A stretch of 64,000 bases of DNA, taken from the sequence record NC_026927.1, one strand, 5' to 3'. Below the pieces are notes generated by a model, which saw only the letters and a list, made by a program, of their open reading frames with translations, was not told the origin of the DNA and did not search any database. The position numbers and the translations under genes are program-made. Shown here one piece after another: positions 1 to 64,000 of this stretch; positions within the stretch are counted from its first letter, which is position 1, and each line of letters starts with the position of its first letter.

Positions 1-2
1 CA

Positions 3-728
3 CTCATTGGTATGGGGGCTAAGCATGGGAGGAGTATTTGTATCCCCCATAAACAAAGTTTTGGGCAATCATACTACCAGGATCTTCGTAGTAATATCTA
101 CGATGCTTTCAACCTCTCACCCAATGGTGTAGGTATCAGTAGGTTCCCCACAGTTCAGGAAGGTAGTTTCCACTTTGATGAAAACTTATTTGAGAACCCA
201 CCAGAGGAGAACTGTAACCTCTATGGATTCTTCCAGAGTGAAAAGTGGTTCTCACATATCAAAGAAGGTATTAAGAAAGAGTTCACTCTAAAGGATGAAT
301 ACCGGGAAGTGGCACAACTGATGAGAGAACAACTCTCTGGTCAGGTTGTTGCTATTCATGTTCGTAGAACTGACTACCTATCCAATCCAAACCACGGAGC
401 ATTGGGTTTAGATTACTATGAGAAGGCACTGGAGTTGGTTCCTAATAACCTTACAGTAGTTGTATTCACTGATGATCCAGAGTGGGCTAAAGAACAACCA
501 CTCTTTCCAGATGATAGGTTCTTTGTATCAGAGACAGACTGTCCCTATACAGACCTTGCTCTTATGAGTATGTGTGATTATCATATTATTGCCAACAGTT
601 CATACTCTTGGTGGGGTGCATACTTATCTGATAGTAAGAAAGTAATTGCTCCTAAACAGTGGTTTGGGGAACCACTTAAAACAAATAACCTGAAAGATCT
701 TTATTGTGATGGGTGGGTGAAACTATGA
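3..728 (+). CDS. Glycosyltransferase family 11 (alpha-1,2-fucosyltransferase-like), 5'-truncated by the window edge
   Basis: GT11 motifs VAIHVRRTDY and DLALMSMCDYHIIANSSYSWWGAYL. The frame is open from base 3 and the usual N-terminal GRLGNQMF motif is missing, so the true start lies upstream. Confidence 0.9.
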   Translation, partial: LIGMGAKHGRSICIPHKQSFGQSYYQDLRSNIYDAFNLSPNGVGISRFPTVQEGSFHFDENLFENPPEENCNLYGFFQSEKWFSHIKEGIKKEFTLKDEYREVAQLMREQLSGQVVAIHVRRTDYLSNPNHGALGLDYYEKALELVPNNLTVVVFTDDPEWAKEQPLFPDDRFFVSETDCPYTDLALMSMCDYHIIANSSYSWWGAYLSDSKKVIAPKQWFGEPLKTNNLKDLYCDGWVKL

Positions 729-1348
729 GTAACTTTGCAAGTGCTAAACAGTTTATCAAGAATGGTATTGATACACAACAGGAGTCTATCTCTGGTGGTG
801 GCAGCACTATGGCTTCCACAGTTGCCTTCAGATACTTCCTACCAAAGTATATCAAACAGTATGGTATTGAGAGTATCTTAGACATTGGGTGTGGTGACTG
901 GCATTGGATGTCTACTATCAGAGAAGAGTTTCCTGATGTAGACTATGAGGGATGGGATGCCTCTGAGGATATGATTAATCCCATGACTGAGAAGTATGGA
1001 ACAGAGAATACCAGGTTTGAGGTAAAGGATATCATTGATAACAAGTATCCCAAAGTGGATTTGGTTATCGCTCGTGATGTTCTATTCCACCTCAAAGAAG
1101 ATTACCTAAAGAAGGTTCTCAAGAATATCAGTAAGGCAGGTGTGAAGTATCTACTAGCAACTACCTTCCCAGGTTTACCTAAGAACGAAGAACTCACTCC
1201 TAAGAAATATGACGGTTGGGGATTCAGACCAATCAATCTGGATATCGAGCCTTATAATATGAAAGATTATTGTATCAATGATTTCAAGGAAACCACAGCC
1301 CCCAACAGGGGGTATCATCGTCATGTGTATTTGTATGAGGTAAAATGA
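725..1348 (+). CDS. Class I SAM-dependent methyltransferase
   Basis: Motif I ILDIGCGD, then YEGWDAS and DLVIARDVLFHL. ATG at 725 overlaps the GT11 stop (ATGA). Confidence 0.85.
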   Translation: MSNFASAKQFIKNGIDTQQESISGGGSTMASTVAFRYFLPKYIKQYGIESILDIGCGDWHWMSTIREEFPDVDYEGWDASEDMINPMTEKYGTENTRFEVKDIIDNKYPKVDLVIARDVLFHLKEDYLKKVLKNISKAGVKYLLATTFPGLPKNEELTPKKYDGWGFRPINLDIEPYNMKDYCINDFKETTAPNRGYHRHVYLYEVK

Positions 1349-1497
1349 AGATCGAAATTGAACTCTCTAAAGATGTAGAATACAAAGGAGAGAAACTAGG
1401 TGAGTATATCTGGAACCTAGAAGAGGGAATTAATCATGTTACTGGCTTTGGTGATTCACTTGAGGAATGTTTTAAGGAAATTGTGAGGTTTAGATGA
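1345..1497 (+). CDS. Small hypothetical protein (50 aa, MKIEIELSKDVEY...)
   Basis: Translated by hand. ATGA overlaps at both ends couple it to its neighbours. Confidence 0.7.
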   Translation: MKIEIELSKDVEYKGEKLGEYIWNLEEGINHVTGFGDSLEECFKEIVRFR

Positions 1498-2225
1498 AGA
1501 AAGTAGCTATTATTTTTATTGGAACAGGTAGATACCTAGAGTTTCTACCAAAGTATTATGAACAGGCAGAAGCAAACCTCTTCCCTGACAGACCCAAACA
1601 CTACTATGTGTTTACTGATGGTGACTTAGGTAATGAACTACCTGACAATGTAACTGTATACGAACAGGAACATCTCCAATGGCCATACATCACCCTCTAT
1701 CGTTTCGGTATTATCCAGAAACACCTAGAGGAGATTGAGAAGGAGTGTGGTTTCCTACTCTTTATGGATGCTGATACACAGGTAGTATCCCCTGTATCGT
1801 TCGATGAAGTATTCAAGAAGGGAAAACCCTATACAGGTGTTCATCACCCCTGCCACGCCCTGAATATGCCACCACACAATGAGTTTCCTGGTAGTCTAGA
1901 AACTAATACAGCATCCAAGGCAGCATGTAAACCTGGTGATGACTTCTCTGTATATTGGCAAGGTTGTGTATGGGGTGGAAACATCAAGGGTGCTCGTAAG
2001 ATTATTGATACTCTCCACCACAGAACTAAACAAGATGAGGAGAATGGAATCATTGCTAAGTGGCATGATGAAAGTCATATCAATAGATACTTCCTTGACA
2101 ACAAAGATAAGGTGAATACCCTATCACCTAGTTTCGCATACCCAGAGTCCTTCACTGAGTATATGGAAGACTACGAACCTAAGATTGTACACCTAGCAAA
2201 AGAGAATTCTAAGTATCAGGTATGA
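1494..2225 (+). CDS. Glycosyltransferase family 6 (ABO/alpha-1,3-Gal/GalNAc transferase-like)
   Basis: KVAIIFIGTGRY, FMDAD (DxD) and WHDESHINRYF, which are GT6 hallmarks. Confidence 0.9.
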   Translation: MKKVAIIFIGTGRYLEFLPKYYEQAEANLFPDRPKHYYVFTDGDLGNELPDNVTVYEQEHLQWPYITLYRFGIIQKHLEEIEKECGFLLFMDADTQVVSPVSFDEVFKKGKPYTGVHHPCHALNMPPHNEFPGSLETNTASKAACKPGDDFSVYWQGCVWGGNIKGARKIIDTLHHRTKQDEENGIIAKWHDESHINRYFLDNKDKVNTLSPSFAYPESFTEYMEDYEPKIVHLAKENSKYQV

Positions 2226-2845
2226 GTTACTTCACAGATTATGACAACGAATTCACAGTATTCGAGGCACCAAAGAACGGGGGAACTACTCTCCGTCTTT
2301 GGATATACTACGCAGGAACAGGGGAGTTGGTGAAGTCAGCGGAGTCTGAATACTACGCTGGCACTGGAGAAACATACAAACAACTCCAAGAGTGGGGTTA
2401 TGTGAATGGGGAATACGAGAACCCCAAGACCCAGATGGTATGTATCAAGAGAGACCCTGTAGATAGGTTTGTAAGTGCCTTCTATGATAAGGTAATCAAA
2501 GAGGGGAGAATCAAAGTAACCATCGATGAGTTTCTCTCAAACTATGAAGAGATACTTGATAAGTCTACCCTCAAGATGAATGATGGTAAGACTAACTTCA
2601 TGAAGTTTCACTTTGAGTCACAGACATATCACTTCGGTAAAGATAAAGATCTATATCATAAGGTCTTTGATATCTCAGAGGTTGGTACTGGTCTGAAGAA
2701 GTATCTGGAGGGTAAGTGGAATATAGAACTACCTGATGTCCATGCTAGAAATAGTGGTGGTGGTCGGAAGTTTGATCTCTCCAGGGGACAACTGAATAAG
2801 GTGAAGGAAATCTACACACAGGACTATTATAATGGCTGGTACTGA
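2222..2845 (+). CDS. Sulfotransferase (Sulfotransfer_2-like)
   Basis: PAPS-binding motifs: 5'-PSB APKNGGTTLR and 3'-PB KRDPVDRFVSAF. Confidence 0.75.
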   Translation: MSYFTDYDNEFTVFEAPKNGGTTLRLWIYYAGTGELVKSAESEYYAGTGETYKQLQEWGYVNGEYENPKTQMVCIKRDPVDRFVSAFYDKVIKEGRIKVTIDEFLSNYEEILDKSTLKMNDGKTNFMKFHFESQTYHFGKDKDLYHKVFDISEVGTGLKKYLEGKWNIELPDVHARNSGGGRKFDLSRGQLNKVKEIYTQDYYNGWY

Positions 2846-3617
2846 AGGATATATCCTGATAGGTATTGGTGATAGGTATCTACAGATGACAGAGAACCTC
2901 ACTAAAACTCTAAAGAAACATGGAGATAATAGAGGATCCCTAACTATCACAAGATCGGATAATAGGGAACTCTATAGTGAGTGTAACACTGAGTTTGAGA
3001 GGAATGGAACTCTACCTAAGATTACCTTAGATAGATACTTACCTTTTGATCACAATATATTCCTAGATGCTGATATGTTATGTGTAGGTGATACACAACA
3101 TGTATGGGATCTATTCAGGAGTAGTGATCAGTTTGTTCAACAGGTAGGATGTTTGGGAAGAGATCCTAACTTCCACGCTCACCAGTATGAGAGTGAGTTG
3201 GGTTTTGAGATTCCTAGAGTCCATGGTGGTTGTATCTACATCAATAGAGAGAAACTAGACCCAGGGTTCTTTCCCTATATGAGAGAGTGTTTCCTAAACT
3301 ATAAACAAATATTTCATAATAGTGGTCTAACCTATAAGAATAGTAGACCAGATCAACCACTATACGCTCTAGCAAATGGTATGTGGGGATTCAAACCTGT
3401 GGATCTATACACTAACCCTATCATGACTATTGTGAATGATAGCACCCCACCCCCACTAGATAGTGTGTTCTTCAATAAGAAGAGGGGTCCTAAGTTAGAT
3501 ACTCCTGTTCCCTTTGTTCATGTATTCCGTGGAGAAGAGGGTATGTCTAGGGGTTATACTAGAGGTGACCAGAAGATGTTGTTGTCCCATTATGATTACT
3601 ACCTGAACTATGAATAA
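2832..3617 (+). CDS. GT-A fold glycosyltransferase (GT8-like)
   Basis: IFLDADML DxD motif, HGGCIYIN, DQPLYALA, and cluster context. Confidence 0.7.
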   Translation: MAGTEGYILIGIGDRYLQMTENLTKTLKKHGDNRGSLTITRSDNRELYSECNTEFERNGTLPKITLDRYLPFDHNIFLDADMLCVGDTQHVWDLFRSSDQFVQQVGCLGRDPNFHAHQYESELGFEIPRVHGGCIYINREKLDPGFFPYMRECFLNYKQIFHNSGLTYKNSRPDQPLYALANGMWGFKPVDLYTNPIMTIVNDSTPPPLDSVFFNKKRGPKLDTPVPFVHVFRGEEGMSRGYTRGDQKMLLSHYDYYLNYE

Positions 3618-4398
3618 AACTATATGGATGTGTTGGTTCCAGGGTTGGGATAAGGCACCAGAGATTACAGAGAAGTGTTTAGAGTCCTGGAAACACTACA
3701 ATAGTGATTGGGATATTGTTCTACTAGATGAATCCAACTACAAGGATTACATCTCCATTGATAAAGAACTACCAGGACTGAAGACAAACTATATCTCACT
3801 GGGTGATATCCTTCGTCTCTTTCTACTAAAAGAGCATGGTGGAGTATGGGCAGATGCAACTATCTTCTGCAACAAACCAGTGGATTGGGTTTTGGATTAT
3901 GAGGATTCTTTCATCTTCACCAGGAAGGATAAGATGATTGCCTCTTGGTTTGTTGCTGCTCAGAAAGATTCCCATGTTGTAGATGTATGGTATAATAAGA
4001 TGTTAGAGTTCTGGAAGTATCGTATGGAAAATACAGATACTTTCGAGCAACAATATGGTTGGATACACGCTTTGTTCCGTCAGTCCTACGCTCAGGATAA
4101 TGGGTTCAGGGATATTGTAGATAGTATGGATAAGATTGATTGCATGAGTGATGGTCAATCTAGAGGTAAGGGTCCGCACTTCTTTGCACCCTACAGTAAA
4201 TACTTCTACAACCCTATCAGTGACACGATAAAGAATCGTATAGACTCTAAAGTTGATCCACTATATAAGTTGTCTTACAAGGCAAACACAGACTGGAGAA
4301 GTCCAGAGAACAGGGGTATCCACCCAGCAGACCAAAAGATTATGTTGGAATATCCAACTAATAGTGAACTACATTATCTACTCAACACATTAAAATGA
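3610..4398 (+). CDS. Capsular polysaccharide synthesis protein (Caps_synth/GT32-like DxD glycosyltransferase)
   Basis: IWMCWFQGWDKAP and GDILRLFLLKEHGGVWADAT. Confidence 0.85.
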   Translation: MNKTIWMCWFQGWDKAPEITEKCLESWKHYNSDWDIVLLDESNYKDYISIDKELPGLKTNYISLGDILRLFLLKEHGGVWADATIFCNKPVDWVLDYEDSFIFTRKDKMIASWFVAAQKDSHVVDVWYNKMLEFWKYRMENTDTFEQQYGWIHALFRQSYAQDNGFRDIVDSMDKIDCMSDGQSRGKGPHFFAPYSKYFYNPISDTIKNRIDSKVDPLYKLSYKANTDWRSPENRGIHPADQKIMLEYPTNSELHYLLNTLK

Positions 4399-5300
4399 CA
4401 AATAAATCATTGGTTACCGGTGGCGCGGGTTTCATCGGGTCACATATTGTGGACCGACTTATTACACTAGGACATCAAGTCGTAGTGATTGACAATGAAT
4501 CCTCTGATGGTCATGATGAATACCATTGGAACAGAAGCGGACAAGTACAAAACCATAAGGCAGACATTCGTGACTACGATGCAATCAAACACTTGTTTGG
4601 TGGAGTCAATAATGTTTTTCACCTTGCCGCTAAAGCATCAGTACAGGCGTCAGTAGATAACCCCCTACCAACTATTGCCACACAGGTAATGGGAACCGCC
4701 AATGTATTGGAGGCAGCACGACAATCTGGTGTGAGTAAGTTTGTATATTCCTCTACTAGTGCTTGTTATGGTAACAACAACCCCATTCCTAATGTAGAAA
4801 CGATGAGAGAAGATCCTCTCAACGCCTATGCTATTGGTAAGTTATCTGGGGAACAACTAGTTCGTGCCTATCACTACCTCTATGGTATGAAGACGGTGGC
4901 ATTCCGTTATACCAATGTATATGGGGAGAGGGCAAGACATGTAGGACACTATGCTCCTGCTGTTAGTAAGTTCCTAAAGATGAGAGCACAGGGAGAACCT
5001 CTAACTATCTTTGGTGATGGTGCCCAACGCCGAGACTTTATTCATGTATCTGATGTAGTCAACGCTAACTGCTGTATTACCTATGAGGAACTAGAGCAGT
5101 GGGGTGAGACCTACAACATTGGTTATGGTAAGAACTGGAGTATCCAAGAGATTGCAGACTCTATCAGTCAGGAACAGATTCACCTATCTGCTCGTACTGG
5201 TGAGATGCGTGAGACGCTTGCTGATATTGGGAAGGCAAAGGCAGAGTTGATGTGGAAACCAAAGACTGACATCATGGATTGGATTAGGGTACAACTCTGA
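4395..5300 (+). CDS. NAD-dependent nucleotide-sugar epimerase/dehydratase (extended SDR)
   Basis: VTGGAGFIGSH, FHLAA, catalytic YAIGK (YxxxK), RDFIHVSDV. Confidence 0.92.
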   Translation: MTNKSLVTGGAGFIGSHIVDRLITLGHQVVVIDNESSDGHDEYHWNRSGQVQNHKADIRDYDAIKHLFGGVNNVFHLAAKASVQASVDNPLPTIATQVMGTANVLEAARQSGVSKFVYSSTSACYGNNNPIPNVETMREDPLNAYAIGKLSGEQLVRAYHYLYGMKTVAFRYTNVYGERARHVGHYAPAVSKFLKMRAQGEPLTIFGDGAQRRDFIHVSDVVNANCCITYEELEQWGETYNIGYGKNWSIQEIADSISQEQIHLSARTGEMRETLADIGKAKAELMWKPKTDIMDWIRVQL

Positions 5301-5917
5301 TGCCAGTATTCCAGAAGGACAACAAGAAAGTTCTATTCATCCATGTTCCCAAGACTGCGGGGAGTTCTGTGAATAAACTCTTTGTGAATAATGGATATGA
5401 AATGTCCTACTATTCTGAGAGTTCTAAAGATCTATACAATGGATTATGTGGACCACAACATCTGGACTCACTTCTATTGGAAGATGAGTTCCAAGATTTC
5501 TCTCAGTTTGATTATATCTTCTCTATCTTCAGAGACCCAGTAGACAGACATCTATCTGAGTTCACCTGGGCACCCTGGGGACTAATGGGTAGAAACATCT
5601 ACACACCAGAAAGATTTGATGAGTGGTGTCCTAAGATATTCAGGGCGTATCAGGACTCACCATATAGGATGGATAACCACATTAGACCTCAACATGAGTT
5701 CTATGTGGATGGATGTGATGTGTATGACTATGAGAATATCGATACACTCACAGAGAAACTATGTGATAAAATAGGTCTAGATAATAAAGAGATGCCATAT
5801 GAAAGGTCTTCACGATATGATAGTGAGGATTATGTCATCTATGAAGATACTTACGATTGTATCACTGAATTTTACAAAGGAGACTATCAATGGCAAAAGG
5901 ATTCAGTCCTGTTGTGA
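5300..5917 (+). CDS. Sulfotransferase (Sulfotransfer_2-like)
   Basis: FIHVPKTAGSSV, FRDPVDRHLSEF, HIRPQHEF. Confidence 0.85.
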   Translation: MPVFQKDNKKVLFIHVPKTAGSSVNKLFVNNGYEMSYYSESSKDLYNGLCGPQHLDSLLLEDEFQDFSQFDYIFSIFRDPVDRHLSEFTWAPWGLMGRNIYTPERFDEWCPKIFRAYQDSPYRMDNHIRPQHEFYVDGCDVYDYENIDTLTEKLCDKIGLDNKEMPYERSSRYDSEDYVIYEDTYDCITEFYKGDYQWQKDSVLL

Positions 5918-6768
5918 CTAAGGATAAGAACAAGTCCCAGTTCAAACTACAGGGTGTTCCTAGGATTTACTACATCAGTTTAGATGATCATGCTCATCGT
6001 CAAGACTATATGGAGTCCCAGTTTGAAGACTGGGGCATCACTAACTTCGAAAGAATCTCTGCTCATGATGGTAGAGGTGATAATGATCTGAGTGATATTC
6101 TCAAAGGATCTTATCCAAAGATGATGAGTTCTGGTGAGGTTGGTTGTGTAACCTCTCACCTAAAGGCACTAAAACACTGGTTAGATACTACAGAGGGTGA
6201 AGAGTTTCTCCTTATGATGGAGGATGATTGTGATATCTCCACTGCTTCCCACTGGGGGTTCTCCTGGAGAGAGTTTGTTGGGAATATTCCATCCCATGTA
6301 GATTGTGTTCAGTTAGCAGTTATCAACCCATCAGAACTACATATCAAACTCCATATCAGGTTTGTGAATGATTTCTCCACTGCCTCATACCTAATCCGTA
6401 GATCACACGCAGAGAAGTTAGTTAGACTCTATTGTAGGGGTGATAAGTATAAACTTGATAGTGATATCAAACCCAGAGCAGTTGCTGATGATCTTATCTA
6501 CAACTCTGGTGTGACTCTTGCTATGCCTCTATTTGCCTTCAAGATTGCACTAGGTTCCAGTATCCATGATGTCCATATCAATACCTTCCACAAGAGTAGT
6601 CATGATGGTATCTGGGAGTTTTGGAAGAAAACAGCACCAACTATTGAGAACTGGAAACCATTCTTCAACTATGATGCCTATCTGGGAACCCTACCACCCA
6701 ATGTTGTGGTTCAACAATGGCAGCAAAAACAGGAATCCAAAGCAAAAGATTCAGGGGCTTCGCAATAG
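5890..6768 (+). CDS. Glycosyltransferase family 25 (LPS/LOS biosynthesis-like)
   Basis: IYYISLD...RQDYM, GEVGCVTSHLKAL, MMEDD, TASYLIRR. Confidence 0.85.
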   Translation: MAKGFSPVVTKDKNKSQFKLQGVPRIYYISLDDHAHRQDYMESQFEDWGITNFERISAHDGRGDNDLSDILKGSYPKMMSSGEVGCVTSHLKALKHWLDTTEGEEFLLMMEDDCDISTASHWGFSWREFVGNIPSHVDCVQLAVINPSELHIKLHIRFVNDFSTASYLIRRSHAEKLVRLYCRGDKYKLDSDIKPRAVADDLIYNSGVTLAMPLFAFKIALGSSIHDVHINTFHKSSHDGIWEFWKKTAPTIENWKPFFNYDAYLGTLPPNVVVQQWQQKQESKAKDSGASQ

Positions 6769-6778
6769 AACATATATA

Positions 6779-6787
6779 TGTTATAAT
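6779..6787 (+). promoter_or_regulatory. Extended -10 (sigma70-type, early) promoter for the hli-petF-hli unit
   Basis: TG-T-TATAAT 26 nt upstream of the hli ATG. Confidence 0.65.
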
Positions 6788-6812
6788 ATTTACATTCACC
6801 CATGAGGTTATT

Positions 6813-6932
6813 ATGAAATTTGGTTTTACCCCCGAAGCAGAAATCCTAAACGCTCGTTTGGCAATGTTGGGATTCGTTATCGCCGTAGGCACTTACTTGA
6901 CCACAGGTCAGATTATTCCAGGAGTTCTTTGA
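6813..6932 (+). CDS. hli: High-light inducible protein (short HLIP)
   Basis: [21 protein letters not shown] carries the ExxNxRLAM chlorophyll-binding motif. The real start is ATG 6813 after GAGG. Confidence 0.95.
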
Positions 6933-7225
6933 TGGCGTTTTCTGTAACACTTAGATCACCTACTGGTGAAGATAAAGTTGTAACAGTGGAGGGAGATCAA
7001 TACATCCTAGATGCCGCAGAGGAAGCGGGTGTATATCTCCCATATTCATGTAGAGCTGGTGCTTGTTCATCCTGTGCAGGTAAGATTGTATCTGGAAAGG
7101 TGAATCAAGAAGACCAGTCATTCTTAGATGATGATCAGATCGAAGCAGGTTTCGCACTCTTATGTGTAGCTTATGCCGAATCTGATTGTGTGATTGAGAC
7201 GGAAAAAGAGGAAACCCTTTACTGA
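6932..7225 (+). CDS. petF: Plant-type [2Fe-2S] ferredoxin
   Basis: [15 protein letters not shown] and FALLCVAY. Confidence 0.97.
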
Positions 7226-7230
7226 GACTG

Positions 7231-7380
7231 ATGTCTAATCCAAACGCTCTATATGAAGATATGGAGAAACTGAATGCCCTCTACGAAGAACTTTGTTGGG
7301 GGCATAACGATGAACTACAATTTTCCCATGACGGGGAGAGCATTATTATTACCAATAAAACCCAGGAGAAACAAAAATGA
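7231..7380 (+). CDS. Small cyanophage hypothetical protein (MSNPNALYEDMEKLNALYEELCW...)
   Basis: 49 aa translated by hand. Its stop overlaps the hli start. Confidence 0.75.
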   Translation: MSNPNALYEDMEKLNALYEELCWGHNDELQFSHDGESIIITNKTQEKQK

Positions 7381-7586
7381 CAGTAACAACTGAAGACGGC
7401 GGACGCACAAACATGTACGCCACTGAACCCACTATGTTTATTGATCCTTCTTACACTGAGAAGTATGGTTTAGAAACACACGCTGAACGAGCTGAAACAG
7501 CAAACGGGCGTTGGGCAATGATTGGATTTGTTTCTGGTATTGTATCCTATGTTATTACTGGTAACTTCTTCTTTGGTGTTATCTAA
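7377..7586 (+). CDS. hli: High-light inducible protein with a Psb34/Ssl1498-like N-terminus
   Basis: TTEDGGRTNMYATEP N-terminus followed by AERAETANGRWAMIGF. Confidence 0.92.
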   Translation: MTVTTEDGGRTNMYATEPTMFIDPSYTEKYGLETHAERAETANGRWAMIGFVSGIVSYVITGNFFFGVI

Positions 7587-7592
7587 TATTAG

Positions 7593-7620
7593 AAGGAGGG
7601 TTTGATACCCTCCTTTTTTT
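7593..7620 (+). terminator. Rho-independent terminator
   Basis: Stem AAGGAGGGT/ACCCTCCTT followed by a T-run. Confidence 0.85.
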
Positions 7621-7627
7621 GTGCTCC

Positions 7628-7635
7628 TATAAATA
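7628..7635 (+). promoter_or_regulatory. T4-type late (gp55) promoter
   Basis: Exact TATAAATA upstream of a fibre gene. Confidence 0.8.
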
Positions 7636-7667
7636 CCTTCTAGGCACCCACACACCTTCGTATCAAA

Positions 7668-10076
7668 ATGGCATTTAAGATTAATGGCGTAGTACGCATT
7701 GATAATAGTGGCAACGGTTTTCTGGGAATTGTAACCGCTACCGACGCTAATATCACAGGAGTTCTCACTGCCACTGAGGTGGATGCGAAAGTATCATCTA
7801 AGGCAATAACTGAACAAACAGATGGAACCGTAGATGATGTAACTGGTGCAGATGAACTATTACTATTAGATGCCGAGACTGGTGGATTACTAAGAGTATC
7901 AATAGATGAGTTCGTGCAGGGTTCAGGCATTGGAACTCTAGTAACGGACTTTGATAACTTAACTGTTACTGGTATCACAACCGTTGCCACCCTCAAAGGT
8001 ATTGGATCTAGTAATATCAGTGTAGGAAGTTCACTTTCCTTTGCTGATGGTACAGAGATCATCATGGGTGACTCTGGTGACTTCAGTATTCATCATGATG
8101 GTGATCATACTTACCTAGATGAGACGGGGCAGGGTAATCTAAAACTCCGTACAAATAACTTTAGAGTAACAAATATAGCAGAAACAAAACCAGCTATTAC
8201 AGCACAGGTTACTTCTGGTGTTGAGTTGTATTTTGATGGTAATAAGAAGATAGAAACTACAAATACTGGTGTTCTTGTGAGTGGTATGCTCACTGCTGAT
8301 AGATTAAGATCAGGTGATATTGCTGCTAGAAATGTAATCACACTGGGCATTACCACTATTCAAGATCACCTAGAGGTGAATGATAGTACTGGTTCTGGTA
8401 CCGAATACAATCTCAATGTTAAGACCAATGGTAGTTCTACCTTTGGTGTCTTAGGTAATGGAAATATTCTACTTGGAAACAGTTCCGGTGCTCCATTCAT
8501 GGCGACGAATGATCACCACGCAACTTCCAAGAAGTATGTGGATGATGCTATTGATGATTCCGTCAGCTACATCGGCGCTAGTGCTTGGGGTAGTGTTGCT
8601 GCTGATGGATCACTTCGGAATGGACTAAACTGCACAACTTCACAAACAAGTGGAGGGGTTTATCAAGTCACGTTCACAACTCCTCTTCCTAATGCAAACT
8701 ATGCTATCACTGGAGCATCTAGTGATAGTGCTTTCTGGGTAAAAGATGGTTCAGAAACAGTCAATGGATTTACAGTTTATATAGTTGATGTAGATGGAAA
8801 TTCAATAAATAGAGATTTATCCTTCGCCGTCTTCAGTGCCAACGCCATCGTGCCGCCGTCAGGCGTAGGCGCTGACGCCTGGGGAACATTCTCTGGAACG
8901 ACTGGCGACCTGCAAGCTGGGATGAATATCAGCTCAACTACACGTACTGCCCTAGGAGAATATGACGTAGAATTTATAACCGAGATGCCTTCGGACTCAG
9001 AATATGCCGTAACCGCAGTATCTAATGCAAGTCAAGCAAAGTTTATTAATATACGCAATAAGTCTACAAGTGGTTTTAAGGTTGTAACTAGAGATGGTTC
9101 TGGAAATATTTCTGACGGAGCCGTATCCTTTGCCGTCCACGCATCATCAACAGTCACGCCAACCTATACCTGGACACGCGACGGCACAACGCTGAAGACT
9201 GCTAATGATGGTGATGATGTAGAGGTGAACGGTCGGGGCCTTTTCGAAAGCAGCGAGCCGGCTGACTATGTTGTGAGAGTAAAAAACACCGACACAGGTA
9301 CTATCAATCCCGCATGTTTGCTGCTGGACATGCGAGATGTTGACGCTTCTAATAATTATTCAGCCTTAAGGGTAGTAGGTTACAACACTACAACAGGTCT
9401 TGATATAAATTCAGACGGCGCTATCACGGCTCAGGGGCAGATAACCGCAAACGTCAGTAACCAAGGCGGAGAGAATAGTGCAATCAAGGCAATTCAAACC
9501 AACTCCAACGGGTATGCGGTATGGGTTGGTGATGGACCTAACTCTACAGATAGAACCGCTTCTATAGGCCCTGATGGAAGAGCCACGTTTTCCTCCGGCA
9601 AAATTTCGCTGGGTCCGACCGGCTCGGGGACGTTTGCAGACAATAACATCTTCCTGCAGTCGGACGGACAAGTCAGATGCACGAACGTAATTACATCTTC
9701 AGCTTTGGCAGGCTCAGGCACCAGACCATTATATGTCGACTCATCTGGTGGTTTAACTATCAGCTCTTCTGATCGTAGTTTGAAGACGAACATCACTACT
9801 CTTCCTGATCAGATACAAGTAGTCAAAGCATTAAATCCCGTTTCGTTTAATTGGATAGAGAAAGAAAGACTAGGTGCAGGTCTTGAAATTGGATTTATTG
9901 CTCAAGAAGTAGAAGAAATCGTTCCTGAGGTTGTTCGTAGCACTGCCGGAATACTTTCAGTAGATTATGCAAAATTAACCGCAACTTTAACGTCTGCCCT
10001 ACAGGCAGCACTCACCCGCATCGAAGCCCTCGAAGCGAAAGTCCAATCACTCGAAGAAGGTGTGACACCTGACTAA
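7668..10076 (+). CDS. Tail fibre / receptor-binding protein with C-terminal intramolecular chaperone (peptidase S74)
   Basis: GITT-type fibre repeats and two AWG...G.Y.V.F.T modules. The C-terminus SSDRSLKTNI...GFIAQEVEEIVPEVV...VDYAKL ends in a coiled coil. A late promoter precedes it. Confidence 0.85.
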   Translation: MAFKINGVVRIDNSGNGFLGIVTATDANITGVLTATEVDAKVSSKAITEQTDGTVDDVTGADELLLLDAETGGLLRVSIDEFVQGSGIGTLVTDFDNLTVTGITTVATLKGIGSSNISVGSSLSFADGTEIIMGDSGDFSIHHDGDHTYLDETGQGNLKLRTNNFRVTNIAETKPAITAQVTSGVELYFDGNKKIETTNTGVLVSGMLTADRLRSGDIAARNVITLGITTIQDHLEVNDSTGSGTEYNLNVKTNGSSTFGVLGNGNILLGNSSGAPFMATNDHHATSKKYVDDAIDDSVSYIGASAWGSVAADGSLRNGLNCTTSQTSGGVYQVTFTTPLPNANYAITGASSDSAFWVKDGSETVNGFTVYIVDVDGNSINRDLSFAVFSANAIVPPSGVGADAWGTFSGTTGDLQAGMNISSTTRTALGEYDVEFITEMPSDSEYAVTAVSNASQAKFINIRNKSTSGFKVVTRDGSGNISDGAVSFAVHASSTVTPTYTWTRDGTTLKTANDGDDVEVNGRGLFESSEPADYVVRVKNTDTGTINPACLLLDMRDVDASNNYSALRVVGYNTTTGLDINSDGAITAQGQITANVSNQGGENSAIKAIQTNSNGYAVWVGDGPNSTDRTASIGPDGRATFSSGKISLGPTGSGTFADNNIFLQSDGQVRCTNVITSSALAGSGTRPLYVDSSGGLTISSSDRSLKTNITTLPDQIQVVKALNPVSFNWIEKERLGAGLEIGFIAQEVEEIVPEVVRSTAGILSVDYAKLTATLTSALQAALTRIEALEAKVQSLEEGVTPD

Positions 10077-10089
10077 CTGGCACAGGGGG

Positions 10090-10131
10090 TTGGCACCCTG
10101 GGGAATCTGTGTTATAATAAACACATAAATA
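10090..10131 (+). promoter_or_regulatory. psbA promoters: sigma70 early plus overlapping late
   Basis: TTGGCA-N17-TATAAT with TG extension (10090-10118), and CATAAATA at 10124-10131. Confidence 0.8.
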
Positions 10132-10162
10132 AGATATGTAAAGTTCTTATTACAACACTTCC

Positions 10163-10270
10163 ATCTAACCGAGACCTATGGGGAAGTAAAATACGTCTCT
10201 AATACCTACACCGGAGGGTGGTGTAGGAATAATACTATCGTCAGCTCCCCCTGGCACTACTTACCCTTTT
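10163..10270 (+). ncRNA. PhotoRC-II-like structured 5' leader of psbA
   Basis: Stems GAGAC(10171-75)/GTCTC(10195-99) and CCTACACC(10205-12)/GGTGTAGG(10220-27). The loop GGAGGGT is complementary to ACCCT(10263-67). Position directly 5' of a cyanophage psbA matches the known motif; the family assignment is from recall. Confidence 0.65.
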
Positions 10271-10276
10271 TACACA

Positions 10277-11356
10277 ATGGCTTCAACACTTACACGCCGT
10301 CAAGGCGCATCTATCTGGGATCAGTTTTGTTCCTGGGTCACATCAACCAACAATCGTCTTTACGTCGGTTGGTTCGGTGTTCTAATGATTCCTACATTGT
10401 TAGCCGCAACTGTATGTTTCATTATCGCTTTCGTGGGTGCTCCCCCAGTGGACATCGACGGAATCCGTGAACCAGTAGCTGGTTCACTCATGTATGGAAA
10501 CAACATCATCTCTGGTGCAGTTGTTCCTAGTTCAAACGCAATCGGTCTACACTTCTACCCAATCTGGGAAGCAGCCACACTCGACGAATGGCTCTACAAC
10601 GGTGGTCCTTTCCAACTAGTTGTCTTCCACTTCCTTATTGGTATCTACGCCTATATGGGACGTGAGTGGGAACTCTCTTATCGTTTAGGTATGAGACCTT
10701 GGATCTGTGTAGCATACTCTGCACCAGTTGCAGCAGCTTCAGCAGTATTCCTAGTCTATCCTTTCGGTCAAGGTTCATTCTCAGACGCGATGCCCTTGGG
10801 TATCTCTGGAACATTCAACTACATGTTGGTCTTCCAAGCAGAACATAACATCTTGATGCACCCCTTCCACATGTTGGGAGTCGCAGGTGTCTTCGGTGGT
10901 TCATTGTTCTCAGCGATGCATGGTTCACTTGTTACCTCTTCACTTGTCCGTGAGACAACTGAAACTGAGTCACAGAACTATGGTTACAAGTTCGGCCAAG
11001 AAGAAGAGACCTATAACATCGTGGCAGCCCATGGCTACTTCGGTCGTTTGATCTTCCAATACGCTTCATTCAACAACTCACGCTCACTCCACTTCTTCTT
11101 AGCCGCATGGCCAGTTGTGGGTATCTGGTTCACCGCACTTGGTGTTTCCACAATGGCATTCAACCTCAATGGTTTCAACTTCAACCAGTCTGTTATCGAC
11201 GGACAAGGTAGAGTATTGAACACCTGGGCGGATGTTCTTAACAGAGCTGGTCTTGGGATGGAAGTAATGCATGAGAGAAATGCACACAACTTCCCACTAG
11301 ATTTGGCAGCAGCTGAGTCCACACCAGTGGCTCTAATTGCACCATCTGTTGGTTGA
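10277..11356 (+). CDS. psbA: Photosystem II D1 protein
   Basis: Full-length D1 ([14 protein letters not shown]...[13 protein letters not shown]), uninterrupted. Confidence 0.99.
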
Positions 11357-11368
11357 TCACTCAACCTG

Positions 11369-11410
11369 TGGTATGATAAAGGGGGACTTCGGTCCCCTTT
11401 CTTTTTCTTT
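11369..11410 (+). terminator. psbA terminator abutted by an extended -10 box
   Basis: GGGGAC-TTCG-GTCCCC plus T-rich tail, with TG-G-TATGAT (11369-77) directly before the stem. Confidence 0.85.
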
Positions 11411-11426
11411 TGTAATGTAAAGTTTT

Positions 11427-11657
11427 ATGTCTCACGATCTAATCGAATTGCTCACTTACTATGTGATCGGTGGTGCCCTTATCATAGGACCACCCGCTAT
11501 CTTTCTCATCATTGCTATGATGGCAGCACTCCAAAATACGAAAGGTCGCATGGTTGGATACAAAGATCACAAAACTTATGGTGATTCATCCATCTACGAT
11601 CCGGCATCAAAATTGCCAGTAGATCAAACAAAATTCTTCTTGGAACTAAACAATTAA
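11427..11657 (+). CDS. Small membrane protein between psbA and psbD
   Basis: One hydrophobic segment (YYVIGGALIIGPPAIFLIIAMM). Confidence 0.7.
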   Translation: MSHDLIELLTYYVIGGALIIGPPAIFLIIAMMAALQNTKGRMVGYKDHKTYGDSSIYDPASKLPVDQTKFFLELNN

Positions 11658-11668
11658 GGTAAACAAAA

Positions 11669-12724
11669 ATGACTACAAGTACACTAACAACACCAACGAG
11701 GGGGTGGTATGATATTTTGGAAGACTGGCTTCTCAGAGATAGGTTTATCTTTATTGGCTGGTCTGGATTACTACTTCTTCCCACTGCTTATCTTGCCATT
11801 GGCGGCTGGCTTACTGGCACAACTTTTGTCACGAGTTGGTACACCCATGGTCTTGCTTCTTCCTATCTTGAGGGTGCTAACTTTCTCACAGCGGCTGTCT
11901 CGACTCCTGCTGATGCTATGGGTCATTCTCTTCTTCTACTTTGGGGTCCTGAATCTCAGGGCGACTTCCAGCGGTGGCTCCAACTTGGAGGGCTTTGGTC
12001 CTTTGTTGCTCTCCACGGTGCCTTCGCTCTGATTGGATTCATGCTTCGTCAGTTTGAACTGGCAAGACTCATTGGTATCCGTCCCTACAACGCTATTGCA
12101 TTCAGTGGTCCTATCGCTGTATTTGTCAGTGTGTTTCTTCTATACCCACTAGGTCAATCTTCCTGGTTCTTTGCCCCCTCCTTTGGTGTGGCAGCAATCT
12201 TTAGATTCCTATTGTTTCTTCAGGGTTTCCACAACTGGACACTGAACCCCTTCCATATGATGGGAGTTGCTGGTATACTAGGTGGAGCACTACTATCTGC
12301 AATCCATGGCGTTACTGTTGAAAATACCCTATATGAAGATGGAGAACAGAACAACACCTTCACTGCGTTCGATTCCACGCAGGAGGAAGAGACCTATTCG
12401 ATGGTTACTGCGAACCGCTTCTGGTCGCAAATCTTCGGGGTTGCGTTTAGTAATAAGCGTTGGCTTCACTTCTTTATGTTGTTTGTCCCTGTCATGGGTC
12501 TTTGGGTCTCAAGTATTGGCATCATTGGGCTTGCTCTTAATCTTCGTGCTTATGATTTTGTGAGCCAAGAGATTAGAGCAGCAGAAGATCCTGAGTTTGA
12601 AACTTTCTACACAAAGAACATCCTTCTTAACGAAGGACTAAGAGCATGGATGGCACCTGTGGATCAACCACATGAGTCATTTGTATTCCCAGAAGAAGTT
12701 CTACCTAGAGGTAACGCATTGTGA
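11669..12724 (+). CDS. psbD: Photosystem II D2 protein
   Basis: Full-length D2 ([14 protein letters not shown]...[11 protein letters not shown]). Confidence 0.99.
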
Positions 12725-12966
12725 TTAACGCACTCTTCACTTTTATATTTGCTGCGGTGATGTGGGTGCAAGTCCCACAGTGGCAGGATGATTGGTCTAA
12801 GTGCGCAGTAGATGTACCTGATGTTCAATGTCATTGGTATATCACAGCACCCGATAGCACCATGGGTGAAGGATTTAGTTGGGCGAATGCCCCTTGGTTC
12901 AGTGCTGAAGGTCTCCTTGATATTGGAGAACTTCACAACACAGTTCAATCACTTCAGGAGGCATGA
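12721..12966 (+). CDS. Hypothetical protein with a hydrophobic N-terminus
   Basis: GTG start overlaps the psbD stop; Trp/Cys-rich. Confidence 0.7.
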
Positions 12967-13178
12967 TGAATATATTATTTTTAGTATTATACTTCGTCTG
13001 TTTCTGTCTCATTGCAGGTGGTGCCGCAGCTATGATGTATGCAAACATACAATCTATCTGGAACACACCACCTGCCCCACCTAAACCAATTCATCCTGAG
13101 GCACCTGCATCAGGTGAAGAGGTTATGTATGTCGATCTAACAAGAGAAAAACTGGAAGATTTGTATCATGAACATTGA
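12963..13178 (+). CDS. Small membrane protein, DUF2973-like
   Basis: TM segment followed by HPEAP...GEEVMYVDL. Confidence 0.55.
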   Translation: MMNILFLVLYFVCFCLIAGGAAAMMYANIQSIWNTPPAPPKPIHPEAPASGEEVMYVDLTREKLEDLYHEH

Positions 13179-13290
13179 ATATCTTTTAGGTTGGGTTGCT
13201 ATTCTTGTTTTGTTTATAGCAACACAGAATACCGATGATGACGATGATCCAGAAGGTGGTATGATGGTTCCTTCCACTCAATCTACATAA
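13168..13290 (+). CDS. 40-aa membrane peptide (…DDDDDPEGGMMVP)
   Basis: Translated by hand: TM segment plus acidic tail. Confidence 0.65.
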   Translation: MNIEYLLGWVAILVLFIATQNTDDDDDPEGGMMVPSTQST

Positions 13291-13300
13291 CAAAACTACA

Positions 13301-13328
13301 AGGGGATTGCTAACAATCCTCTTTTTTT
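13301..13328 (+). terminator. Rho-independent terminator
   Basis: GGGGATTG-CTAA-CAATCCTC plus T7. Confidence 0.8.
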
Positions 13329-13412
13329 GTATCGTTATTTTGTTTGATTGTTATATATTGTGTGTATTCTCACACAAACCATATACATAGAGTGTAGAAC
13401 AAGAGGAGTATT

Positions 13413-13613
13413 ATGTTATCACATAATCTTATTTCGCATAACCAATTAGAAGGTTGGCGAGAATCTTTTCAGAAGATAGATAAATCTACCAATAGAACAA
13501 CAGACGAACTAAACCTAATTAATGATTACTATGATTGCTTAATAGAGTGTGATGATAACCAATCAGCATGTAAGCGTATCTGTAAACATGTATTGACATC
13601 TCCACCAATTTAA
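13413..13613 (+). CDS. Cys-containing small protein of picocyanobacteria/cyanophages
   Basis: HNLISHNQLEGW...YYDCLIECDDNQSACKRIC. Confidence 0.7.
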   Translation: MLSHNLISHNQLEGWRESFQKIDKSTNRTTDELNLINDYYDCLIECDDNQSACKRICKHVLTSPPI

Positions 13614-13616
13614 ATA

Positions 13617-13652
13617 TGTTAGAATGGAGGGTATAACAACCCTCCTTTTTTT
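13617..13652 (+). terminator. Terminator preceded by an extended -10 box
   Basis: TG-T-TAGAAT (13617-25), then GGAGGGT/ACCCTCC plus T7. Confidence 0.8.
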
Positions 13653-13820
13653 ATGCGATTCGATTTAACCATGGATGATTATGCCATCATCCTCAACGCA
13701 TTACACTATTATAAGAAAGTAGAGAAGCGTGGCAACTTCAAGCAGTATAATGAGGAGCGAGTTAACGATCTTAGGGACCGAATGGCCCACCAAATCGTCT
13801 GGGAACAGGGTGAAGAGTAG
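13653..13820 (+). CDS. Small hypothetical protein (55 aa, MRFDLTMDDY...)
   Basis: Translated by hand; phage-like codon use. Confidence 0.65.
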   Translation: MRFDLTMDDYAIILNALHYYKKVEKRGNFKQYNEERVNDLRDRMAHQIVWEQGEE

Positions 13821-13935
13821 CAAATACCACCATTTTCAGGAACCTCTCACCAAACCTTTGGGATACACTATGGGAAAACGGGTTGTTGATCGCCTATAAT
13901 AAGGGGGTAGAACACAACTGGAGAGAAAATCCACT

Positions 13936-14319
13936 ATGAAAATCCAACAATCAATGCTTCGTCGTCTCGCCGCTAAGAAGGGGAAGAAGCAGAACGGATT
14001 CACACTAATTGAACTGATGGTGGTTGTTGCTATCGTTGGTGTATTGTCGGCTGTTGGTCTCCCTCAGCTATTGAAAGCACAAGACCGAGCAAAGATCTCA
14101 GTAGCACAACAGGAAGCAGTCAACTACGCTAAAGAGTGTTCTATCTCCATTCTTACAGGTGGCGATGGTCCTGTCGTTGCTAACTTTTCAACAGTTCCTG
14201 CCGACCAAACCTGTGCCGCTGGTACTGATGTAACCGCTTTATCTGATACTGAGACAGTAGTAACCTGGACAGTAGAAATGGAAGGCGGCATCCCTGGCGT
14301 TCCTTCTTCCGATGAGTGA
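13936..14319 (+). CDS. pilA: Type IVa prepilin (PilA-like)
   Basis: 21-aa basic leader ending in G, then FTLIELMVVVAIVGVLSAVGLP (G-1, F+1, E+5, P+22). It has two Cys and an RBS GGAGAG. Confidence 0.9.
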   Translation: MKIQQSMLRRLAAKKGKKQNGFTLIELMVVVAIVGVLSAVGLPQLLKAQDRAKISVAQQEAVNYAKECSISILTGGDGPVVANFSTVPADQTCAAGTDVTALSDTETVVTWTVEMEGGIPGVPSSDE

Positions 14320-14325
14320 TCTATT

Positions 14326-14889
14326 ATGAACCTAATGTCCACCATGGTGGGACTTAGCATCATGGGGGCTTCTGCCCCCGCTATGATGAAAATGTCCATG
14401 GCACCATATGAAGCACAACTAAGAGCACAAAACCTAGGTGTAGCCGAAACTGCTGCTGTAGTATTCGCCGCTACTTACGAAGGTAAGCTCGAACTCCCAG
14501 AAGATACAGACACCTGTGTATCAAAACTACGTGAAGGTACTGCAAACGCTTTTAGCGTTACCTGTACTGAAGGTGATGGTAGGTATGTTCAGTCTGTAAC
14601 TCGTGCATTCCGTCTAGCTGTTCCCGATGAAGGACTAGACGGTGGTAATGCAACTGATACAAGCAGAGAGTTTGCATTTGAAACTCCTACTCGTTTCTCA
14701 GGACACCAATGTCCTGGTTATGATTCCTGGGGAGTCAACGGTTACAATGACAAAAACTACTCTGCCTTAGGTGGAGCTTGTATTCCTAACGATGGATGGA
14801 ATCAAACTAATTATCAGTTCTCTGATCCAGACGCTTGGCTTTATGACATCAACAACCGTAATGGTTGGGGAGCACATCCTGACTACTAA
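14326..14889 (+). CDS. Pilin-like protein with a degenerate N-terminal helix
   Basis: MNLMSTMVGLSIMGASAP aligns in register with the FTLIELMVVVAIVG pilin helix but has no leader and no E5. It has four Cys and a C-terminal Trp/Tyr/Asn-rich domain. Confidence 0.55.
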   Translation: MNLMSTMVGLSIMGASAPAMMKMSMAPYEAQLRAQNLGVAETAAVVFAATYEGKLELPEDTDTCVSKLREGTANAFSVTCTEGDGRYVQSVTRAFRLAVPDEGLDGGNATDTSREFAFETPTRFSGHQCPGYDSWGVNGYNDKNYSALGGACIPNDGWNQTNYQFSDPDAWLYDINNRNGWGAHPDY

Positions 14890-15071
14890 TGATTGAGTTA
14901 CTCGCATCTAGCATTATCATTTACGGTAATGCCAACGGGGTGTGGTCTCCCTCACATCCCGATATTTATCCTTATTCAGAACCACCTACACGAGTAGAAA
15001 AACCTGAAACTCCAAAAACATCTACGACTAGCGGAAATGGAGATATCATTTTCCCTCAACTATTAGAATAA
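14889..15071 (+). CDS. Small hypothetical protein, third gene of the pilin operon
   Basis: TAATG coupling to the previous gene; hydrophobic start and Pro/Thr-rich tail. Confidence 0.55.
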   Translation: MIELLASSIIIYGNANGVWSPSHPDIYPYSEPPTRVEKPETPKTSTTSGNGDIIFPQLLE

Positions 15072-15092
15072 CTAAAACTAGGAAACACACAC

Positions 15093-15125
15093 AGGAGGGC
15101 AACCCTCCTTTTTTTGTGCTATAAT
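15093..15125 (+). terminator. Terminator closing the pilin operon, followed by an extended -10 box
   Basis: AGGAGGG-CAA-CCCTCCT plus T-run, then TG-C-TATAAT (15117-25). Confidence 0.85.
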
Positions 15126-15130
15126 TATAA

Positions 15131-15430
15131 GTGAGTTGTGAGATTTCTATGGACGAAAGAATAAGAACTTTATATGTCTTTCAGTCGGATGATCGTCTTA
15201 TAACTCATGACGGGCATGTCCAACTAGGTTGTCATAACATGACCATGGAAAAGTTTATGTCTTTCGATAGGGAGAATATCCGATACATCGAAACCTACTG
15301 GTTGCCTGATGTATTTGGAAATAGGTATAAGCGTTCTAACTTCCAAGCACACCAAAGGGTATCTGGGGAGAAGGGTGTATTAGAACTATCTAATAACCAA
15401 CCAGGAAACAGACTTGATAGGTCTGTATAA
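15131..15430 (+). CDS. Hypothetical protein
   Basis: ORF follows a promoter; the start codon is uncertain. Confidence 0.6.
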   Translation: MSCEISMDERIRTLYVFQSDDRLITHDGHVQLGCHNMTMEKFMSFDRENIRYIETYWLPDVFGNRYKRSNFQAHQRVSGEKGVLELSNNQPGNRLDRSV

Positions 15431-15458
15431 GGCACCTATATACACAAAAAGGATTCCT

Positions 15459-15668
15459 ATGGGACCTATAATTGTATTTGCTTGTTTTCTACCTATAGTT
15501 GCTATATTCATTGTAATAAAACTAGCTGTTTGGGTAGAAGCTGTTAACTCCGAAACAAACTATGTCAGAGAAGAACCTTCAAGACAACGAGGACCTTGGG
15601 TGGAAAACCCATATGAAGATATTGATGTTGAGGAAGAGGAGTATGGAGATCGCACAGACTATCGATGA
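15459..15668 (+). CDS. Small membrane protein (MGPIIVFACFLPIVAIFIV...)
   Basis: ATG after AAGGA; TM segment plus acidic tail. Confidence 0.65.
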   Translation: MGPIIVFACFLPIVAIFIVIKLAVWVEAVNSETNYVREEPSRQRGPWVENPYEDIDVEEEEYGDRTDYR

Positions 15669-15795
15669 AGCGATTAACGACTATTATTCGCTTCATGGAC
15701 TCCCTGTTCCCGATTGGAAACTGAAAAAGAATCCAGACTGGTGGATTGAATACTTACTTTCTCTTGGATTAACTGATAACAATGAACCCCTTTAA
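15643..15795 (+). CDS. Small hypothetical protein (MEIAQTIDEAINDYY...)
   Basis: ATG 15643 after GAGGAG. Confidence 0.65.
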   Translation: MEIAQTIDEAINDYYSLHGLPVPDWKLKKNPDWWIEYLLSLGLTDNNEPL

Positions 15796-15952
15796 GATAC
15801 TCGGACCTTTCCTGAACCTATTGGTGGTGTATAGTCTATGGTATTCTGACTTATACAGTAGGAATCGATACTACGCATATGGTATTGTACTACTACACAT
15901 TCTCGTACTGGCATCAATTCCAACCATACCCGCAATTCTATATTGGTATTAA
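15782..15952 (+). CDS. 56-aa two-TM membrane peptide
   Basis: Translated by hand (MNPFKILGPFLNLLVVYSLW...); fills the gap before talC. Confidence 0.5.
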   Translation: MNPFKILGPFLNLLVVYSLWYSDLYSRNRYYAYGIVLLHILVLASIPTIPAILYWY

Positions 15953-15954
15953 TT

Positions 15955-16605
15955 ATGAAGATCTTTTTAGACACCGCTGACCTGAATGAAATCAAAGAGG
16001 CATCATCCACTGGTTTGATTGATGGGGTGACTACCAACCCAACACTCATTCTAAGAAGTGGAAACACTCTGTACTCCACTGCAAAACTATTACAACTAGA
16101 ATACCCCACATTTGAGAGTATCTCCACTGAGGTGGTTGCAGATACCGCAGAGGAGATGGTAGAACAGGCACGTCAGTACCTTGATATTGGACCTGCAATC
16201 ACTGTTAAGGTTCCTTGTACTGTAGAGGGTCTTAAGGCGTGTAGAACACTCTCAGAGGAGGGTGTGAAGACCAATGTGACCCTTGTGTTCTCTGTATCCC
16301 AGGCTATCCTGGCAGCTAAGTCAGGAGCCACCTACGTGTCTCCCTTTGTTGGTAGGGTGAATGATAACTCCTTCAGTGGAGTTGCACTTATCCAAGCTAT
16401 CTCAGAGACCTTCTCCCTACACAGGGTGAAGACAGAGGTATTGGCAGCTTCAGTTCGTGAAGCAAACCAAGTAGGACGTTGTTTTGCAGCTGGTGCTGAC
16501 ATTTGTACCATCCCAACCAAAGTATTCTGGAAGATGTACGAGCACATTCTCACAGAGAAAGGTTTAGAACTCTTCCAAAAGGACTGGGAGAACTCAGTAC
16601 GATAA
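15955..16605 (+). CDS. talC: Transaldolase (TalC/FSA family)
   Basis: KIFLDTAD, GVTTNPTLI, Schiff-base VKVP, YVSPFVGR. Confidence 0.96.
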   Translation: MKIFLDTADLNEIKEASSTGLIDGVTTNPTLILRSGNTLYSTAKLLQLEYPTFESISTEVVADTAEEMVEQARQYLDIGPAITVKVPCTVEGLKACRTLSEEGVKTNVTLVFSVSQAILAAKSGATYVSPFVGRVNDNSFSGVALIQAISETFSLHRVKTEVLAASVREANQVGRCFAAGADICTIPTKVFWKMYEHILTEKGLELFQKDWENSVR

Positions 16606-16633
16606 AGTGTGAATATTCACACTTTAAGTATTA

Positions 16634-16641
16634 TATAAATA
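16634..16641 (+). promoter_or_regulatory. T4-type late promoter
   Basis: TATAAATA. Confidence 0.7.
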
Positions 16642-16668
16642 TTAAAGAATACATATTTCTTTGCATAA

Positions 16669-16875
16669 ATGAAACGTCCAGCCTTTTATTTGGTTGCGAG
16701 TGTTGTTATTGTTCAGATGTTAATGGCGGCGGGGGTATTATTTGGTTGTTTTGCACGACCGGATCCCCGTTGTACCGGAGATAAAGCATCTGATTTACTG
16801 AATAATATTATTGTACAAACTTTCGCACTCTATGCGGCTGAGAAAGTTTCCCATAAAGATGATAAACAAGTATAG
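16669..16875 (+). CDS. Small late membrane protein
   Basis: Hydrophobic N-terminus, FALYAAEK, charged C-tail. Confidence 0.65.
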   Translation: MKRPAFYLVASVVIVQMLMAAGVLFGCFARPDPRCTGDKASDLLNNIIVQTFALYAAEKVSHKDDKQV

Positions 16876-16877
16876 TG

Positions 16878-16914
16878 TGGTAGAATAGGGGAGAACACCT
16901 CCACCTATTTTTTT
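16878..16914 (+). terminator. Terminator overlapped by an extended -10 box
   Basis: TG-G-TAGAAT (16878-86) overlaps the stem AATAGGGGAG/CTCCACCTATT, followed by a T-run. Confidence 0.75.
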
Positions 16915-17403
16915 ATGCCTATCAATAAAGAGTATTATGATAAATGGTATGGGATATGGAGTTCCCAATCAGAAGATGTATTGGAAGTTACTGCCTTAGT
17001 TAGAGCTATTGAATGTACTAATGGGTGTATTCAGTGGGCGTTTAGGGACGATGATGACAGGTCACTACCCATTGAGAAGACCAGAGAGGCTATGAAACTC
17101 TCCATGGGTGTGATGAAGAATAAGGTTTTACCATTCCCTGATGGTGGGAAGTTTGTTATCCCAGAGGATGTAGTTCCCCTCATGGATAAGTCCAGAGATA
17201 TTTACATTAGAGGATTCAAACAAGGTGATGAGGATGCCTACCAAGAGTTTATGGCACTATCCAAGTCACACTTTGTTGTAATGGGTAGAGAGAGGATGGA
17301 TAGAAACTTCCAGAAGGTGAAGGATCATTTCATAGATGTGTTTAGTGACTACTGGATTGAGATGGGTAGGGGATATGTTTATGCCCTTGGGGAGTATGTA
17401 TAA
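16915..17403 (+). CDS. Hypothetical protein
   Basis: 162-aa ORF with phage-like codon use. Confidence 0.75.
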   Translation: MPINKEYYDKWYGIWSSQSEDVLEVTALVRAIECTNGCIQWAFRDDDDRSLPIEKTREAMKLSMGVMKNKVLPFPDGGKFVIPEDVVPLMDKSRDIYIRGFKQGDEDAYQEFMALSKSHFVVMGRERMDRNFQKVKDHFIDVFSDYWIEMGRGYVYALGEYV

Positions 17404-17427
17404 ATATCTGGTATCGCTTCTCCTCCA

Positions 17428-17619
17428 ATGGACGAAAATAGTGCATCACGTATTTTAGATTCAGCAGGAAAAGGTGGGCATGTTAATCCTACCGCCCTGG
17501 CTGTTACCATACGTGCCGCAGTGAAGGAATGTCTAGACCATAATGGTATGGTTAGTATGTCATCCCTCTACGAACTCAGTTGTCAGTTGGAAAAGAAGGG
17601 AAAAGAGTGGTATGATTAG
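17428..17619 (+). CDS. Hypothetical protein
   Basis: Preceded by TATAAATA (17399-17406). Confidence 0.6.
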   Translation: MDENSASRILDSAGKGGHVNPTALAVTIRAAVKECLDHNGMVSMSSLYELSCQLEKKGKEWYD

Positions 17620-17639
17620 TAAACTTATTTGGTGATGTC

Positions 17640-17840
17640 ATGAGTGAAAAACTTTGGGTGAAGATGGCGGAAGTATTCTACAATAAGGATGCCGAGACCG
17701 CAGAGCGAATGGGAGTTGAGAACTTCTTCAATAAAGCAGCATCTAGAATGATTGCAGTTGTTGCTGAGAGTATTGATGGGGAGGAGAGACTATACCTAGA
17801 AGAGCAATCCAAAATAGCAGAGGCTGAACAACGAGTATGA
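17640..17840 (+). CDS. Hypothetical protein
   Basis: ORF coupled to the next gene (ATGA). Confidence 0.6.
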   Translation: MSEKLWVKMAEVFYNKDAETAERMGVENFFNKAASRMIAVVAESIDGEERLYLEEQSKIAEAEQRV

Positions 17841-18064
17841 ACACTTACTATGTGATAGTATACACACTAGTATTCTTTGTTGGTGTGTGTATTATTGAAC
17901 CCAACCTACTCAAGTGGATAGAACTCCAGTTTAAGTGGGCAGGTATAAACGTTAGAAGAGCTATACTTATAGTTCAATTTCATCCACGTAACTTTGTTAC
18001 CAACTGGATAATTCGTAGGAAGTTTCAGAAGATTATCAGAGAACATAGTCAACCTAAAGAGTAG
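17837..18064 (+). CDS. Small membrane protein
   Basis: N-terminal TM segment and basic C-terminus. Confidence 0.6.
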   Translation: MNTYYVIVYTLVFFVGVCIIEPNLLKWIELQFKWAGINVRRAILIVQFHPRNFVTNWIIRRKFQKIIREHSQPKE

Positions 18065-18073
18065 GAGTTAGTT

Positions 18074-18250
18074 GTGATTGAGACTTTGGCATTTGTTTTC
18101 CTTTCATGCCAAGATGCACGTCAGGTTGCAGATCGTGCAATGAATACTGAGAGTATTACCAAAGAAGTAGCCATAGAAGTTATTATTGAACTTGATATAG
18201 CTTCTGGCGGCAAATGTAACTTACCTGGAATAACTGATGGGCATGTTTGA
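18074..18250 (+). CDS. Small hypothetical protein (58 aa)
   Basis: Translated by hand from GTG after AGGAG (MIETLAFVFLSCQDAR...). Confidence 0.5.
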   Translation: MIETLAFVFLSCQDARQVADRAMNTESITKEVAIEVIIELDIASGGKCNLPGITDGHV

Positions 18251-18626
18251 TACTATAAGATGCTCCTATGATATTGGAGAACTAACTGATGTAGAATGTC
18301 AGTCTAAGAATATAGATGATTGGGGAGGCACTATGTCTTTCTATTGGGTAGATCCTAATGGGAGGTTGTGGTCTCCCAGTTATGCTGGAACCTATGACTT
18401 TGTTCCTGAAGAGGGACCCTTCCCTGAGCTCGGAAAGGGGAAGCTTAGTCATGTACAATATTTGGGTACTACACCTAATGGAACTCATGGGAAGTATCAG
18501 TTCGTATCTATGACAAGATGTATAGAGATATATGATACAAAAACACATGCAGATGGGTATGTAGAGTTTGTGACATGTTATTTGTCATTCTACCAAGGAC
18601 TACTGAGAGATTACTTTTATAAATAA
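18237..18626 (+). CDS. Hypothetical protein (MGMFDTIRCSY...)
   Basis: 129-aa ORF. Confidence 0.7.
   Translation: MGMFDTIRCSYDIGELTDVECQSKNIDDWGGTMSFYWVDPNGRLWSPSYAGTYDFVPEEGPFPELGKGKLSHVQYLGTTPNGTHGKYQFVSMTRCIEIYDTKTHADGYVEFVTCYLSFYQGLLRDYFYK
18618..18625 (+). promoter_or_regulatory. T4-type late promoter
   Basis: TATAAATA overlapping the upstream stop codon. Confidence 0.75.
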
Positions 18627-18651
18627 GTCCATATAGAGTTGTTTTTAACCA

Positions 18652-20148
18652 ATGGATCTCCAATCATATATCCAACTTAAAGAGGCGTACACCAACGTCC
18701 ACTCCCCAAAGGTAGAAGTCACTAGAGAAGAAGTTGATGCTTTCATTGATGCTCTACTGGAAGAAGGATACGATCTAAGTGAGTTCACTTGGGAGGAAGT
18801 CCGTGATGCTTACCTAGAAGAGGGTGTTGCTAATAATCCTCGTTGGGGAGTTATTGGTCAAGGTGCAAGACTTCTTCAGAAAGGTTTTGGTAACAAACAA
18901 CAGGGAGATGCTGCTAGGGATTATGAGACATCTGTAAATAATATTAATAGTCGTAGAAATCAAAATTCTAGTACATCAACCGCAACTGCTAACGAGATTG
19001 CAGCAGAAACCAAAGGTAGGAAAGCTCAGACAGGTGGTGGATCTAGTTCTAGTGGATCTAGTTCTAGTGGATCTGGTGGATCAAGTCTCTCTGATTCTGT
19101 TGCTAGAAAACAGAAAGAGGCTGATGCCAAACGCGCAAGACAAAGGGAGACTGGTGGAACTGGAGCCACCGACAATAAGCCCGCTGGTGGTTCTGGTGGA
19201 TCCGGTGGTTCCGGTGGATCCGGTGGTTCTGGTGGATCCGGTGGTTCTGGTGGATCCGGTGGCGGCAGTAATAGACCAGTAGCAAAGGCTAAGCCAGTAC
19301 AGACAGCACAACAGAAGGCAGACTCTTCTACTAACGCACAGTATGACAAGTTGAGGAAGTCTGATCCAGCTGCCGCTAAGAAGTTTGGTATGGCTGCATC
19401 ACAGAAGAAGTTTGGTAATCAACTAAAGCCAAAGACTCCAAATCCATTGATGAGGGGTATGAATACTGCTTCTACTAAGCCAGCAACTACTCCTAAGCCA
19501 GCAACTACTCCTAAGCCAACAACTCCAGTATCAGACTCATCTCCTGTTAGGGCAATGAGTAAGACTACCCCCACACCAGCTGCCTCCAAGCCAAAGGCAA
19601 CACCTATCAAGTCAAGTCGCCTAAACAAGGCACTATCCAGTGTTGGTGAAGCAGTGGAATTTGATTCCTTTGATATCATCCTAGAATACCTAGTTGATTC
19701 TGGTTTCCCACAACAGGAAGCTCTCGTCATCATGGCGGAAATGCCTGAAGAGAAACGCGAAGAGATTCTCGAAGCTATGAAGCATCGTGACGCCAAGACT
19801 GGTGAAGTCACAGACAAGCCTGAAATTGGCAAGACATACTACCCCCATGGTGAGCGTCAGAAGTCTTCTGTAGCTCTTCGCAAAGAGAAGGAGAGGGCAG
19901 ATGCTAAAAAGAAATCAGTGAAGGAGGATAGAGCTTCCCTCGCAGATGCCTATCGGGCAGTTTATTCTGAGGAAGCTTCCGATACTAAAAAGGATAAGCA
20001 CCTAGAGCGTGGTGGTCACTCTGCTAAGACTGACTATAGTAAGCCACCCAAAACAGGTAACACCTTCGGTAAGAAGCCATCTATGAGTGAGGAAGATCGT
20101 AGTGAGGCTATGGCTAAGATTGTGGCTAGAATGAAAGGTAAGAAATAA
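18652..20148 (+). CDS. Late, largely low-complexity protein (possible internal virion protein)
   Basis: Two acidic helical motifs (FIDALLEEGYD; IILEYLVDSGF) separated by GS-rich and PKPATT repeats. Confidence 0.7.
   Translation: MDLQSYIQLKEAYTNVHSPKVEVTREEVDAFIDALLEEGYDLSEFTWEEVRDAYLEEGVANNPRWGVIGQGARLLQKGFGNKQQGDAARDYETSVNNINSRRNQNSSTSTATANEIAAETKGRKAQTGGGSSSSGSSSSGSGGSSLSDSVARKQKEADAKRARQRETGGTGATDNKPAGGSGGSGGSGGSGGSGGSGGSGGSGGGSNRPVAKAKPVQTAQQKADSSTNAQYDKLRKSDPAAAKKFGMAASQKKFGNQLKPKTPNPLMRGMNTASTKPATTPKPATTPKPTTPVSDSSPVRAMSKTTPTPAASKPKATPIKSSRLNKALSSVGEAVEFDSFDIILEYLVDSGFPQQEALVIMAEMPEEKREEILEAMKHRDAKTGEVTDKPEIGKTYYPHGERQKSSVALRKEKERADAKKKSVKEDRASLADAYRAVYSEEASDTKKDKHLERGGHSAKTDYSKPPKTGNTFGKKPSMSEEDRSEAMAKIVARMKGKK
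19186..19257 (+). repeat. Coding tandem repeat (GGTGGWTCY)x8 encoding (GGS)8
   Basis: Eight 9-nt units read directly from the sequence. Confidence 0.9.
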
Positions 20149-20151
20149 TAG

Positions 20152-20192
20152 TGTTATAATAACCCCATAGGTCCATTCCCATGGGGTTTTTT
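20152..20192 (+). terminator. Terminator abutted by an extended -10 box
   Basis: TG-T-TATAAT (20152-60), then AACCCCAT/ATGGGGTT plus T-run. Confidence 0.8.
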
Positions 20193-20226
20193 GTTATGAA
20201 TACATAAAACTAAATGGACTTACTCC

Positions 20227-20601
20227 ATGAATACATATGGTTCTCCTGAAGGCTATCTCTTTAACCTTCATACCTGCTCAGCATCAGAAGCGAAGCGAAT
20301 GTGGAAAGAATCTATAAAGAATGATTGGAAACATAAATGTGCTTATTGTGGATCGGAACATGAAATTACTTTAGATCATATAGTACCCAAAGCGAAAGGG
20401 GGTACTAGTCATACAACCAATGTCGTAGCTTGTTGTCGTTCTTGTAACGGGAGTAAGGCATATGAGGATTGGATTATCTGGTATATTCAACAGCCATTCT
20501 TCACTGAAGAGAGGAGGGAGGCTATTGAAAAGTGGATGGAGAAGGGTCTCCTCAACAATAACTTAGTTGCATATCCACCCAGAAGAAATGTCGTTTATTG
20601 A
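20227..20601 (+). CDS. HNH endonuclease (McrA-like, zinc-binding)
   Basis: CAYCG...TLDHIVPKAKGG...NVVACCRSCNGSK. Confidence 0.88.
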   Translation: MNTYGSPEGYLFNLHTCSASEAKRMWKESIKNDWKHKCAYCGSEHEITLDHIVPKAKGGTSHTTNVVACCRSCNGSKAYEDWIIWYIQQPFFTEERREAIEKWMEKGLLNNNLVAYPPRRNVVY

Positions 20602-20755
20602 GTCTTTATGGATTCCTATCACCCGTCTAGGGCAGATCAAGAACTAGAACTAGAACAGCAAGAACTAAAAACAATCATAGGAGGATCTATACTATCCTTC
20701 TTCACTGTACTTATACCTTTTATTATACTTCTCTAAAACCTTTCAGTTCAGGCGA

Positions 20756-20763
20756 TATAAATA
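20756..20763 (+). promoter_or_regulatory. T4-type late promoter for the giant structural gene block
   Basis: TATAAATA. Confidence 0.8.
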
Positions 20764-20817
20764 AACCTAAGAAGAGTATATGCGTTCTTCGTCGGATAGC
20801 CTGAATCGACAAAAGAG

Positions 20818-23800
20818 ATGATCTCAACAGCGACTAAGATTAAATTTAAAAGGTCTGGTGTAGCCGGACGTAGACCCTCCTTAGCTGATCTTCAGTTAGG
20901 TGAATTGGGGATCAATTATAACGATGGTAAACTATTTTTCCGACAGGAAAATGAAGTAGTTGGCTCTCGTATCATTGAACCTGGACAGGGTGATGTAATC
21001 GGTAAGACTATTTTCGTATCCACAAAGGGTAACGATAACAATAGTGGTCTTAACGAAAGGGATGCCAAGAGAACTGTTAAAGCGGCCGCCGCAGTAGCAG
21101 AACCTGGTGACTCCATCAAACTGTATCCAGGTCAGTACATCGAAGATAACCCTATCGTATTTAAGGATAGGGTATCTGTAGAGGGTATGGAGCTTCGTAA
21201 CGTTCTCGTTACTCCAGCCAACCCCAGTAAAGACTTGTACCAAGTTGGTGAGGCGTTCCACGCTACCAACCATTCCTTTGTGTCCAATAGGGATTCAACA
21301 GATGGTGCCTCTATTATCACCTATCGTCCTCTAGAGGGAACTGCGTCTGACAGGTATTTTGACGCGGCTAGACTCATCAGGGACAATCTTAGCTTCATTG
21401 CTAACGAGACAGTAGGTTTCCTAACCAGTGGATATTCAGGCTTTGCCGCTGGTCAGAGATCACAGGACGCTGCTCGTGCTCTAGAACTAAACAAGAACTT
21501 CATAGTAGAAGAAGCATTTCAATATATCAACTCTCCTGATTATACAGGAGCCACATACTTCAACCCAGACCCAGCACAGTGTAAGAGAGACCTAGGAAAT
21601 ATCATTGATGGTTGGAGATATGATCTCATCTCTGATGGTAACACCAGATCTACTGGTCTTGGTCTAACCTACTACGCACCTATTCCCTTTGTGAATAGTG
21701 CTAATGTTGCTGACCTTGTATACAACAGAAATAACGGTGATGTTCTAATTGAAACCGACGTAGATACACAGGTTTCAGTTGGTGAGAAGATCAAACTACA
21801 GGATATCAGACTAGAGTGTGGTTCCTACAACAACGATTTCCTCATCACTGGTTTCAAGTATGATAACACCAGTGGTATTGGAACAGTTAATCTACCCTTT
21901 ATCCATAACGTCAAGGTTGGAGACCTTGTTAAGTTTGATGGTTTAGAGTTTGATTGTCCTGCCTATGGTGCCATTGAATATGGTATCCAAGACTTCAAGT
22001 ATAATGAAACTACTGGTGGAAGTGTTGTCACACTCACCGAAGATCATGATCTAAAGATTGGTGACACCATTGAACTAAGAGACCTTCAGTTCGATTGTCC
22101 CGCCTATGGTGGTGACTTCACTAACATCATCAACCTAGAATACAATAAGACCAGTGGTCAGGGTGTTATCACATATGACAAACCCGCCGATCTCAAGTCT
22201 GGTGACGTTGTTATCCTCTATGACCTCACACTAACTTGTGATGCTTATGGTAACGCTATCTCAGTTACTGATTTCTCTTATGATAACTTCACTGGTATCA
22301 CTGAAGTAGAAGTAAATAGACCCCACAACCTCCGTCCCGGAGACCTAATCAAACTAGAGAACCTTAAGTTCTCTTGTGATTCCTACCTTAATGAAACATA
22401 CAAGGTCTCTAACTTTGTATATAATGAGAGCACTGGTGATAGTGTCCTCACCCTAACTGAACCACATAGTTTAGTTGCTGGTAAGAACGTCAGACTTGCT
22501 GACCTAGTTTTCTCCTGTAACTCCTATGTTCCAACCGCTAAAGCAATCTCTGATTTCCAGTATGATGAAGTAGTTGGTATCTCTACTATTACTCTAGCAT
22601 CTCCACACAACTTATCAGTTGGTGAGCAGTTCAGACTAGAGGATTTAGTATTCTCCTGTAACTCATATTCCTTCACTGATATTCCTATCATTGATGCACC
22701 ATATGATAATGTAACTGGTTATGTAACCCTATCGTTCTCTGGTGACCACGGACAACAGGTTGGTGAGAGAGTAAGACTCAGAGATATTGAGTACTCCTGC
22801 CCTGGTGGTTCAGGTATCACTACAACCTTGTTCCCCGATGGAACCTTTGGTTATGAGTTTGAAATCCTAAGTGTTCCAAACACTAAGAAGATGATTCTTA
22901 ATGTTGGCACCTCCACTATTGAACACTCCTATGTGAGTGGTGGTACTGCTACCGTTGGTATTACAACTACTATCTTCCCTGATGGAACACAAGGTTTCGA
23001 CTTCAATGTATCCAGTGTTAATAGTTCCACTGTTATCGAAGCAAGTGTTGGTATTTCTACCATCGCTCACAACTATGTTTCTGGTGGATCATTATTCGTT
23101 GGTTTCACTACCACAGTATTCCCCGATGGAACACAAGGTGATACCTTCAGAGTTAATTCTATTCCTTCTAGCACTCAAATCAGTGTTAATGTTGGTGTAT
23201 CTTCTATCGCCCATACTTTCGTATCCGGTGGTACAGCAACTGACCTAGACTCTTTCATCCCTGTATCTGGTTTCACCTACAATGAAGGTGACGGAACTGG
23301 ACTAGTATCCCTAGACAAGGCACACAACCTAGTGGTTGGTGACTCTTTTGTTCTAGAGGATCTTAAGTTCAACTGTAACTCCTACAGAACAGGTGGTACT
23401 TCTACTATTGATATCACTAACTTTGAGTATGATAAGGTAACCGGACTATCTACAGTCACACTATCTTCTTCACACAACCTACATGTTAATGATACCGTAG
23501 CACTATATGATATCAAGTTCTCTTGTCCTGGTGGTTCAGGTATTACAACTAATATCTTCCCCGATGGAACCAGAGACAACTTCTATGATGTAGTTGCTGA
23601 CCTAAACCCCAACCAGATTATTGTTCGTGTTGGTAAGTCTGACATTACTCACACATACGCTAGTGGTGGTACTCTATCAGTTGGTATCACTACTAACATC
23701 TTTCCTGATGGAACCAGACCTTCTGGTGACTTCTTCCAGGTCATCTCTGTCCCTTCTACCAAGTCTGTTCTAACTCAGGTTGGTCTATCCTCTATCGCCC

Positions 23801-26800
23801 ACTCATACGCAAGTGGTGGTAAGTTCTACACTGGTATCACTACTAATGTATTCCCACAGGTATTCACTGACCCCAACATCAAGGTAACCAACGCTGTATA
23901 TGACGAAGTATCTGGTGTTATCACCATTACTACTAACAAGGCACACGGACTTACCGATACCGCACCTGTTCTACTACAGGATCTAAACTTCTCTTGCCTC
24001 TCTGGTGGTGTAGGAAACACCCCAGGCAACCTTGTATTCCCCAGGAACCAGGAAGTTTATGATGTTGTGTCCGTTCTATCTACTACACAATATACGATCA
24101 ATGTAGGTCCTTCTGACTTCGCTCACGCATATGTTGATGGTGGTACTTCTACCACACAGAACATCACTAAGGCATCCTACAACAAAGGAACTGGTGATCT
24201 AACAGTAACCCTAGACAAGCAACACGGTTATTCAGTTGGTGATCGTGCTAGTGTGGTTGATCTCCTCTTCTCCTGTCAGTCTGGTGGTCCTAACAACCAA
24301 CCTGGAACACTTCTATTCCCCAGACCTACTGATGAGTATGAAGTTCTATCTGCAAGTGGTAAGACACTCACAGTTAATGTTGGAGCGTTCCCATCACTAG
24401 TTCATACCTATAAGAATGGTGGATCACTAACCTATAGTTCTACTGTACTTCCTGTAAGTAACGCAGTTTATGATCAATCAACTGGAGTTCTAACACTTAC
24501 CACATCAATTGCACTAGGGGCACCTGTTGGTTCTACCATTAAGATGCAGGGTCTAAACTTCTCCTGTGCCTCTGGTGGTCCTGGTAATGACGCTGGTGCT
24601 ATTGTATTCCCAAGACTAGACACCCCTACCTTCAAGGTGAAGGAAGTCAAGAGTGGTGTATCCTATGTTATCAATGTAGGAACCTCCACACTCTCACACA
24701 CCTATACTTCTGGTGGTTTCTCATCACTCAAGAAGTTGAAGAACGACCCCAATATTTTCAAAGTTATCGACACCCCAACACCTAGTAAGGTTATTACTAA
24801 TGTCGGTGTATCCTCTATCGCCCATGACTATGTGAGTGGTGGTAATATGTTCGTGGGTATCACCACTAATGTATTCCCTGATGGAACTCGCCCTGATGGA
24901 AGTAGGTTCGAAGTTATCTCCGCCCTATCACCCAACCAGGCACTCATCAACATCGGTGTTTCTACTATCACCCACAACTACGATAGTGGTGGTAGGATGC
25001 AGTATGGTACTACCAATGAGAGACCTGTTCTAGACTTCCTATACGATGGTCAGACTGGTATCTCCACTGTAACTATTAGAGGAACTCATGGTTTGAACCA
25101 GGGTGACCTAGTGAAACTCAGAGGTCTTGAGTTCGCTTGTACTAACTCACCTGGTATTACAACTACTATCTTCCCAGATGGAACTGCCGCTGGTCTCAAT
25201 ATCTACAAGGTTACTGAGATTATTAGTAACAGTACCTTCAAGACAAATGTAGGTAGAGTTGGATTCGATCATACTTACATCCAAGGTGGTTCCGCTTTCG
25301 TTGGTATCACTACTAACATCTTCCCAGATGGAACACAAGGTTACAACTATACAGTTGCCGCCATTCCTAATAAGAATCAGGTAACAGTTGATGTGGGTAT
25401 CTCCAGTATCCAACATGATTATATTCGTGGTGGATCACTATTCTCTGGTAAGACTAACGAGAGAGATATCGCAGACTTCAAGTATGATCACATCTCTGGT
25501 GATGCGGTTCTTACCTTCAGAAAGGCACAGAACTTATTCACACAAGATCTAGTAAAACTTAAGAACCTTCAGTTTGATTGTCCAAACTCTACTGGTATCA
25601 CTACTACTCTCTTCCCAGACGGAACCAGAAGTAACCTCTTCCTAATCAAGGAGAGACTAAACCCAACACAGTTCAAACTCAATGTTGGCACTTCACCATT
25701 CGGTCATGACTATGTGAGAGGAACAGGTCAGGCATTCGTTGGTATCACTACTAACATCTTCCCTGATACCAAGACACAACCAAGTAAGTTATTCAAGGTT
25801 GTTGATGTCCCAACTCCTACTACTATCTCCGCCAAGATTGGTGTATCCACTATCTCCCACTCATATGTTAAGGGTGGTAAGGTATTCGTTGGTATTAACA
25901 CTGATATCTTCCCTGGAGATGAGCAAGTATCACCACTAGGTGACACATATACAGTTCAGAGTATCACTAAAGATGGTGAGTTGGTTATCAATGTTGGACT
26001 ATCTTCTATCAGTCACTCCTATGGTGGCGGTGGTAAGGTTCTATATGGACAGAGTTCTGGTAACAACCTACAACATATCACTGGTCCTGGTGTACTAGAC
26101 GCAACCATCGCCGCTATCGATTTCGAGAAACAGGTAGCAATCAACGCACTAAACAACAGACCTTGGGGTTCATTCGTTCCTGAAGAGACTGCTGTTGTGG
26201 AGGCGTTCGCCTATGATAACCAGACTGGTTTCGGAACAGTAACCGCTAGGGGAATCAACGTCAACACTGGTGACACCATCAGGATGAGTGACATTCAGTT
26301 TGTTTGTTCTGAGGAGTACGCAGGTGTAACCACTACCTTCTTCCCTGATAATACTAGACCAGAGGGTCAGTACTTTAGAGTAGAAAGAAGAATCAACATC
26401 GATGAGTTTGAAGTTAATATTGGTGTTTCTACTATCAAACACGTATTCAACTACGAAACAGGTGGTAACGTATATCGTTACAGACAGTCTATTCTAGATG
26501 TTAACTACGATAGATCCAGTGGTATCACTAGTATCCGAGCAACCAAGCATGGTTACAAGGCAAAAGATATTGTGGAACTAGGTGATATCGAGTTCGATTG
26601 TCCCGTATTCAAACCTCAATATGATATTGAGAACTTTGTTTATGATAACACAACTGGTCTATCCACAGTTACTACTACTGTAGATAACACTATCAAGGTA
26701 GGTGACAATGTAAAACTAGCAGACATCAAACTAGAGTGTCCTCCATATGGTAACCAGAGAGTTATTGATAACTTTGTTTATGATAACAAGAGTGGTCTTT

Positions 26801-29800
26801 CCACCATATCACTAACAGCAGCACACGGACTCAACCTAAGACCTAGACCTTCTGTTTCTATCTCTACCGCCCTCTATGATAACCAGACTGGTATCCTAAC
26901 CGTTACCACCAATGCTGACATCAACTTCACCGATAGAAGTGGTCAGGGTGTTCAACTCAGTGGTCTAAGGTTCTCCTGTGACTCCGCTGGTTTCCCTGGA
27001 ACTCTCACCTATCCTGAAGAGAATCTAGTTTATGATATCCTAGAGATTCAGTCTCCTAGTAAGTTTAAGATTAATGTTGGTCTCTCCACTATCGCTCACG
27101 AGTATGTGAATGGTGGTGCCGCTACTAAGGTTGATAGATTCGATGTGAAACTACAGGGTATCAAGTTTGATTGTCCCGCCTATGGAAACACAATCGATGT
27201 TACTAACTTCCTATACGATCAGAGAAGTGGTAACTCACTAGTTACCGTAGATAAGGCACACAAACTATCTGTTGGTGATAACATCAAACTAGCGGATCTC
27301 AAGTTCCAATGTGCTCCATATGGTAACGATTACAATGTTCTAAACGCAGATTACGACAACACAACTGGTATTATTACAGTAACCACTAACCAAAACATCA
27401 ACGGTGTTGGTGTTGGTGATACTATTCGCCTCTCCAGACTACAGTTTGATTGTGTAGGTAGTGGTCCTGAGTATAATATCACTAACGTATTCTTCAATAC
27501 TGGTAACAGATCAGTTATTCTCACAGTTCCTGAAAGACCAATTGGTCTAAACCCAGGTGATGACATTAAACTAACCAATATGTCATACCTAGAAGGTGGT
27601 AGTGGTAATGTAGTTGCGTATCCAGACGGAAGAGATTCGAGTCTAAACATCTTCCGTATCAATGATGTTCAACCTAACTCCATTCTCCCTGGATACTTCG
27701 ATGTAACCACAGCGTTCCCCAATGTTAAGGATCCTTTCGCGATCTTCAACAATACTGGTAGACTAACCACTGGTATTACTACTAACATCTACCCTGAGAA
27801 TGTAGGTGCTGAAGGTGGTTTCTATGAAGTTATCCGCCTAAGACAAGATAACCAGTTTGAGATTCAGGTAGGAACCTCTACTATCACTCACAACTATGTG
27901 AGACAAGGACAGATGTTCACTGGTGTAACCACCAACTTCTTCCCTGGTAACCTACAGAACTCACCTAGAGGAAACATCTTTGAGATTGTGGAAGTTCCCA
28001 CAGCAACACAGGTGAGAATCAATGTAGGTGTATCTTCTATCTCTCATAGTTATGATAGTGGTGGTCAGATGTTTGTTGGTATTACTACTAACATCTTCCC
28101 TGATGGAACCAGAGGTAACCTATTCCCAGTTGTTGGAGTGGCAAATACTCTCACCCTAAGAATCGACGCGGGTGTATCCAGTATCCCCCACAACTATGTT
28201 TCTGGTGGAGAACTATTCGTAGGTATTACAACTAATATCTTCCCTGGTAACTCACAGAACTCACCAAGAGGTAGTATCTTCAAGGTCCTATCTAAGGATA
28301 ATGAGTGTGGTTCTGATAGATTCACTATCAACGTTGGTGTATCTTCTATCACTCACGGTTATGTTGAGGGTGGAACAGTCACCACTGGTGTTACAACTAA
28401 TAAGTTCCCTGATGGAACACACGGATTCAAGTTCCCTGTTATCGATGTTCTAGATGACAACTACTTCACCGTGAATGTTGGTACTTCTACTATCACTCAC
28501 AACTATATCTCTGGTGGTTTCACTAGAAGACTTGAAGTTCCTATCAATAGTTTCGTATATGATAGAGTTTCTGGTCTATCCACAGTGGGTATCCAAAGTC
28601 ACAGAATGAATATCGGTGACCTTGTGAAACTTCGTGATGTGAAGTTCAACTGTGATCCATATGGTGGAGAAAAGACTATCTCTGGTGTTGTTTATGATAA
28701 TACCTCTGGTAGAATGACCGTTAACACCACTGGTTCTCATAGTCTAAACATCAATGATGTTGTGAAACTCTCCAATATTCAGTTGGATTGTTCCCCATAT
28801 GGTAACGAGAGAACTATTACCGCCGCCACCTACAACAGAAACAATGGAAACCTAAGTGTTCAGGTATCTGAACCTCACAACCTCAAGATTAGTGAGAATG
28901 TGAAACTTAAAGGTTTAGAGTTCTCCTGTTCCTCAGAACACGCAGGTGTGACAACAACAATCTTCCCAGATTCAACCGCACCTTCTCTAAACATCTACGC
29001 CATCCAGAGTATCACCAACTCCACAACCTTCATGGTTAATGTTGGAACCTCTACTATCAGTCACAACTATGTTTCTGGTGGTTCCGCTTTCGTAGGTATC
29101 ACAACTAACATCTTCCCAGGTGATAGCCAGAACTCCCCCAGAGGTTCTTTCCTCAGTGTGGTAGATATCCCAGCATCAGACGCCTTCGTGGTGAATGTAG
29201 GGGTTTCTACTATCTCTCACGGGTATGTTAGAGGTGGATTGGTTCAGACAGGTATTACAACTGATGTATTCCCTGATGGAACACAGAGTGATTTCTTCAA
29301 GATTGAAGATGTCCCTAGTAATAATACAGTTGTAATCAACGCAGGTATCTCTTCTATCATCCATAGATACAACTCTGGTGGTTTCGCCGCCAAGTATGTT
29401 ACCTATCAGTCCAATAACTCACAACTACTTGATAGTTCTGTTATTAGAGTGAGTGGTGATTGTATGGCAGTTGGTGAGAGAGTTGAAGAACTCGCAGGTA
29501 TTGTTACCTCCATCATCAAGAATGGTCCTTCAATCGCACCTGGTGGTATTCCAGTAGATGTGGTAAGTGCATCCTACGACCAGTCTGGTGGAGCACTATC
29601 AGTCACAGTCAAAGACGCAATTGACCTCACACCAACTAACATAGTTAGAATCGAAGGTCTTATCTTCGAGTGTGAGTCCTCTGGTGTAACAAACACTCGT
29701 GTATATCCTGACAATAAGGTATTCAACTATGAGGTTCTATCAGTTCAGTCTCCAACAACCTTCACTATCAATGTAGGTTCTCAGGCAGATATCCCACACA

Positions 29801-32721
29801 CATATGTGAATGGTGGAACTGTAAGACCAGGTAACAAGTTTGATGTGGCAACCGCAACCTACAATACTGAAAATGGTATTGTGAGAGTTACTACCACTGA
29901 AGATAACTACTTGGTTCTTGGTAGAGGAGTTAACCTACAGGGTCTAAACTTCTCCTGTACCTCTGGTGGTCCTAACAACAAACCTGGAACACTAACCTTC
30001 CCCGACAAAACACCAACCAATGTAACCGCCGCCACATATGATAGTGTGACTGGTGTATTACGTATCACAACCAACAGACCTCACCAAGCATACAAGGACG
30101 CGTTTGTATCCCTAAACGGACTAACCTTCACTTGTGATCCAGGTGGTCCTCTAGTATTCCCTAGAAACCCTGATACTAAGTCCTTCAGAGTTACTAAGAG
30201 AGTTGATGACTACACATATGAGTGTCAGTTGGCACCAACCAATAAGGTTCATACTTATCTAAGTGGTGGTACTTCATCCACAGGAAACGGAAACTTCAGA
30301 GTTTCTCGTCTCATTGATACAAAGACCTTCGAAGTCACAATGGTTCCTCTAGATCTACCACATACCTATGTAAATGGTGGTTCCGCCGCTAGTGTATTCA
30401 CTAGACAGATCATTGATGGAATCAACATCAACACTAGGAAGTGTGCTAGAGACGTTAGACGTATCTACCTCGCAGTGGCACACGATATCACTCGTGGTGG
30501 TAACTGGAAGTGTGTTGAAGGAGCGAAACTCTACTACGATAACGTGGGTCAAACCAAGTTTATCTCTGGTGGTGAAGTAAATCAAACCGTTGAGGCACTT
30601 GACTTCTCCCTAAACATTGTTAGATGTTTAATCAACAACGTAACATGGGGTGGAGTTCCAAGAGGATATCTCACTAAGGGTGAGAGAAGTGAACTAAGAA
30701 TTCCATCTTCAGCTAAGACTTCAGTGGTTGGTTTCAGACAACAACTACTTTCCAACCAATATACTACTGAGAAAAAGAATATCTCAGGTATGATATACGA
30801 TAACCTTACGGGTATCGCAACCGTCACTACTAAACTCTCTCACGAACTCATCAAGTATGATGGTATTCAACTCTCAGATATTGAGATGAGATGTACTGGT
30901 AGTCCAAGGATTACCACCAATGTATTCCCTGATGGAACACAAGGTGAGATCTTTGAGGTTATGGAAACTTTAGATGATAGAGTAGCATACATCGTAACTG
31001 ACGCGTCATACACCAACACCACTGGTAAGTTGGTAGTAACAACAACAGGAAACAATGATATTCCTGTTGGATCAAGAGCAAAACTAGATGGTTTACTCTG
31101 GACTTGTTCATACGATCCTTCAAAACAACTTAAGTTCCCAGAGAACAGGAAGTTCCGTTATGAGGTTATCGCAAAACCAGATGGTACAACACTAGAGTTC
31201 AATGTTGGTATCTCTACGATTCCACACACATTTGTTCCAGCTCCTATAGATGTTGAATACACAGTCAAGGAGGATCCAGTTAAGTTTAAGGTTCATGTTG
31301 GTACAGTTTCCTTCCCACACACCTACTTCGGTGGTGGAACAGTATGGCACAAACTACCATTCACTCCACCTTTCACCCAAACACAGATCAAGGACGTATC
31401 ACAACAGAAAGATCCAGTCCAGTTCTCTAACAATACTCCTAACGGATGTGCTAATGTATTCTCCGCTATCAGTAATTGTATTGGTGTTGTTACTAGTATC
31501 GTAGCAAATGGATTAGAAGGATCAGGTATCTCCACAACTTATCCAGGTAATGATGGTAAAGGTGTTCCAACTATGGATGAGATGCCTTCACAGGGTGTTG
31601 GTAACATTATCAAAGGTCCATACATCAGAAACTGTACGAACTTCGTTCCCAAGTCTATTGGTATGAGAATGGATGGTTTCGACGCGGAACCTGGTGATGA
31701 AATCTCCAATGGTGTTCAAGGTTCATCTAACGTTGACTCCTTCACCCAGTTCAACCCTGGTGGTGTTGGTTGTTCCATCTCTAACGGAACCTACCAACAG
31801 TTGGTTTCTATCTTCACTATCTGTTGTGATGAAGCAATCGTATGTGACTCTGGAGCACAACTCGACCTCACTAACTCCAACTCTTCCTTCGGTAGATTGG
31901 GTCTAGTCGCAAGAGGTATTGGTGATAAACTCTCCAAGTGTATCGACAGATATACTGGTATCGTCGCCAAAGAGGCATCAATCGAAGATGACCTAGTTGT
32001 TGTGAAGGGTATTGGTGATAAGAGACCCTACGATGGTCAGGGTATTTTCTTCGGAGAACTCTTCAGGGATGTGGTTAGTATCGAAGTTCTGGACGGTGGT
32101 TCAGGTTACAACGATGATATTCCACCTAACGCGTTTGTCGCAGAACCTACTGGTCCCGCTGGTATTAAGGCGGAAGTTTCACCAACAGTCAGAGATGGTG
32201 TTGTTGTTTCTATCGAGGTTATCGCAAATGGTAACCAATACAGAGAGAAATTCCCTGAGGTTGTAATATCACCTCCTAAGAGTCCTCTTGGTAGAACCGC
32301 AAAAGCAAGGGCAATTACCGAACCTCTCTACTATAATGTAGAAAGTTCTTCCCCACCTGAAGAGGGTACAACTAGTATCATCTTCAAACAGCGTCTAAAT
32401 AATACCGTATCGGTAGGCACAACTGTATTCTTCTCTAGATTAAGTCTACAGATTGCCTCCTCTCACTCCTTCGAATACATTGGTGCTGGTAACAGCATTA
32501 ACGGAGCAAGACCTTCTGAAGGTGGAGTTCCAATTAAGGAAAATGAGATCGTGAAGGAAGACGGTGGTTCAATTGTCTATACCTCCACTGACCAGGCAGG
32601 TAACTTTAACATTGGTGACGATTTCGTTATCAACCAGTTCACTGGTACTATCACTGGTAGATCGTTCGATCAATCAGTCCTAAATAAAGTTACTCCACTC
32701 ATCATCGCCCTAGACAGTTAA
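20818..32721 (+). CDS. Giant (3967 aa) virion fibre/structural protein with nested repeat domains
   Basis: The N-terminus KIKFKRSGVAGRRPSLADLQLGELGIN resembles the T4 gp37 N-terminus. It has a split beta-helix-like scaffold, helical CxRD...INN domains, 31 two-part repeat domains and a late promoter. Confidence 0.85.
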   Translation: MISTATKIKFKRSGVAGRRPSLADLQLGELGINYNDGKLFFRQENEVVGSRIIEPGQGDVIGKTIFVSTKGNDNNSGLNERDAKRTVKAAAAVAEPGDSIKLYPGQYIEDNPIVFKDRVSVEGMELRNVLVTPANPSKDLYQVGEAFHATNHSFVSNRDSTDGASIITYRPLEGTASDRYFDAARLIRDNLSFIANETVGFLTSGYSGFAAGQRSQDAARALELNKNFIVEEAFQYINSPDYTGATYFNPDPAQCKRDLGNIIDGWRYDLISDGNTRSTGLGLTYYAPIPFVNSANVADLVYNRNNGDVLIETDVDTQVSVGEKIKLQDIRLECGSYNNDFLITGFKYDNTSGIGTVNLPFIHNVKVGDLVKFDGLEFDCPAYGAIEYGIQDFKYNETTGGSVVTLTEDHDLKIGDTIELRDLQFDCPAYGGDFTNIINLEYNKTSGQGVITYDKPADLKSGDVVILYDLTLTCDAYGNAISVTDFSYDNFTGITEVEVNRPHNLRPGDLIKLENLKFSCDSYLNETYKVSNFVYNESTGDSVLTLTEPHSLVAGKNVRLADLVFSCNSYVPTAKAISDFQYDEVVGISTITLASPHNLSVGEQFRLEDLVFSCNSYSFTDIPIIDAPYDNVTGYVTLSFSGDHGQQVGERVRLRDIEYSCPGGSGITTTLFPDGTFGYEFEILSVPNTKKMILNVGTSTIEHSYVSGGTATVGITTTIFPDGTQGFDFNVSSVNSSTVIEASVGISTIAHNYVSGGSLFVGFTTTVFPDGTQGDTFRVNSIPSSTQISVNVGVSSIAHTFVSGGTATDLDSFIPVSGFTYNEGDGTGLVSLDKAHNLVVGDSFVLEDLKFNCNSYRTGGTSTIDITNFEYDKVTGLSTVTLSSSHNLHVNDTVALYDIKFSCPGGSGITTNIFPDGTRDNFYDVVADLNPNQIIVRVGKSDITHTYASGGTLSVGITTNIFPDGTRPSGDFFQVISVPSTKSVLTQVGLSSIAHSYASGGKFYTGITTNVFPQVFTDPNIKVTNAVYDEVSGVITITTNKAHGLTDTAPVLLQDLNFSCLSGGVGNTPGNLVFPRNQEVYDVVSVLSTTQYTINVGPSDFAHAYVDGGTSTTQNITKASYNKGTGDLTVTLDKQHGYSVGDRASVVDLLFSCQSGGPNNQPGTLLFPRPTDEYEVLSASGKTLTVNVGAFPSLVHTYKNGGSLTYSSTVLPVSNAVYDQSTGVLTLTTSIALGAPVGSTIKMQGLNFSCASGGPGNDAGAIVFPRLDTPTFKVKEVKSGVSYVINVGTSTLSHTYTSGGFSSLKKLKNDPNIFKVIDTPTPSKVITNVGVSSIAHDYVSGGNMFVGITTNVFPDGTRPDGSRFEVISALSPNQALINIGVSTITHNYDSGGRMQYGTTNERPVLDFLYDGQTGISTVTIRGTHGLNQGDLVKLRGLEFACTNSPGITTTIFPDGTAAGLNIYKVTEIISNSTFKTNVGRVGFDHTYIQGGSAFVGITTNIFPDGTQGYNYTVAAIPNKNQVTVDVGISSIQHDYIRGGSLFSGKTNERDIADFKYDHISGDAVLTFRKAQNLFTQDLVKLKNLQFDCPNSTGITTTLFPDGTRSNLFLIKERLNPTQFKLNVGTSPFGHDYVRGTGQAFVGITTNIFPDTKTQPSKLFKVVDVPTPTTISAKIGVSTISHSYVKGGKVFVGINTDIFPGDEQVSPLGDTYTVQSITKDGELVINVGLSSISHSYGGGGKVLYGQSSGNNLQHITGPGVLDATIAAIDFEKQVAINALNNRPWGSFVPEETAVVEAFAYDNQTGFGTVTARGINVNTGDTIRMSDIQFVCSEEYAGVTTTFFPDNTRPEGQYFRVERRINIDEFEVNIGVSTIKHVFNYETGGNVYRYRQSILDVNYDRSSGITSIRATKHGYKAKDIVELGDIEFDCPVFKPQYDIENFVYDNTTGLSTVTTTVDNTIKVGDNVKLADIKLECPPYGNQRVIDNFVYDNKSGLSTISLTAAHGLNLRPRPSVSISTALYDNQTGILTVTTNADINFTDRSGQGVQLSGLRFSCDSAGFPGTLTYPEENLVYDILEIQSPSKFKINVGLSTIAHEYVNGGAATKVDRFDVKLQGIKFDCPAYGNTIDVTNFLYDQRSGNSLVTVDKAHKLSVGDNIKLADLKFQCAPYGNDYNVLNADYDNTTGIITVTTNQNINGVGVGDTIRLSRLQFDCVGSGPEYNITNVFFNTGNRSVILTVPERPIGLNPGDDIKLTNMSYLEGGSGNVVAYPDGRDSSLNIFRINDVQPNSILPGYFDVTTAFPNVKDPFAIFNNTGRLTTGITTNIYPENVGAEGGFYEVIRLRQDNQFEIQVGTSTITHNYVRQGQMFTGVTTNFFPGNLQNSPRGNIFEIVEVPTATQVRINVGVSSISHSYDSGGQMFVGITTNIFPDGTRGNLFPVVGVANTLTLRIDAGVSSIPHNYVSGGELFVGITTNIFPGNSQNSPRGSIFKVLSKDNECGSDRFTINVGVSSITHGYVEGGTVTTGVTTNKFPDGTHGFKFPVIDVLDDNYFTVNVGTSTITHNYISGGFTRRLEVPINSFVYDRVSGLSTVGIQSHRMNIGDLVKLRDVKFNCDPYGGEKTISGVVYDNTSGRMTVNTTGSHSLNINDVVKLSNIQLDCSPYGNERTITAATYNRNNGNLSVQVSEPHNLKISENVKLKGLEFSCSSEHAGVTTTIFPDSTAPSLNIYAIQSITNSTTFMVNVGTSTISHNYVSGGSAFVGITTNIFPGDSQNSPRGSFLSVVDIPASDAFVVNVGVSTISHGYVRGGLVQTGITTDVFPDGTQSDFFKIEDVPSNNTVVINAGISSIIHRYNSGGFAAKYVTYQSNNSQLLDSSVIRVSGDCMAVGERVEELAGIVTSIIKNGPSIAPGGIPVDVVSASYDQSGGALSVTVKDAIDLTPTNIVRIEGLIFECESSGVTNTRVYPDNKVFNYEVLSVQSPTTFTINVGSQADIPHTYVNGGTVRPGNKFDVATATYNTENGIVRVTTTEDNYLVLGRGVNLQGLNFSCTSGGPNNKPGTLTFPDKTPTNVTAATYDSVTGVLRITTNRPHQAYKDAFVSLNGLTFTCDPGGPLVFPRNPDTKSFRVTKRVDDYTYECQLAPTNKVHTYLSGGTSSTGNGNFRVSRLIDTKTFEVTMVPLDLPHTYVNGGSAASVFTRQIIDGININTRKCARDVRRIYLAVAHDITRGGNWKCVEGAKLYYDNVGQTKFISGGEVNQTVEALDFSLNIVRCLINNVTWGGVPRGYLTKGERSELRIPSSAKTSVVGFRQQLLSNQYTTEKKNISGMIYDNLTGIATVTTKLSHELIKYDGIQLSDIEMRCTGSPRITTNVFPDGTQGEIFEVMETLDDRVAYIVTDASYTNTTGKLVVTTTGNNDIPVGSRAKLDGLLWTCSYDPSKQLKFPENRKFRYEVIAKPDGTTLEFNVGISTIPHTFVPAPIDVEYTVKEDPVKFKVHVGTVSFPHTYFGGGTVWHKLPFTPPFTQTQIKDVSQQKDPVQFSNNTPNGCANVFSAISNCIGVVTSIVANGLEGSGISTTYPGNDGKGVPTMDEMPSQGVGNIIKGPYIRNCTNFVPKSIGMRMDGFDAEPGDEISNGVQGSSNVDSFTQFNPGGVGCSISNGTYQQLVSIFTICCDEAIVCDSGAQLDLTNSNSSFGRLGLVARGIGDKLSKCIDRYTGIVAKEASIEDDLVVVKGIGDKRPYDGQGIFFGELFRDVVSIEVLDGGSGYNDDIPPNAFVAEPTGPAGIKAEVSPTVRDGVVVSIEVIANGNQYREKFPEVVISPPKSPLGRTAKARAITEPLYYNVESSSPPEEGTTSIIFKQRLNNTVSVGTTVFFSRLSLQIASSHSFEYIGAGNSINGARPSEGGVPIKENEIVKEDGGSIVYTSTDQAGNFNIGDDFVINQFTGTITGRSFDQSVLNKVTPLIIALDS

Positions 32722-32725
32722 GATC

Positions 32726-33076
32726 ATGGCAGCAGTTGCTTTAAATACGTTCAAAACGGTCAGGCATTTAGTTTCTGATTCCAATGTGGGGATTTATACA
32801 TCCCCCATTGGTGTTGCCTCTATTGTCCTATACGCTCAGGCGACACACGTTGCGAACGATGAAAGTGTATATTTCATTAACTTTTCACATGCTCGTCCCG
32901 ACGAGGATCCTGTGCAGTTTGAAATCATTAAGGATGGTCCAGTTATCCCTAATGACGCACTAAACCTATTAACAGGTAGATTAGTTCTCGAAACTGGAGA
33001 CGAACTTAGAGTATCAGGAAATACGACCGGAGATGTGAAGGTTGTTGTTTCTATTCTAGAGACTGCAAAGTCTTAA
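32726..33076 (+). CDS. Small virion-associated companion protein
   Basis: IYTSP.GVASIVLYAQ...LVLETGDELRV; translationally adjacent to the giant gene. Confidence 0.65.
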   Translation: MAAVALNTFKTVRHLVSDSNVGIYTSPIGVASIVLYAQATHVANDESVYFINFSHARPDEDPVQFEIIKDGPVIPNDALNLLTGRLVLETGDELRVSGNTTGDVKVVVSILETAKS

Positions 33077-33108
33077 TAGCATAACACACACACCCAAAGC
33101 GTAGACCA

Positions 33109-36100
33109 ATGCCTCTAAATTATCTTACCGGAAGAGTAAGTAGATTACAAGTTGGATTTCCAGGGTTTTCAACAGCAAAGGACCTTACAGTTGATGTAGC
33201 AGGTGCCATTGGTATTGATACCCAAAACCCAAGAGCAGCTGCCGACTTCCCAGATGTCAGTATCCGTGGTGATATTGTTGACTCTGTTGGATTTACCGGT
33301 GGTATTGGGTATTTTCTAGCGCAAGATGTTCAGGGTGTTCGGTGGGTAGAGGCTCCACCTATCAACTCTAACGCCATCTTAGTGTTAGACAATGGAGTTA
33401 TCGTTGGTGCTGGATCATTCATTGGTCTAAACTTTGACTCTGGTAAGGATGAGGACTTCCTCTCGGTTGTTCCTGACCCACTAAACCCACAGATTGCAAA
33501 GATTGCATATGATGTTCGTTGGGTAAGATATAATTACGGTAATAATAAAGGTATCTCCACAGGTTTTGGAGATAATGGTGACTACTCCTCTATCCCTGGT
33601 TATGGAACCACAGAGGCAGTTGGTGTTACCTCAGTTGGTATTGGTACTAACCAACCACTAGATGACTTCCAAGTTGGTATTGGATCTACTGGTGTTACTA
33701 TCAACGGACCTCTAGGTCTAGTTGATGCAGAAATTATTAAAGCAAAATCAATCTCGGTTGAAGGAAACCTAGAGGTTGAATCACTTATTGTTAGACCTGG
33801 TGTTGCCACTCTAACCACTCTAGATGTATTGAACGAGGCGTTCATACCAGTAGAGTATGTTGGTTTCTCCAGCATTCAAGATGCAAATATTGATGCTCTC
33901 TTTGCTAATCAGTTACTAGCAGGTATTACTACCCTAGGTTTCGGTGGTGAAGATGTATTCATCCTCAACGACTTATATGTTCAGGGTGGTTTAGGTACCT
34001 TCGATGGCGACGTATTCGTTGGTGGAGACCTAACTGTTAAGGGTGAGACGTTCTTCAACCAGATTAACGCAGTCAACTTATCAGTATCTGGTATTGCCAC
34101 TATCGTCCAAGCGGAGATAGCTGTTGGTTTAGTTACCGATCTAAAAGTATCTGGTTTCTCTACACTATCAGATTTCTCATTCAACATTGGTGTTGGTACA
34201 TACCTAGAACTAGAAGATCTAGATGTATCTGGTGTTGGTAGTTTTGGTGTTGTCAACTCTGGTGATATTAATGTTAGTGGTGGTTTAACCGCTAGTGAGA
34301 TTGATGCAGATAAGGGATACATTGGTATTCTCACAGCAGACTCTATTGTATCTGGTGCAGGTACTATTGGTTCTATCGAGTCTGATGGGAACCTAACAAC
34401 ACTTAATGATATTATTGTTGGTGGTGCTTCAACCTTCGTTGGTTTGGGTACTTTCCAAGACGATCTCTTTGTTGGTGGTGACCTCTTTGTTAGAGGTGAT
34501 GTTACCTTTAAGAATATTAATGGTGAACAACTACTAATCAGTGGTATTGGTACCATCAAGGAACTAGTCTTTGATAGTGGTATTGGAACCTCACTAGAAG
34601 TGAGAGATCAGATTACGACTGGTATATCTACGATCAATGAAGCAGATATTCAAGATGCCGCTGTTGAGAGACTTACTGTTGGTGATGCAGAGATCATCGG
34701 TATCGCAACTATTACCGAGATTGATGTAGATAGAGGTAGAGTTGGTATCCTAACTGGTACAGACCTCTCCTATGCTGGTATCGGTACTATCACGGAGATT
34801 GATGTTGACCAGGGTAGAGTTGGTCTAGTCACTGGTGACACACTACTATACTACGAACAGTCTAGGATCAATAGAGTTACCTTCTTTGATAACTACCTAT
34901 CAGTTAATCAGAGTCTAAGAGTTTCTGGTCTCTCCACCTTTGTTGGAACAGGTACATTCTTCAATGACTTGTATGTTGGTGGTGACCTATATGTTGCTGG
35001 TGAACTAAACTTCAAACAACTCAATGGTGAGAACCTATACCTAACTGGTGTTGGTACCATCTATGATCTACGTAACACTGTTGGCTTCATTACTAACCTC
35101 TACGTAGAAGAGTCTGTAACTGGTTTAGCAACCATCAGTAGTCTAGTTGGTTCTTCCGCCACTATCACAGACTTCACTGGTGAGTCACTACTCATCCAGA
35201 ATCCATTCAACCCAATGCCTCTGGACCCAACTGGGATCCCAGGACAGGGTGTTATTGATAGTCTCCTAGTTAGAAACCTAACTTCCTCTAACAACATTCT
35301 AGCCAATGACATTGATGCCAACTTCGTTGACACCGATGATCTAAAGGCTGGTGTTGGTACTATCACTGACCTAGAGTGGACTACCGCTGTTGGTGATGAC
35401 ACTACTACCAATACTCTACAGGTTACTGATACAGCAACCATTAACATCATCGATGCCAATCAGATCGATGCCGAAGATGCTAATATTGGAGTTGCCACCC
35501 TCTCTAGTCTCCTAGTAACTGGTGTCACTACCTTCAAGGGTCAGGTTGATATTGAGGATATTGAGTTCGTTGACCAGAGTGTCACCGGTATTTCCTCTAT
35601 CAACATCCTCAAGTTCAATGTTGGTTATGGAACTTACCTAGAGGTCACTGACTCAGTAACTGGTGTTGGAACTATTGGTCTTGCCAGTATCACAACCGCT
35701 CAGGTATCCTTCCTAGATGTAAGAGATGAGGTAGTTGGAGCATCCACTATTGGTGTTCTATCAGTAACTGAAGGATTTGCAGTATCTGGTTTCTCCACCT
35801 TTGTTGGTTTCACTACCTATAAAGGAGATGTATTTGTTGATGGTAACTTAACTGTTACTGGTTTCGTTAGTTTCACACAACTAAACGCTGATCAATCACA
35901 GATTGGTATCCTAACTGTATTCGATGCGTTAGACGCTAGAACGGGTGTTGGTACATTCAAACACCTAGAGACAGTAGATAGTGCAGTTCTATCAGGTGTA
36001 TCTACCATTGGACTCACAACCTTCAAGAATGGTGATGTTAATATCAACCGCAACTTAACAGTTGGTGGTATCACTACCTTCATTGGTAATGTTTTCATTG

Positions 36101-38715
36101 AGGATACTGAGTTTGTAGAACTAAGTGTTACCAATCAGGCTAACATTAACAAACTATTTGTAAACTCTGGTGTTGCAACTCAGTTTAGTATTGGTGTTGC
36201 TACTATCACCCAGTCACTAACAGGTATCGCCACTATTGGTGACCTCAATGTAACTGGTCTTTCTACCTTCGTTGGTCTCGCTACCTTCCAGGGTGATGTT
36301 TATGTTGATAGTTACCTAGAAGTATCTAAGGATGTTGTAGTTGGTTCAGCACTAACAGTTCCTAACCTTACATTCACTGATGGTGATGGACAGTTCCTCA
36401 ATATTCAGGAAGAGGTTGTTGGTGTATCCACTATTGGTTTTGCTAGTATTACAGATGAGATAGTAGGAACTTCCACTATCTTTAGATCCAATATTCGTGA
36501 CCTAGCAGTATCCGGTCTCTCCACCTTTATTGGTGATGTGTTGATGGGTTCCAACCTAGATGTGGTTGGTGATATATCTGGAACTAATATATCAATTGCA
36601 CAATCAGTAACCTCCGACACCCTATTCACTAGGTTTGCTGATATTGAGGGATCCAATACTGGTGTTGCTACTATTGGTTTCGCCACTATAACCGAACTCT
36701 TCACTGAGGATCTAACGGTTGTAGGAACCTCCACCTTCGTTGGTTTCACAACGATGACGGGAGACCTAAACATTGAGGGTAACCTTAATGTAACTGGTGT
36801 TGTTACCTTCCAACAGTTAGACGCAACTCAGTCACAGATTGGTATCCTAACGGTATTCAACTACCTAGACAACCAAGGAGACCTAAGAGTAGTTGGTTTC
36901 TCCACACTCGGTGACTTCTCAGCCAACTCCGGTATCCTTACCAGTATTGAATCTGGTGAGATTGATGTAACCGGTGATGTTTCTATCGGTGGAACACTAG
37001 GTGTTGCTGGTGAAGTTGGTTTCTCTAGTAACTTCTATACCGTTGGTATTACTACCCTCGCTTCTGGAACTGGTATTGTTACTACTGGTGGTGACCTCTA
37101 TGTTGGTGGTAACCTATTCGTATATAACGATATTGTATATGATGAAATCATTGGTCGTAACCTAGACATCAGTGGTATTGGTACTATCGCAGACCTCAGA
37201 GTGGGTCTTGGTAGTATCGCAGACCTTAGAGGTACAACACTCAGGTATCAGACTGGTATTATTACTTCACTCAGAGCAGAAGATTCTGAAGTTGGAAGAC
37301 ACATTGGTACTTCAGTTGTTGTAGAGAACATAACTGCAACAGGTCCTTCTACTTTCGTTGGTGTTGTTACTACTACTAACGAACTCTTTGTTGGAACTAA
37401 CCTATTCGTAGGTAACAACGCAGATATCCAAGGTGATATCTTCGGTAGAAACCTAACACTCGAACTAAACGCCTCTGGTACTACACTAGACTTTGATTCA
37501 GGTCAGATCGATGACCTTATCTCACAGTATATACTCTCTGATGACTTGTTTGTCACTGGTATTACTACTTCAGTTGCGGCACAAATCAACTTCCTGAATG
37601 TATCTGGTGTAACTACTTCACCTATCATTAACTCCACACTACTAACCAACTCTGGTTTAGTTACAACTGGTAGTCTATATGTTCAGGGTCTAGCACAGGT
37701 AGAAACAACTCTACTTGTAGATGGTAACTCCATCTTCAATGGTCCAGCACTCTTCAATGATACAGTTACAGTCAATGACGACATTAATGTAACAGGTGAT
37801 ATCACCTTCAACGATATCAGTGGTATTAATGGTAACTTCGCTGGTATTGTTACCGCAACGAAACTCAAGTCCAACTTCCTAGAGGTTAATGGTCAAACAG
37901 CCATTACTGGTTTGGCTACCTTCTTCAGTGGATTGAATGTAAGAGGTGGTCCTCTAGTAGTAGATAATCAGATCTTCGCTAACTCTGGTTTCGTTACTAC
38001 CATTCAGGGTACTGACTTAACATATACTGATGGTATTTTCTTAGGTGATCTACAGGTCAATAAGGATACAACCATCAACCAGAACCTAAGAGTTGTTGGT
38101 ATCACTACCTCAACCAACTTAGATGTATCAGCACAAACTGAAACCTCACTACTAAGTGTAACGGGTGTAGGTACCATTCCAATCTTATACTCCACCAATG
38201 GTGAGTTTAAGACTTCACTCAAGACGGATCAACTCTTCTTTAATACTGGTTTAGGTACATACCTCAGTGTTACTGATCTAAATGTTGTTGGTGTTGCTAC
38301 TATCCCAACACTAGACATTGAATTCCTAGAAGCTGACAGAGCTGAAATTGGTATTCTAACCGTCACAAATAGAACTGATATCAGTGATACTTCCAGTATC
38401 TTTAGTTACAGACTAACTACATCTGGATCAGCCACCAACGTAACTCTCTACGACTCCTCAGTTTATAGAAGTTTCGAGGCAAATATCCAAGTATCCACTG
38501 GTAGTAGTTTCCAATCTAGTAAGATGCATGGTTTGAGTGATGATAACTCTACACCAAATGTACTCTTCAATGAAACTTCTTACCTCTCTAATGGTGGTGA
38601 GTTGGCTGAGTTTGATGTATCAGGTTCCGCTGGTAACAATGTTATCCTAACAGTTACTCCATATACAGTTGGAATTACAACCTATATACTTTCAGTAACC
38701 GCGGTAAGGGTCTAA
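33109..38715 (+). CDS. Large repetitive fibre-like structural protein (1868 aa)
   Basis: Many G.(S/G)TF..D.(F/Y)VGG.L.V.G...F..LN...L..SG..TI units with 10-residue GI.TI spacers, and a C-terminal YRSFEA.IQ domain. Confidence 0.8.
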   Translation: MPLNYLTGRVSRLQVGFPGFSTAKDLTVDVAGAIGIDTQNPRAAADFPDVSIRGDIVDSVGFTGGIGYFLAQDVQGVRWVEAPPINSNAILVLDNGVIVGAGSFIGLNFDSGKDEDFLSVVPDPLNPQIAKIAYDVRWVRYNYGNNKGISTGFGDNGDYSSIPGYGTTEAVGVTSVGIGTNQPLDDFQVGIGSTGVTINGPLGLVDAEIIKAKSISVEGNLEVESLIVRPGVATLTTLDVLNEAFIPVEYVGFSSIQDANIDALFANQLLAGITTLGFGGEDVFILNDLYVQGGLGTFDGDVFVGGDLTVKGETFFNQINAVNLSVSGIATIVQAEIAVGLVTDLKVSGFSTLSDFSFNIGVGTYLELEDLDVSGVGSFGVVNSGDINVSGGLTASEIDADKGYIGILTADSIVSGAGTIGSIESDGNLTTLNDIIVGGASTFVGLGTFQDDLFVGGDLFVRGDVTFKNINGEQLLISGIGTIKELVFDSGIGTSLEVRDQITTGISTINEADIQDAAVERLTVGDAEIIGIATITEIDVDRGRVGILTGTDLSYAGIGTITEIDVDQGRVGLVTGDTLLYYEQSRINRVTFFDNYLSVNQSLRVSGLSTFVGTGTFFNDLYVGGDLYVAGELNFKQLNGENLYLTGVGTIYDLRNTVGFITNLYVEESVTGLATISSLVGSSATITDFTGESLLIQNPFNPMPLDPTGIPGQGVIDSLLVRNLTSSNNILANDIDANFVDTDDLKAGVGTITDLEWTTAVGDDTTTNTLQVTDTATINIIDANQIDAEDANIGVATLSSLLVTGVTTFKGQVDIEDIEFVDQSVTGISSINILKFNVGYGTYLEVTDSVTGVGTIGLASITTAQVSFLDVRDEVVGASTIGVLSVTEGFAVSGFSTFVGFTTYKGDVFVDGNLTVTGFVSFTQLNADQSQIGILTVFDALDARTGVGTFKHLETVDSAVLSGVSTIGLTTFKNGDVNINRNLTVGGITTFIGNVFIEDTEFVELSVTNQANINKLFVNSGVATQFSIGVATITQSLTGIATIGDLNVTGLSTFVGLATFQGDVYVDSYLEVSKDVVVGSALTVPNLTFTDGDGQFLNIQEEVVGVSTIGFASITDEIVGTSTIFRSNIRDLAVSGLSTFIGDVLMGSNLDVVGDISGTNISIAQSVTSDTLFTRFADIEGSNTGVATIGFATITELFTEDLTVVGTSTFVGFTTMTGDLNIEGNLNVTGVVTFQQLDATQSQIGILTVFNYLDNQGDLRVVGFSTLGDFSANSGILTSIESGEIDVTGDVSIGGTLGVAGEVGFSSNFYTVGITTLASGTGIVTTGGDLYVGGNLFVYNDIVYDEIIGRNLDISGIGTIADLRVGLGSIADLRGTTLRYQTGIITSLRAEDSEVGRHIGTSVVVENITATGPSTFVGVVTTTNELFVGTNLFVGNNADIQGDIFGRNLTLELNASGTTLDFDSGQIDDLISQYILSDDLFVTGITTSVAAQINFLNVSGVTTSPIINSTLLTNSGLVTTGSLYVQGLAQVETTLLVDGNSIFNGPALFNDTVTVNDDINVTGDITFNDISGINGNFAGIVTATKLKSNFLEVNGQTAITGLATFFSGLNVRGGPLVVDNQIFANSGFVTTIQGTDLTYTDGIFLGDLQVNKDTTINQNLRVVGITTSTNLDVSAQTETSLLSVTGVGTIPILYSTNGEFKTSLKTDQLFFNTGLGTYLSVTDLNVVGVATIPTLDIEFLEADRAEIGILTVTNRTDISDTSSIFSYRLTTSGSATNVTLYDSSVYRSFEANIQVSTGSSFQSSKMHGLSDDNSTPNVLFNETSYLSNGGELAEFDVSGSAGNNVILTVTPYTVGITTYILSVTAVRV

Positions 38716-38730
38716 AACACCTCTCCCACT

Positions 38731-38776
38731 CCCTCTATAAATATCTGTATATCTAACACTGCAGATTATAGGGGGA
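38731..38776 (+). promoter_or_regulatory. Late promoter embedded in an RBS-sequestering hairpin
   Basis: TATAAATA (38736-43) lies in a left arm (38731-47) complementary to 38762-75, which includes the GGGGG RBS. Confidence 0.6.
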
Positions 38777-38786
38777 ATGTGAACCC

Positions 38787-41700
38787 GTGGCGAATCAGAA
38801 TTTTCGTGTCAAAAAAGGTATAGAAGTTGGCTTAGGTGCCACTTTTCTATACGCAGACGACAGTGGAGTTGGCATTAATAGTGCTAGCCCACGATCAAAC
38901 CTAGACGTTCGAGGTAGATCCCAAACAGAGGAACTACTGGTAGACAACTATGCAGAGGTGCAAGGACCCTCTACATTCGTTGGACTAGGTACCTTTGGGG
39001 GTGATCTATATGTTGGGAATGATCTATATGTAAAGGGCAACCTATCATTCACCAGTTTTGAATCTGAGACTGGTAATGTAACAGGTGTTCTTACCACAAG
39101 AGACTTTAATGTAACCGGATTATCTACGTTTGCGGGAGACGCCACCTTCCAAAGTGACGTAAATATCTCTGGTGCTTCTTCAATTACTGGAAACTTAGTA
39201 GTTTCTGGTGCCTCTACGCTCACAGGTATCGTCACAACTGGCGATGACCTCTATGTGGGTGGTAGTTTATATGTATTCAATGATATCTTCTATGATGAGA
39301 TTACTGGTAGAAACCTCAGTATCTCTGGTATTGCCACACTCAGACAGTTAGAAATCCAACAGGACCTAGAAGTTGCAGGTCTCTCCACATTTGTTGGTTT
39401 AGTATCGTTCAGAGATGCAGTAGGTACAAACCTAACAGTTTATAATCTTTCCGCCAATACTGGTAACTTCGTAGAGATTAACGTCGATGGTGGAGGCGGC
39501 GGCGGTGGCGGTACTGGTATCGATAGTACCTCCGTCAATACCGAGTTCTTAAACGTCACTGGTGTTGCAACATTTAACAATGGTATTGCCACCAACTTCA
39601 GTGCAGAGTTTATTGACGCTGGTGTAACCACAACTACCGACCTCCACTTCACTAATGGTTACGGTGTCAATCTCAATATGAGTGGCATCACAACTGTTGG
39701 TATTCTAACAGTCTATGAGAATATCTATGACTCTAGAAACCAAGTTGGCTATGGTGACTCACTACTAGTCACACAGGGTGGGAAACTAGTATGGACTAGA
39801 CCTGATATTGCAGGTATTGCCACTTCATTCCAACCAGGTTCTACCTTCTATGTAAGTGAGAATGGTAGTAATACCAATGATGGTAGAAGTCCAGAGAAAG
39901 CATGGAGTTCTATTGCATATGCCGTATCACAGATTGGAGATACTTCTCACGATATTCTAGAGGTTACTGCTGGTGAATACACAGAAACCTTCCCTATCAC
40001 AGTCCCTAAAGGTTTAACCATTTCTGGTGCTGGACAAAGGGCAACCATTGTTAGACCGTCACAGGCAACAGAAACCAATGATGGTTTCCTACTAAACGAT
40101 AGATCCACTATCCATAACATCACAGTTACTGGATTCTACAAACCACAAGGTTCTATCAACTACGCCTTCAAGTTTAGTGTTGGAGCAGCAATCACCAGTA
40201 GAAGTCCTTATGTTGATAAGGTCACGGTCATCAACAAAGGTACTCAGACAAGTGCCAGTGACCCATATGGTTATGGTTCAGCTGACTCCTACCCAACCAC
40301 AGCACCTGGTGGTGCTGGTGTTTTAGTTGATGGTAGTGTAGTTGCAACCAACTCACTAGAAGCAGCAATTCTCCTCAATGAGGTTACACTATTCACTGCT
40401 GGCAACCAAGGTATTAAGATTACCAATGGTGGTAGAGTAGAGTGGTTGAATGGTTTCATCTACTTCGCTTCTGAAGCACTTGTAGGTCTTAGTGATAAGA
40501 CTACTGGTTTAGCGGGTGCTGGTAAGGCAAGACTAACCCTAGAGAACGCCTCTGGTGGATTGGTTGGTGGTAATACCGTTCAATACTATGATAGTGATGG
40601 AACCACAGTTCTTGCTTCTGGTACCATTGATAATGTATCTGGTAGTTATGTAACACTAACCAACGCTGGTGTTGGTACATTCACAACTCCTAGAAATAGA
40701 ACAGCCAAGAAGGTTGACTTTGTTAATGGAGCACAACTATCCACAGCACAGGCAAGGTTCGGTACATCCTCACTAGATGTAACTGGTGCCGGAACTGATA
40801 ACATCACAGTTGATTCCACTTCAGACTTTGGGTTTGGAACTGGAGACTTCACCGTTGAATTCTGGATATACAGAACTGGTAATATTAATGGTAAGGTAAT
40901 CTGTGACTTCAGAGATACCGCCGCTACAGATCAAGCAATTACTATCCAAGGTGATGGTGGTAATGAGACTGATGTTTATATTGGTACTACATCCGTTGTC
41001 ACTGGTACAGTTCCTACCACACTGAATGCTTGGAACCATATCGCTGTTTGTAGAGTTGGTTCTACCATCACTCAGTATATTGATGGTGCTGTTTCTGGTA
41101 GTGGAACTGCTGCTACTGATCTAGGTGTTGCTAGACAACTAACCTTTGGTGATAGGTACGACAATAGTAACAACGGTCCTACAGCATACCTAGATGAACT
41201 TCGTGTCACTAAGGGGGCAGCAAAATACACAGGAGCATTCACTTCACCTTCAGTAGCACTCACAGGTGATAAGGATACTTCTATCCTACTACACTTTGAT
41301 GGTATCAATGGAGCAACCTCCACTACAGATGATATCATTGTCCTCCAGGATATTCGTATCACTGGTGGTAACACAGCAGATAAAGTTACCCTAGCAGACT
41401 ACAGTCAGTTTGGTGCTGACCTCAGGTCTATCGCTTGTGCCATTGAATATGGTAACCAGGGTATGATTGGTGATGGTGATGGAGTAACTCTCCGTGCTAT
41501 CTCTATCAACTTCAACCATGTAGGTGCTCTTGGTGATATCACTAACGATCCTAACCTAGCGATTCAATCGAACGAGGTTATCGAACTCAATGGTGGTCAA
41601 GTATCCTATGTAAGTATTGACCAGAAGGGTGACTTCAGAGTTGGTGAAGCATTCTATGTGAATCAGGAGACTGGTGAAGTATCCTTTACAGATACTGTAA

Positions 41701-44700
41701 CAGACCTAACTGCTTTATCCTCACTCACTATTACTGATGGCACTAATAGTAGTATCATTACTCCTACTTCTGGTAGGTTTGGTAATGTTCTTATCAGTGG
41801 TCAGAGTGTAGAGAGTGTAACCGGAGACCTTAACATTAAGACTGGTGGTTCCGGTGAGATCAATATCTTTGGTAACACCAATGTTATTGGTATTCTAACC
41901 GCTCAGATCATTGAGATTAATGCTATTCAGAAGGGCGATACAGCAATCGCTCTAGATGATACTGGAACTGATGGGACTATCCGTTTCATCACAGACGGAC
42001 AAGAAGCACAACGCATTACAAACCAACAGAGAGTTGGTATTAACACCACCACCCCAGTTACTCAGTTAGAAGTTAAGGGTGGAACACAACTAGAGAACTT
42101 AAATGTAACTGGTATTGCCACACTTAATGGTGTTGGTATTGCTACTATCGGTGGTGATCCTGACTTCAGGAACTTAAATATCACTGGACTATCAACGTTC
42201 GCTGGTGTTGGTACTTTCCTCAGTGACTTGTATGTTGGTGGTAACCTCAGTGTCCTAGGTGATATCAAGTTTGATGAAGTTGATGCGAGAAACGCCAACA
42301 TCACTGGTATTGCCACAGTTGGTTTCGCCTCTATCACAGATGCCAGAGTTGGAAGTGCCCTCACTAACTTGGGTCACACTCAACTCAATACTCTGAATGT
42401 AAGTGGAGTATCTACACTATCACTACTAGAAGTCAGTGGTAACTCAGTATTTACTGGTATCTCTACCTTCAATAACAATGTAACTATCAATGGTGACCTC
42501 ACCATTAATGGTTCTCAGAATGTAGATAGTTTTGGAACTGGTGATTTAATAGTTAGTGGTATTGCTAGTATCAACCAGGCGAAGATCGCCACTGGTATTG
42601 TTACCACACTAACTGCCACTAGAACAGAGTCAGCAGAACTAAAAGTAACTGGTCTCTCCACCTTTGTTGGTGTTGCTACCTTTGCTAACGATGTATTCGT
42701 GGCAGGTAACCTCAATGTTCTAGGAGATATTGCATATGATGAAGTCACTGGTAGAAACCTAAACATCTCCGGTATCGCAACCATCGGGTTCGCCTCTATC
42801 ACAGACGCCAAGATTGGTGTCGCCACTATTACAAAACTTGATGTCACTGAGATCAATGTAGATGGTGGAACAGGTATTGATGATAACTCAGTAACTACAG
42901 AGAACCTAGTTGTTAGTGGTATCGCTACCATCAACTCAGGTATCCTCACAACCCTCCAGGCGGAGGTAGGAAGTATCACAAACCTCACCGCTGGTGTTTC
43001 TACCTTTACTGGTATTGTAACCACTACAGAGGATCTATACGTTGGTGGAAACCTCTACGTATTCAATGATATCTTCTATGATGAGATTACTGGTAGGAAC
43101 CTTTCTATCTCTGGAGTATCTACACTAGGTTTCGCTTCTGTTAGAGATCTAAGAGTATCTGGTGTTGCTACATTCCTAGGTGATGTGGAGATCAGTGGAT
43201 CACAGATTGTTGATTCACTAATAACTGGTGACTTAGAAGTTACTGGAGTCACCACAACCAAAGAACTAAGATTTATAGATGGTGTTGGTGTAGGACTCAC
43301 ACTCACCAATCTAGTTGTAACTGGTAACGCGGAACTCAATGGTTCTGGTATTGTTACCGCTGGTCAGGACATTAACTTCAGAAACCTAGAAGTTGCTGGT
43401 CTATCAACCTTTGTTGGTCTCCAGTCCTTCAGGTCAGCAGTTGGAACGGCACTCACAGTTTATAACCTAAGAGTTCCTGAAAATGGTATTGTTTCACTAC
43501 CTGGTATTCCTGTTCAGGGTGGGGACGCTGAGTTTAGAAACGTCAATGTAACTGGTGTATCTTCCTTCAGTGGAGTATCAACTTTCGGTAGTGACCTCTA
43601 TGTGGATGGAAACCTATTTGTTTCTGGTCTAGACTTCAGAGAGACACTTGCTGGTGAAAACCTATTAGTTGCTGGTGTTGGTACTGTTAATAATCTCAAT
43701 AGTAATATTGGTATTATCACTCATCTACAGGCAGGTATATCAACCTTCACTGGTATCACCACCTTCCAGAGTGATGCCTCCTTCTTGAGTGATGTATATG
43801 TAGATGGAAACCTTAATGTTACGGGTGACATTAGATATGATGAGGTGAATGGTAGGAACTTGAATATCAGTGGTATCGCTACCATTGGTTACTCCTCTAT
43901 CACAGACGCCAAGATTGGTGTTGCTACTATCTCCACACTATCCTTTGGTGATGGTGTTGGAACAGCACTCACACTTACAGACCTCACGGTAACAGGTGAC
44001 GCCAACCTCAATGGTTCTGGTATTGTAACCGCTGGTTCTGATGTAGCGTTTAGAAATCTAGAAGTAACTGGACTATCTACCTTCACTGGTGTTGGTACTT
44101 TCCTCAGTGACTTGTATGTTGGTGGTGACCTCTTTGTATTCAATGATATCAAGTATGATGAGATTAATGGTAGAAACCTAAACATCTCTGGTATCTCCAC
44201 ACTTGGTTTCACTTCTATCTCCGACATCAGAGTATCTGGTGGTTCTACCTTCTTAGGTAATGTAGAGATTGATGGAAACCTAGATGTAACTGGTGACCTA
44301 ACCTTTGATGAGTTTGATGCCACTAACGCTAACATCACTGGTATTGCCACTATTGGTAACCTACTAGCGGGTGTGGGAACTATCACCACACTATCATCTA
44401 CTGATGGTGAGATTACAACACTAACCTCTACTGATACTGTTGTTGGTACTCTAACCGCCACTGATGCCACTATCACTACACTAGGTGTTACTGATAGTAT
44501 AGTTGGAACCTCTACCATTACAACACTCAGTGTTACTGATAGTGTAGTTGGAACTTCTACTATCACAACACTCAACTTCACTGATGGTGTTGGAGTAGCA
44601 CTCACACTCACTGACCTCAATGTTCTAGGTGAAGCTAACCTCAATGGTTCTGGTATCGCAACCGCTGGTTCTGATATAGAGTTTAGGAACCTCAGTATTA

Positions 44701-46343
44701 CTGGTCTCTCCACCTTTGTTGGTGTAGCAACCTTCCAAGATGACTTGTATGTGGCAGGTAACCTGAATGTATTGGGTGACCTAACCTATGATGAGGTGAA
44801 TGGTAGAAACCTTAACATCTCTGGTATCGCTACCATTGGTTTCGCCTCTATCACAGACCTAAGAGTATCTGGTGTAACTACCTTCCTCGGTCCTGTTAAT
44901 ATCGATGGTGGTCAGCAAACCGACTTCATTCAAACCACAGACTTGATTGTCACTGGTGTTGCCACTATTGGTTACGCAACTGTCACTAAGTTGATCGCTG
45001 ATCACAGTGATATGAGGAACCTGAATGTATCAGGTATCGCCACTATTGGTAGTCTCGTATCAGATGGTAATGGTGGAATCATTGTAGATGGTGCTGTATC
45101 CATTAGTGGTATTGTTACTATTGGTGAAAACTCTATCATTCTCGATGGTAGAAAGGATGTAGAAGCGATCTACTTGGGTGATACTGGAAGAGCAATCGTC
45201 TCTGGTATTACTACTGATGGTAAGAGAACTTATGTCAAATTTGATGATGGTAGATTTGATAGACTAAATGTATCTGGTATCTCTACCTTCAATGATGTAG
45301 TATCCACATCATCTACTATCACTAACCTAGATGTAACCACAGCAACTGTTGGTTTCCTAACCGCAACTCAGGGTTATGTTGGAGTTCTAACTGTAGGAAC
45401 ATTCACCAATGATGGTGGTGGTTCTGTTATTGGTGACGATATCACAACCAGAAACCTGAATGTAACTGGTGTATCTACCTTCGCAGGTATTGTTACTACT
45501 ACTGGTGACCTCTATGTGGGTGGTGACCTCTTTGTATTCAATGATATCTTCTATGATGAGATCAATGGTAGAAACCTGAATATCACGGGTGTCGCCACTA
45601 TCGGTTACTCCTCTATCACTGATGTTAGAGTATCTGGTGTAGCAACATTCCTAGGTGATGTGAATATCTCTGGTGTTACTTCTGTAACCACACTGGAGGC
45701 AACTGGCATTGATGCCTATCGGGTTACTACTCAGAGATTGATCGTACCTGATGATGGTTTCGTACAACTACCTGGTATCCCAGTTAGTGGTGGTTCCGCT
45801 GAGTTCTCAGAACTATTAATAACTGGTATATCTAGTTTCGTTGGAGTCGCCACCTTCAAGGATGATGTGTATATCGATGGTGACTTTATTGTTGGTGGAT
45901 CTCAGGTTATTGATAATGTTGCTACTGAGAACATTATCATCAGTGGTATTGCTACAATAAGAACAGGTGAGATCACTGAACTAAATGTAGGAATTGCTAC
46001 AGTTGGATTCCTCACAGCCACTGATGGATACATTGGAGTTCTAACAGCTCAGAACTACACTTCACTCTCTGATGAGAGACTCAAGTCTAACATTGAAACT
46101 ATTGATGATGCTCTAGCGGGTGTTCTCAGACTCGATGGTGTAATGTTCCAGTGGAATAATACTGGCAAAACTGATATGGGTGTTATCGCCCAACAGGTGG
46201 AGGCGGTATTCCCCGAGATCGTACATGGGGATGATACAAAGGGAGTCAATTATAACGGTCTTATTGGTGTACTGATCGAAGCAGTCAAGGAACTCAAAGT
46301 AGAAAACGATAGTCTCAGAGAGAGACTAGACAGACTGGAGTGA
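38787..46343 (+). CDS. Tail fibre-like protein (2518 aa): beta-helix-like scaffold, LamG domain, GIAT repeats, C-terminal S74 chaperone
   Basis: LamG motif FGTGDFTVEFW...WNHIAVCR...YLDELRVTKG. C-terminal SDERLKSNI...GVIAQQVEAVFPE...VNYNGL. Confidence 0.88.
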   Translation: MANQNFRVKKGIEVGLGATFLYADDSGVGINSASPRSNLDVRGRSQTEELLVDNYAEVQGPSTFVGLGTFGGDLYVGNDLYVKGNLSFTSFESETGNVTGVLTTRDFNVTGLSTFAGDATFQSDVNISGASSITGNLVVSGASTLTGIVTTGDDLYVGGSLYVFNDIFYDEITGRNLSISGIATLRQLEIQQDLEVAGLSTFVGLVSFRDAVGTNLTVYNLSANTGNFVEINVDGGGGGGGGTGIDSTSVNTEFLNVTGVATFNNGIATNFSAEFIDAGVTTTTDLHFTNGYGVNLNMSGITTVGILTVYENIYDSRNQVGYGDSLLVTQGGKLVWTRPDIAGIATSFQPGSTFYVSENGSNTNDGRSPEKAWSSIAYAVSQIGDTSHDILEVTAGEYTETFPITVPKGLTISGAGQRATIVRPSQATETNDGFLLNDRSTIHNITVTGFYKPQGSINYAFKFSVGAAITSRSPYVDKVTVINKGTQTSASDPYGYGSADSYPTTAPGGAGVLVDGSVVATNSLEAAILLNEVTLFTAGNQGIKITNGGRVEWLNGFIYFASEALVGLSDKTTGLAGAGKARLTLENASGGLVGGNTVQYYDSDGTTVLASGTIDNVSGSYVTLTNAGVGTFTTPRNRTAKKVDFVNGAQLSTAQARFGTSSLDVTGAGTDNITVDSTSDFGFGTGDFTVEFWIYRTGNINGKVICDFRDTAATDQAITIQGDGGNETDVYIGTTSVVTGTVPTTLNAWNHIAVCRVGSTITQYIDGAVSGSGTAATDLGVARQLTFGDRYDNSNNGPTAYLDELRVTKGAAKYTGAFTSPSVALTGDKDTSILLHFDGINGATSTTDDIIVLQDIRITGGNTADKVTLADYSQFGADLRSIACAIEYGNQGMIGDGDGVTLRAISINFNHVGALGDITNDPNLAIQSNEVIELNGGQVSYVSIDQKGDFRVGEAFYVNQETGEVSFTDTVTDLTALSSLTITDGTNSSIITPTSGRFGNVLISGQSVESVTGDLNIKTGGSGEINIFGNTNVIGILTAQIIEINAIQKGDTAIALDDTGTDGTIRFITDGQEAQRITNQQRVGINTTTPVTQLEVKGGTQLENLNVTGIATLNGVGIATIGGDPDFRNLNITGLSTFAGVGTFLSDLYVGGNLSVLGDIKFDEVDARNANITGIATVGFASITDARVGSALTNLGHTQLNTLNVSGVSTLSLLEVSGNSVFTGISTFNNNVTINGDLTINGSQNVDSFGTGDLIVSGIASINQAKIATGIVTTLTATRTESAELKVTGLSTFVGVATFANDVFVAGNLNVLGDIAYDEVTGRNLNISGIATIGFASITDAKIGVATITKLDVTEINVDGGTGIDDNSVTTENLVVSGIATINSGILTTLQAEVGSITNLTAGVSTFTGIVTTTEDLYVGGNLYVFNDIFYDEITGRNLSISGVSTLGFASVRDLRVSGVATFLGDVEISGSQIVDSLITGDLEVTGVTTTKELRFIDGVGVGLTLTNLVVTGNAELNGSGIVTAGQDINFRNLEVAGLSTFVGLQSFRSAVGTALTVYNLRVPENGIVSLPGIPVQGGDAEFRNVNVTGVSSFSGVSTFGSDLYVDGNLFVSGLDFRETLAGENLLVAGVGTVNNLNSNIGIITHLQAGISTFTGITTFQSDASFLSDVYVDGNLNVTGDIRYDEVNGRNLNISGIATIGYSSITDAKIGVATISTLSFGDGVGTALTLTDLTVTGDANLNGSGIVTAGSDVAFRNLEVTGLSTFTGVGTFLSDLYVGGDLFVFNDIKYDEINGRNLNISGISTLGFTSISDIRVSGGSTFLGNVEIDGNLDVTGDLTFDEFDATNANITGIATIGNLLAGVGTITTLSSTDGEITTLTSTDTVVGTLTATDATITTLGVTDSIVGTSTITTLSVTDSVVGTSTITTLNFTDGVGVALTLTDLNVLGEANLNGSGIATAGSDIEFRNLSITGLSTFVGVATFQDDLYVAGNLNVLGDLTYDEVNGRNLNISGIATIGFASITDLRVSGVTTFLGPVNIDGGQQTDFIQTTDLIVTGVATIGYATVTKLIADHSDMRNLNVSGIATIGSLVSDGNGGIIVDGAVSISGIVTIGENSIILDGRKDVEAIYLGDTGRAIVSGITTDGKRTYVKFDDGRFDRLNVSGISTFNDVVSTSSTITNLDVTTATVGFLTATQGYVGVLTVGTFTNDGGGSVIGDDITTRNLNVTGVSTFAGIVTTTGDLYVGGDLFVFNDIFYDEINGRNLNITGVATIGYSSITDVRVSGVATFLGDVNISGVTSVTTLEATGIDAYRVTTQRLIVPDDGFVQLPGIPVSGGSAEFSELLITGISSFVGVATFKDDVYIDGDFIVGGSQVIDNVATENIIISGIATIRTGEITELNVGIATVGFLTATDGYIGVLTAQNYTSLSDERLKSNIETIDDALAGVLRLDGVMFQWNNTGKTDMGVIAQQVEAVFPEIVHGDDTKGVNYNGLIGVLIEAVKELKVENDSLRERLDRLE

Positions 46344-46401
46344 TAAATACAAATACGGCTCAATGAGCCCTTTTGTACGTACACAAAGGAGAAAAACCTA
46401 A

Positions 46402-49400
46402 ATGGCATATTTACTTTCTAATGGGGGCGTTATTATTAACGACTCCAGAGAAATCGTAAATGCTGGGGTTGTAACTGCTACTGCGTTCTTTGGGGACGGT
46501 TCTGGTTTATCTGGAATCGCAACCATTTCTGATGGGGGAATCTCCATCGGCGACGCAAACATCACTGGAAACTTAAATGTTTCTGGTATTTCTACCGTAG
46601 AATTCTTAAACGCTTCTGACATTAATGTCGGCGGTGCTTTAACAGTCACAGGTGATCTATCTGTCGGTGGTGATTTATCTTTTGATGAGGTTTCTGGTAG
46701 AAACCTAAACATCACTGGTATTTCCACACTCGGAACAGTTAAGATTTCAAATGGCATTGTAACCGCCACTAGTGGCGTTGTTACATATTACGGTGATGGT
46801 AGCAATCTAACCGGCATTGACATCACAGATAGTGATGTAAGACTCAGAAACCTTTCGGTTACTGGTGTCTCTACATTCACAGGTGATGTATCTTTTGGAG
46901 CAAACGCTTCTCTAGTAGGCGACCTAACTTCTGGTCGTAACGCAAACCTTTCAGGTATTGCGACAGTAAATGATATCTATATTGATAACTTACTTTATGA
47001 TTCCAACAATAATGTTGGAGCAGCTGGTTCAATTCTTGTAACCGCAGGTGGAAAGTTACAGTGGCTACCGCCCGATCAAGCGGGTATTGCTACAGTATTC
47101 CAACCAGGAAATACATTCTTTGTTTCTAAGAATGGTGATGATAGTAGTGATGGTCTCTCCATGGAGAAATCATTTGCTACCATTTCCTACGCTCTGTCTC
47201 AGATTTCATCAGGGACAAACAACGTTCTCTTAATCACCGCTGGTGATTATGAAGAAGTATTCCCACTATCAGTTCCCGATGGACTGACTGTTAAGGGTGT
47301 TGGACAACGTGCGGTTCTAGTTAGACCCACTTCAGCTACAGAAACCAACGATGGTTTCCAACTTGGTAACGCATCCACAGTTGAAGATTTGACCATTGGT
47401 CAGATGTTTAAACCTCAAGGTGCTTCCAATAATAACTACGCTTTCACATATAGAAGTGGTGCTACCATTTCATCTCGTGGACCTTATGTTTCTAGAGTTA
47501 CGGTTCTAAACAAAGGTAGCGTAACTTCTACCTCTGACCCATTTGGATATGGTTCAGCTGATGCTTATCCAACGACTGCCCCTGGTGGTGCTGGTGTATT
47601 GGCTGATGGTAGTGTTCTTAACTCCGCCTCACTAGAAGCCTCATTCCTACTTAACGAAGTCACCACCTTCACTGCCGGTAACATCGGTATTGATATGGTC
47701 AACGGTGCTCGTGTTGAGTGGTTGAATGGTTTCTCCTACTTCGCATCCGAGGGTGTTAAAGGTAGAGCTGACCAGTCAACTGGTTTGTATGGTGCAGGTA
47801 AGACGAGACTAAGAGTTGAGAACGCCTCTGGTGGTCTAGTCAATGGTAATACCATTGAACTCTATGATATTGATGGCACGACTAGCCTTGCTAGTGGTAC
47901 TATTGACGGCACCAGTGGTGCATACACGACCCTGACTACTGGTGGTACTGGTACCTTCGCTATTGCAGGAAGTCGTAAGGCGAAAGCTGCCTCATTCGTT
48001 GATACAGCCTCTCTATCTACAACACAAGCCAAATTCGGGAATGCTTCACTAGATGTAACTGGTCAGTCTACTGATTGTATCAATGTTGATCCAAGCAGTG
48101 ACTTCGGTTTCGGTACTGGTGACTTTACAGCTGAATTCTGGTTGTATAGAACATCAGCTACTGCTGGTGCTACTATTCTCGATATGAGAGATGCAGCTGA
48201 TACTGATTCAGCTCTATCTATTAGAGAGAACACTAGTGATGTTATTGAAGTTCTTGTCGGCAACTCTGTTGTTCTAACTTCATCCACAAGTGCTATTGGT
48301 AATGCCGCTTGGTATCACATTGCTGTTGCCCGTTTGGGTAGCACAATGGAACTATTCATTAATGGTGCCCAGGAAGCTTCAGCATCCAATTCATCTGACT
48401 TAGGTCTAAGCCAGTCACTCACCTTTGGTGCTGACTATGCTAACGCCAATGGTACTATTGCGTTCTTAGATGAACTCCGTATCGAGAAGGGTGCTGCTAA
48501 GTACACGAATCCGTTTACTCCTTCCACTGTACCCCTTGAGGGTGACCGTGGTACAGCTATCCTACTCCACTTTGATGGATCAAATGGAGCAACTGAAGCT
48601 CCTGATGATATTCAGATATTCCAGGATATCCGTATCAGTGGTGGTAACACAGCTGATAGACTATCACTTGCTGACTACAGTCAGTTTGGTGCTGAGTTGC
48701 GTTCCTCTGGTTGTGCTGTTGAGTATGGTAACAAAGGTGTCGTCGGAGACGGTGCTGGTGTTGCTCTAAGACTCATCGGTATTAACTTCAGTTTCGTAGG
48801 TGCCCTAGGTGATCTAACTAACGATCCAAACCTAGCCGTTCAGGCTAATGAAGTTACAGAAACCAACAATGCTGAGGTATCTTTCACCAGTATTGATCAA
48901 GGTGGTGACTTCCGTGTTGGTGAATCCTTCTATGTTAACCAGGAAACTGGTGATGTATCATTCAACAACACAACAACTGATCTAACCTCACTATCTAGTC
49001 TAACCATCACTGATGGTACTAACAACTCACTTATCACTCCTACCTCTGGTAGATTTGGTAATGTTCAGATCTCTGGACAGCAAGTTGCTTCTGTATCTGG
49101 TGACCTAGACCTAGTAACCGCTGGTGGTGGTGAAGTTAACATCTACGGTAATACTAACGTTGTTGGTATTCTAACCGCACAGGTTGTTGAGATCAACGCT
49201 ATCCAGAAGGGTGATACTTCTATCGCTCTAGATGATACCGGTACTGATGGTACTATCCGGTTTAACACCGATGGTTCTGAGGCAGGTAGATTCACTAAGG
49301 ATAACGACCTTGCAGTAACACACAACTTCCGCGTTGGTGGAATTGGTACTATTCCAAACTTGGTAAGTACTACTGCAACCATCACAACTCTAAATGTTGA

Positions 49401-51162
49401 GAACCTTGTCAGTAGTGGTAGCACTAGTGGCGGTGGCGGAACTGGTATCGGTTCTACCGCTATCAATTCACCTAACCTTAATATTTCTGGTCAGGCAAAC
49501 TTCAACAACGTCAACGTTTCTGGTGTTGCCACGGTTCCTGATCTAACTGTAACCAACTCCTTTACTAATACTGGTTATTCAACCATCACTGGTGACGCCG
49601 AAGTTGGTGGAAATCTATGGTTGAAGGGTGACCTCAATGTTATCGGTTCCCAGAATGTTAGCGAGTTCTTCGCTACCAATATGGAGATCTCTGGTATCGC
49701 TACCTTCGGTACCGTAAAGGTCAACAGTAATGTCCATTGTGACGATACTGTATTTGTTGGCGGTGCTGTAACAATCACTGGTCCAATCACAGCAGTGGAT
49801 ATCTTTGCCACTGGTATTGGAACCATTCCTGTAGCAGATGTTGGACATGCCGATGTTGATTCTATCAATGTCACTGGTATCTCTACTATCTCTCAGGTTG
49901 ATATCGGTAAGATTACCGTAGGTGACTTCACTGTAACTGGATTTGCAACTGTCACTGACGGACTTGAAGTTATCGGTCCTGTCTCATTTGGTGGTTCTAT
50001 CACACAACTACCTCTACCAACTGGTCAAGGTGGTGTTTGGTTTGACAACTCTGTTGTGGGTGTCGGCACACTACTCGCCACTAATGCATCAATTAGCGGA
50101 CTCCTCGGAGTTGGTAATTCATTGGGTGTTGCTGGTGATGCCTACATCGATGGAAACATCATTGGTTCTGGTGGTACTATCTCTAATTACAACGAGATTA
50201 TTACACCTCTCCTAACCGCAACTGATATCGATGCAGCTACACTCGATGTTAGTGGTAACGTAACCATTGATGGAAACGTAGACCTTGGTGACACATCTGC
50301 CGACTTCGTTAGAATCAACGGTAGAGTAAGTACTTCCTTTATTCCTTCTACTGATAGTGCAACTGACTTAGGTAGCAATGGTCTCAGGTGGAAAGAACTC
50401 TTCGTTGATAAACTCACCCTCACAGATGATGCTGCTATTGGTGGTGATCTATCTGTTGGTGGTAGTGTATCTGCCGATTATGTAGATACTACTGAACTCA
50501 ATGTCAGTGGTGTTGCAACCTTCGCTCAGATTTCAATTGGTGGTGGCGGCGGTGGTATTAGTACCAACGGCGTTATTATTAACAATGTTACTGTTACTGA
50601 CCAGAGTACTCTTAACAACCTCATTGTTTCTGGTGTATCAACCTTCGTTGGTGTTTCTACCTTCAAGGGTGATGTCTATATCGATGGTAACCTAATCATT
50701 GATGGTGATAACAGTCAGGATCTAATCAGTGGTACTAACCTACTCGTCAGTGGTATTGCTACCATCGGCACACTAGGTGTAACTACAAACTTAACTGTTG
50801 GTGGTGATGTACTTGTCAGTGGTGCTATGACCGCTGGTTCATACAATGGTGATGGTTCTCAGTTAGATAATCTACCTGCAGCATCAATCACAACCTCCAT
50901 AACACCTACAACTAGGGTGAATGGTGATACACTACAGACTGGTGATCTATGGTATGACTCTTCTGAGTTACGCCAGTATACTTACTATGATGATGGTGGA
51001 TCCGTTCAGTGGGTACCTTCAGCCCCAGAACCTACTATTCCTGATTTTACCTACGCAGGTAACACAGGTATTGGTACTCTATCCTTAGGGGATGATACTT
51101 TCTCTGTTCCGCTTCTGGTGTGGTATTTGCCAATAAGATTGTTACGATCAACAAAGGTCTAA
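46402..51162 (+). CDS. Paralogous tail fibre-like protein (1586 aa), apparently frameshifted near 51108
   Basis: Shares the beta-helix/LamG module with 38787-46343. The last ~18 codons (PLLVWYLPIRLLRSTKV) read as out-of-frame. ATAAATA at 46343-49. Confidence 0.85.
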   Translation: MAYLLSNGGVIINDSREIVNAGVVTATAFFGDGSGLSGIATISDGGISIGDANITGNLNVSGISTVEFLNASDINVGGALTVTGDLSVGGDLSFDEVSGRNLNITGISTLGTVKISNGIVTATSGVVTYYGDGSNLTGIDITDSDVRLRNLSVTGVSTFTGDVSFGANASLVGDLTSGRNANLSGIATVNDIYIDNLLYDSNNNVGAAGSILVTAGGKLQWLPPDQAGIATVFQPGNTFFVSKNGDDSSDGLSMEKSFATISYALSQISSGTNNVLLITAGDYEEVFPLSVPDGLTVKGVGQRAVLVRPTSATETNDGFQLGNASTVEDLTIGQMFKPQGASNNNYAFTYRSGATISSRGPYVSRVTVLNKGSVTSTSDPFGYGSADAYPTTAPGGAGVLADGSVLNSASLEASFLLNEVTTFTAGNIGIDMVNGARVEWLNGFSYFASEGVKGRADQSTGLYGAGKTRLRVENASGGLVNGNTIELYDIDGTTSLASGTIDGTSGAYTTLTTGGTGTFAIAGSRKAKAASFVDTASLSTTQAKFGNASLDVTGQSTDCINVDPSSDFGFGTGDFTAEFWLYRTSATAGATILDMRDAADTDSALSIRENTSDVIEVLVGNSVVLTSSTSAIGNAAWYHIAVARLGSTMELFINGAQEASASNSSDLGLSQSLTFGADYANANGTIAFLDELRIEKGAAKYTNPFTPSTVPLEGDRGTAILLHFDGSNGATEAPDDIQIFQDIRISGGNTADRLSLADYSQFGAELRSSGCAVEYGNKGVVGDGAGVALRLIGINFSFVGALGDLTNDPNLAVQANEVTETNNAEVSFTSIDQGGDFRVGESFYVNQETGDVSFNNTTTDLTSLSSLTITDGTNNSLITPTSGRFGNVQISGQQVASVSGDLDLVTAGGGEVNIYGNTNVVGILTAQVVEINAIQKGDTSIALDDTGTDGTIRFNTDGSEAGRFTKDNDLAVTHNFRVGGIGTIPNLVSTTATITTLNVENLVSSGSTSGGGGTGIGSTAINSPNLNISGQANFNNVNVSGVATVPDLTVTNSFTNTGYSTITGDAEVGGNLWLKGDLNVIGSQNVSEFFATNMEISGIATFGTVKVNSNVHCDDTVFVGGAVTITGPITAVDIFATGIGTIPVADVGHADVDSINVTGISTISQVDIGKITVGDFTVTGFATVTDGLEVIGPVSFGGSITQLPLPTGQGGVWFDNSVVGVGTLLATNASISGLLGVGNSLGVAGDAYIDGNIIGSGGTISNYNEIITPLLTATDIDAATLDVSGNVTIDGNVDLGDTSADFVRINGRVSTSFIPSTDSATDLGSNGLRWKELFVDKLTLTDDAAIGGDLSVGGSVSADYVDTTELNVSGVATFAQISIGGGGGGISTNGVIINNVTVTDQSTLNNLIVSGVSTFVGVSTFKGDVYIDGNLIIDGDNSQDLISGTNLLVSGIATIGTLGVTTNLTVGGDVLVSGAMTAGSYNGDGSQLDNLPAASITTSITPTTRVNGDTLQTGDLWYDSSELRQYTYYDDGGSVQWVPSAPEPTIPDFTYAGNTGIGTLSLGDDTFSVPLLVWYLPIRLLRSTKV

Positions 51163-51620
51163 CCCTCAGTAGTAGTGACCTAACCGGAGTTCGTAACCTA
51201 GTTCAGACTGGTATTGCAACTCTTGGTACAGTTAACTTCTCTGGTGTAACAACCACTGTAGGTAACGCATTCGTTGGTAATGACTTAAGTGTCTTAGGCA
51301 CAGTCAACGCTAATGACTTCAACTCTACTTCTGACGCTACTAGAAAAGAAGACGTAGTTGAGATTGAAGATGCACTCGCTAAGGTCCTAGACCTACGTGG
51401 TGTAACATTCAACTGGAAGAATGGTGAAGGATCATCTGCTGGTGTTCTTGCACAAGAAGTTCAGATGGTTCTACCTGAGATTGTTAAGGGTGATGTAGGC
51501 AATATGTCCGTTCAGTATAACGGTATTATAGCACTTCTCGTCCAAGCAGTCAAGGAACTCTCTTCTGAAGTTGAAGAACTCAAGAGAACCAAGAGTGACA
51601 AGAGAAGGAAGAAATCCTGA
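51096..51620 (+). CDS. Out-of-frame C-terminal part of the preceding fibre (S74 chaperone domain)
   Basis: The frame opens at 51096 and reads SASGVVFANK...GIATLG...STSDATRKEDV...GVLAQEVQMVLPE...VQYNGII. There is no RBS before GTG 51120. Confidence 0.75.
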   Translation, partial: YFLCSASGVVFANKIVTINKGLTLSSSDLTGVRNLVQTGIATLGTVNFSGVTTTVGNAFVGNDLSVLGTVNANDFNSTSDATRKEDVVEIEDALAKVLDLRGVTFNWKNGEGSSAGVLAQEVQMVLPEIVKGDVGNMSVQYNGIIALLVQAVKELSSEVEELKRTKSDKRRKKS

Positions 51621-51624
51621 TAAC

Positions 51625-51712
51625 TTGCCATACTCCTTCTGATCCTGTATAATACCTTTGTGGAGGATCAGAAGTTGGCTCTAAGCTTAGACCCCTTATG
51701 GGGTCTTTTTTT
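51625..51712 (+). ncRNA. Candidate small RNA: promoter directly followed by a terminator
   Basis: TTGCCA-N17-TATAAT (51625-53), about 50 nt, then AGACCCC-TTAT-GGGGTCT plus T6 (51689-712). Confidence 0.45.
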
Positions 51713-51751
51713 ATGCCATAATAAATAGAAGTGATAACTCCATGAAGACAC

Positions 51752-52126
51752 ATGTCTCTTTCAATTACTACTGCCACTACTACACATGATGGTGTAGTTA
51801 CTGATGTACAATGGGCTTATACTACATCTGAAGGTATTATCTCAGGTGGTCACACAATGCAAGGAACACCTGGTAGTGTTTCATTAGAAAATGTTAATGA
51901 ATCTGTTATATCTGGTTGGTTAGAAGAACAGATGGATACCTCACACTTTGATAGACTTTGTTCTGAAAGAGGTTTCCCAACAGAAGAAGAGAAAGAAGAC
52001 AGAACCTTCAACTTCTCAGAAACAGGTACAATGGAAGAAGTAGTTGCACCTGAGCCTGAGCCTGAGCCTGAACCTGAAGATAATGTTGGTATTGCAACCG
52101 ATGGTTCATCTGGTATTTCAACTTAG
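51752..52126 (+). CDS. Late hypothetical protein (fibre-associated?) with a PE repeat
   Basis: ATAAATA at 51721-27; acidic; PEPEPEPEPE. Confidence 0.65.
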   Translation: MSLSITTATTTHDGVVTDVQWAYTTSEGIISGGHTMQGTPGSVSLENVNESVISGWLEEQMDTSHFDRLCSERGFPTEEEKEDRTFNFSETGTMEEVVAPEPEPEPEPEDNVGIATDGSSGIST

Positions 52127-52162
52127 AAACTTTTAATCTTCCAAAAGAACAAAATTATTCTA

Positions 52163-52837
52163 ATGTCTCAAATCAATTTCCCAAATATCCCATCAGATGG
52201 TGATGAGTTTTTGGCACCCAATGGTACAACTTACCAATATGATTCCGACACAGGTCAGTGGAAGATTCTATTAGGTCCTGGTGCCGATGGTCCCAAGGGT
52301 CCTATAGGTCCTGAAGGTGCTACTGGATCCACAGGTCCCGATGGTCCTACTGGTGCTACTGGAACGGATGCTACAAGAATAACTGGTGAGATTATTGCAT
52401 TTGGTGGAACTACTGTTCCATCTGGCTGGCTTGAATGTAATGGTCAAGCTGCTCCTAGTGCTCTTGCTGCTGTATTAGGTATATCTAATGTACCAGACTT
52501 ACGTGGTGAGTTTATAAGAGGATTTGATAACGGTAGAGGTGTTGATAGTGGCCGTGCCATTCTCACCGCTCAGGGTGATGAATTTGAGAGTCACACACAC
52601 ATTCAAAATTCCCATAACCATACACAAAATCCACACACTCACCAAGCAAATTACACACCCTTAACCTATGTGGCGGGGCAACCACAAGCAAATGGATTGG
52701 TTACCGCGGTAACAGCTCTAACAAACATTTCCACAAACACAGCAACTAATATTGCAAACACAGCAACCAACCAAAGCACAGGTGGTACTGAAACCCGTCC
52801 ACGCAACATATCTCTGATGTACATCATTAAAACCTAA
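52163..52837 (+). CDS. Short tail fibre with phage tail-collar domain (gp12-like) and collagen-like linker
   Basis: GEIIAFGG..VPSGWLECNG...VPDLRGEFIRGFDNGRGVDSGR, HxH motifs, ETRPRNISLMYIIK. Confidence 0.88.
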   Translation: MSQINFPNIPSDGDEFLAPNGTTYQYDSDTGQWKILLGPGADGPKGPIGPEGATGSTGPDGPTGATGTDATRITGEIIAFGGTTVPSGWLECNGQAAPSALAAVLGISNVPDLRGEFIRGFDNGRGVDSGRAILTAQGDEFESHTHIQNSHNHTQNPHTHQANYTPLTYVAGQPQANGLVTAVTALTNISTNTATNIANTATNQSTGGTETRPRNISLMYIIKT

Positions 52838-52841
52838 ACCC

Positions 52842-53489
52842 ATGTCTCAAATTAATTTCCCAAATAGCCCATCCGATGGTGAAGAGTTTCTAGCATCTAA
52901 TGGAACTACGTATCGATACGATAGTTCTACGGGTCAGTGGAAGATTCTATCAGGTCCTGGTGTTCAGGGACCCGCTGGTAATACAGGTCCTACTGGATCT
53001 ATTATTATGTGGGGAACTTCAACACTACCAGAGGGATATATCGAATGTAATGGTCAATCTACTTCTGGATATACAGCTTTAGCTGCGTTATATGGTTCCA
53101 ATGTCCCAGATCTTCGTGGTGAGTTTGTAAGGGGTTGGGATAACGGTAAGGGTACTGATAGTGGTCGGGCTCTATTGGGTAGTCAAGGCGAATCGTTTAA
53201 AAGCCACACACACACTCAGAATTCACACAATCACAGTCAGAATTCACACAATCACACACAGAATCCCCACAAACACACGCAACAACTGGGTGGAACTATT
53301 TCATCTGACCTTTTGCAATCCGGGAGCTATAGGATTGGTAACGCAAATTCTGCATCAGTTAGTAATACCACAGCAACCAATAAATCTACTACAGCAACCA
53401 ATAATGCAGCCACAGCAACCAACCAAAGCACAGGTGATACTGAAACCCGTCCACGCAACATATCTTTGATGTATATTATTAAGACCTAG
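52842..53489 (+). CDS. Second tail-collar short fibre paralog
   Basis: GSIIMWG..LPEGYIECNG...PDLRGEFVRGWDNG, HxH repeats, and the same C-terminus as the first paralog. Confidence 0.88.
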   Translation: MSQINFPNSPSDGEEFLASNGTTYRYDSSTGQWKILSGPGVQGPAGNTGPTGSIIMWGTSTLPEGYIECNGQSTSGYTALAALYGSNVPDLRGEFVRGWDNGKGTDSGRALLGSQGESFKSHTHTQNSHNHSQNSHNHTQNPHKHTQQLGGTISSDLLQSGSYRIGNANSASVSNTTATNKSTTATNNAATATNQSTGDTETRPRNISLMYIIKT

Positions 53490-53525
53490 TGTGATATAAT
53501 AAATACACTGTAAGAATACTATATT

Positions 53526-53759
53526 ATGTACACCCTATACTCCAAACTAAACTGTTCTCATTGTAAAGCAATTGAGAATGTATTTGATCTAAAGAACATC
53601 CCATACACCAAGAAAACACTAGGTCTAGACTTCACTAAGGTGGAGTTTATGGAACAATTTGGTAGAACTACTTTCCCCAGAGTAGTCAGTAATGAAGGAG
53701 TGGTATTGGGTGGTGCTAGTGAAACTGTTAAAATCCTAAAAGAACAAGGTATCCTTTAA
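53526..53759 (+). CDS. Glutaredoxin (T4 NrdC-like)
   Basis: YSKLNCSHC (CxxC) and TTFPRV. Nested TG-A-TATAAT/AATAAATA promoter at 53492-505. Confidence 0.85.
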   Translation: MYTLYSKLNCSHCKAIENVFDLKNIPYTKKTLGLDFTKVEFMEQFGRTTFPRVVSNEGVVLGGASETVKILKEQGIL

Positions 53760-53971
53760 TGTCTCAAATTAATTTTCCAAGTTCACCAGATAATGGTGAT
53801 GAGTTTTTAGCCGGTAATGGCACAACATATCAATATGACAGTGCAACAGGTCAGTGGAAGATTCTATCAGGTCCTGGATCTCAAGGTCCTATAGGTCCTG
53901 CAGGTCCTCTTGGATCTACAGGTGCTACTGGACCTACCATTGATATTGGTGCCCTACCAGAACTTAGTTGA
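53759..53971 (+). CDS. Truncated third paralog of the MSQINFP fibre family (N-module plus collagen triplets only)
   Basis: MSQINFPSSPDNGDEFLAGNGTTYQYDSATGQWKILSGPG followed by (Gxx)n. Confidence 0.8.
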   Translation: MSQINFPSSPDNGDEFLAGNGTTYQYDSATGQWKILSGPGSQGPIGPAGPLGSTGATGPTIDIGALPELS

Positions 53972-54005
53972 TATGTTATAATGTATCATAGTAACTCTAT
54001 GATAT

Positions 54006-54764
54006 ATGGCTGCCCCTGTTGTTAAGATTTTGACTCCTGCATATATGGGTCAAGTGACCACACAATATATGCATAGTCTTATTGAATTTATACCATATGC
54101 TATGAGTAATGGTATAAATGTAACCTTTGAGACAATGCCCAACTGTTCTCTCATCAGTTTGGGTAGGAATGTGATGCAGTCTAGAGCACTCAGAGATCCC
54201 ACATGGACTCATCTAATGTGGATTGATTCTGATATTAGATTTCCAAAGGAAGCTATTATCAGTATGTTATTTGATGATAAACCTATTATGGGTGGTTTCT
54301 ATCCAAAGAAGTCACTACCCATTGACATGGCAAGTTCTCCCATGCCTGGTGGTGAAGAAACTGAGCAACTATTTGAAACTGATTATGTTGCCACTGGTTT
54401 CATGTTAATTAAACGTGAAGTCATTGAGAAGATGCAAGATTCATACCCCGAACGTAAGTTTTTCTATCAGGGTAGTGACGAATATTATGATTTATATGCA
54501 CCTTACATCGATGAAGATTCACCTAATAGATTATTTCTCACTGAAGACTACGCCTTCTGTCGTCTAGCACGTAAGATAGGTTATAAGTCATACATGTCCA
54601 AGAGATTTACTCTAGGTCATATTGGTGTCTATGAGTTTAATTGGAATACAGAAAAGAATCTATCACAAGCATATATTCAGAAGTATGCACAACCAAAACA
54701 AAAACTAGAAAAGGTTGAAGGTGATAGTGAAGATTACAATAAACTAGATGATCTTCCACAATAA
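54006..54764 (+). CDS. GT-A fold (GT2-like) glycosyltransferase
   Basis: ILTPAY, SLISLGRN, THLMWIDSD, TEDYAFC. Confidence 0.7.
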   Translation: MAAPVVKILTPAYMGQVTTQYMHSLIEFIPYAMSNGINVTFETMPNCSLISLGRNVMQSRALRDPTWTHLMWIDSDIRFPKEAIISMLFDDKPIMGGFYPKKSLPIDMASSPMPGGEETEQLFETDYVATGFMLIKREVIEKMQDSYPERKFFYQGSDEYYDLYAPYIDEDSPNRLFLTEDYAFCRLARKIGYKSYMSKRFTLGHIGVYEFNWNTEKNLSQAYIQKYAQPKQKLEKVEGDSEDYNKLDDLPQ

Positions 54765-54792
54765 ATACTAACACTAGAACTACCACAAACAA

Positions 54793-55947
54793 ATGTCTAT
54801 AAGAACTGCTTATTACTTAATGCAAAGAAGTGGCGTTAATTATAAGGTTTCGGGATTAGATCTTATAAACAGAGACACTTCTATACTTAATGCTGGTGAT
54901 GTATTTTTGGTTGAAAGGAGTGGAACTGCATACAAATTTACAGTATCACTTGATGCAGGAGGGGATGTAGATACATCTAGCATTCAAGATGATGATCTGT
55001 TTGTTTGTTTTATTGATGGATCTGAAAAGAAAATTAATGGATTAGAGTTTAGTGCTCTAGTTAGTCCGAACGTATGGGAAACCAAAGACAGTTGGACTCA
55101 TATTATTACAGATATAGAATACGAATGGCAAAGCGTATATGGTTATGATCATGATGGTGTCTATCGATTAGATGGAACATTAATAGCTGCTGCTGCTTCC
55201 AGCACCGAGCTCACGACTGAATCAGAATTTGTGATCACTGGTAATAGTTCTACTGTGAGTGCAGGCGGCATTGATGTTAGAGTAGCGTGGCTTAGTAACA
55301 TAGGCACAAGAACAGACTTAAGTCGTGCGTTCCAAGATCTACCCGATCTGACTTTATTTGATGGGTATTGGGATATGACCAACGTTACAAACATGGCACA
55401 GATGTTCTACAACGTTGGACCTTTTACAGCTGACGTTAGTAGTTGGAATACATCTAATGTGACTAATATGTCGGATATGTTCTATCGCTCGGGTTGGGGT
55501 GATTACACCTTCAATGTTACAGGGCTTTCTTCCTGGGATACAACGAATGTCACATGTATGTCGTTTATGTTTGAAGGCATTGATCTAACTGAAGATATTA
55601 CTGGTTGGGATGTTTCTAATGTAACTAATATGGCGGGTATGTTCGAGTTCGGTATCTTCAACCAAAACATTGGTGGTTGGGATGTTTCTAATGTAACTAA
55701 TATGAGTTATATGTTCCACGAGAGTAACACCTTCAATCAAAACATTGGTGGTTGGGATGTTGCTAATGTAACTAATATGGATGCTATGTTCTATTACTAT
55801 AGTGGTGGACAATTTGCTGGACAATTCAACCAAAACCTAAGTGGATGGTGTGTAACTAACATTGGATCTAAACCTAATGACTTCGATACTAATTCTGGTT
55901 TCGCAGGTCAGACCGCCCTACAACCACAGTGGGGTACTTGCCCATAA
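54793..55947 (+). CDS. DUF285/BspA-type surface LRR protein
   Basis: Repeats WD(V/T)SNVTNM..MF and FNQNIGGW, terminal FNQNLSGWCV. AATAAATA at 54760-67. Confidence 0.88.
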   Translation: MSIRTAYYLMQRSGVNYKVSGLDLINRDTSILNAGDVFLVERSGTAYKFTVSLDAGGDVDTSSIQDDDLFVCFIDGSEKKINGLEFSALVSPNVWETKDSWTHIITDIEYEWQSVYGYDHDGVYRLDGTLIAAAASSTELTTESEFVITGNSSTVSAGGIDVRVAWLSNIGTRTDLSRAFQDLPDLTLFDGYWDMTNVTNMAQMFYNVGPFTADVSSWNTSNVTNMSDMFYRSGWGDYTFNVTGLSSWDTTNVTCMSFMFEGIDLTEDITGWDVSNVTNMAGMFEFGIFNQNIGGWDVSNVTNMSYMFHESNTFNQNIGGWDVANVTNMDAMFYYYSGGQFAGQFNQNLSGWCVTNIGSKPNDFDTNSGFAGQTALQPQWGTCP

Positions 55948-56564
55948 TGAGTAAGGTTGATATTGTTATTCCTTGTCATGAGTTATATGAAATTCTTGGA
56001 GAATGTATTGAATCAGTTTTAGAAACCAAATCTCACAATCCAAATACCTTCGGTCAAGTTATTCTAGTTGATGATGACTCCTCATCAGAGGGAACACTAG
56101 AAGAATACTTCAGTGACAAATATCCTGATGTTAAATACGTCAGGAATCCAAACAGGATGTATTTTAGTGGAACTGTTAATCATGGTTCTGACTATGTTAC
56201 ATCCAAATACTTTATGATGCTAAATTCTGATACTCTAATTGAAACTCCAAATTGGTTGGAGGTTATGGTAGAGGAATATAACTCTGATGATAAGATTAAG
56301 ATTATTAGTGCAAACTTTAATGATCGCAAACCATACTTTTCTGGAGGACCATTTGTGTGTGGTGTTTGTCTTATGATGGAGATTGATTTGTTCAGACAAA
56401 TAGGAAAGTTAAAATCTGATGGTAAATTCATTCACTGGCATAGTGATAAGAAATTACAGAATGATGTACGTCGTATGGGATATTTGAATGCTTTATCCAC
56501 TGCTAAGATAAAACATTTGGGAGGCAGATCCCGCGGATATATTCCTACTGAATTGGAAAGATGA
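55947..56564 (+). CDS. Glycosyltransferase family 2
   Basis: VDIVIPCH, ILVDDDS, FMMLNSDT. Confidence 0.8.
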   Translation: MSKVDIVIPCHELYEILGECIESVLETKSHNPNTFGQVILVDDDSSSEGTLEEYFSDKYPDVKYVRNPNRMYFSGTVNHGSDYVTSKYFMMLNSDTLIETPNWLEVMVEEYNSDDKIKIISANFNDRKPYFSGGPFVCGVCLMMEIDLFRQIGKLKSDGKFIHWHSDKKLQNDVRRMGYLNALSTAKIKHLGGRSRGYIPTELER

Positions 56565-57553
56565 AAAGAGTTCTTGTGACAGGTGGTGCTGGTTTCATCG
56601 CTCACCATCTAATCTTAATGATATTAGAAACTACAGACTGGGAGATTATTAGTTTAGATAGATTAGACTTCAGTGGTAATTTGAATAGGTTATATGATAT
56701 TCTATTAGAATCTCCTCATAAGTCTAGAGTTAAGATAGTATATCATGACCTAAAGGCACCTATCAATCCATTGGTGGCATCAGATATTGGAAAGGTAGAT
56801 TATATTCTACACCTTGCTGCTGGATCACATGTTGATCGTAGTATTGAGTATCCTTTAGAGTTTGTTATGGATAATGTTGTGGGAACCTGCAACATATTAG
56901 ACTTTGCTAGAACACAGGATCTGATTCGGTTTATCTACTTTGGAACTGATGAAGTGTTCGGTCCCGCTCCTACAGGTGTAAGTTATAAGGAGAATGATAG
57001 ATACAACTCAACCAATCCATATAGTGCCAGTAAGGCAGGTGGTGAGGAACTAGCAGTATCATTTCAAAATACCTATGGTGTTCCAGTGTATATCACACAC
57101 ACTATGAATGTATTTGGACAGAGACAACACCCAGAGAAGTTCATACCTATGTGTATTAAACGCATCAGGGACGGTCAAGTTGTAACTATTCATAGTGATG
57201 AGACTAAAACCATACCAGGATCTAGACACTACATTCATGCGGAGGATGTATCTGATGCTATTATGTTCCTCCTATCCTATGAGAGTGATGAGAAGTGTCC
57301 CAAGTTTAATATTGTAGGAACAGAAGAGTTGAATAACTTACAACTAGCACAGATCATTGCTGAAATTCAAGGAAAGGAATTAAACTATGAGATGGTTGAT
57401 TTCCACACATCAAGACCGGGACATGATCTTCGATACTCATTGTGTGGGGAGAAAATGAAGTCATTGGGTTGGGAACCAAAGAATATAAGAGATAGGATTG
57501 AAGAAGTTGTTGATTGGACACTTGATAATGAACGTTGGATTAGTGTGTTATAA
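56561..57553 (+). CDS. rmlB: dTDP-glucose 4,6-dehydratase-like (RmlB family)
   Basis: VTGGAGFI, HLAAGSHVDRSI, GTDEVFG, NPYSASK, RPGHDLRY. Confidence 0.88.
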   Translation: MKRVLVTGGAGFIAHHLILMILETTDWEIISLDRLDFSGNLNRLYDILLESPHKSRVKIVYHDLKAPINPLVASDIGKVDYILHLAAGSHVDRSIEYPLEFVMDNVVGTCNILDFARTQDLIRFIYFGTDEVFGPAPTGVSYKENDRYNSTNPYSASKAGGEELAVSFQNTYGVPVYITHTMNVFGQRQHPEKFIPMCIKRIRDGQVVTIHSDETKTIPGSRHYIHAEDVSDAIMFLLSYESDEKCPKFNIVGTEELNNLQLAQIIAEIQGKELNYEMVDFHTSRPGHDLRYSLCGEKMKSLGWEPKNIRDRIEEVVDWTLDNERWISVL

Positions 57554-57599
57554 TAATGAGGTTAGGGGTATAAATAACTAAAAATAGGAGGCTATTAAG

Positions 57600-57830
57600 A
57601 TGCTTACCGTATCAATTGTGTTTGGGGTTATCCTACTCCAAATGTTCCTCCTCCTAGGTGGTGTTATCGGGTACCTAGCTTATGGGTACCTATCAATACA
57701 AGCCTCCCAGCTACCCAATCATCCTGAATTCTACGATGAAGAAGGAAACGTACTACCAGATGAAATTCTTGCTATTCGTTTTGAGCATAGCTATGGTCAG
57801 GATGGAGAGTGGATTGGTGAAGAGGATTAA
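57600..57830 (+). CDS. Conserved small membrane protein of T4-like cyanophages
   Basis: TM segment plus HPEFYDEEGNVLPDEILAIRFE; TATAAATA at 57569-76. Confidence 0.7.
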   Translation: MLTVSIVFGVILLQMFLLLGGVIGYLAYGYLSIQASQLPNHPEFYDEEGNVLPDEILAIRFEHSYGQDGEWIGEED

Positions 57831-57853
57831 ACTATTACTTTTTGGAAAACATT

Positions 57854-58459
57854 ATGACAGAAGCGACAGAAACCAAGAAACCGCGTAGCGCACGAAAGGC
57901 ACGCAAACCAGCGGCACCCAAAGTCCCTACCTCCCTACCAAACAATCCTTTGATGTTTGAGATTCTTGACATGGCATCCCGTACTAGGGGTACTGAAAAG
58001 AAGGTAGATGTTCTCAAGAGATACGGGTGTGGTGCTCTAAAGGCACTATTCATCTGGAACTTTGATGAAACTGTAGAGTCTGCTCTACCACCAGGTGAGG
58101 TTCCCTACTCTGGATATGAAGAACAGCATGTATACAGTGGAACACTAACTGATAAGATTGAAGAGTCTTCACGTCAGATGTATGAGAATGGAAGTTTCTC
58201 ATTGGGTTCTACTGATGCCAACGCTAAGACTACACTAAGGGCACAATGGAAGAACCTCTATCACTTTGTTGAGGGTGGTAATGGTGGTCTATCTAAAACA
58301 CGTCGTGAGATGATGTTTATCAACCTCCTAGAATCTGTTCATCCCCTGGAAGCAGAGATCCTCATCCTAGTCAAGGATAAGGAACTTGACACCAAGTATA
58401 AGGTTCCCTTTGAGGTTGTAGAAGAAGCATTCCCCGAGATCCAATGGGGAGGACGTTGA
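57854..58459 (+). CDS. Conserved T4-like cyanophage hypothetical protein
   Basis: LFIWNFD...LPPGEVPY and RREMMFINLLESVHP.EAEIL. Confidence 0.75.
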   Translation: MTEATETKKPRSARKARKPAAPKVPTSLPNNPLMFEILDMASRTRGTEKKVDVLKRYGCGALKALFIWNFDETVESALPPGEVPYSGYEEQHVYSGTLTDKIEESSRQMYENGSFSLGSTDANAKTTLRAQWKNLYHFVEGGNGGLSKTRREMMFINLLESVHPLEAEILILVKDKELDTKYKVPFEVVEEAFPEIQWGGR

Positions 58460-58485
58460 CATAAATACAAAGGATATGTTATAAT
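58456..58485 (+). promoter_or_regulatory. Nested early and late promoters
   Basis: TTGACA-N18-TATAAT with TG extension, and CATAAATA (58460-67) inside the spacer. Confidence 0.85.
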
Positions 58486-58492
58486 ATCCACA

Positions 58493-58578
58493 CGTTCAAC
58501 CCACTTCGGTGGGTCGCAAGTAAGTCGCGGAACGGATTCGTTCATCCAGGAAACTGGACGCAAACGACTGAAGGAACG
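58493..58578 (+). ncRNA. Tandem glutamine-riboswitch-like element (Downstream-peptide/glnA class)
   Basis: Two CGTTCA...CGCA...GGAACG units with P1 CGTTC/GAACG and P2 hairpins closed by TTCG and GAAA tetraloops, upstream of a DUF4278-like ORF. Confidence 0.75.
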
Positions 58579-58612
58579 GGTTTTAACTAACCTCAACTTC
58601 AGGAGTACTACT

Positions 58613-58780
58613 ATGAACACTCTCGCACTCATCAAAAAGCAGATCAACAAAGCTGCCGCACTTCACAACGCTCAGATTTCTCACACCGCCTATCGTGGTG
58701 TTGAGTATGATGTTAGTTGTGATCAGTCTTCCGAGACACATGGCACTTTCTGCTACCGCGGACGCACTTATAACAAGTGA
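58613..58780 (+). CDS. DUF4278-family peptide (55 aa)
   Basis: Translated by hand: two YRG motifs (AYRGVEY, CYRGRTY). AGGAG RBS. Confidence 0.85.
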   Translation: MNTLALIKKQINKAAALHNAQISHTAYRGVEYDVSCDQSSETHGTFCYRGRTYNK

Positions 58781-58801
58781 GTCCTAACTGAATAGTGTAG
58801 G

Positions 58802-58842
58802 AAAGGGAAGGACTTGTTTCTTCCCTTTTTTTGTGCTATAAT
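58802..58842 (+). terminator. Terminator followed by an extended -10 box
   Basis: AAAGGGAAG/CTTCCCTTT plus T-run, then TG-C-TATAAT (58834-42). Confidence 0.8.
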
Positions 58843-58863
58843 ATAAACAAGTATTCTATCATC

Positions 58864-59043
58864 ATGGACACAGACAAAGTAAAGTTTCTCATTCAATCCA
58901 TAGAGGTTCTCATTGATGAACTAAAATCAGAAGTATATGCTGAGGGTGAAACTTTTAAAGTAAGTGAAACCCAGTACTCAGAGGAATCAGAAATTCCAAC
59001 GACTATAACAAACTTTTATCCTGAAGTGACGGACGATCTATGA
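58864..59043 (+). CDS. Small hypothetical protein (MDTDKVKFLIQSIEVLIDELKSEVY)
   Basis: ATG 58864; stop overlaps the thyX start. Confidence 0.65.
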   Translation: MDTDKVKFLIQSIEVLIDELKSEVYAEGETFKVSETQYSEESEIPTTITNFYPEVTDDL

Positions 59044-59792
59044 AACCAGTCAAGGCAGATACACTCCTCAAACTAGATCCTCACCAGAAGGTTGAGATGA
59101 TCCGTTGTACTCCCAACCCACAGCAACTTGTGTTTATGGGTGGTAAGAATGACTATAGTGAGTTACCTATTGAAGACACAGACATTCCTCAAGAGAAGGA
59201 GTGTGGTGAGTGGGTTATTGAGCAACTCTTAGCGAACGAGAGAGGACACTGGGGACCCCTAGAACACCCCTCTATCACCTTCTCCTGTAGTGGGTTCGTT
59301 CATAATGTTATCGTTCAGGCAAGAACCCATAGAGTAGGTATTAGTTTTGATGTACAATCACAACGATATACCTGCAAGAGAATCATAAAAGTAGCAGAGG
59401 GGAAACTATCACCCCAGTCAGTATTCTATGTGAGACCTCCTGGTTTCTATACTAATAGGAAGGGGAAGAAGTACGAATGGATAGACGCAGACTATCAAAC
59501 TCAGTTAGGTCTCTGTCAGGCTGCAGCTGAACGATTTGCTCGTCAGTTTGAGAATGGTGTATCTGAAGAACACGCTCGTGATTATCTACCACAGAACATT
59601 CGTCAGAACTTTGTAGTCACCTTTAGTCTTCGTTCTCTGTTACACTTCCTAGACCTTCGAGCTAAACTAGATGCTCAGTTGGAAATCCAAGCTCTATGTG
59701 AGGCTATGATTGAACCTACTAAGACCTGGATTCCTGAAATCTTTGAATACTACTCAGAGAAAAGACTACACAGGGCAAGACTTGCCCCCTAA
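59040..59792 (+). CDS. thyX: FAD-dependent thymidylate synthase
   Basis: GHWGPLEH, RTHRVGISFDVQSQRY, EHARDYLP, HFLDLRA. Confidence 0.95.
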   Translation: MKPVKADTLLKLDPHQKVEMIRCTPNPQQLVFMGGKNDYSELPIEDTDIPQEKECGEWVIEQLLANERGHWGPLEHPSITFSCSGFVHNVIVQARTHRVGISFDVQSQRYTCKRIIKVAEGKLSPQSVFYVRPPGFYTNRKGKKYEWIDADYQTQLGLCQAAAERFARQFENGVSEEHARDYLPQNIRQNFVVTFSLRSLLHFLDLRAKLDAQLEIQALCEAMIEPTKTWIPEIFEYYSEKRLHRARLAP

Positions 59793-59820
59793 ATATTTTT
59801 ATGTCTAATGGAGGACTATT

Positions 59821-60063
59821 TTGGCGAAATTTGATGTGATCAATAAAGACACTGGGGAGACTAAAATCATTGATGTTAGTGTCCATGAAATCACCCAGTG
59901 GTATGAAGATAATAAACCTTGGGTTCGTGACTGGTCACAGGGATGTGCTGGCGGGGGTGAGATTGGTGATTGGAGAGACACTCTAAGAAAGAAAGCACCA
60001 GGTTGGAATGATGTATTGGGTGTAGCCGCCTCACAGAGAGGCTCCCGAGTCAAGAAGCTCTGA
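59821..60063 (+). CDS. Small conserved protein upstream of phoH
   Basis: TTG start after GGAGG. Confidence 0.65.
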   Translation: MAKFDVINKDTGETKIIDVSVHEITQWYEDNKPWVRDWSQGCAGGGEIGDWRDTLRKKAPGWNDVLGVAASQRGSRVKKL

Positions 60064-60088
60064 TTTTTAGTATTATTGTATAGTTATT

Positions 60089-60856
60089 ATGGCCGCTAGA
60101 AAGAAAAGAACATCTGCGAACTCCAACATTGGGGTAGGACTTACTACCAAGCAGATGAAGAGGAAGAAACCAATCAATAGTGACTTCCTCACCAGAATTG
60201 AACCCATGACGGATAACCAGAAGTTGTTATTCGATGAGTATGATAAGGGACAACACATTGTTGCCTATGGTTCTGCTGGTACTGGTAAGACCTTTGTAAC
60301 CCTCTACAAGGCGTTGAAAGAAGTATTAGATGAAAGGACACCTTATGAGAAAGTATATCTCGTCAGGTCTCTTGTAGCAACCAGAGAGATTGGTTTCCTT
60401 CCTGGTGACCATGATGATAAGGTAGCTATCTATCAGATTCCATATAAGAATATGGTGAAGTATATGTTTGCAATGCAGACAGACTCTGACTTTGAAATGT
60501 TATATGGAAACCTAAAGTCACAAGAGACTCTAAGTTTCTGGAGTACCTCATTCCTTCGTGGTACTACACTAGACAAGGCAGTTATCATCGTAGATGAGTT
60601 CCAGAACCTCAACGCACACGAACTTGATTCCATCATGACTCGTGTTGGTGAGGATACTAAGATTCATTTCTGTGGTGATGCAACTCAGTCTGACCTTACC
60701 AAGGCGTCAGAAAGAACAGGTATCATGGACTTCATGGCTATTCTAGAAAGAATGCCCTCTATCAGTAAGATTGAGTTTGGTCTAGATGATATTGTTAGAT
60801 CTGGTTTGGTTAAAGAATACCTAACTGCTAAGGCAGAGTCTGGTATTGAGATCTGA
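60089..60856 (+). CDS. phoH: PhoH-family ATPase
   Basis: Walker A GSAGTGKT, REIGFLPG, FLRGTT, IVDEFQN, DIVRSGLVK. Confidence 0.95.
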   Translation: MAARKKRTSANSNIGVGLTTKQMKRKKPINSDFLTRIEPMTDNQKLLFDEYDKGQHIVAYGSAGTGKTFVTLYKALKEVLDERTPYEKVYLVRSLVATREIGFLPGDHDDKVAIYQIPYKNMVKYMFAMQTDSDFEMLYGNLKSQETLSFWSTSFLRGTTLDKAVIIVDEFQNLNAHELDSIMTRVGEDTKIHFCGDATQSDLTKASERTGIMDFMAILERMPSISKIEFGLDDIVRSGLVKEYLTAKAESGIEI

Positions 60857-60886
60857 TGTGGTATAATAGTATTGTCTTTACTATAG

Positions 60887-61567
60887 ATGATGCCATTTAT
60901 TCACAGCCCTATTGATCTACCAAACCTTGAGAGGTACCCTATCAACGGGGTTCGGTATTATAAAGTACCAGATGGAGATACACTACACACTCTAGTGTCA
61001 GTAACCTCTGTAACTTCACACTGGAAGGCAGACTTCTTCCGTAAGTGGAGAGCAAAGGTTGGTGAAGAGGAAGCTAATCGTATAACAAATAGAGCAACAA
61101 CTAGGGGTACAGACATGCACCTACTAACTGAACACTATTTGAGGAACGAGACTCTACCAAAGGCAAAGGTTCCTATTGCCGATCTCCTATTCAAGATAGC
61201 TAAACCAGAGTTGGATAAGATCAACAATATCATTGTCCAAGAACAGGCAATGTATAGTTTGAAACTTGGTATCGCTGGTACTCCTGATTGTATTGCTGAC
61301 TACAATGGGGAGTTATCCATCATTGACTTTAAGACATCAGCCAGACCCAAACCCAGAGAGTGGATTGAAGGTTACTTTGTTCAGGCATCAGCATACGCTT
61401 GTATGTTGTATGAACTCACAGGACTAAAGGCTAAGAACCTAGTTATTATTATGGCGTGTGAAGATGGTGAGTGTGTGGTATATGAAGAGCGTGATATAAT
61501 GAAGTACGCAAGACTACTTCACCAATACATTACCAAATTTGTAAACGACAAACTAGAGGAACTATGA
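60887..61567 (+). CDS. PD-(D/E)XK (Cas4-like) exonuclease
   Basis: RGTDMH, AGTPDCIA...IIDFKTS, YFVQASAY. Confidence 0.88.
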   Translation: MMPFIHSPIDLPNLERYPINGVRYYKVPDGDTLHTLVSVTSVTSHWKADFFRKWRAKVGEEEANRITNRATTRGTDMHLLTEHYLRNETLPKAKVPIADLLFKIAKPELDKINNIIVQEQAMYSLKLGIAGTPDCIADYNGELSIIDFKTSARPKPREWIEGYFVQASAYACMLYELTGLKAKNLVIIMACEDGECVVYEERDIMKYARLLHQYITKFVNDKLEEL

Positions 61568-61827
61568 GCAAAGAAGAGTTTAATAAAGTATTGGAGGAGA
61601 AGTTTATCACCCCCATTCATTTCTCCTATGAGGTGGAGAAGATTGTATTGAAGGAAAAGGTTAACTATATTGATGGTATCCTTCTCTATTGTGAGAGGGA
61701 AAGTATTGAGGTAGAAGCTATTCCCAAACTGATGACTAAACCCCTCAAGGAGAAGCTGAAAATTGATGCCAATCGCTTGAACTTTATGAAGTCCAGAAAC
61801 TTCTCTATGGCAAAGTTACCACTCTGA
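61564..61827 (+). CDS. gp33: Late transcription coactivator gp33
   Basis: VNYIDGIL.YCERESIEVE..PKL.TKPLKEKL; T4-like synteny with gp59. Confidence 0.85.
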   Translation: MSKEEFNKVLEEKFITPIHFSYEVEKIVLKEKVNYIDGILLYCERESIEVEAIPKLMTKPLKEKLKIDANRLNFMKSRNFSMAKLPL

Positions 61828-61867
61828 TCTTTATTATTATATGATGTACATTCGAGGAACAGGTACA

Positions 61868-62455
61868 GTGAAACCATTTGAAGTTTATACAACATACCTG
61901 GCTCTGAAACGCCATTTTAGTAGTTCCTACGATTATTTTAAGTATAGGGGAAAAACAAGGTGTTCTGAATCTTCCTTCTACTCCCGCAAAGACCGATACT
62001 TCTTCGAGCGCATGAGTAGGAAGCTTAGCGACGAAGAAGTAAAACTCTACTTCCTCTCTTGTTTCTTAGCAACTGATAACCCCTCTTCTATTTGGGTTGG
62101 TGAGATCATGAGAACCGGGGAGGATAACTTTAGAGAACTAGTCAAGAGGCATCAAAGTATGTCTTACATATTCACACAGGAGTGTGAAGCAATTTTTTCA
62201 CAACATAAGCTCCCAGAGGCATTCGACGCCACAATGGGTCACCCCCCAATTTTGAAGGGATATCTACGGGGAGAGGTGAGTATTGAGACTTTAGTGATAC
62301 TCGAAATGATCTTTGGGTTCTCCAAGAACTTAGATCGTAAACTAAAAGATCCTGTATGGGACATAGTGTGTATGAAAATGAAGAAATACCGCCCGTTCCT
62401 GAATATAGCTTTAGATAAGTATAAGAAGATTCTAAGAAACATAGTGTATGTCTGA
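61868..62455 (+). CDS. gp59: Helicase loader gp59
   Basis: FEVYTTYLALKRHF...YDYFKY.GK and ETLVIL. The start is GTG 61868 or ATG 61841. Confidence 0.9.
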   Translation: MKPFEVYTTYLALKRHFSSSYDYFKYRGKTRCSESSFYSRKDRYFFERMSRKLSDEEVKLYFLSCFLATDNPSSIWVGEIMRTGEDNFRELVKRHQSMSYIFTQECEAIFSQHKLPEAFDATMGHPPILKGYLRGEVSIETLVILEMIFGFSKNLDRKLKDPVWDIVCMKMKKYRPFLNIALDKYKKILRNIVYV

Positions 62456-63058
62456 GAACAACAGAGCTATACTAAGTGATATAGATATGTTATAATAGAA
62501 ATAATTACACTCTTACTATGTGGTATGTGTATCTATATCTAAGAGAAGATAGAACCCCTTACTATGTGGGTAAGGGGATCAGAAATAGGTGCCATGCCAA
62601 AAACAGAATCTGTGAGGTTCCCCCCGACGATAGGATTACTATCGTAAAGTATTTCCAAGATGAAGATGAAAGTTATGCGTATGAAGAATGGCTGATAAGA
62701 TTATACGGAATAAAAAGAACTGGTGGAATATTAGAAAATAAAACAATAGGTAGGAGTGGTAGTAAAACTCTACATAGAACCGAAGTGGAACTAAAAGAAA
62801 GAAGAAAGGAGGTTTCTAAGAAATATAGACAAAGTGATAAGGGGAAGGAAACAAGACAAAATAATATGGAAAATATCAGAGCGAGGAAGAAAAGATATGC
62901 GAAGAAGAACAGAGAGAAACTAAGAGAATACCAGAGAGAGTGGAGAGAGAAAAATAAAGAGAAGTATAACGAATACCAAAAGAATCTAATGAGAAAGAGG
63001 AAAGGTGTGTTATAATGTATAATAAATATCAGGTAAAGCAATATAGTGTATGTCTGAG
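62441..63058 (+). mobile_element. Endonuclease cassette bounded by a 16-bp direct repeat
   Basis: ATAGTGTATGTCTGAG occurs at 62441-56 and 63043-58. Confidence 0.7.
62518..63015 (+). CDS. GIY-YIG-like free-standing homing endonuclease with a basic helical C-terminus
   Basis: YVYLYLREDRTPYYVGKG...R...E..LI; own TG-T-TATAAT promoter at 62488-96. Confidence 0.75.
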   Translation: MWYVYLYLREDRTPYYVGKGIRNRCHAKNRICEVPPDDRITIVKYFQDEDESYAYEEWLIRLYGIKRTGGILENKTIGRSGSKTLHRTEVELKERRKEVSKKYRQSDKGKETRQNNMENIRARKKRYAKKNREKLREYQREWREKNKEKYNEYQKNLMRKRKGVL

Positions 63059-63418
63059 TTTTTCGATTCCGAACAAGTACAGAAAGCTCTAAGCGAAATA
63101 GCTTTCCTACAGAATAAGGTGATGATGTTCACTGCTGTTGCTGCCTTCGCTGATGAAGAAGAACAGAGAGAGAATATCATGACACTCAGATTACTTCTGA
63201 GCAAACAGGAAAACATGTATAACAGATGTGCTCTGAGCGATAGTGAAGAAGCTAAAGAGTTAATGATAGAAGTGATGAAACACTTCTCTGAGCATGATAT
63301 TCCTACAAATCAACCAATGGGTGAAGTATTCAAAGCAATCCGTGAAAGGGTTGATGATATTGAAAACGATCTCAACCGGTTCATAGAAGAAGGGGAAACA
63401 GATCCCTGGTTCTTCTAA
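63050..63418 (+). CDS. DUF1825-like conserved protein
   Basis: MSEFFDSEQVQ N-terminus; usual position between gp59 and gp32. Confidence 0.7.
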   Translation: MSEFFDSEQVQKALSEIAFLQNKVMMFTAVAAFADEEEQRENIMTLRLLLSKQENMYNRCALSDSEEAKELMIEVMKHFSEHDIPTNQPMGEVFKAIRERVDDIENDLNRFIEEGETDPWFF

Positions 63419-63436
63419 GGTGTGTTATAATATAGT

Positions 63437-63919
63437 ATGAAATACCTTGACATGTATTCCGTATATCCTGATGGTAAAGTCCTGAGGGAAGACGGGAAGG
63501 AGATGAAACACTATACTAATCAGTATGGTTATAAGTTTGCCTCCCTAAAATGTGAGGACGGAAAGTTCCGTACCTTCTATATTCACAGAATGGTGGGTGA
63601 AGAGTGGTTGACAAACCCCTCTAACCTGCCTATAATAATGCATATCGATGATGACCCTTCTAATAACCACTGGACTAACCTTCAGTGGGGCACACAGAAG
63701 GACAACATCCGTGATATGATGAAGAAGGGTAGGAGAGGGAAACCTGTGGTGGTAAAACACTATAAACTTCTATCCCCAGAGGGGAAAGTGTATGAAGTCA
63801 CTAACATGAAGGAGTTCTGTAAGGGTAAAAATCTTAGCTCTAGCAGTATGACTGGAATGTATCGTGGCTATCAGGGAAGAACCCAACACAAGGGTTGGAC
63901 TCGATATACTGAAACCTAA
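63437..63919 (+). CDS. HNH homing endonuclease (I-HmuI/HNH_3-like)
   Basis: FYIHRMV...IMHIDDDPSNNHWTNLQWGTQKDN; own TG-T-TATAAT promoter at 63423-31. Confidence 0.88.
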   Translation: MKYLDMYSVYPDGKVLREDGKEMKHYTNQYGYKFASLKCEDGKFRTFYIHRMVGEEWLTNPSNLPIIMHIDDDPSNNHWTNLQWGTQKDNIRDMMKKGRRGKPVVVKHYKLLSPEGKVYEVTNMKEFCKGKNLSSSSMTGMYRGYQGRTQHKGWTRYTET

Positions 63920-63931
63920 ATATCCAGTGGC

Positions 63932-63960
63932 TTGGCATCCACAATATTATCGTGTATAAT
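63932..63960 (+). promoter_or_regulatory. Sigma70-type early promoter for the next gene (outside the window)
   Basis: TTGGCA-N17-TATAAT. Confidence 0.75.
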
Positions 63961-64000
63961 ATGAAAGTTCAGCCGTTATCCAACGAATCTAAAACATCCT

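What the first reader, a model, noticed from the sequence alone, without database searches (positions are those of the whole stretch)
21691..31347. Giant fibre built from 31 domains nested inside each other like balanced brackets
Seen in sequence: the repeats are not simple tandem copies but two alternating half-domains of about 47 aa. Half A is ..Y(D/N)..(T/S)G...(V/I)....H.L..GD.V.L..L.F.C and half B is GITT..FPDGT....F.V........NVG.S.I.H.Y..GG. Parsed by hand, block 1 (21691-26043) reads AAAAAAAA BBB AA BB b[AB AB AB]b' B AB B AB BB. That is 15 A and 15 B, the depth never goes negative, and it returns to zero exactly where a helical domain resumes. Blocks 2-4 (26191-29391, 29554-30393, 30778-31347) also balance, with 11, 3 and 2 domains; one B half is divergent. 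A ends in C-x-x-Y/F when another A follows, and mostly in C-x-G-G or C-x-x-S when it is closed directly. The helical domain CKRD...YY (21580) is itself split and resumes at ...TIAAIDF...ALNN (26062), whereas its paralog at 30439-30639 has these two segments contiguous. Inference: the chain runs out through A halves and back through B halves, giving a branched, self-zipping monomeric stalk up to 8 domains deep that grew by iterative domain-in-domain insertion. I know of no description of such an architecture in a virion protein.
Basis: partly seen in the sequence, partly recalled or inferred. Interest (0 to 1): 0.88.

Follow-up and report, generated by a model that had tools for sequence, protein, structure and literature searches.

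The report
Phage fibre of 31 nested barrels
A 3,967-residue tail-fibre-like protein of a marine cyanophage holds 31 copies of one small beta-barrel domain inserted inside one another up to eight levels deep, which is deeper and larger than the six-level record reported for any protein.

Summary
The window is Synechococcus phage ACG-2014f, and the region is one intact ORF (20818-32721, 3,967 aa, AAJ63_gp265, "hypothetical protein").

- **Parse:** One innermost B half is too divergent to detect.
- **Relatives:** All 32 relatives with E = 0 parse the same way. Every architectural difference between them is a balanced gain or loss.
- **Short orthologs:** Syntenic orthologs carry 1 (S-T4), 4 (S-CAM9) and 5 (S-SCSM1, annotated as a virion protein) domains.
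- **Unit domain:** Dozens of unrelated small proteins carry exactly one contiguous A+B, so the unit is a roughly 90-aa A+B domain.
- **AlphaFold2:** The third strand of an A half forms only when its bracket-matched B half is in the construct.
- **Paralog history:** Matched halves share it (Mantel p about 0.001).
- **Helical host domain:** It is split by block 1.

The fold looks like a six-stranded insertion-type beta-barrel (weak matches to the E1 FCCH and endosialidase barrels). Recursive self-nesting is already known in cyanobacterial RNA polymerase Si3 (8 domains, 6 levels). I therefore call this a new and more extreme variant, undescribed in virion proteins. Stalk shape, oligomeric state and function remain inferred.

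The parts
20818..32721 (+). Giant ORF, 3,967 aa (AAJ63_gp265 / YP_009134476.1), intact with no internal stops
20818..21294 (+). N-terminal core (aa 1-159): tail-fibre-type N-terminus and the start of a DUF1565-like beta-helix (below the Pfam cut-off)
   Evidence: tblastn hits to annotated tail fibre genes of many cyanophages. DUF1565 profile positions 2-61 match aa 70-126, E 0.003, below cut-off.
21295..21687 (+). Helical host domain, copy 1, first piece (aa 160-290)
   Evidence: Aligns to S-T4 aa 155-245, E 5e-20, and to the internal paralog, E 0.011.
21688..26037 (+). Block 1 (aa 291-1740): 15 A+B barrels, nesting depth 8, inserted into helical domain copy 1
   Evidence: HMM parse. AF2 models of aa 384-1393 and aa 431-760.
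23827..23865 (+). N-terminal piece of the split B half of domain 5 (aa 1004-1016)
   Evidence: Partial B hit, HMM columns 1-11/24. Present as b< in most relatives.
24736..24846 (+). C-terminal piece of the split B half of domain 5 (aa 1307-1343). It follows three complete AB barrels inserted in its loop.
   Evidence: B hit, HMM columns 14-45, E 6e-12
26038..26178 (+). Helical host domain, copy 1, second piece (aa 1741-1787)
   Evidence: Aligns to S-T4 aa 250-282, E 2e-4, and to the paralog at aa ~3254-3284, E 1e-4.
26179..29385 (+). Block 2 (aa 1788-2856): 11 barrels, as AB, then a 7-domain nest (depth 6), then AAABBB
26746..26841 (+). N-terminal piece of a split A half (aa 1977-2008). A complete AB (aa 2009-2103) is inserted after it.
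   Evidence: A hit, HMM columns 2-25, E 5e-7. Some relatives have AABB at this site.
27139..27183 (+). C-terminal piece of the same split A half (aa 2108-2122)
   Evidence: A hit, HMM columns 30-42, E 1e-3
27460..27768 (+). Divergent innermost barrel of the 7-domain nest (aa 2215-2317). The A half is weak and lacks the Cys. The HMM does not detect the B half.
   Evidence: A hit E 1e-4. A 62-67 aa unassigned gap at depth 6 appears in most of the relatives.
29386..29541 (+). Non-repeat spacer (aa 2857-2908)
   Evidence: No A or B hit; a 59-60 aa gap at this position in the relatives with E = 0 that extend this far
29542..30384 (+). Block 3 (aa 2909-3189): 3 barrels, as AB, then an A whose B half is split by an inserted AB
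30385..30762 (+). Helical domain, copy 2, contiguous (aa 3190-3315)
   Evidence: Aligns without interruption to S-T4 aa 206-282, E 8e-16
30763..31341 (+). Block 4 (aa 3316-3508): 2 barrels. The inner one sits in a different loop of the outer B half (near HMM column 26).
   Evidence: B pieces cover HMM columns 3-26 and 23-45
31342..32718 (+). C-terminal core (aa 3509-3967), shared with the short orthologs
   Evidence: 46% identity to S-T4 aa 292-834, 52% to S-SCSM1 aa 1065-1475, 47-49% to S-CAM9. PHROG 5342 'tail fiber protein'.
32726..33076 (+). Conserved 116-aa downstream gene. It is a syntenic partner of the fibre gene in S-T4, S-CAM9 and S-SCSM1.
   Evidence: Synteny. PHROG 1276. 34% identity to the N-terminal half of ~220-aa proteins that carry one AB barrel.

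Best explanation
**What it is.** The gene encodes a tail-fibre or tailspike-like virion protein of a T4-like cyanophage.

**Conserved core.** Short orthologs of 836-1,478 aa share it. It consists of:
- an N-terminal attachment region;
- a probable beta-helix;
- a C-terminal domain.

**Insertions in ACG-2014f.** About 3,300 residues are inserted into that core. They make up two helical domains and 31 copies of one domain of about 90 aa.

**The repeated domain.**
- It is a small, probably six-stranded, beta-barrel.
- Half A gives three strands and ends in an almost invariant Cys.
- Half B gives three or four strands and carries an almost invariant His.
- The loop between A and B is the main insertion site. 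Three minor sites exist: one loop in A and two loops in B.

**Chain path.** Whole barrels have been inserted into these loops again and again. The chain therefore runs outward through up to eight A halves, closes the innermost barrel, and returns through the matching B halves. Each barrel is completed by two segments that lie up to 1,353 residues apart.

**Inferences, not shown:**
- Folding proceeds from the inside out, with each closed barrel bringing the next pair of halves together.
- The result is a branched, two-stranded chain of beads projecting from each subunit of the fibre.
- Balanced gains and losses of barrels tune the length of that projection.
- By analogy with the lectin-like barrel inserted in phage endosialidases, the barrels act as spacers and/or multivalent binders of host surface glycans.

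**Confidence.** The figure of 0.8 applies to the nested-barrel architecture. I put the virion-fibre role at about 0.75 and an adhesin function at about 0.4.
For: **Shown here.**
- Dyck-word parse here and in all 32 relatives with E = 0. Block 1 returns to depth 0 exactly at the 55-59 aa helical piece in the 30 relatives (P0001-P0030) that share this block layout.
- At least five distinct architectural differences between these relatives, all balanced and none unbalanced.
- A^nB^n nests in other giant cyanophage protein families, for example AAAABBBB, AAAAABBBBB and about 10 deep in P0033-P0035.
- About 70 proteins of ~618 aa or ~220 aa with exactly one contiguous AB.
- Syntenic orthologs with 1 (S-T4), 4 (S-CAM9) and 5 (S-SCSM1) balanced barrels between the same N- and C-terminal cores.
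- AF2: strand 3 of A4, A5 and A6 is present when B4, b5/b5' and B6 are in the construct and absent when they are not. Matched A7 and A8 are complete in both constructs.
- The A7-A8-B8-B7 part superposes on an independent BFVD model of another protein over 193 columns at rmsd 3.4 A.
- Mantel correlation of A-half and B-half paralog identities under bracket matching: r = 0.31, reached by 15 of 20,000 permutations. For nested domains only, r = 0.37, reached by 138 of 20,000. First-in-first-out matching gives r = 0.04.
- Log-odds couplings trained on directly closed barrels favour bracket-matched nested halves: z about 2.7-2.8, p about 0.002-0.003. The sign is the same in the other families tested.
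- The helical host domain is split.

**Virion and fibre role.**
- The S-SCSM1 ortholog carries the record note 'long tail fiber protein (virion protein)'. That phage's paper reports virion mass spectrometry.
- PHROG tail-fibre families match.
- The gene lies next to giant baseplate genes.

**Fold.** Foldseek matches UBA6/Uba1, endosialidase barrels and the P22 coat protein at probability 0.9-1.0 but E >= 3e-3. A BFVD protein named 'Endosialidase, beta barrel domain' also matches.
Against: - No contact map or coordinates were available, so A(n)-B(n) contact is inferred from secondary structure and confidence, not seen.
- The AF2 models are of moderate confidence (pLDDT 72-77, pTM 0.36-0.38). 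In the long construct the unmatched A3 did not have lower pLDDT than the matched halves.
- The coupling test using only the top 25 column pairs was not significant (z about 0.6).
- In distant families many A halves are followed by stretches that match the B model only weakly (E 1e-3 to 1). The rule is therefore demonstrated only for closer relatives.
- The fold assignment rests on weak Foldseek E-values and low TM-scores.
- Virion location is documented for an ortholog, not for this protein.
- Oligomeric state, overall shape and any binding function are untested.
- A single tandem duplication cannot turn AB into AABB, so the DNA-level route of growth is unexplained.
Confidence: 0.8

Rival explanations
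1. Domain-swapped oligomer. The A halves of one chain are completed by B halves of another chain, for example in an antiparallel dimer or within a trimeric fibre. The bracket rule would then reflect inter-chain rather than intra-chain pairing for the outer levels.
For: - Balanced counts and nesting-consistent indels would also be required by such pairing.
- The core resembles proteins that are usually trimeric: tail fibres, tailspikes and an endosialidase-annotated homolog.
- Only monomers were modelled.
Against: - Directly closed barrels have 0-9 residues between A and B, so they must close within one chain.
- Proteins with a single AB exist.
- AF2 completes A4-A6 within one chain when their partners are supplied in cis.
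- Inside-out closure in cis brings each next pair of halves together through 5-8 residue connectors. This makes cis pairing the simpler reading.
Confidence: 0.07
2. Two independent repeat families. A and B would be autonomous small beta units arranged in runs, and their equal numbers would have no structural meaning.
For: In the long AF2 construct the unmatched A3 still has pLDDT 74-84, so an A hairpin may have some stability of its own.
Against: - Chance probability of the four Dyck words is 1.2e-5 in this protein alone.
- The same property holds in 32 relatives, with only balanced differences.
- Single contiguous AB units occur in about 70 other proteins, and no confident A-only or B-only complete protein was found among close relatives.
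- Strand 3 of A depends on the presence of the matched B.
- Paralog histories of matched halves are correlated.
Confidence: 0.03
3. Same nested architecture, different role. The nest would be a passive length-setting spacer or a shield around the baseplate, or a decoration that is not involved in host recognition.
For: - The number of barrels differs widely between relatives (1 to 35) while the core is conserved. This fits a tunable spacer.
- No binding site was identified.
Against: - The fold's nearest matches include the lectin-like barrel of endosialidases.
- The barrel also occurs as an add-on in several other tail-fibre-type proteins with Mtd_N and Peptidase_S74 domains.
- Neither point is strong.
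Confidence: 0.3

Closest known systems
Si3 insertion of cyanobacterial RNA polymerase beta' (nested sandwich-barrel hybrid motifs; PMC10895346, PMC13114784)
   Same: - One small beta-rich fold is inserted recursively into copies of itself.
- Several domains are therefore built from distant chain segments, and the array forms an elongated appendage.
- It is itself an insertion in a host domain.
- It has been described as the most complex case, six levels, in a survey of 2.7 million domains.
   Different: - Si3 has 8 domains and 4-6 levels in about 645 residues. This protein has 31 domains (35 in a relative), 8 levels (about 10 in relatives), plus two outer host levels, in about 3,300 residues.
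- The fold differs by present evidence: no RNA polymerase chain is among the 50 listed PDB Foldseek matches.
- The context differs: an extracellular virion fibre rather than an enzyme.
- The number of barrels here varies strongly between close relatives.
Single-level insertion barrels: endosialidase beta-barrel domain (phi92, K1F), E1 FCCH domain (Uba1/UBA6), P22 coat protein
   Same: - They are the best structural matches to the AB barrel: Foldseek probability 0.9-1.0 and a BFVD 'Endosialidase, beta barrel domain' protein.
- PF16190 (E1_FCCH) is precomputed on three relatives.
- From my own knowledge, not checked here: these are small beta-barrels whose termini lie together and that occur as insertions in a host domain, and the P22 match would correspond to that protein's inserted barrel (I-domain).
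   Different: - These are inserted once, not into themselves.
- The matches are weak (E 3e-3 to 0.3, TM about 0.2).
- No sequence similarity was found: Pfam, NCBIfam and PDB sequence searches gave no hit for the repeats.
- Homology is therefore not established.
Short syntenic orthologs: S-T4 AXQ70473.1 (836 aa), S-CAM9 YP_009322460.1 (920 aa), S-SCSM1 YP_010669719.1 (1,478 aa, 'long tail fiber protein (virion protein)')
   Same: - Same N- and C-terminal cores (33-52% identity).
- Same genomic neighbourhood, with a ~115-aa gene downstream.
- Same AB barrel, always balanced.
   Different: - They hold 1, 4 (AABB AABB) and 5 (AB AAABBB AB) barrels, against 31 here.
- In S-CAM9 the barrels sit at a different site of the core, after the beta-helix-like part.
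Ordinary tandem bead arrays in phage and cell-surface proteins (Ig-like, FN3, BACON repeats)
   Same: Many copies of one small beta domain build a long extracellular appendage. The large AF2 model's Foldseek hits are such arrays.
   Different: In those arrays each domain is contiguous (ABABAB) and one strand links neighbouring beads. Here the order is A...AB...B, the domains are discontinuous, and two connectors link each bead to the next.

Membership tests
Recursive nested domain-insertion architecture (type case: RNA polymerase Si3) | Copies of one fold are inserted into copies of the same fold, giving discontinuous domains in a properly nested order | tested here: met
   Dyck-word parse in this protein and 32 relatives. 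AF2 strand 3 of A appears only when the matched B is present.
Recursive nested domain-insertion architecture (type case: RNA polymerase Si3) | Sandwich-barrel hybrid motif fold | tested here: not met
   No RNA polymerase beta' chain is among the 50 listed Foldseek PDB matches. The best matches are E1 FCCH and endosialidase barrels.
Phage tail fibre / tailspike (virion protein) | Homology to proteins established or annotated as tail fibres | tested here: met
   - The N-terminal 295 aa hit genes annotated as tail fibre, long tail fibre distal subunit or endosialidase in many phages.
- PHROGs 17885 and 5342 are 'tail fiber protein'.
- These are annotations, not experiments.
Phage tail fibre / tailspike (virion protein) | Presence in the virion | not testable with these tools
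   Only indirect: the S-SCSM1 ortholog's record note reads '(virion protein)', and that phage's paper reports virion mass spectrometry. I found no data for ACG-2014f.
Phage tail fibre / tailspike (virion protein) | Right-handed beta-helix core (DUF1565 / pectate-lyase-like) | tested here: inconclusive
   DUF1565 matches aa 70-126 at E 0.003, 17.4 bits against a cut-off of 20.3. The C-terminal part has no Pfam hit.
Phage tail fibre / tailspike (virion protein) | Trimeric assembly | not tested
   Only monomer models were made.
Six-stranded insertion beta-barrel (E1 FCCH / endosialidase barrel-like) | Structural superposition with significant score | tested here: inconclusive
   Foldseek probability 0.9-1.0, but E 3e-3 to 0.1 and TM about 0.2 on a 330-residue multi-domain query. 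A BFVD 'Endosialidase, beta barrel domain' protein matches at E 7e-4.
Any curated sequence family for the A+B repeat (Pfam, NCBIfam, PDB sequences) | Profile or sequence match above threshold | tested here: not met
   No Pfam, NCBIfam or PDB sequence hit for the whole protein, for a single barrel, or for a 13-member barrel profile.
Simple tandem repeat array | Head-to-tail order of complete units (ABABAB) | tested here: not met
   The order is A8 B3 A2 B2 and so on. Only 13 of the 31 barrels are directly closed.

The most novel reading that the evidence does not exclude
This would be a previously undescribed way to build a phage fibre.
- A single chain forms a branched rod of discontinuous barrels by recursive self-insertion, instead of three intertwined chains or a string of contiguous beads.
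- It would fold inside-out like a zipper.
- Evolution would set its length in whole-barrel steps, from 1 to 35 barrels among syntenic orthologs.
- With 8-10 levels, plus two host levels, it would be the deepest domain nesting known in any protein.
- It would be a natural extreme case of non-local folding, with halves of one barrel up to 1,353 residues apart.
Probability: 0.5. Interest if true: 0.8.

Novelty: new variant of a known kind. Interest (0 to 1): 0.68.

Why it matters
**Protein architecture.** A 2026 survey of 2.7 million classified domains singled out six-level nesting in cyanobacterial RNA polymerase as the extreme of insertion architecture (PMC13114784). This phage protein exceeds it in depth (8, and about 10 in relatives) and fourfold in domain number. 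A graded series of natural relatives with 1, 4, 5, 21-23 and 31-35 barrels shows the growth steps.

**Protein folding.** Up to eight half-barrels must stay unpaired while more than a thousand residues are made. This is a natural test case for inside-out hierarchical folding.

**Phage biology.** It gives a structural reading for a large class of unannotated giant 'hypothetical' proteins in abundant marine cyanophages. It also defines a new, apparently cyanophage-restricted domain family (631 cluster representatives among 1.84 billion proteins) that curated databases lack. That family probably contributes to adsorption structures that vary between closely related phages.

Tried and rejected
- **First-pass HMMs.** Models built from this gene alone gave apparent imbalances in relatives. 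Iterating on the relatives removed them, so they were sensitivity artefacts.
- **Sequence searches.** Pfam, NCBIfam and PDB sequence searches of the whole protein, of one barrel and of a barrel profile gave nothing usable.
- **Foldseek with the 1,010-residue model.** It returned only generic multi-domain beta arrays at TM about 0.06. The 330-residue model was more informative.
- **pLDDT as a read-out of pairing.** In the long construct the unmatched A3 scored like the matched halves. Strand content and the two-construct comparison were the useful read-outs.
- **Coupling test with the 25 strongest column pairs.** It was not significant (z about 0.6). Only the all-pairs log-odds reached z about 2.7. 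Many top couplings reflect joint loss of near-invariant residues or barrel subtype, not contacts.
- **A-only proteins.** I considered that A-only proteins in distant families contradict the rule. At relaxed thresholds most of those A halves are followed by weak B-like matches, so this is unresolved rather than contradictory.
- **Joining A(n) to B(n).** All comparisons used native contiguous pieces or the halves apart.
- **Tool-printed consensus lines.** The lines the alignment tool printed by itself were also not used.
Full report
**1. Identity and integrity**

- The window matches Synechococcus phage ACG-2014f (NC_026927.1; Kyanoviridae, Atlauavirus) at 100% identity. The flagged region lies inside one 11,904-nt ORF (20818-32721, + strand, 3,967 aa, no internal stop), annotated AAJ63_gp265 'hypothetical protein'.
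- Forty-three isolates carry it at 99% identity or more. Internal DNA repeats are old, at most about 70-80% identity over at most 250 nt. The repeat structure is therefore neither an assembly artefact nor recent.
- Upstream are photosynthesis and carbon-metabolism genes and an HNH endonuclease. Downstream are a 116-aa gene and three giant 'baseplate wedge' genes.

**2. The observation**

- I built profile HMMs for half A and half B from the gene and iterated them on the relatives with E = 0 until the hit lists were stable (973 A and 964 B hits in 33 proteins).
- In the window they hit only this ORF.
  - block 1 (aa 291-1740) has 15 domains, depth 8, with one B half split by three complete ABs;
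  - block 2 (1788-2856) has 11 domains;
  - block 3 (2909-3189) has 3 domains;
  - block 4 (3316-3508) has 2 domains.
One A half is split by an inserted AB (aa 1977-2008 / 2108-2122). The split B of block 4 is interrupted in a different loop from that of block 1. Four insertion sites are therefore in use, and the A|B junction is by far the commonest.
- One innermost barrel (aa 2215-2317) is divergent. Its A half is weak and its B half is undetected.
- The chance of four Dyck words from 31 A and 31 B is 1.2e-5.
- The junction rule is real. An aromatic residue three positions after the Cys occurs in 14 of 16 A-to-A junctions and 0 of 14 A-to-B junctions here. In the relatives the counts are 388 of 475 and 0 of 380.

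**3. Comparative evidence that A and B are two halves of one domain**

- All 32 relatives with E = 0 (42-98% identical, 2,226-4,318 aa) parse as Dyck words. In the 30 that share this block layout (P0001-P0030), block 1 returns to depth 0 exactly at the 55-59 aa helical piece.
- They differ by whole barrels only:
  - AB vs AABB inside the split A;
  - AB vs AABB, and AABb' vs AAABb'b', in block 3;
  - three vs four ABs in the split B;
  - a 7-domain vs a 15- or 16-domain block 1.
- A separate family of 4,500-5,500 aa proteins with a YHYH domain, and fibres with Mtd_N and Peptidase_S74 domains, contain the same halves as AAAABBBB, AAAAABBBBB, AAABBB, AABB and nests about 10 deep.
- About 70 proteins of ~618 aa or ~220 aa carry exactly one contiguous AB.
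- A profile of 13 directly closed barrels finds 631 cluster representatives in 1.84 billion proteins. The family is small and, by the named hits, confined to cyanophage-like sequences.
- In the most distant members the B half falls below my model's threshold, but weak B-like matches follow most A halves.

**4. Short orthologs and host domains**

- The N-terminal 295 aa have homologs in 116 phage records, mostly cyanomyoviruses, annotated as tail fibre or baseplate proteins.
- In the same genomic position, followed by the same ~115-aa gene, other phages have shorter orthologs:
  - S-T4, 836 aa: N-terminus, one contiguous helical domain, one AB, then a C-terminus 46% identical to aa 3393-3965 here;
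  - S-CAM9, 920 aa: AABB AABB placed after a beta-helix-like segment that matches aa 3594-3739 here;
  - S-SCSM1, 1,478 aa: AB, AAABBB, AB. Its record note reads 'long tail fiber protein (virion protein)'. The paper on that phage reports virion mass spectrometry.
- S-T4's helical domain aligns first to aa 160-286 and then to aa 1750-1784 of the giant. It aligns without a break to the second copy at aa 3201-3278. Block 1 is therefore inserted in a helical domain.
- The helical domains and blocks sit between parts of the core that are closer together in the short orthologs.

**5. Structure prediction**

Both jobs used native contiguous fragments and an alignment of 25-27 relatives placed in the orthologous register.

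| Construct | Content | pLDDT / pTM | Result |
|---|---|---|---|
| Job 1, aa 384-1393 | Unmatched A3 plus the complete domain 4 with all it contains | 71.5 / 0.38, all-beta | Every matched A half has three strand elements. A3 has only the first two. |
| Job 2, aa 431-760 | A4 A5 A6 A7 A8 B8 B7, ending just before B6 | 76.7 / 0.36 | A4, A5 and A6, now unmatched, show only the first hairpin and lower confidence. A7 and A8 have all three strands and pLDDT 80-93. |

- The same three sequences therefore gain or lose strand 3 according to whether the bracket-matched B half is present. The two B halves supplied in job 2 complete the last two A halves, not the first two.
- This agrees with last-in-first-out pairing. 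It argues against first-in-first-out pairing, A-A pairing and independent folding.
- The tools return no coordinates, so contacts are not seen directly.
- The nested pair A7-A8-B8-B7 superposes on an independent BFVD model of another protein over 193 columns at 3.4 A.

**6. Statistical tests of pairing with the halves kept apart**

- Pairwise identities among A halves correlate with those among their bracket-matched B halves: r = 0.31, with 15 of 20,000 permutations as high.
- For nested domains only, r = 0.37 with 138 of 20,000 as high. First-in-first-out matching gives r = 0.04.
- Log-odds couplings learnt from directly closed barrels (effective number 380) score bracket-matched nested halves above permuted partners in this protein and two relatives (z 2.7-2.8). 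The sign is the same in four other proteins.
- A version using only the top 25 column pairs was not significant.
- These tests are supportive, not decisive.

**7. Fold and function**

- The barrel has no sequence relatives in Pfam, NCBIfam or the PDB.
- Foldseek's best PDB matches to the 330-residue model are the E1 enzymes UBA6/Uba1, phage endosialidases, the P22 coat protein and F1-ATPase chains. Probabilities are 0.9-1.0, but E is 3e-3 or weaker. The match to an E1 enzyme fits the precomputed PF16190 (E1_FCCH) on three relatives.
- From my own knowledge, several of these proteins carry a small beta-barrel that is itself an insertion domain.
- I read the unit as a six-stranded insertion-type barrel with adjacent termini. 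Homology to any of these is not established.
- Five columns are invariant in the 13 leaf barrels: Tyr, Gly, Cys, Pro and His. The Cys is present in 99.6% and the His in 95.9% of detected halves. Their role is unknown.
- Function is inferred from context: a fibre-type virion protein whose barrels act as spacers and/or lectin-like binders.

**8. Comparison with what is known**

- Recursive self-insertion of one fold is documented for the Si3 insertion of cyanobacterial RNA polymerase. It has eight sandwich-barrel hybrid motifs, four of them discontinuous, is 150 A long, and is described as six-level nesting and the extreme case in a 2026 survey.
- The phage protein shares the principle. It differs in fold, scale (31-35 domains, 8-10 levels, plus two host levels), cellular context and variability between relatives.
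- My searches found no description of such an architecture in a virion protein.
- I therefore rate it a new variant of a known kind.

**9. Verdict**

The central interpretation, nested half-domain pairing that grew by domain-in-domain insertion, is supported by independent comparative, statistical and predictive evidence.
- 'Monomeric', 'stalk' and 'self-zipping' remain hypotheses.
- How AB becomes AABB at the DNA level is unexplained, because no single tandem duplication can do it.

**10. Declared slip**

Noticed in passing
window 32726-33076 (+): - The 116-aa gene just downstream is conserved in the same position in S-T4, S-CAM9 and S-SCSM1, where it is annotated 'virion protein'.
- It belongs to PHROG 1276.
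- It is 34% identical (E 7e-14) to the N-terminal half of ~220-aa metagenomic proteins whose C-terminal half is one AB barrel.
- It could be a partner or assembly factor of the fibre.
   Followed up: partly
every A half and B half of the ORF 20818-32721: - Each barrel has an almost invariant Cys at the end of half A (99.6% of detected halves) and an almost invariant His in half B (95.9%), plus invariant Tyr, Gly and Pro.
- About 30 single cysteines in an extracellular protein suggest a metal site or a covalent link in each barrel.
- Divergent copies tend to lose these residues together.
   Followed up: partly
proteins P0033-P0120, e.g. P0034, P0037, P0047: A different family of 4,500-5,500 aa cyanophage proteins with a YHYH domain (PF14240) carries the same barrel in nests up to about 10 deep near residues 3,200-4,800. 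Fibres with Mtd_N and Peptidase_S74 domains carry smaller nests. The barrel is a mobile module among tail proteins.
   Followed up: partly
L002:9007-11769 (S-CAM9) compared with window 20818-32721: In S-CAM9 the barrels (AABB AABB) sit after the beta-helix-like segment of the core. In S-T4, S-SCSM1 and ACG-2014f they sit before it. The same module has therefore entered the core at two or more different places.
   Followed up: partly
proteins P0031, P0032, P0230, P0232: In these ~1,700-2,260 aa relatives a 335-362 aa stretch that is neither A nor B sits at nesting depth 2. This suggests that a different domain type can be nested inside a barrel.
   Followed up: no
window 22001-32000: GC skew is negative (-0.13 to -0.04) across the repeat-bearing part of the giant gene and positive in nearly all of the rest of the window. 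This probably follows from the repeats' amino-acid composition.
   Followed up: no
window 20227-20601 (+): An HNH endonuclease gene (PHROG 2214, E 2e-37) lies immediately upstream of the giant gene. Whether such a mobile nuclease has any part in rearranging the repeats is unknown.
   Followed up: no
window 33109-38715 (+) and the two giant genes after it: The following giant 'baseplate wedge' genes (1,868, 2,518 and 1,586 aa) have no A or B halves, but PHROG scans show internal repeats of their own. Their architecture was not examined.
   Followed up: no

Follow-up and report, generated by a model that had tools for sequence, protein, structure and literature searches.

Two types of glutamine riboswitch have been described. 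Both have been shown experimentally to be translational ON switches ahead of DUF4278 genes, and the cargo of either type is usually DUF4278, which forms the N-terminal part of glutamine synthetase inactivating factor IF17. The type I (glnA) RNA (Rfam RF01739; structures 5DDO and 5DDP) is a three-way junction with a CGUUC/GAACG P1, a P2 hairpin, the E-loop sequences AAGUA and GAAG and a P3 that is a short local hairpin. The glutamine-II RNA (RF01704; 6QN3), associated with YRG peptides, has the order CGUUCA-hairpin-CGCA ... GGAACGG, and a 3' hairpin encloses its GGAACG. Structures solved for both types show the ligand touching C1, G40, C39 and G18 and stacking by the long-range C19:G41 pair (PMC6698751 numbering). 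Two molecules in the 6QN3 crystal swap pseudoknot strands, and the resulting dimer is presumed to be a product of crystallisation, absent in vivo (PMC7357161). Tandem glutamine riboswitches have been catalogued as 157 doublets and 4 triplets (PMC9481103), and the same source treats tandems as adjacent, independent and "pseudo-cooperative," each unit with a separate expression platform. glnA RNAs have already been noted in cyanophage genomes, and a survey published in 2017 counted just two glutamine aptamers across phage genomes and judged riboswitches to be rare in phages.

The locus described here lies in a 64,000-nt stretch of NC_026927.1 (the window), of which we examined positions 58440-58840; coordinates below refer to the plus strand. 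The DNA is 100% identical over the query to that of Synechococcus phage ACG-2014f, a T4-like cyanomyovirus. An earlier note on this DNA had listed an early and a late promoter, two tandem glutamine-riboswitch-like units with complementary loops, a 55-aa reading frame with two YRG motifs and a terminator, and all of these features were found where it had placed them. A consensus scan matches a sigma-70-type promoter (TTGACA-18 nt-TATAAT) at 12/12 positions in 58456..58485, with a TG dinucleotide upstream of the -10 box and a palindrome around that box (GGATAT at 58472-77, ATATCC at 58484-89). The late-promoter-like CATAAATA lies inside the same promoter at 58460-67. The peptide gene, an open reading frame with both YRG motifs, runs from an ATG at 58613 to 58780 and is followed by an intrinsic-terminator-like hairpin and a U-run (58799..58835, hairpin to 58831), to which folding assigns -15.6 kcal/mol. 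The terminator at 58799-58831 was missed by the consensus scan; its hairpin and U-run were recovered by folding. Marine metatranscriptome contigs contain the region. One of them begins, immediately after adapter sequence, at 58492, 7 nt downstream of the -10 box, which weakly suggests a start site there; another stops at 58831, within the terminator U-run. Such contigs cannot prove transcript ends, and they agree with a short monocistronic RNA starting at the aptamer.

The RNA ahead of the peptide gene is no chance match to the glutamine families. A covariance-model search against both Rfam types, as the earlier note had proposed, gives different outcomes for the two. Glutamine type I (RF01739) gives one match that takes in both units, 58491-58582, at 41.1 bits against a gathering threshold of 35 (E = 1.6e-5 over the 64-kb window), which bears out the idea of a glutamine-riboswitch-like RNA ahead of a YRG or DUF4278-like peptide. 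The alignment runs from the first CGUUC to the last GAACG, takes AGU/ACU as P3 and places a 41-nt insert within P3. The near-identical complete phage genome NC_026927 contains a single copy by the same match, and conservation of the region extends to 397 deposited cyanophage records. Glutamine-II (RF01704) does not reach its threshold: unit 2 alone scores 32.1 bits against 33, its 3' hairpin pairs are flagged as noncanonical, and the 3' hairpin enclosing GGAACG is not formed.

Both units, at 58493-534 and 58539-578, carry CGUUC, a P2 hairpin, CGCA and GAACG in the same order, as had been claimed. The P1 helices are a different matter, since the earlier note gave each unit its own. We refer to the four P1 strands in order as a (CGUUC, 58493..58497), b (GAACG, 58530-34), c (CGUUC, 58539-43) and d (GAACG, 58574-78). 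Relatives were collected through the peptide sequence and three degenerate DNA patterns in which the informative positions were left free, and 229 distinct cyanophage elements were parsed. The patterns imposed no tie between the positions of the four strands, which makes the test of P1 pairing a fair one. The junction-proximal nucleotides of a, b, c and d read C, G, C and G in 120 unique sequences, which are uninformative, and the first CGUUC was not located within 80 nt in 37 of the 229. The remaining combinations are C, C, G, G (59 unique sequences), U, C, G, A (8), C, A, U, G (4) and U, G, C, A (1). In all 72 of these variants with four located strands, the first CGUUC pairs with the last GAACG (a:d) and the middle GAACG with the middle CGUUC (b:c), every pair being Watson-Crick, whereas the side-by-side pairings a:b and c:d give a mismatch or wobble in every one. 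Adding three variants without a located first CGUUC brings the set to 75, with b:c as C:G in 62 and as A:U in 4, a:d as U:A in 9 (8 of these 9 doubly changed) and no exceptions.

Double changes of at least four different kinds are represented. When the states are placed on a tree of the downstream gene, a minimum of 30 changes is needed for b:c and of 3 for a:d, counts that are inflated by recombination and weak resolution. With about 10 nt between them, the first nucleotide of b and the last of c are co-inherited, so that b:c may have changed independently on few occasions. The linker between b and c is at least 3 nt long in all relatives, which fits the requirement of a hairpin loop. One relative (L139) has a C after strand b and CGGA instead of CGCA in its inner junction, so that the long-range pair flips from C:G to G:C in the inner core only. 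At the level of sequence comparison, then, covariation shows the helices and their nested topology, and the P1 strands are swapped between the units in every informative variant among the 229 relatives.

The two units also share a helix. Neither has a P3 of its own, as the earlier note had observed, and the AGUCG of the first (58523..58527) is complementary to the CGACU of the second (58565-69). Absence of covariation in this inter-unit helix had been set beforehand as grounds for rejection; across relatives the helix covaries, in several P3 families. The pairs seen in different subfamilies are AGUCG/CGACU, AGUCA/UGACU, GGAAGG/CCUUCC, GAGCAUA/UAUGCUC, GGACGG/CCGCCC and GGACGACG/CGCCGCCC. In an 8-bp form, AGCCGACU/AGCCGACU, the end pair switches from U-A to A-U, and the 5-bp form corresponds to the 8-bp form minus 3 nt on each strand at one end. 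Position 3 of P3 is frequently an A.C or C.A mismatch in other subfamilies. In an alignment of 28 compact forms (A1), the nested structure is 97.1% paired with 8 pairs changed on both sides, values reached by 0/500 shuffles; sliding the 3' partners by 1-3 columns lowers pairing to 28-58%. Both-side changes occur in 2/3 scored pairs of the outer P2.

Because nested P1 pairing holds in all informative variants, we read the element as a single type I aptamer with a second, circularly permuted core capping its P3. The 5' UTR (~58492-58612) would thus be a single compact RNA of two mutually wired glutamine-aptamer cores. The outer core forms a type I three-way junction from P1 (58493-97/58574-78), P2 (58499-514) and P3 (58523-27/58565-69). 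Strand a is followed by a single A, the P2 hairpin ACCCAC-UUCG-GUGGGU (58499..58514, from the Rfam alignment, folding and covariation) and the J2/3 joiner CGCAAGUA (58515..58522), which is invariant in A1 and whose AAGUA is one E-loop half; the CGACU of P3 is followed by J3/1, GAAG (58570-73, the stretch from CGACU being 58565..58573), the other half. Strand d, which together with G58579 spans 58574..58579, is the 3' strand of the outer P1, an assignment drawn from the Rfam alignment and covariation, and GG stands directly 3' of strand d. Changes of a:d to U:A and covariation in P2 support the RF01739 three-way junction, and the type I E-loop is recognised by sequence (CGCAAGUA with GAAGUA, and GAAG).

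P3 has no loop of its own and opens into a second three-way junction, formed by P1' (58530-34/58539-43) under a GAUU loop, P2' (58545-58) and the same P3. Its strands, in place of a short local hairpin, stand 37 nt apart around this second junction, and up to ~240 nt apart in relatives. The nucleotides CG separate AGUCG from the strand b region. The inner P1' hairpin consists of a G, strand b, GAUU and strand c (58529..58543) and covaries; after a single A come the covarying P2' hairpin UCCAG-GAAA-CUGGA (58545..58558) and the conserved inner junction CGCAAA (58559..58564), the putative ligand-site strand of the inner core, which in gene-bearing relatives stays fixed even where synonymous codons could replace it. 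Around both junctions the 5' to 3' order is P1, A, P2, CGCAA..., P3, joiner and P1, which makes the inner core a circular permutation of the outer one. Viewed as two tandem units, the RNA has its CGUUC and GAACG strands swapped, with each unit giving one strand of P3.

Counterparts of the ligand-contacting nucleotides (C1, G2, G18, C19:G41, C39 and G40) are present in both cores and nearly invariant in A1 and the other relatives. G58516 and C58517 are the counterparts of glutamine-II G18 and C19, with roles assigned by analogy to PMC6698751; the putative partner of C58517 is G58579, and that of C58561 in the inner core is G58535. Since CGUUC, CGC and GGAACGG, which hold the glutamine-contacting nucleotides of the solved structures, are kept in both cores, we infer from sequence that either core takes up one L-glutamine. 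The inner core lacks an E-loop, its joiners (CGCAAA and CG) are short, and with a loop of only 3-4 nt on P1' its long-range C:G pair may be strained. Both sites abut a common P3 and serve a single expression platform, so the glutamine response may be cooperative. Taken together, we put the probability at roughly 0.7 that the element is a double glutamine aptamer with swapped strands and a common P3, working as a single translational ON switch, with glutamine occupancy of both sites as the inferred part.

The relatives of this element commonly carry genes within the RNA. The inner P2' loop holds a whole 49-66-aa open reading frame in 187/229 relatives, and the window contains the compact, gene-free form, which recurs in several subfamilies (28 unique sequences). 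The embedded frame starts with an AUG directly after c-A-UCCC, and in 176/187 its stop codon, UGA or UAA, combines the last U of P3 with the two nucleotides that open J3/1; the remaining 11 have it elsewhere. Of 177 distinct embedded proteins, 176 join one BLASTP cluster, and 4/5 of those tested match PHROG 504. Entropies of 0.80, 0.35 and 1.14 bits at the three codon positions are as for coding sequence. The last codons are fixed at synonymous sites (GAC 148 versus GAU 1; GCA in 151 of 176, which is every Ala codon there; GAC 170 versus GAU 5), which shows a constraint at the RNA level. The helix closing P2' has at least 4 bp in 186/187 gene-bearing forms, covaries and often takes in the start codon, and the linker GAG, which makes GGAG before the embedded frame, is restricted to these forms. 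In 23 of the 37 elements seemingly without strand a, that strand is found farther upstream, by ~200 nt, and is followed by a second such gene in the outer P2 loop. An HNH-endonuclease-like frame is found in a third unit in relatives, and deletion variants also occur. We know of no earlier description of genes inside the hairpin loops of a riboswitch.

Three other explanations of the locus deserve consideration. One, the model of the earlier note, keeps the two units side by side, each with its own P1 (58493-97/58530-34 and 58539-43/58574-78), joined by a kissing or pseudoknot interaction of AGUCG with CGACU. The four P1 strands are identical in complementary pairs within the window, so either pairing can be drawn there; the Glutamine-II model aligns unit 2 to its downstream GGAACG at its 32.1 bits; and unit 1 might form its local helix co-transcriptionally, before synthesis reaches the 3' strand. 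Yet every informative variant mismatches both local P1s and keeps the nested pairs, so covariation rules out the side-by-side P1 pairing, drawable though it is, and a fold forced into that arrangement reaches -31.2 kcal/mol compared with -34.5 for the nested one, with the pseudoknot uncounted. This arrangement is therefore very improbable. Still less credible, and in our view close to negligible, is the proposal that no sensor exists and that the conserved CGUUCAUCCC...GGGACGCAA blocks mark recombination points or the edges of cassettes, at which small phage genes are shuffled, and resemble a riboswitch only by descent. The PHROG 504 small genes in both the P2 and P2' loops of relatives, the HNH-endonuclease-like frame and the deletion variants speak for such shuffling, but compensatory changes in five helices point to selection on RNA structure and not on DNA homology only, and the gene-free form recurs across subfamilies.

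A closer competitor, though an unlikely one, is a single working aptamer in which the outer type I core alone senses glutamine and the inner junction is a structural cap or the relic of a gene cassette. The outer core suffices by itself for the Rfam threshold, the inner joiners are shorter than those of type I and without an E-loop, and the gene in the inner P2' loop of most relatives means that the compact form might have arisen by deletion. Against this, CGUUC, CGC and GGAACGG are near-invariant across deeply diverged subfamilies, the inner long-range pair covaries in L139, and synonymous sites of the embedded gene are fixed (148 GAC to 1 GAT; 151 of 176 GCA), none of which a simple cap would call for. 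We retain the double aptamer as the preferred reading.

How the double aptamer would act is suggested by the sequence between it and the gene. The expression platform (58597..58605) contains CUUCAG (58597-602), which overlaps the Shine-Dalgarno GGAG (58602-05). The minimum-energy fold contains P2, the b:c hairpin and P2' plus a helix of CUGAAG (58568-73), which is the end of P3 and J3/1, with CUUCAG; a further pairing in that fold, of GUUCA (58494-98) with UGAAC (58614-18), spans the start codon. Where the variable J3/1 nucleotide of relatives is A, it stands opposite U in 61/62 and opposite C in 0/62, and where it is G it stands opposite C in 53 and U in 53 (Fisher p = 8e-14, with relatives counted as independent). 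The evaluated helix energies differ little (nested state, -30.2 kcal/mol; masked state, -28.0). The full minimum-energy fold, at -45.2 kcal/mol, is considerably more stable than the forced nested fold (-34.5), a gap that ligand binding and tertiary contacts must cover for the ON state to form. The masking helix and the folded aptamer are mutually exclusive, and glutamine binding should thus free the Shine-Dalgarno sequence. Glutamine would stabilise P1, P3 and the E-loop, CUGAAG would be pulled from its helix with CUUCAG, and the released GGAG would turn on translation of the 55-aa peptide. By this folding model, the element is most likely a translational ON switch for the peptide.

The embedded genes suggest a further layer, which we offer tentatively. 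The double aptamer may bind two glutamines cooperatively via the shared P3 and thereby give a sharp, digital ON response from its one platform. In most related cyanophages, P2 and P2' would enclose whole translated genes, the start codon being paired with the triplet ahead of the stop codon, and ribosomes moving along the embedded gene would then act together with glutamine sensing to control the peptide gene downstream.

The 55-aa peptide belongs to PHROG 545 (E = 1.4e-35). Its C-terminal 30 residues score 21.7 bits against DUF4278 (PF14105), for which the Pfam cut-off is 25.3, and 27/27 members of its family match DUF4278 at E < 0.01, the best at 5e-5; these similarities weakly suggest a DUF4278-like peptide. 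A search of PDB chains with the peptide sequence returned no match. Its listed sequence relatives carry only unnamed or hypothetical annotation, and the sole named source is a cyanophage.

The distribution of the element was also surveyed outside the cyanophage records. A scan of bacterial contigs for the junction signature gave mostly chance matches, with the full architecture in 2/120 among the matches listed, and is uninformative on hosts; one full-architecture locus comes from a Prochlorococcus single-cell assembly, in a contig of 7 kb. A looser pattern applied to 401 picocyanobacterial genomes gave no evident excess, judged by eye, over a reversed-pattern control, a result that does not imply absence. 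The element was not found in the nearest related genome record examined.

The element thus borrows from both glutamine riboswitch types. It resembles type I in its CGUUC/GAACG P1, P2 hairpin, AAGUA and GAAG E-loop sequences and three-way junction, and in its place in the 5' UTR of a DUF4278-like gene with a likely translational ON logic. Unlike the short type I hairpin, its P3 leads to a second aptamer-like junction, and the element's junction reads CGCA...ACGG, a long-range pair of type II flavour, in contrast to the type I consensus CGGA...ACGC. The CGUUCA-hairpin-CGCA ... GGAACGG order and the association with a YRG peptide are those of glutamine-II, whereas the 3' hairpin enclosing GGAACG is lacking. 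The strand swap between two molecules of the 6QN3 crystal has its like here within one chain. As in the catalogued tandems, two glutamine cores occupy one 5' UTR, but the phage units are interlocked, with a common P3, a separation of 4 nt and one platform. In place of the own P1 and own platform of adjacent tandem units, the P1 strands are exchanged and a single helix masks the Shine-Dalgarno sequence. In logic, the tandem glycine riboswitch comes closest, having two coupled sites for one amino acid and one platform; its fold is unrelated, and it docks by tertiary contacts instead of by strand exchange and a shared helix. Group I introns with homing-endonuclease frames in peripheral loops likewise place reading frames, one of them HNH-endonuclease-like in the phage relatives, in the loops of structured RNA, but the phage element involves no splicing and the window has no embedded frame.

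A keyword search of the PMC9481103 review turned up no interlocked aptamers, and the interlocked wiring is, provisionally, possibly new relative to a body of literature that leaves aside Ames & Breaker 2011 and Ren et al. 2015. If our reading is correct, reciprocal exchange of P1 strands together with a shared helix would be a new way of coupling two aptamers, distinct from adjacency or domain docking, and the element would be a natural single-chain counterpart of the domain-swapped dimer of the glutamine-II crystal. A glutamine-gated, IF17-like peptide would then directly link host nitrogen status to phage gene expression.

The inner P2' hairpin loop, which in the window is compact and free of genes, encloses a gene for a 49-66-aa protein in 187 of the 229 related elements (including L020, L024, L028, L087, and L114; the example in L020 occupies positions 389-556). 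We assign these genes to family PHROG 504, the products of which share a hydrophobic N terminus, two conserved cysteines, and a C terminus that mostly reads DA(N/H)D. The stop codon is formed by nucleotides of P3, the helix common to both aptamer cores, and of the J3/1 joiner in 176 of the 187 gene-bearing elements, and synonymous sites are invariant in the final codons.

In L081, L105, L113, L125, L138, L200, and others, the outer P2 loop also contains a gene of this family, in addition to the inner one, and the first CGUUCA is found 196-240 nt upstream. The triplet immediately 5' of the stop codon of this gene pairs with its start codon, as in UCUUAUG...CAUAAGA. Locus L123, on the same contig as L004, carries a third riboswitch-like unit in the ~800-nt region upstream of the peptide gene, with its own P3 pair (GAGCAUA/UAUGCUC). 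The P2 loop of this unit holds an HNH-endonuclease-like open reading frame, an arrangement similar to homing-endonuclease insertion. Two loci are natural deletion variants of the element: L017 has lost strand c, the 3' strand of inner helix P1', and most of the embedded gene via a microhomology deletion, and L068 lacks the first CGUUCA. In the poly(A)-selected marine metatranscriptome run X3, short contigs from gene-bearing relatives span only the conserved riboswitch blocks (equivalent to window positions 58515-58547 and 58556-58584), at a depth of 57-75 compared with ~12 on the flanks.

Upstream of the element, a palindrome (GGATAT/ATATCC, 58472-58489) lies across the -10 box and is retained in relatives with other sequences, such as GGTCTATAATAGACC. 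A corresponding RNA hairpin would be possible only if transcription began farther upstream, as it might at the late-like promoter. Elsewhere in the window, we identified a PhotoRC-II RNA on the plus strand (10145-10240; 69.5 bits, gathering threshold 39). Two genes downstream of the peptide gene under riboswitch control is thyX (59040-59792), which encodes thymidylate synthase. A glutamine riboswitch is likewise located upstream of thyX in the published marine methylophage Melnitz.

One clade (L028, L072, L075, L088, and relatives) has an additional conserved AAAACGGAUCC-hairpin-GAGAAGGUU immediately 3' of strand d, after the aptamer and before the Shine-Dalgarno sequence; this clade contains all nine of the nine U:A variants of outer P1. 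In the minimum-energy fold of the window, UGAAC across the start codon of the peptide gene (58614-58618) pairs with GUUCA of strand a (58494-58498). Asparagine codon 2 of this gene is AAC in 107 relatives versus AAU in 19, compared with a ratio of ~50:50 in neighboring genes, but both codons preserve the pairing. The predicted interaction between strand a and the start codon could provide a second lock on translation.
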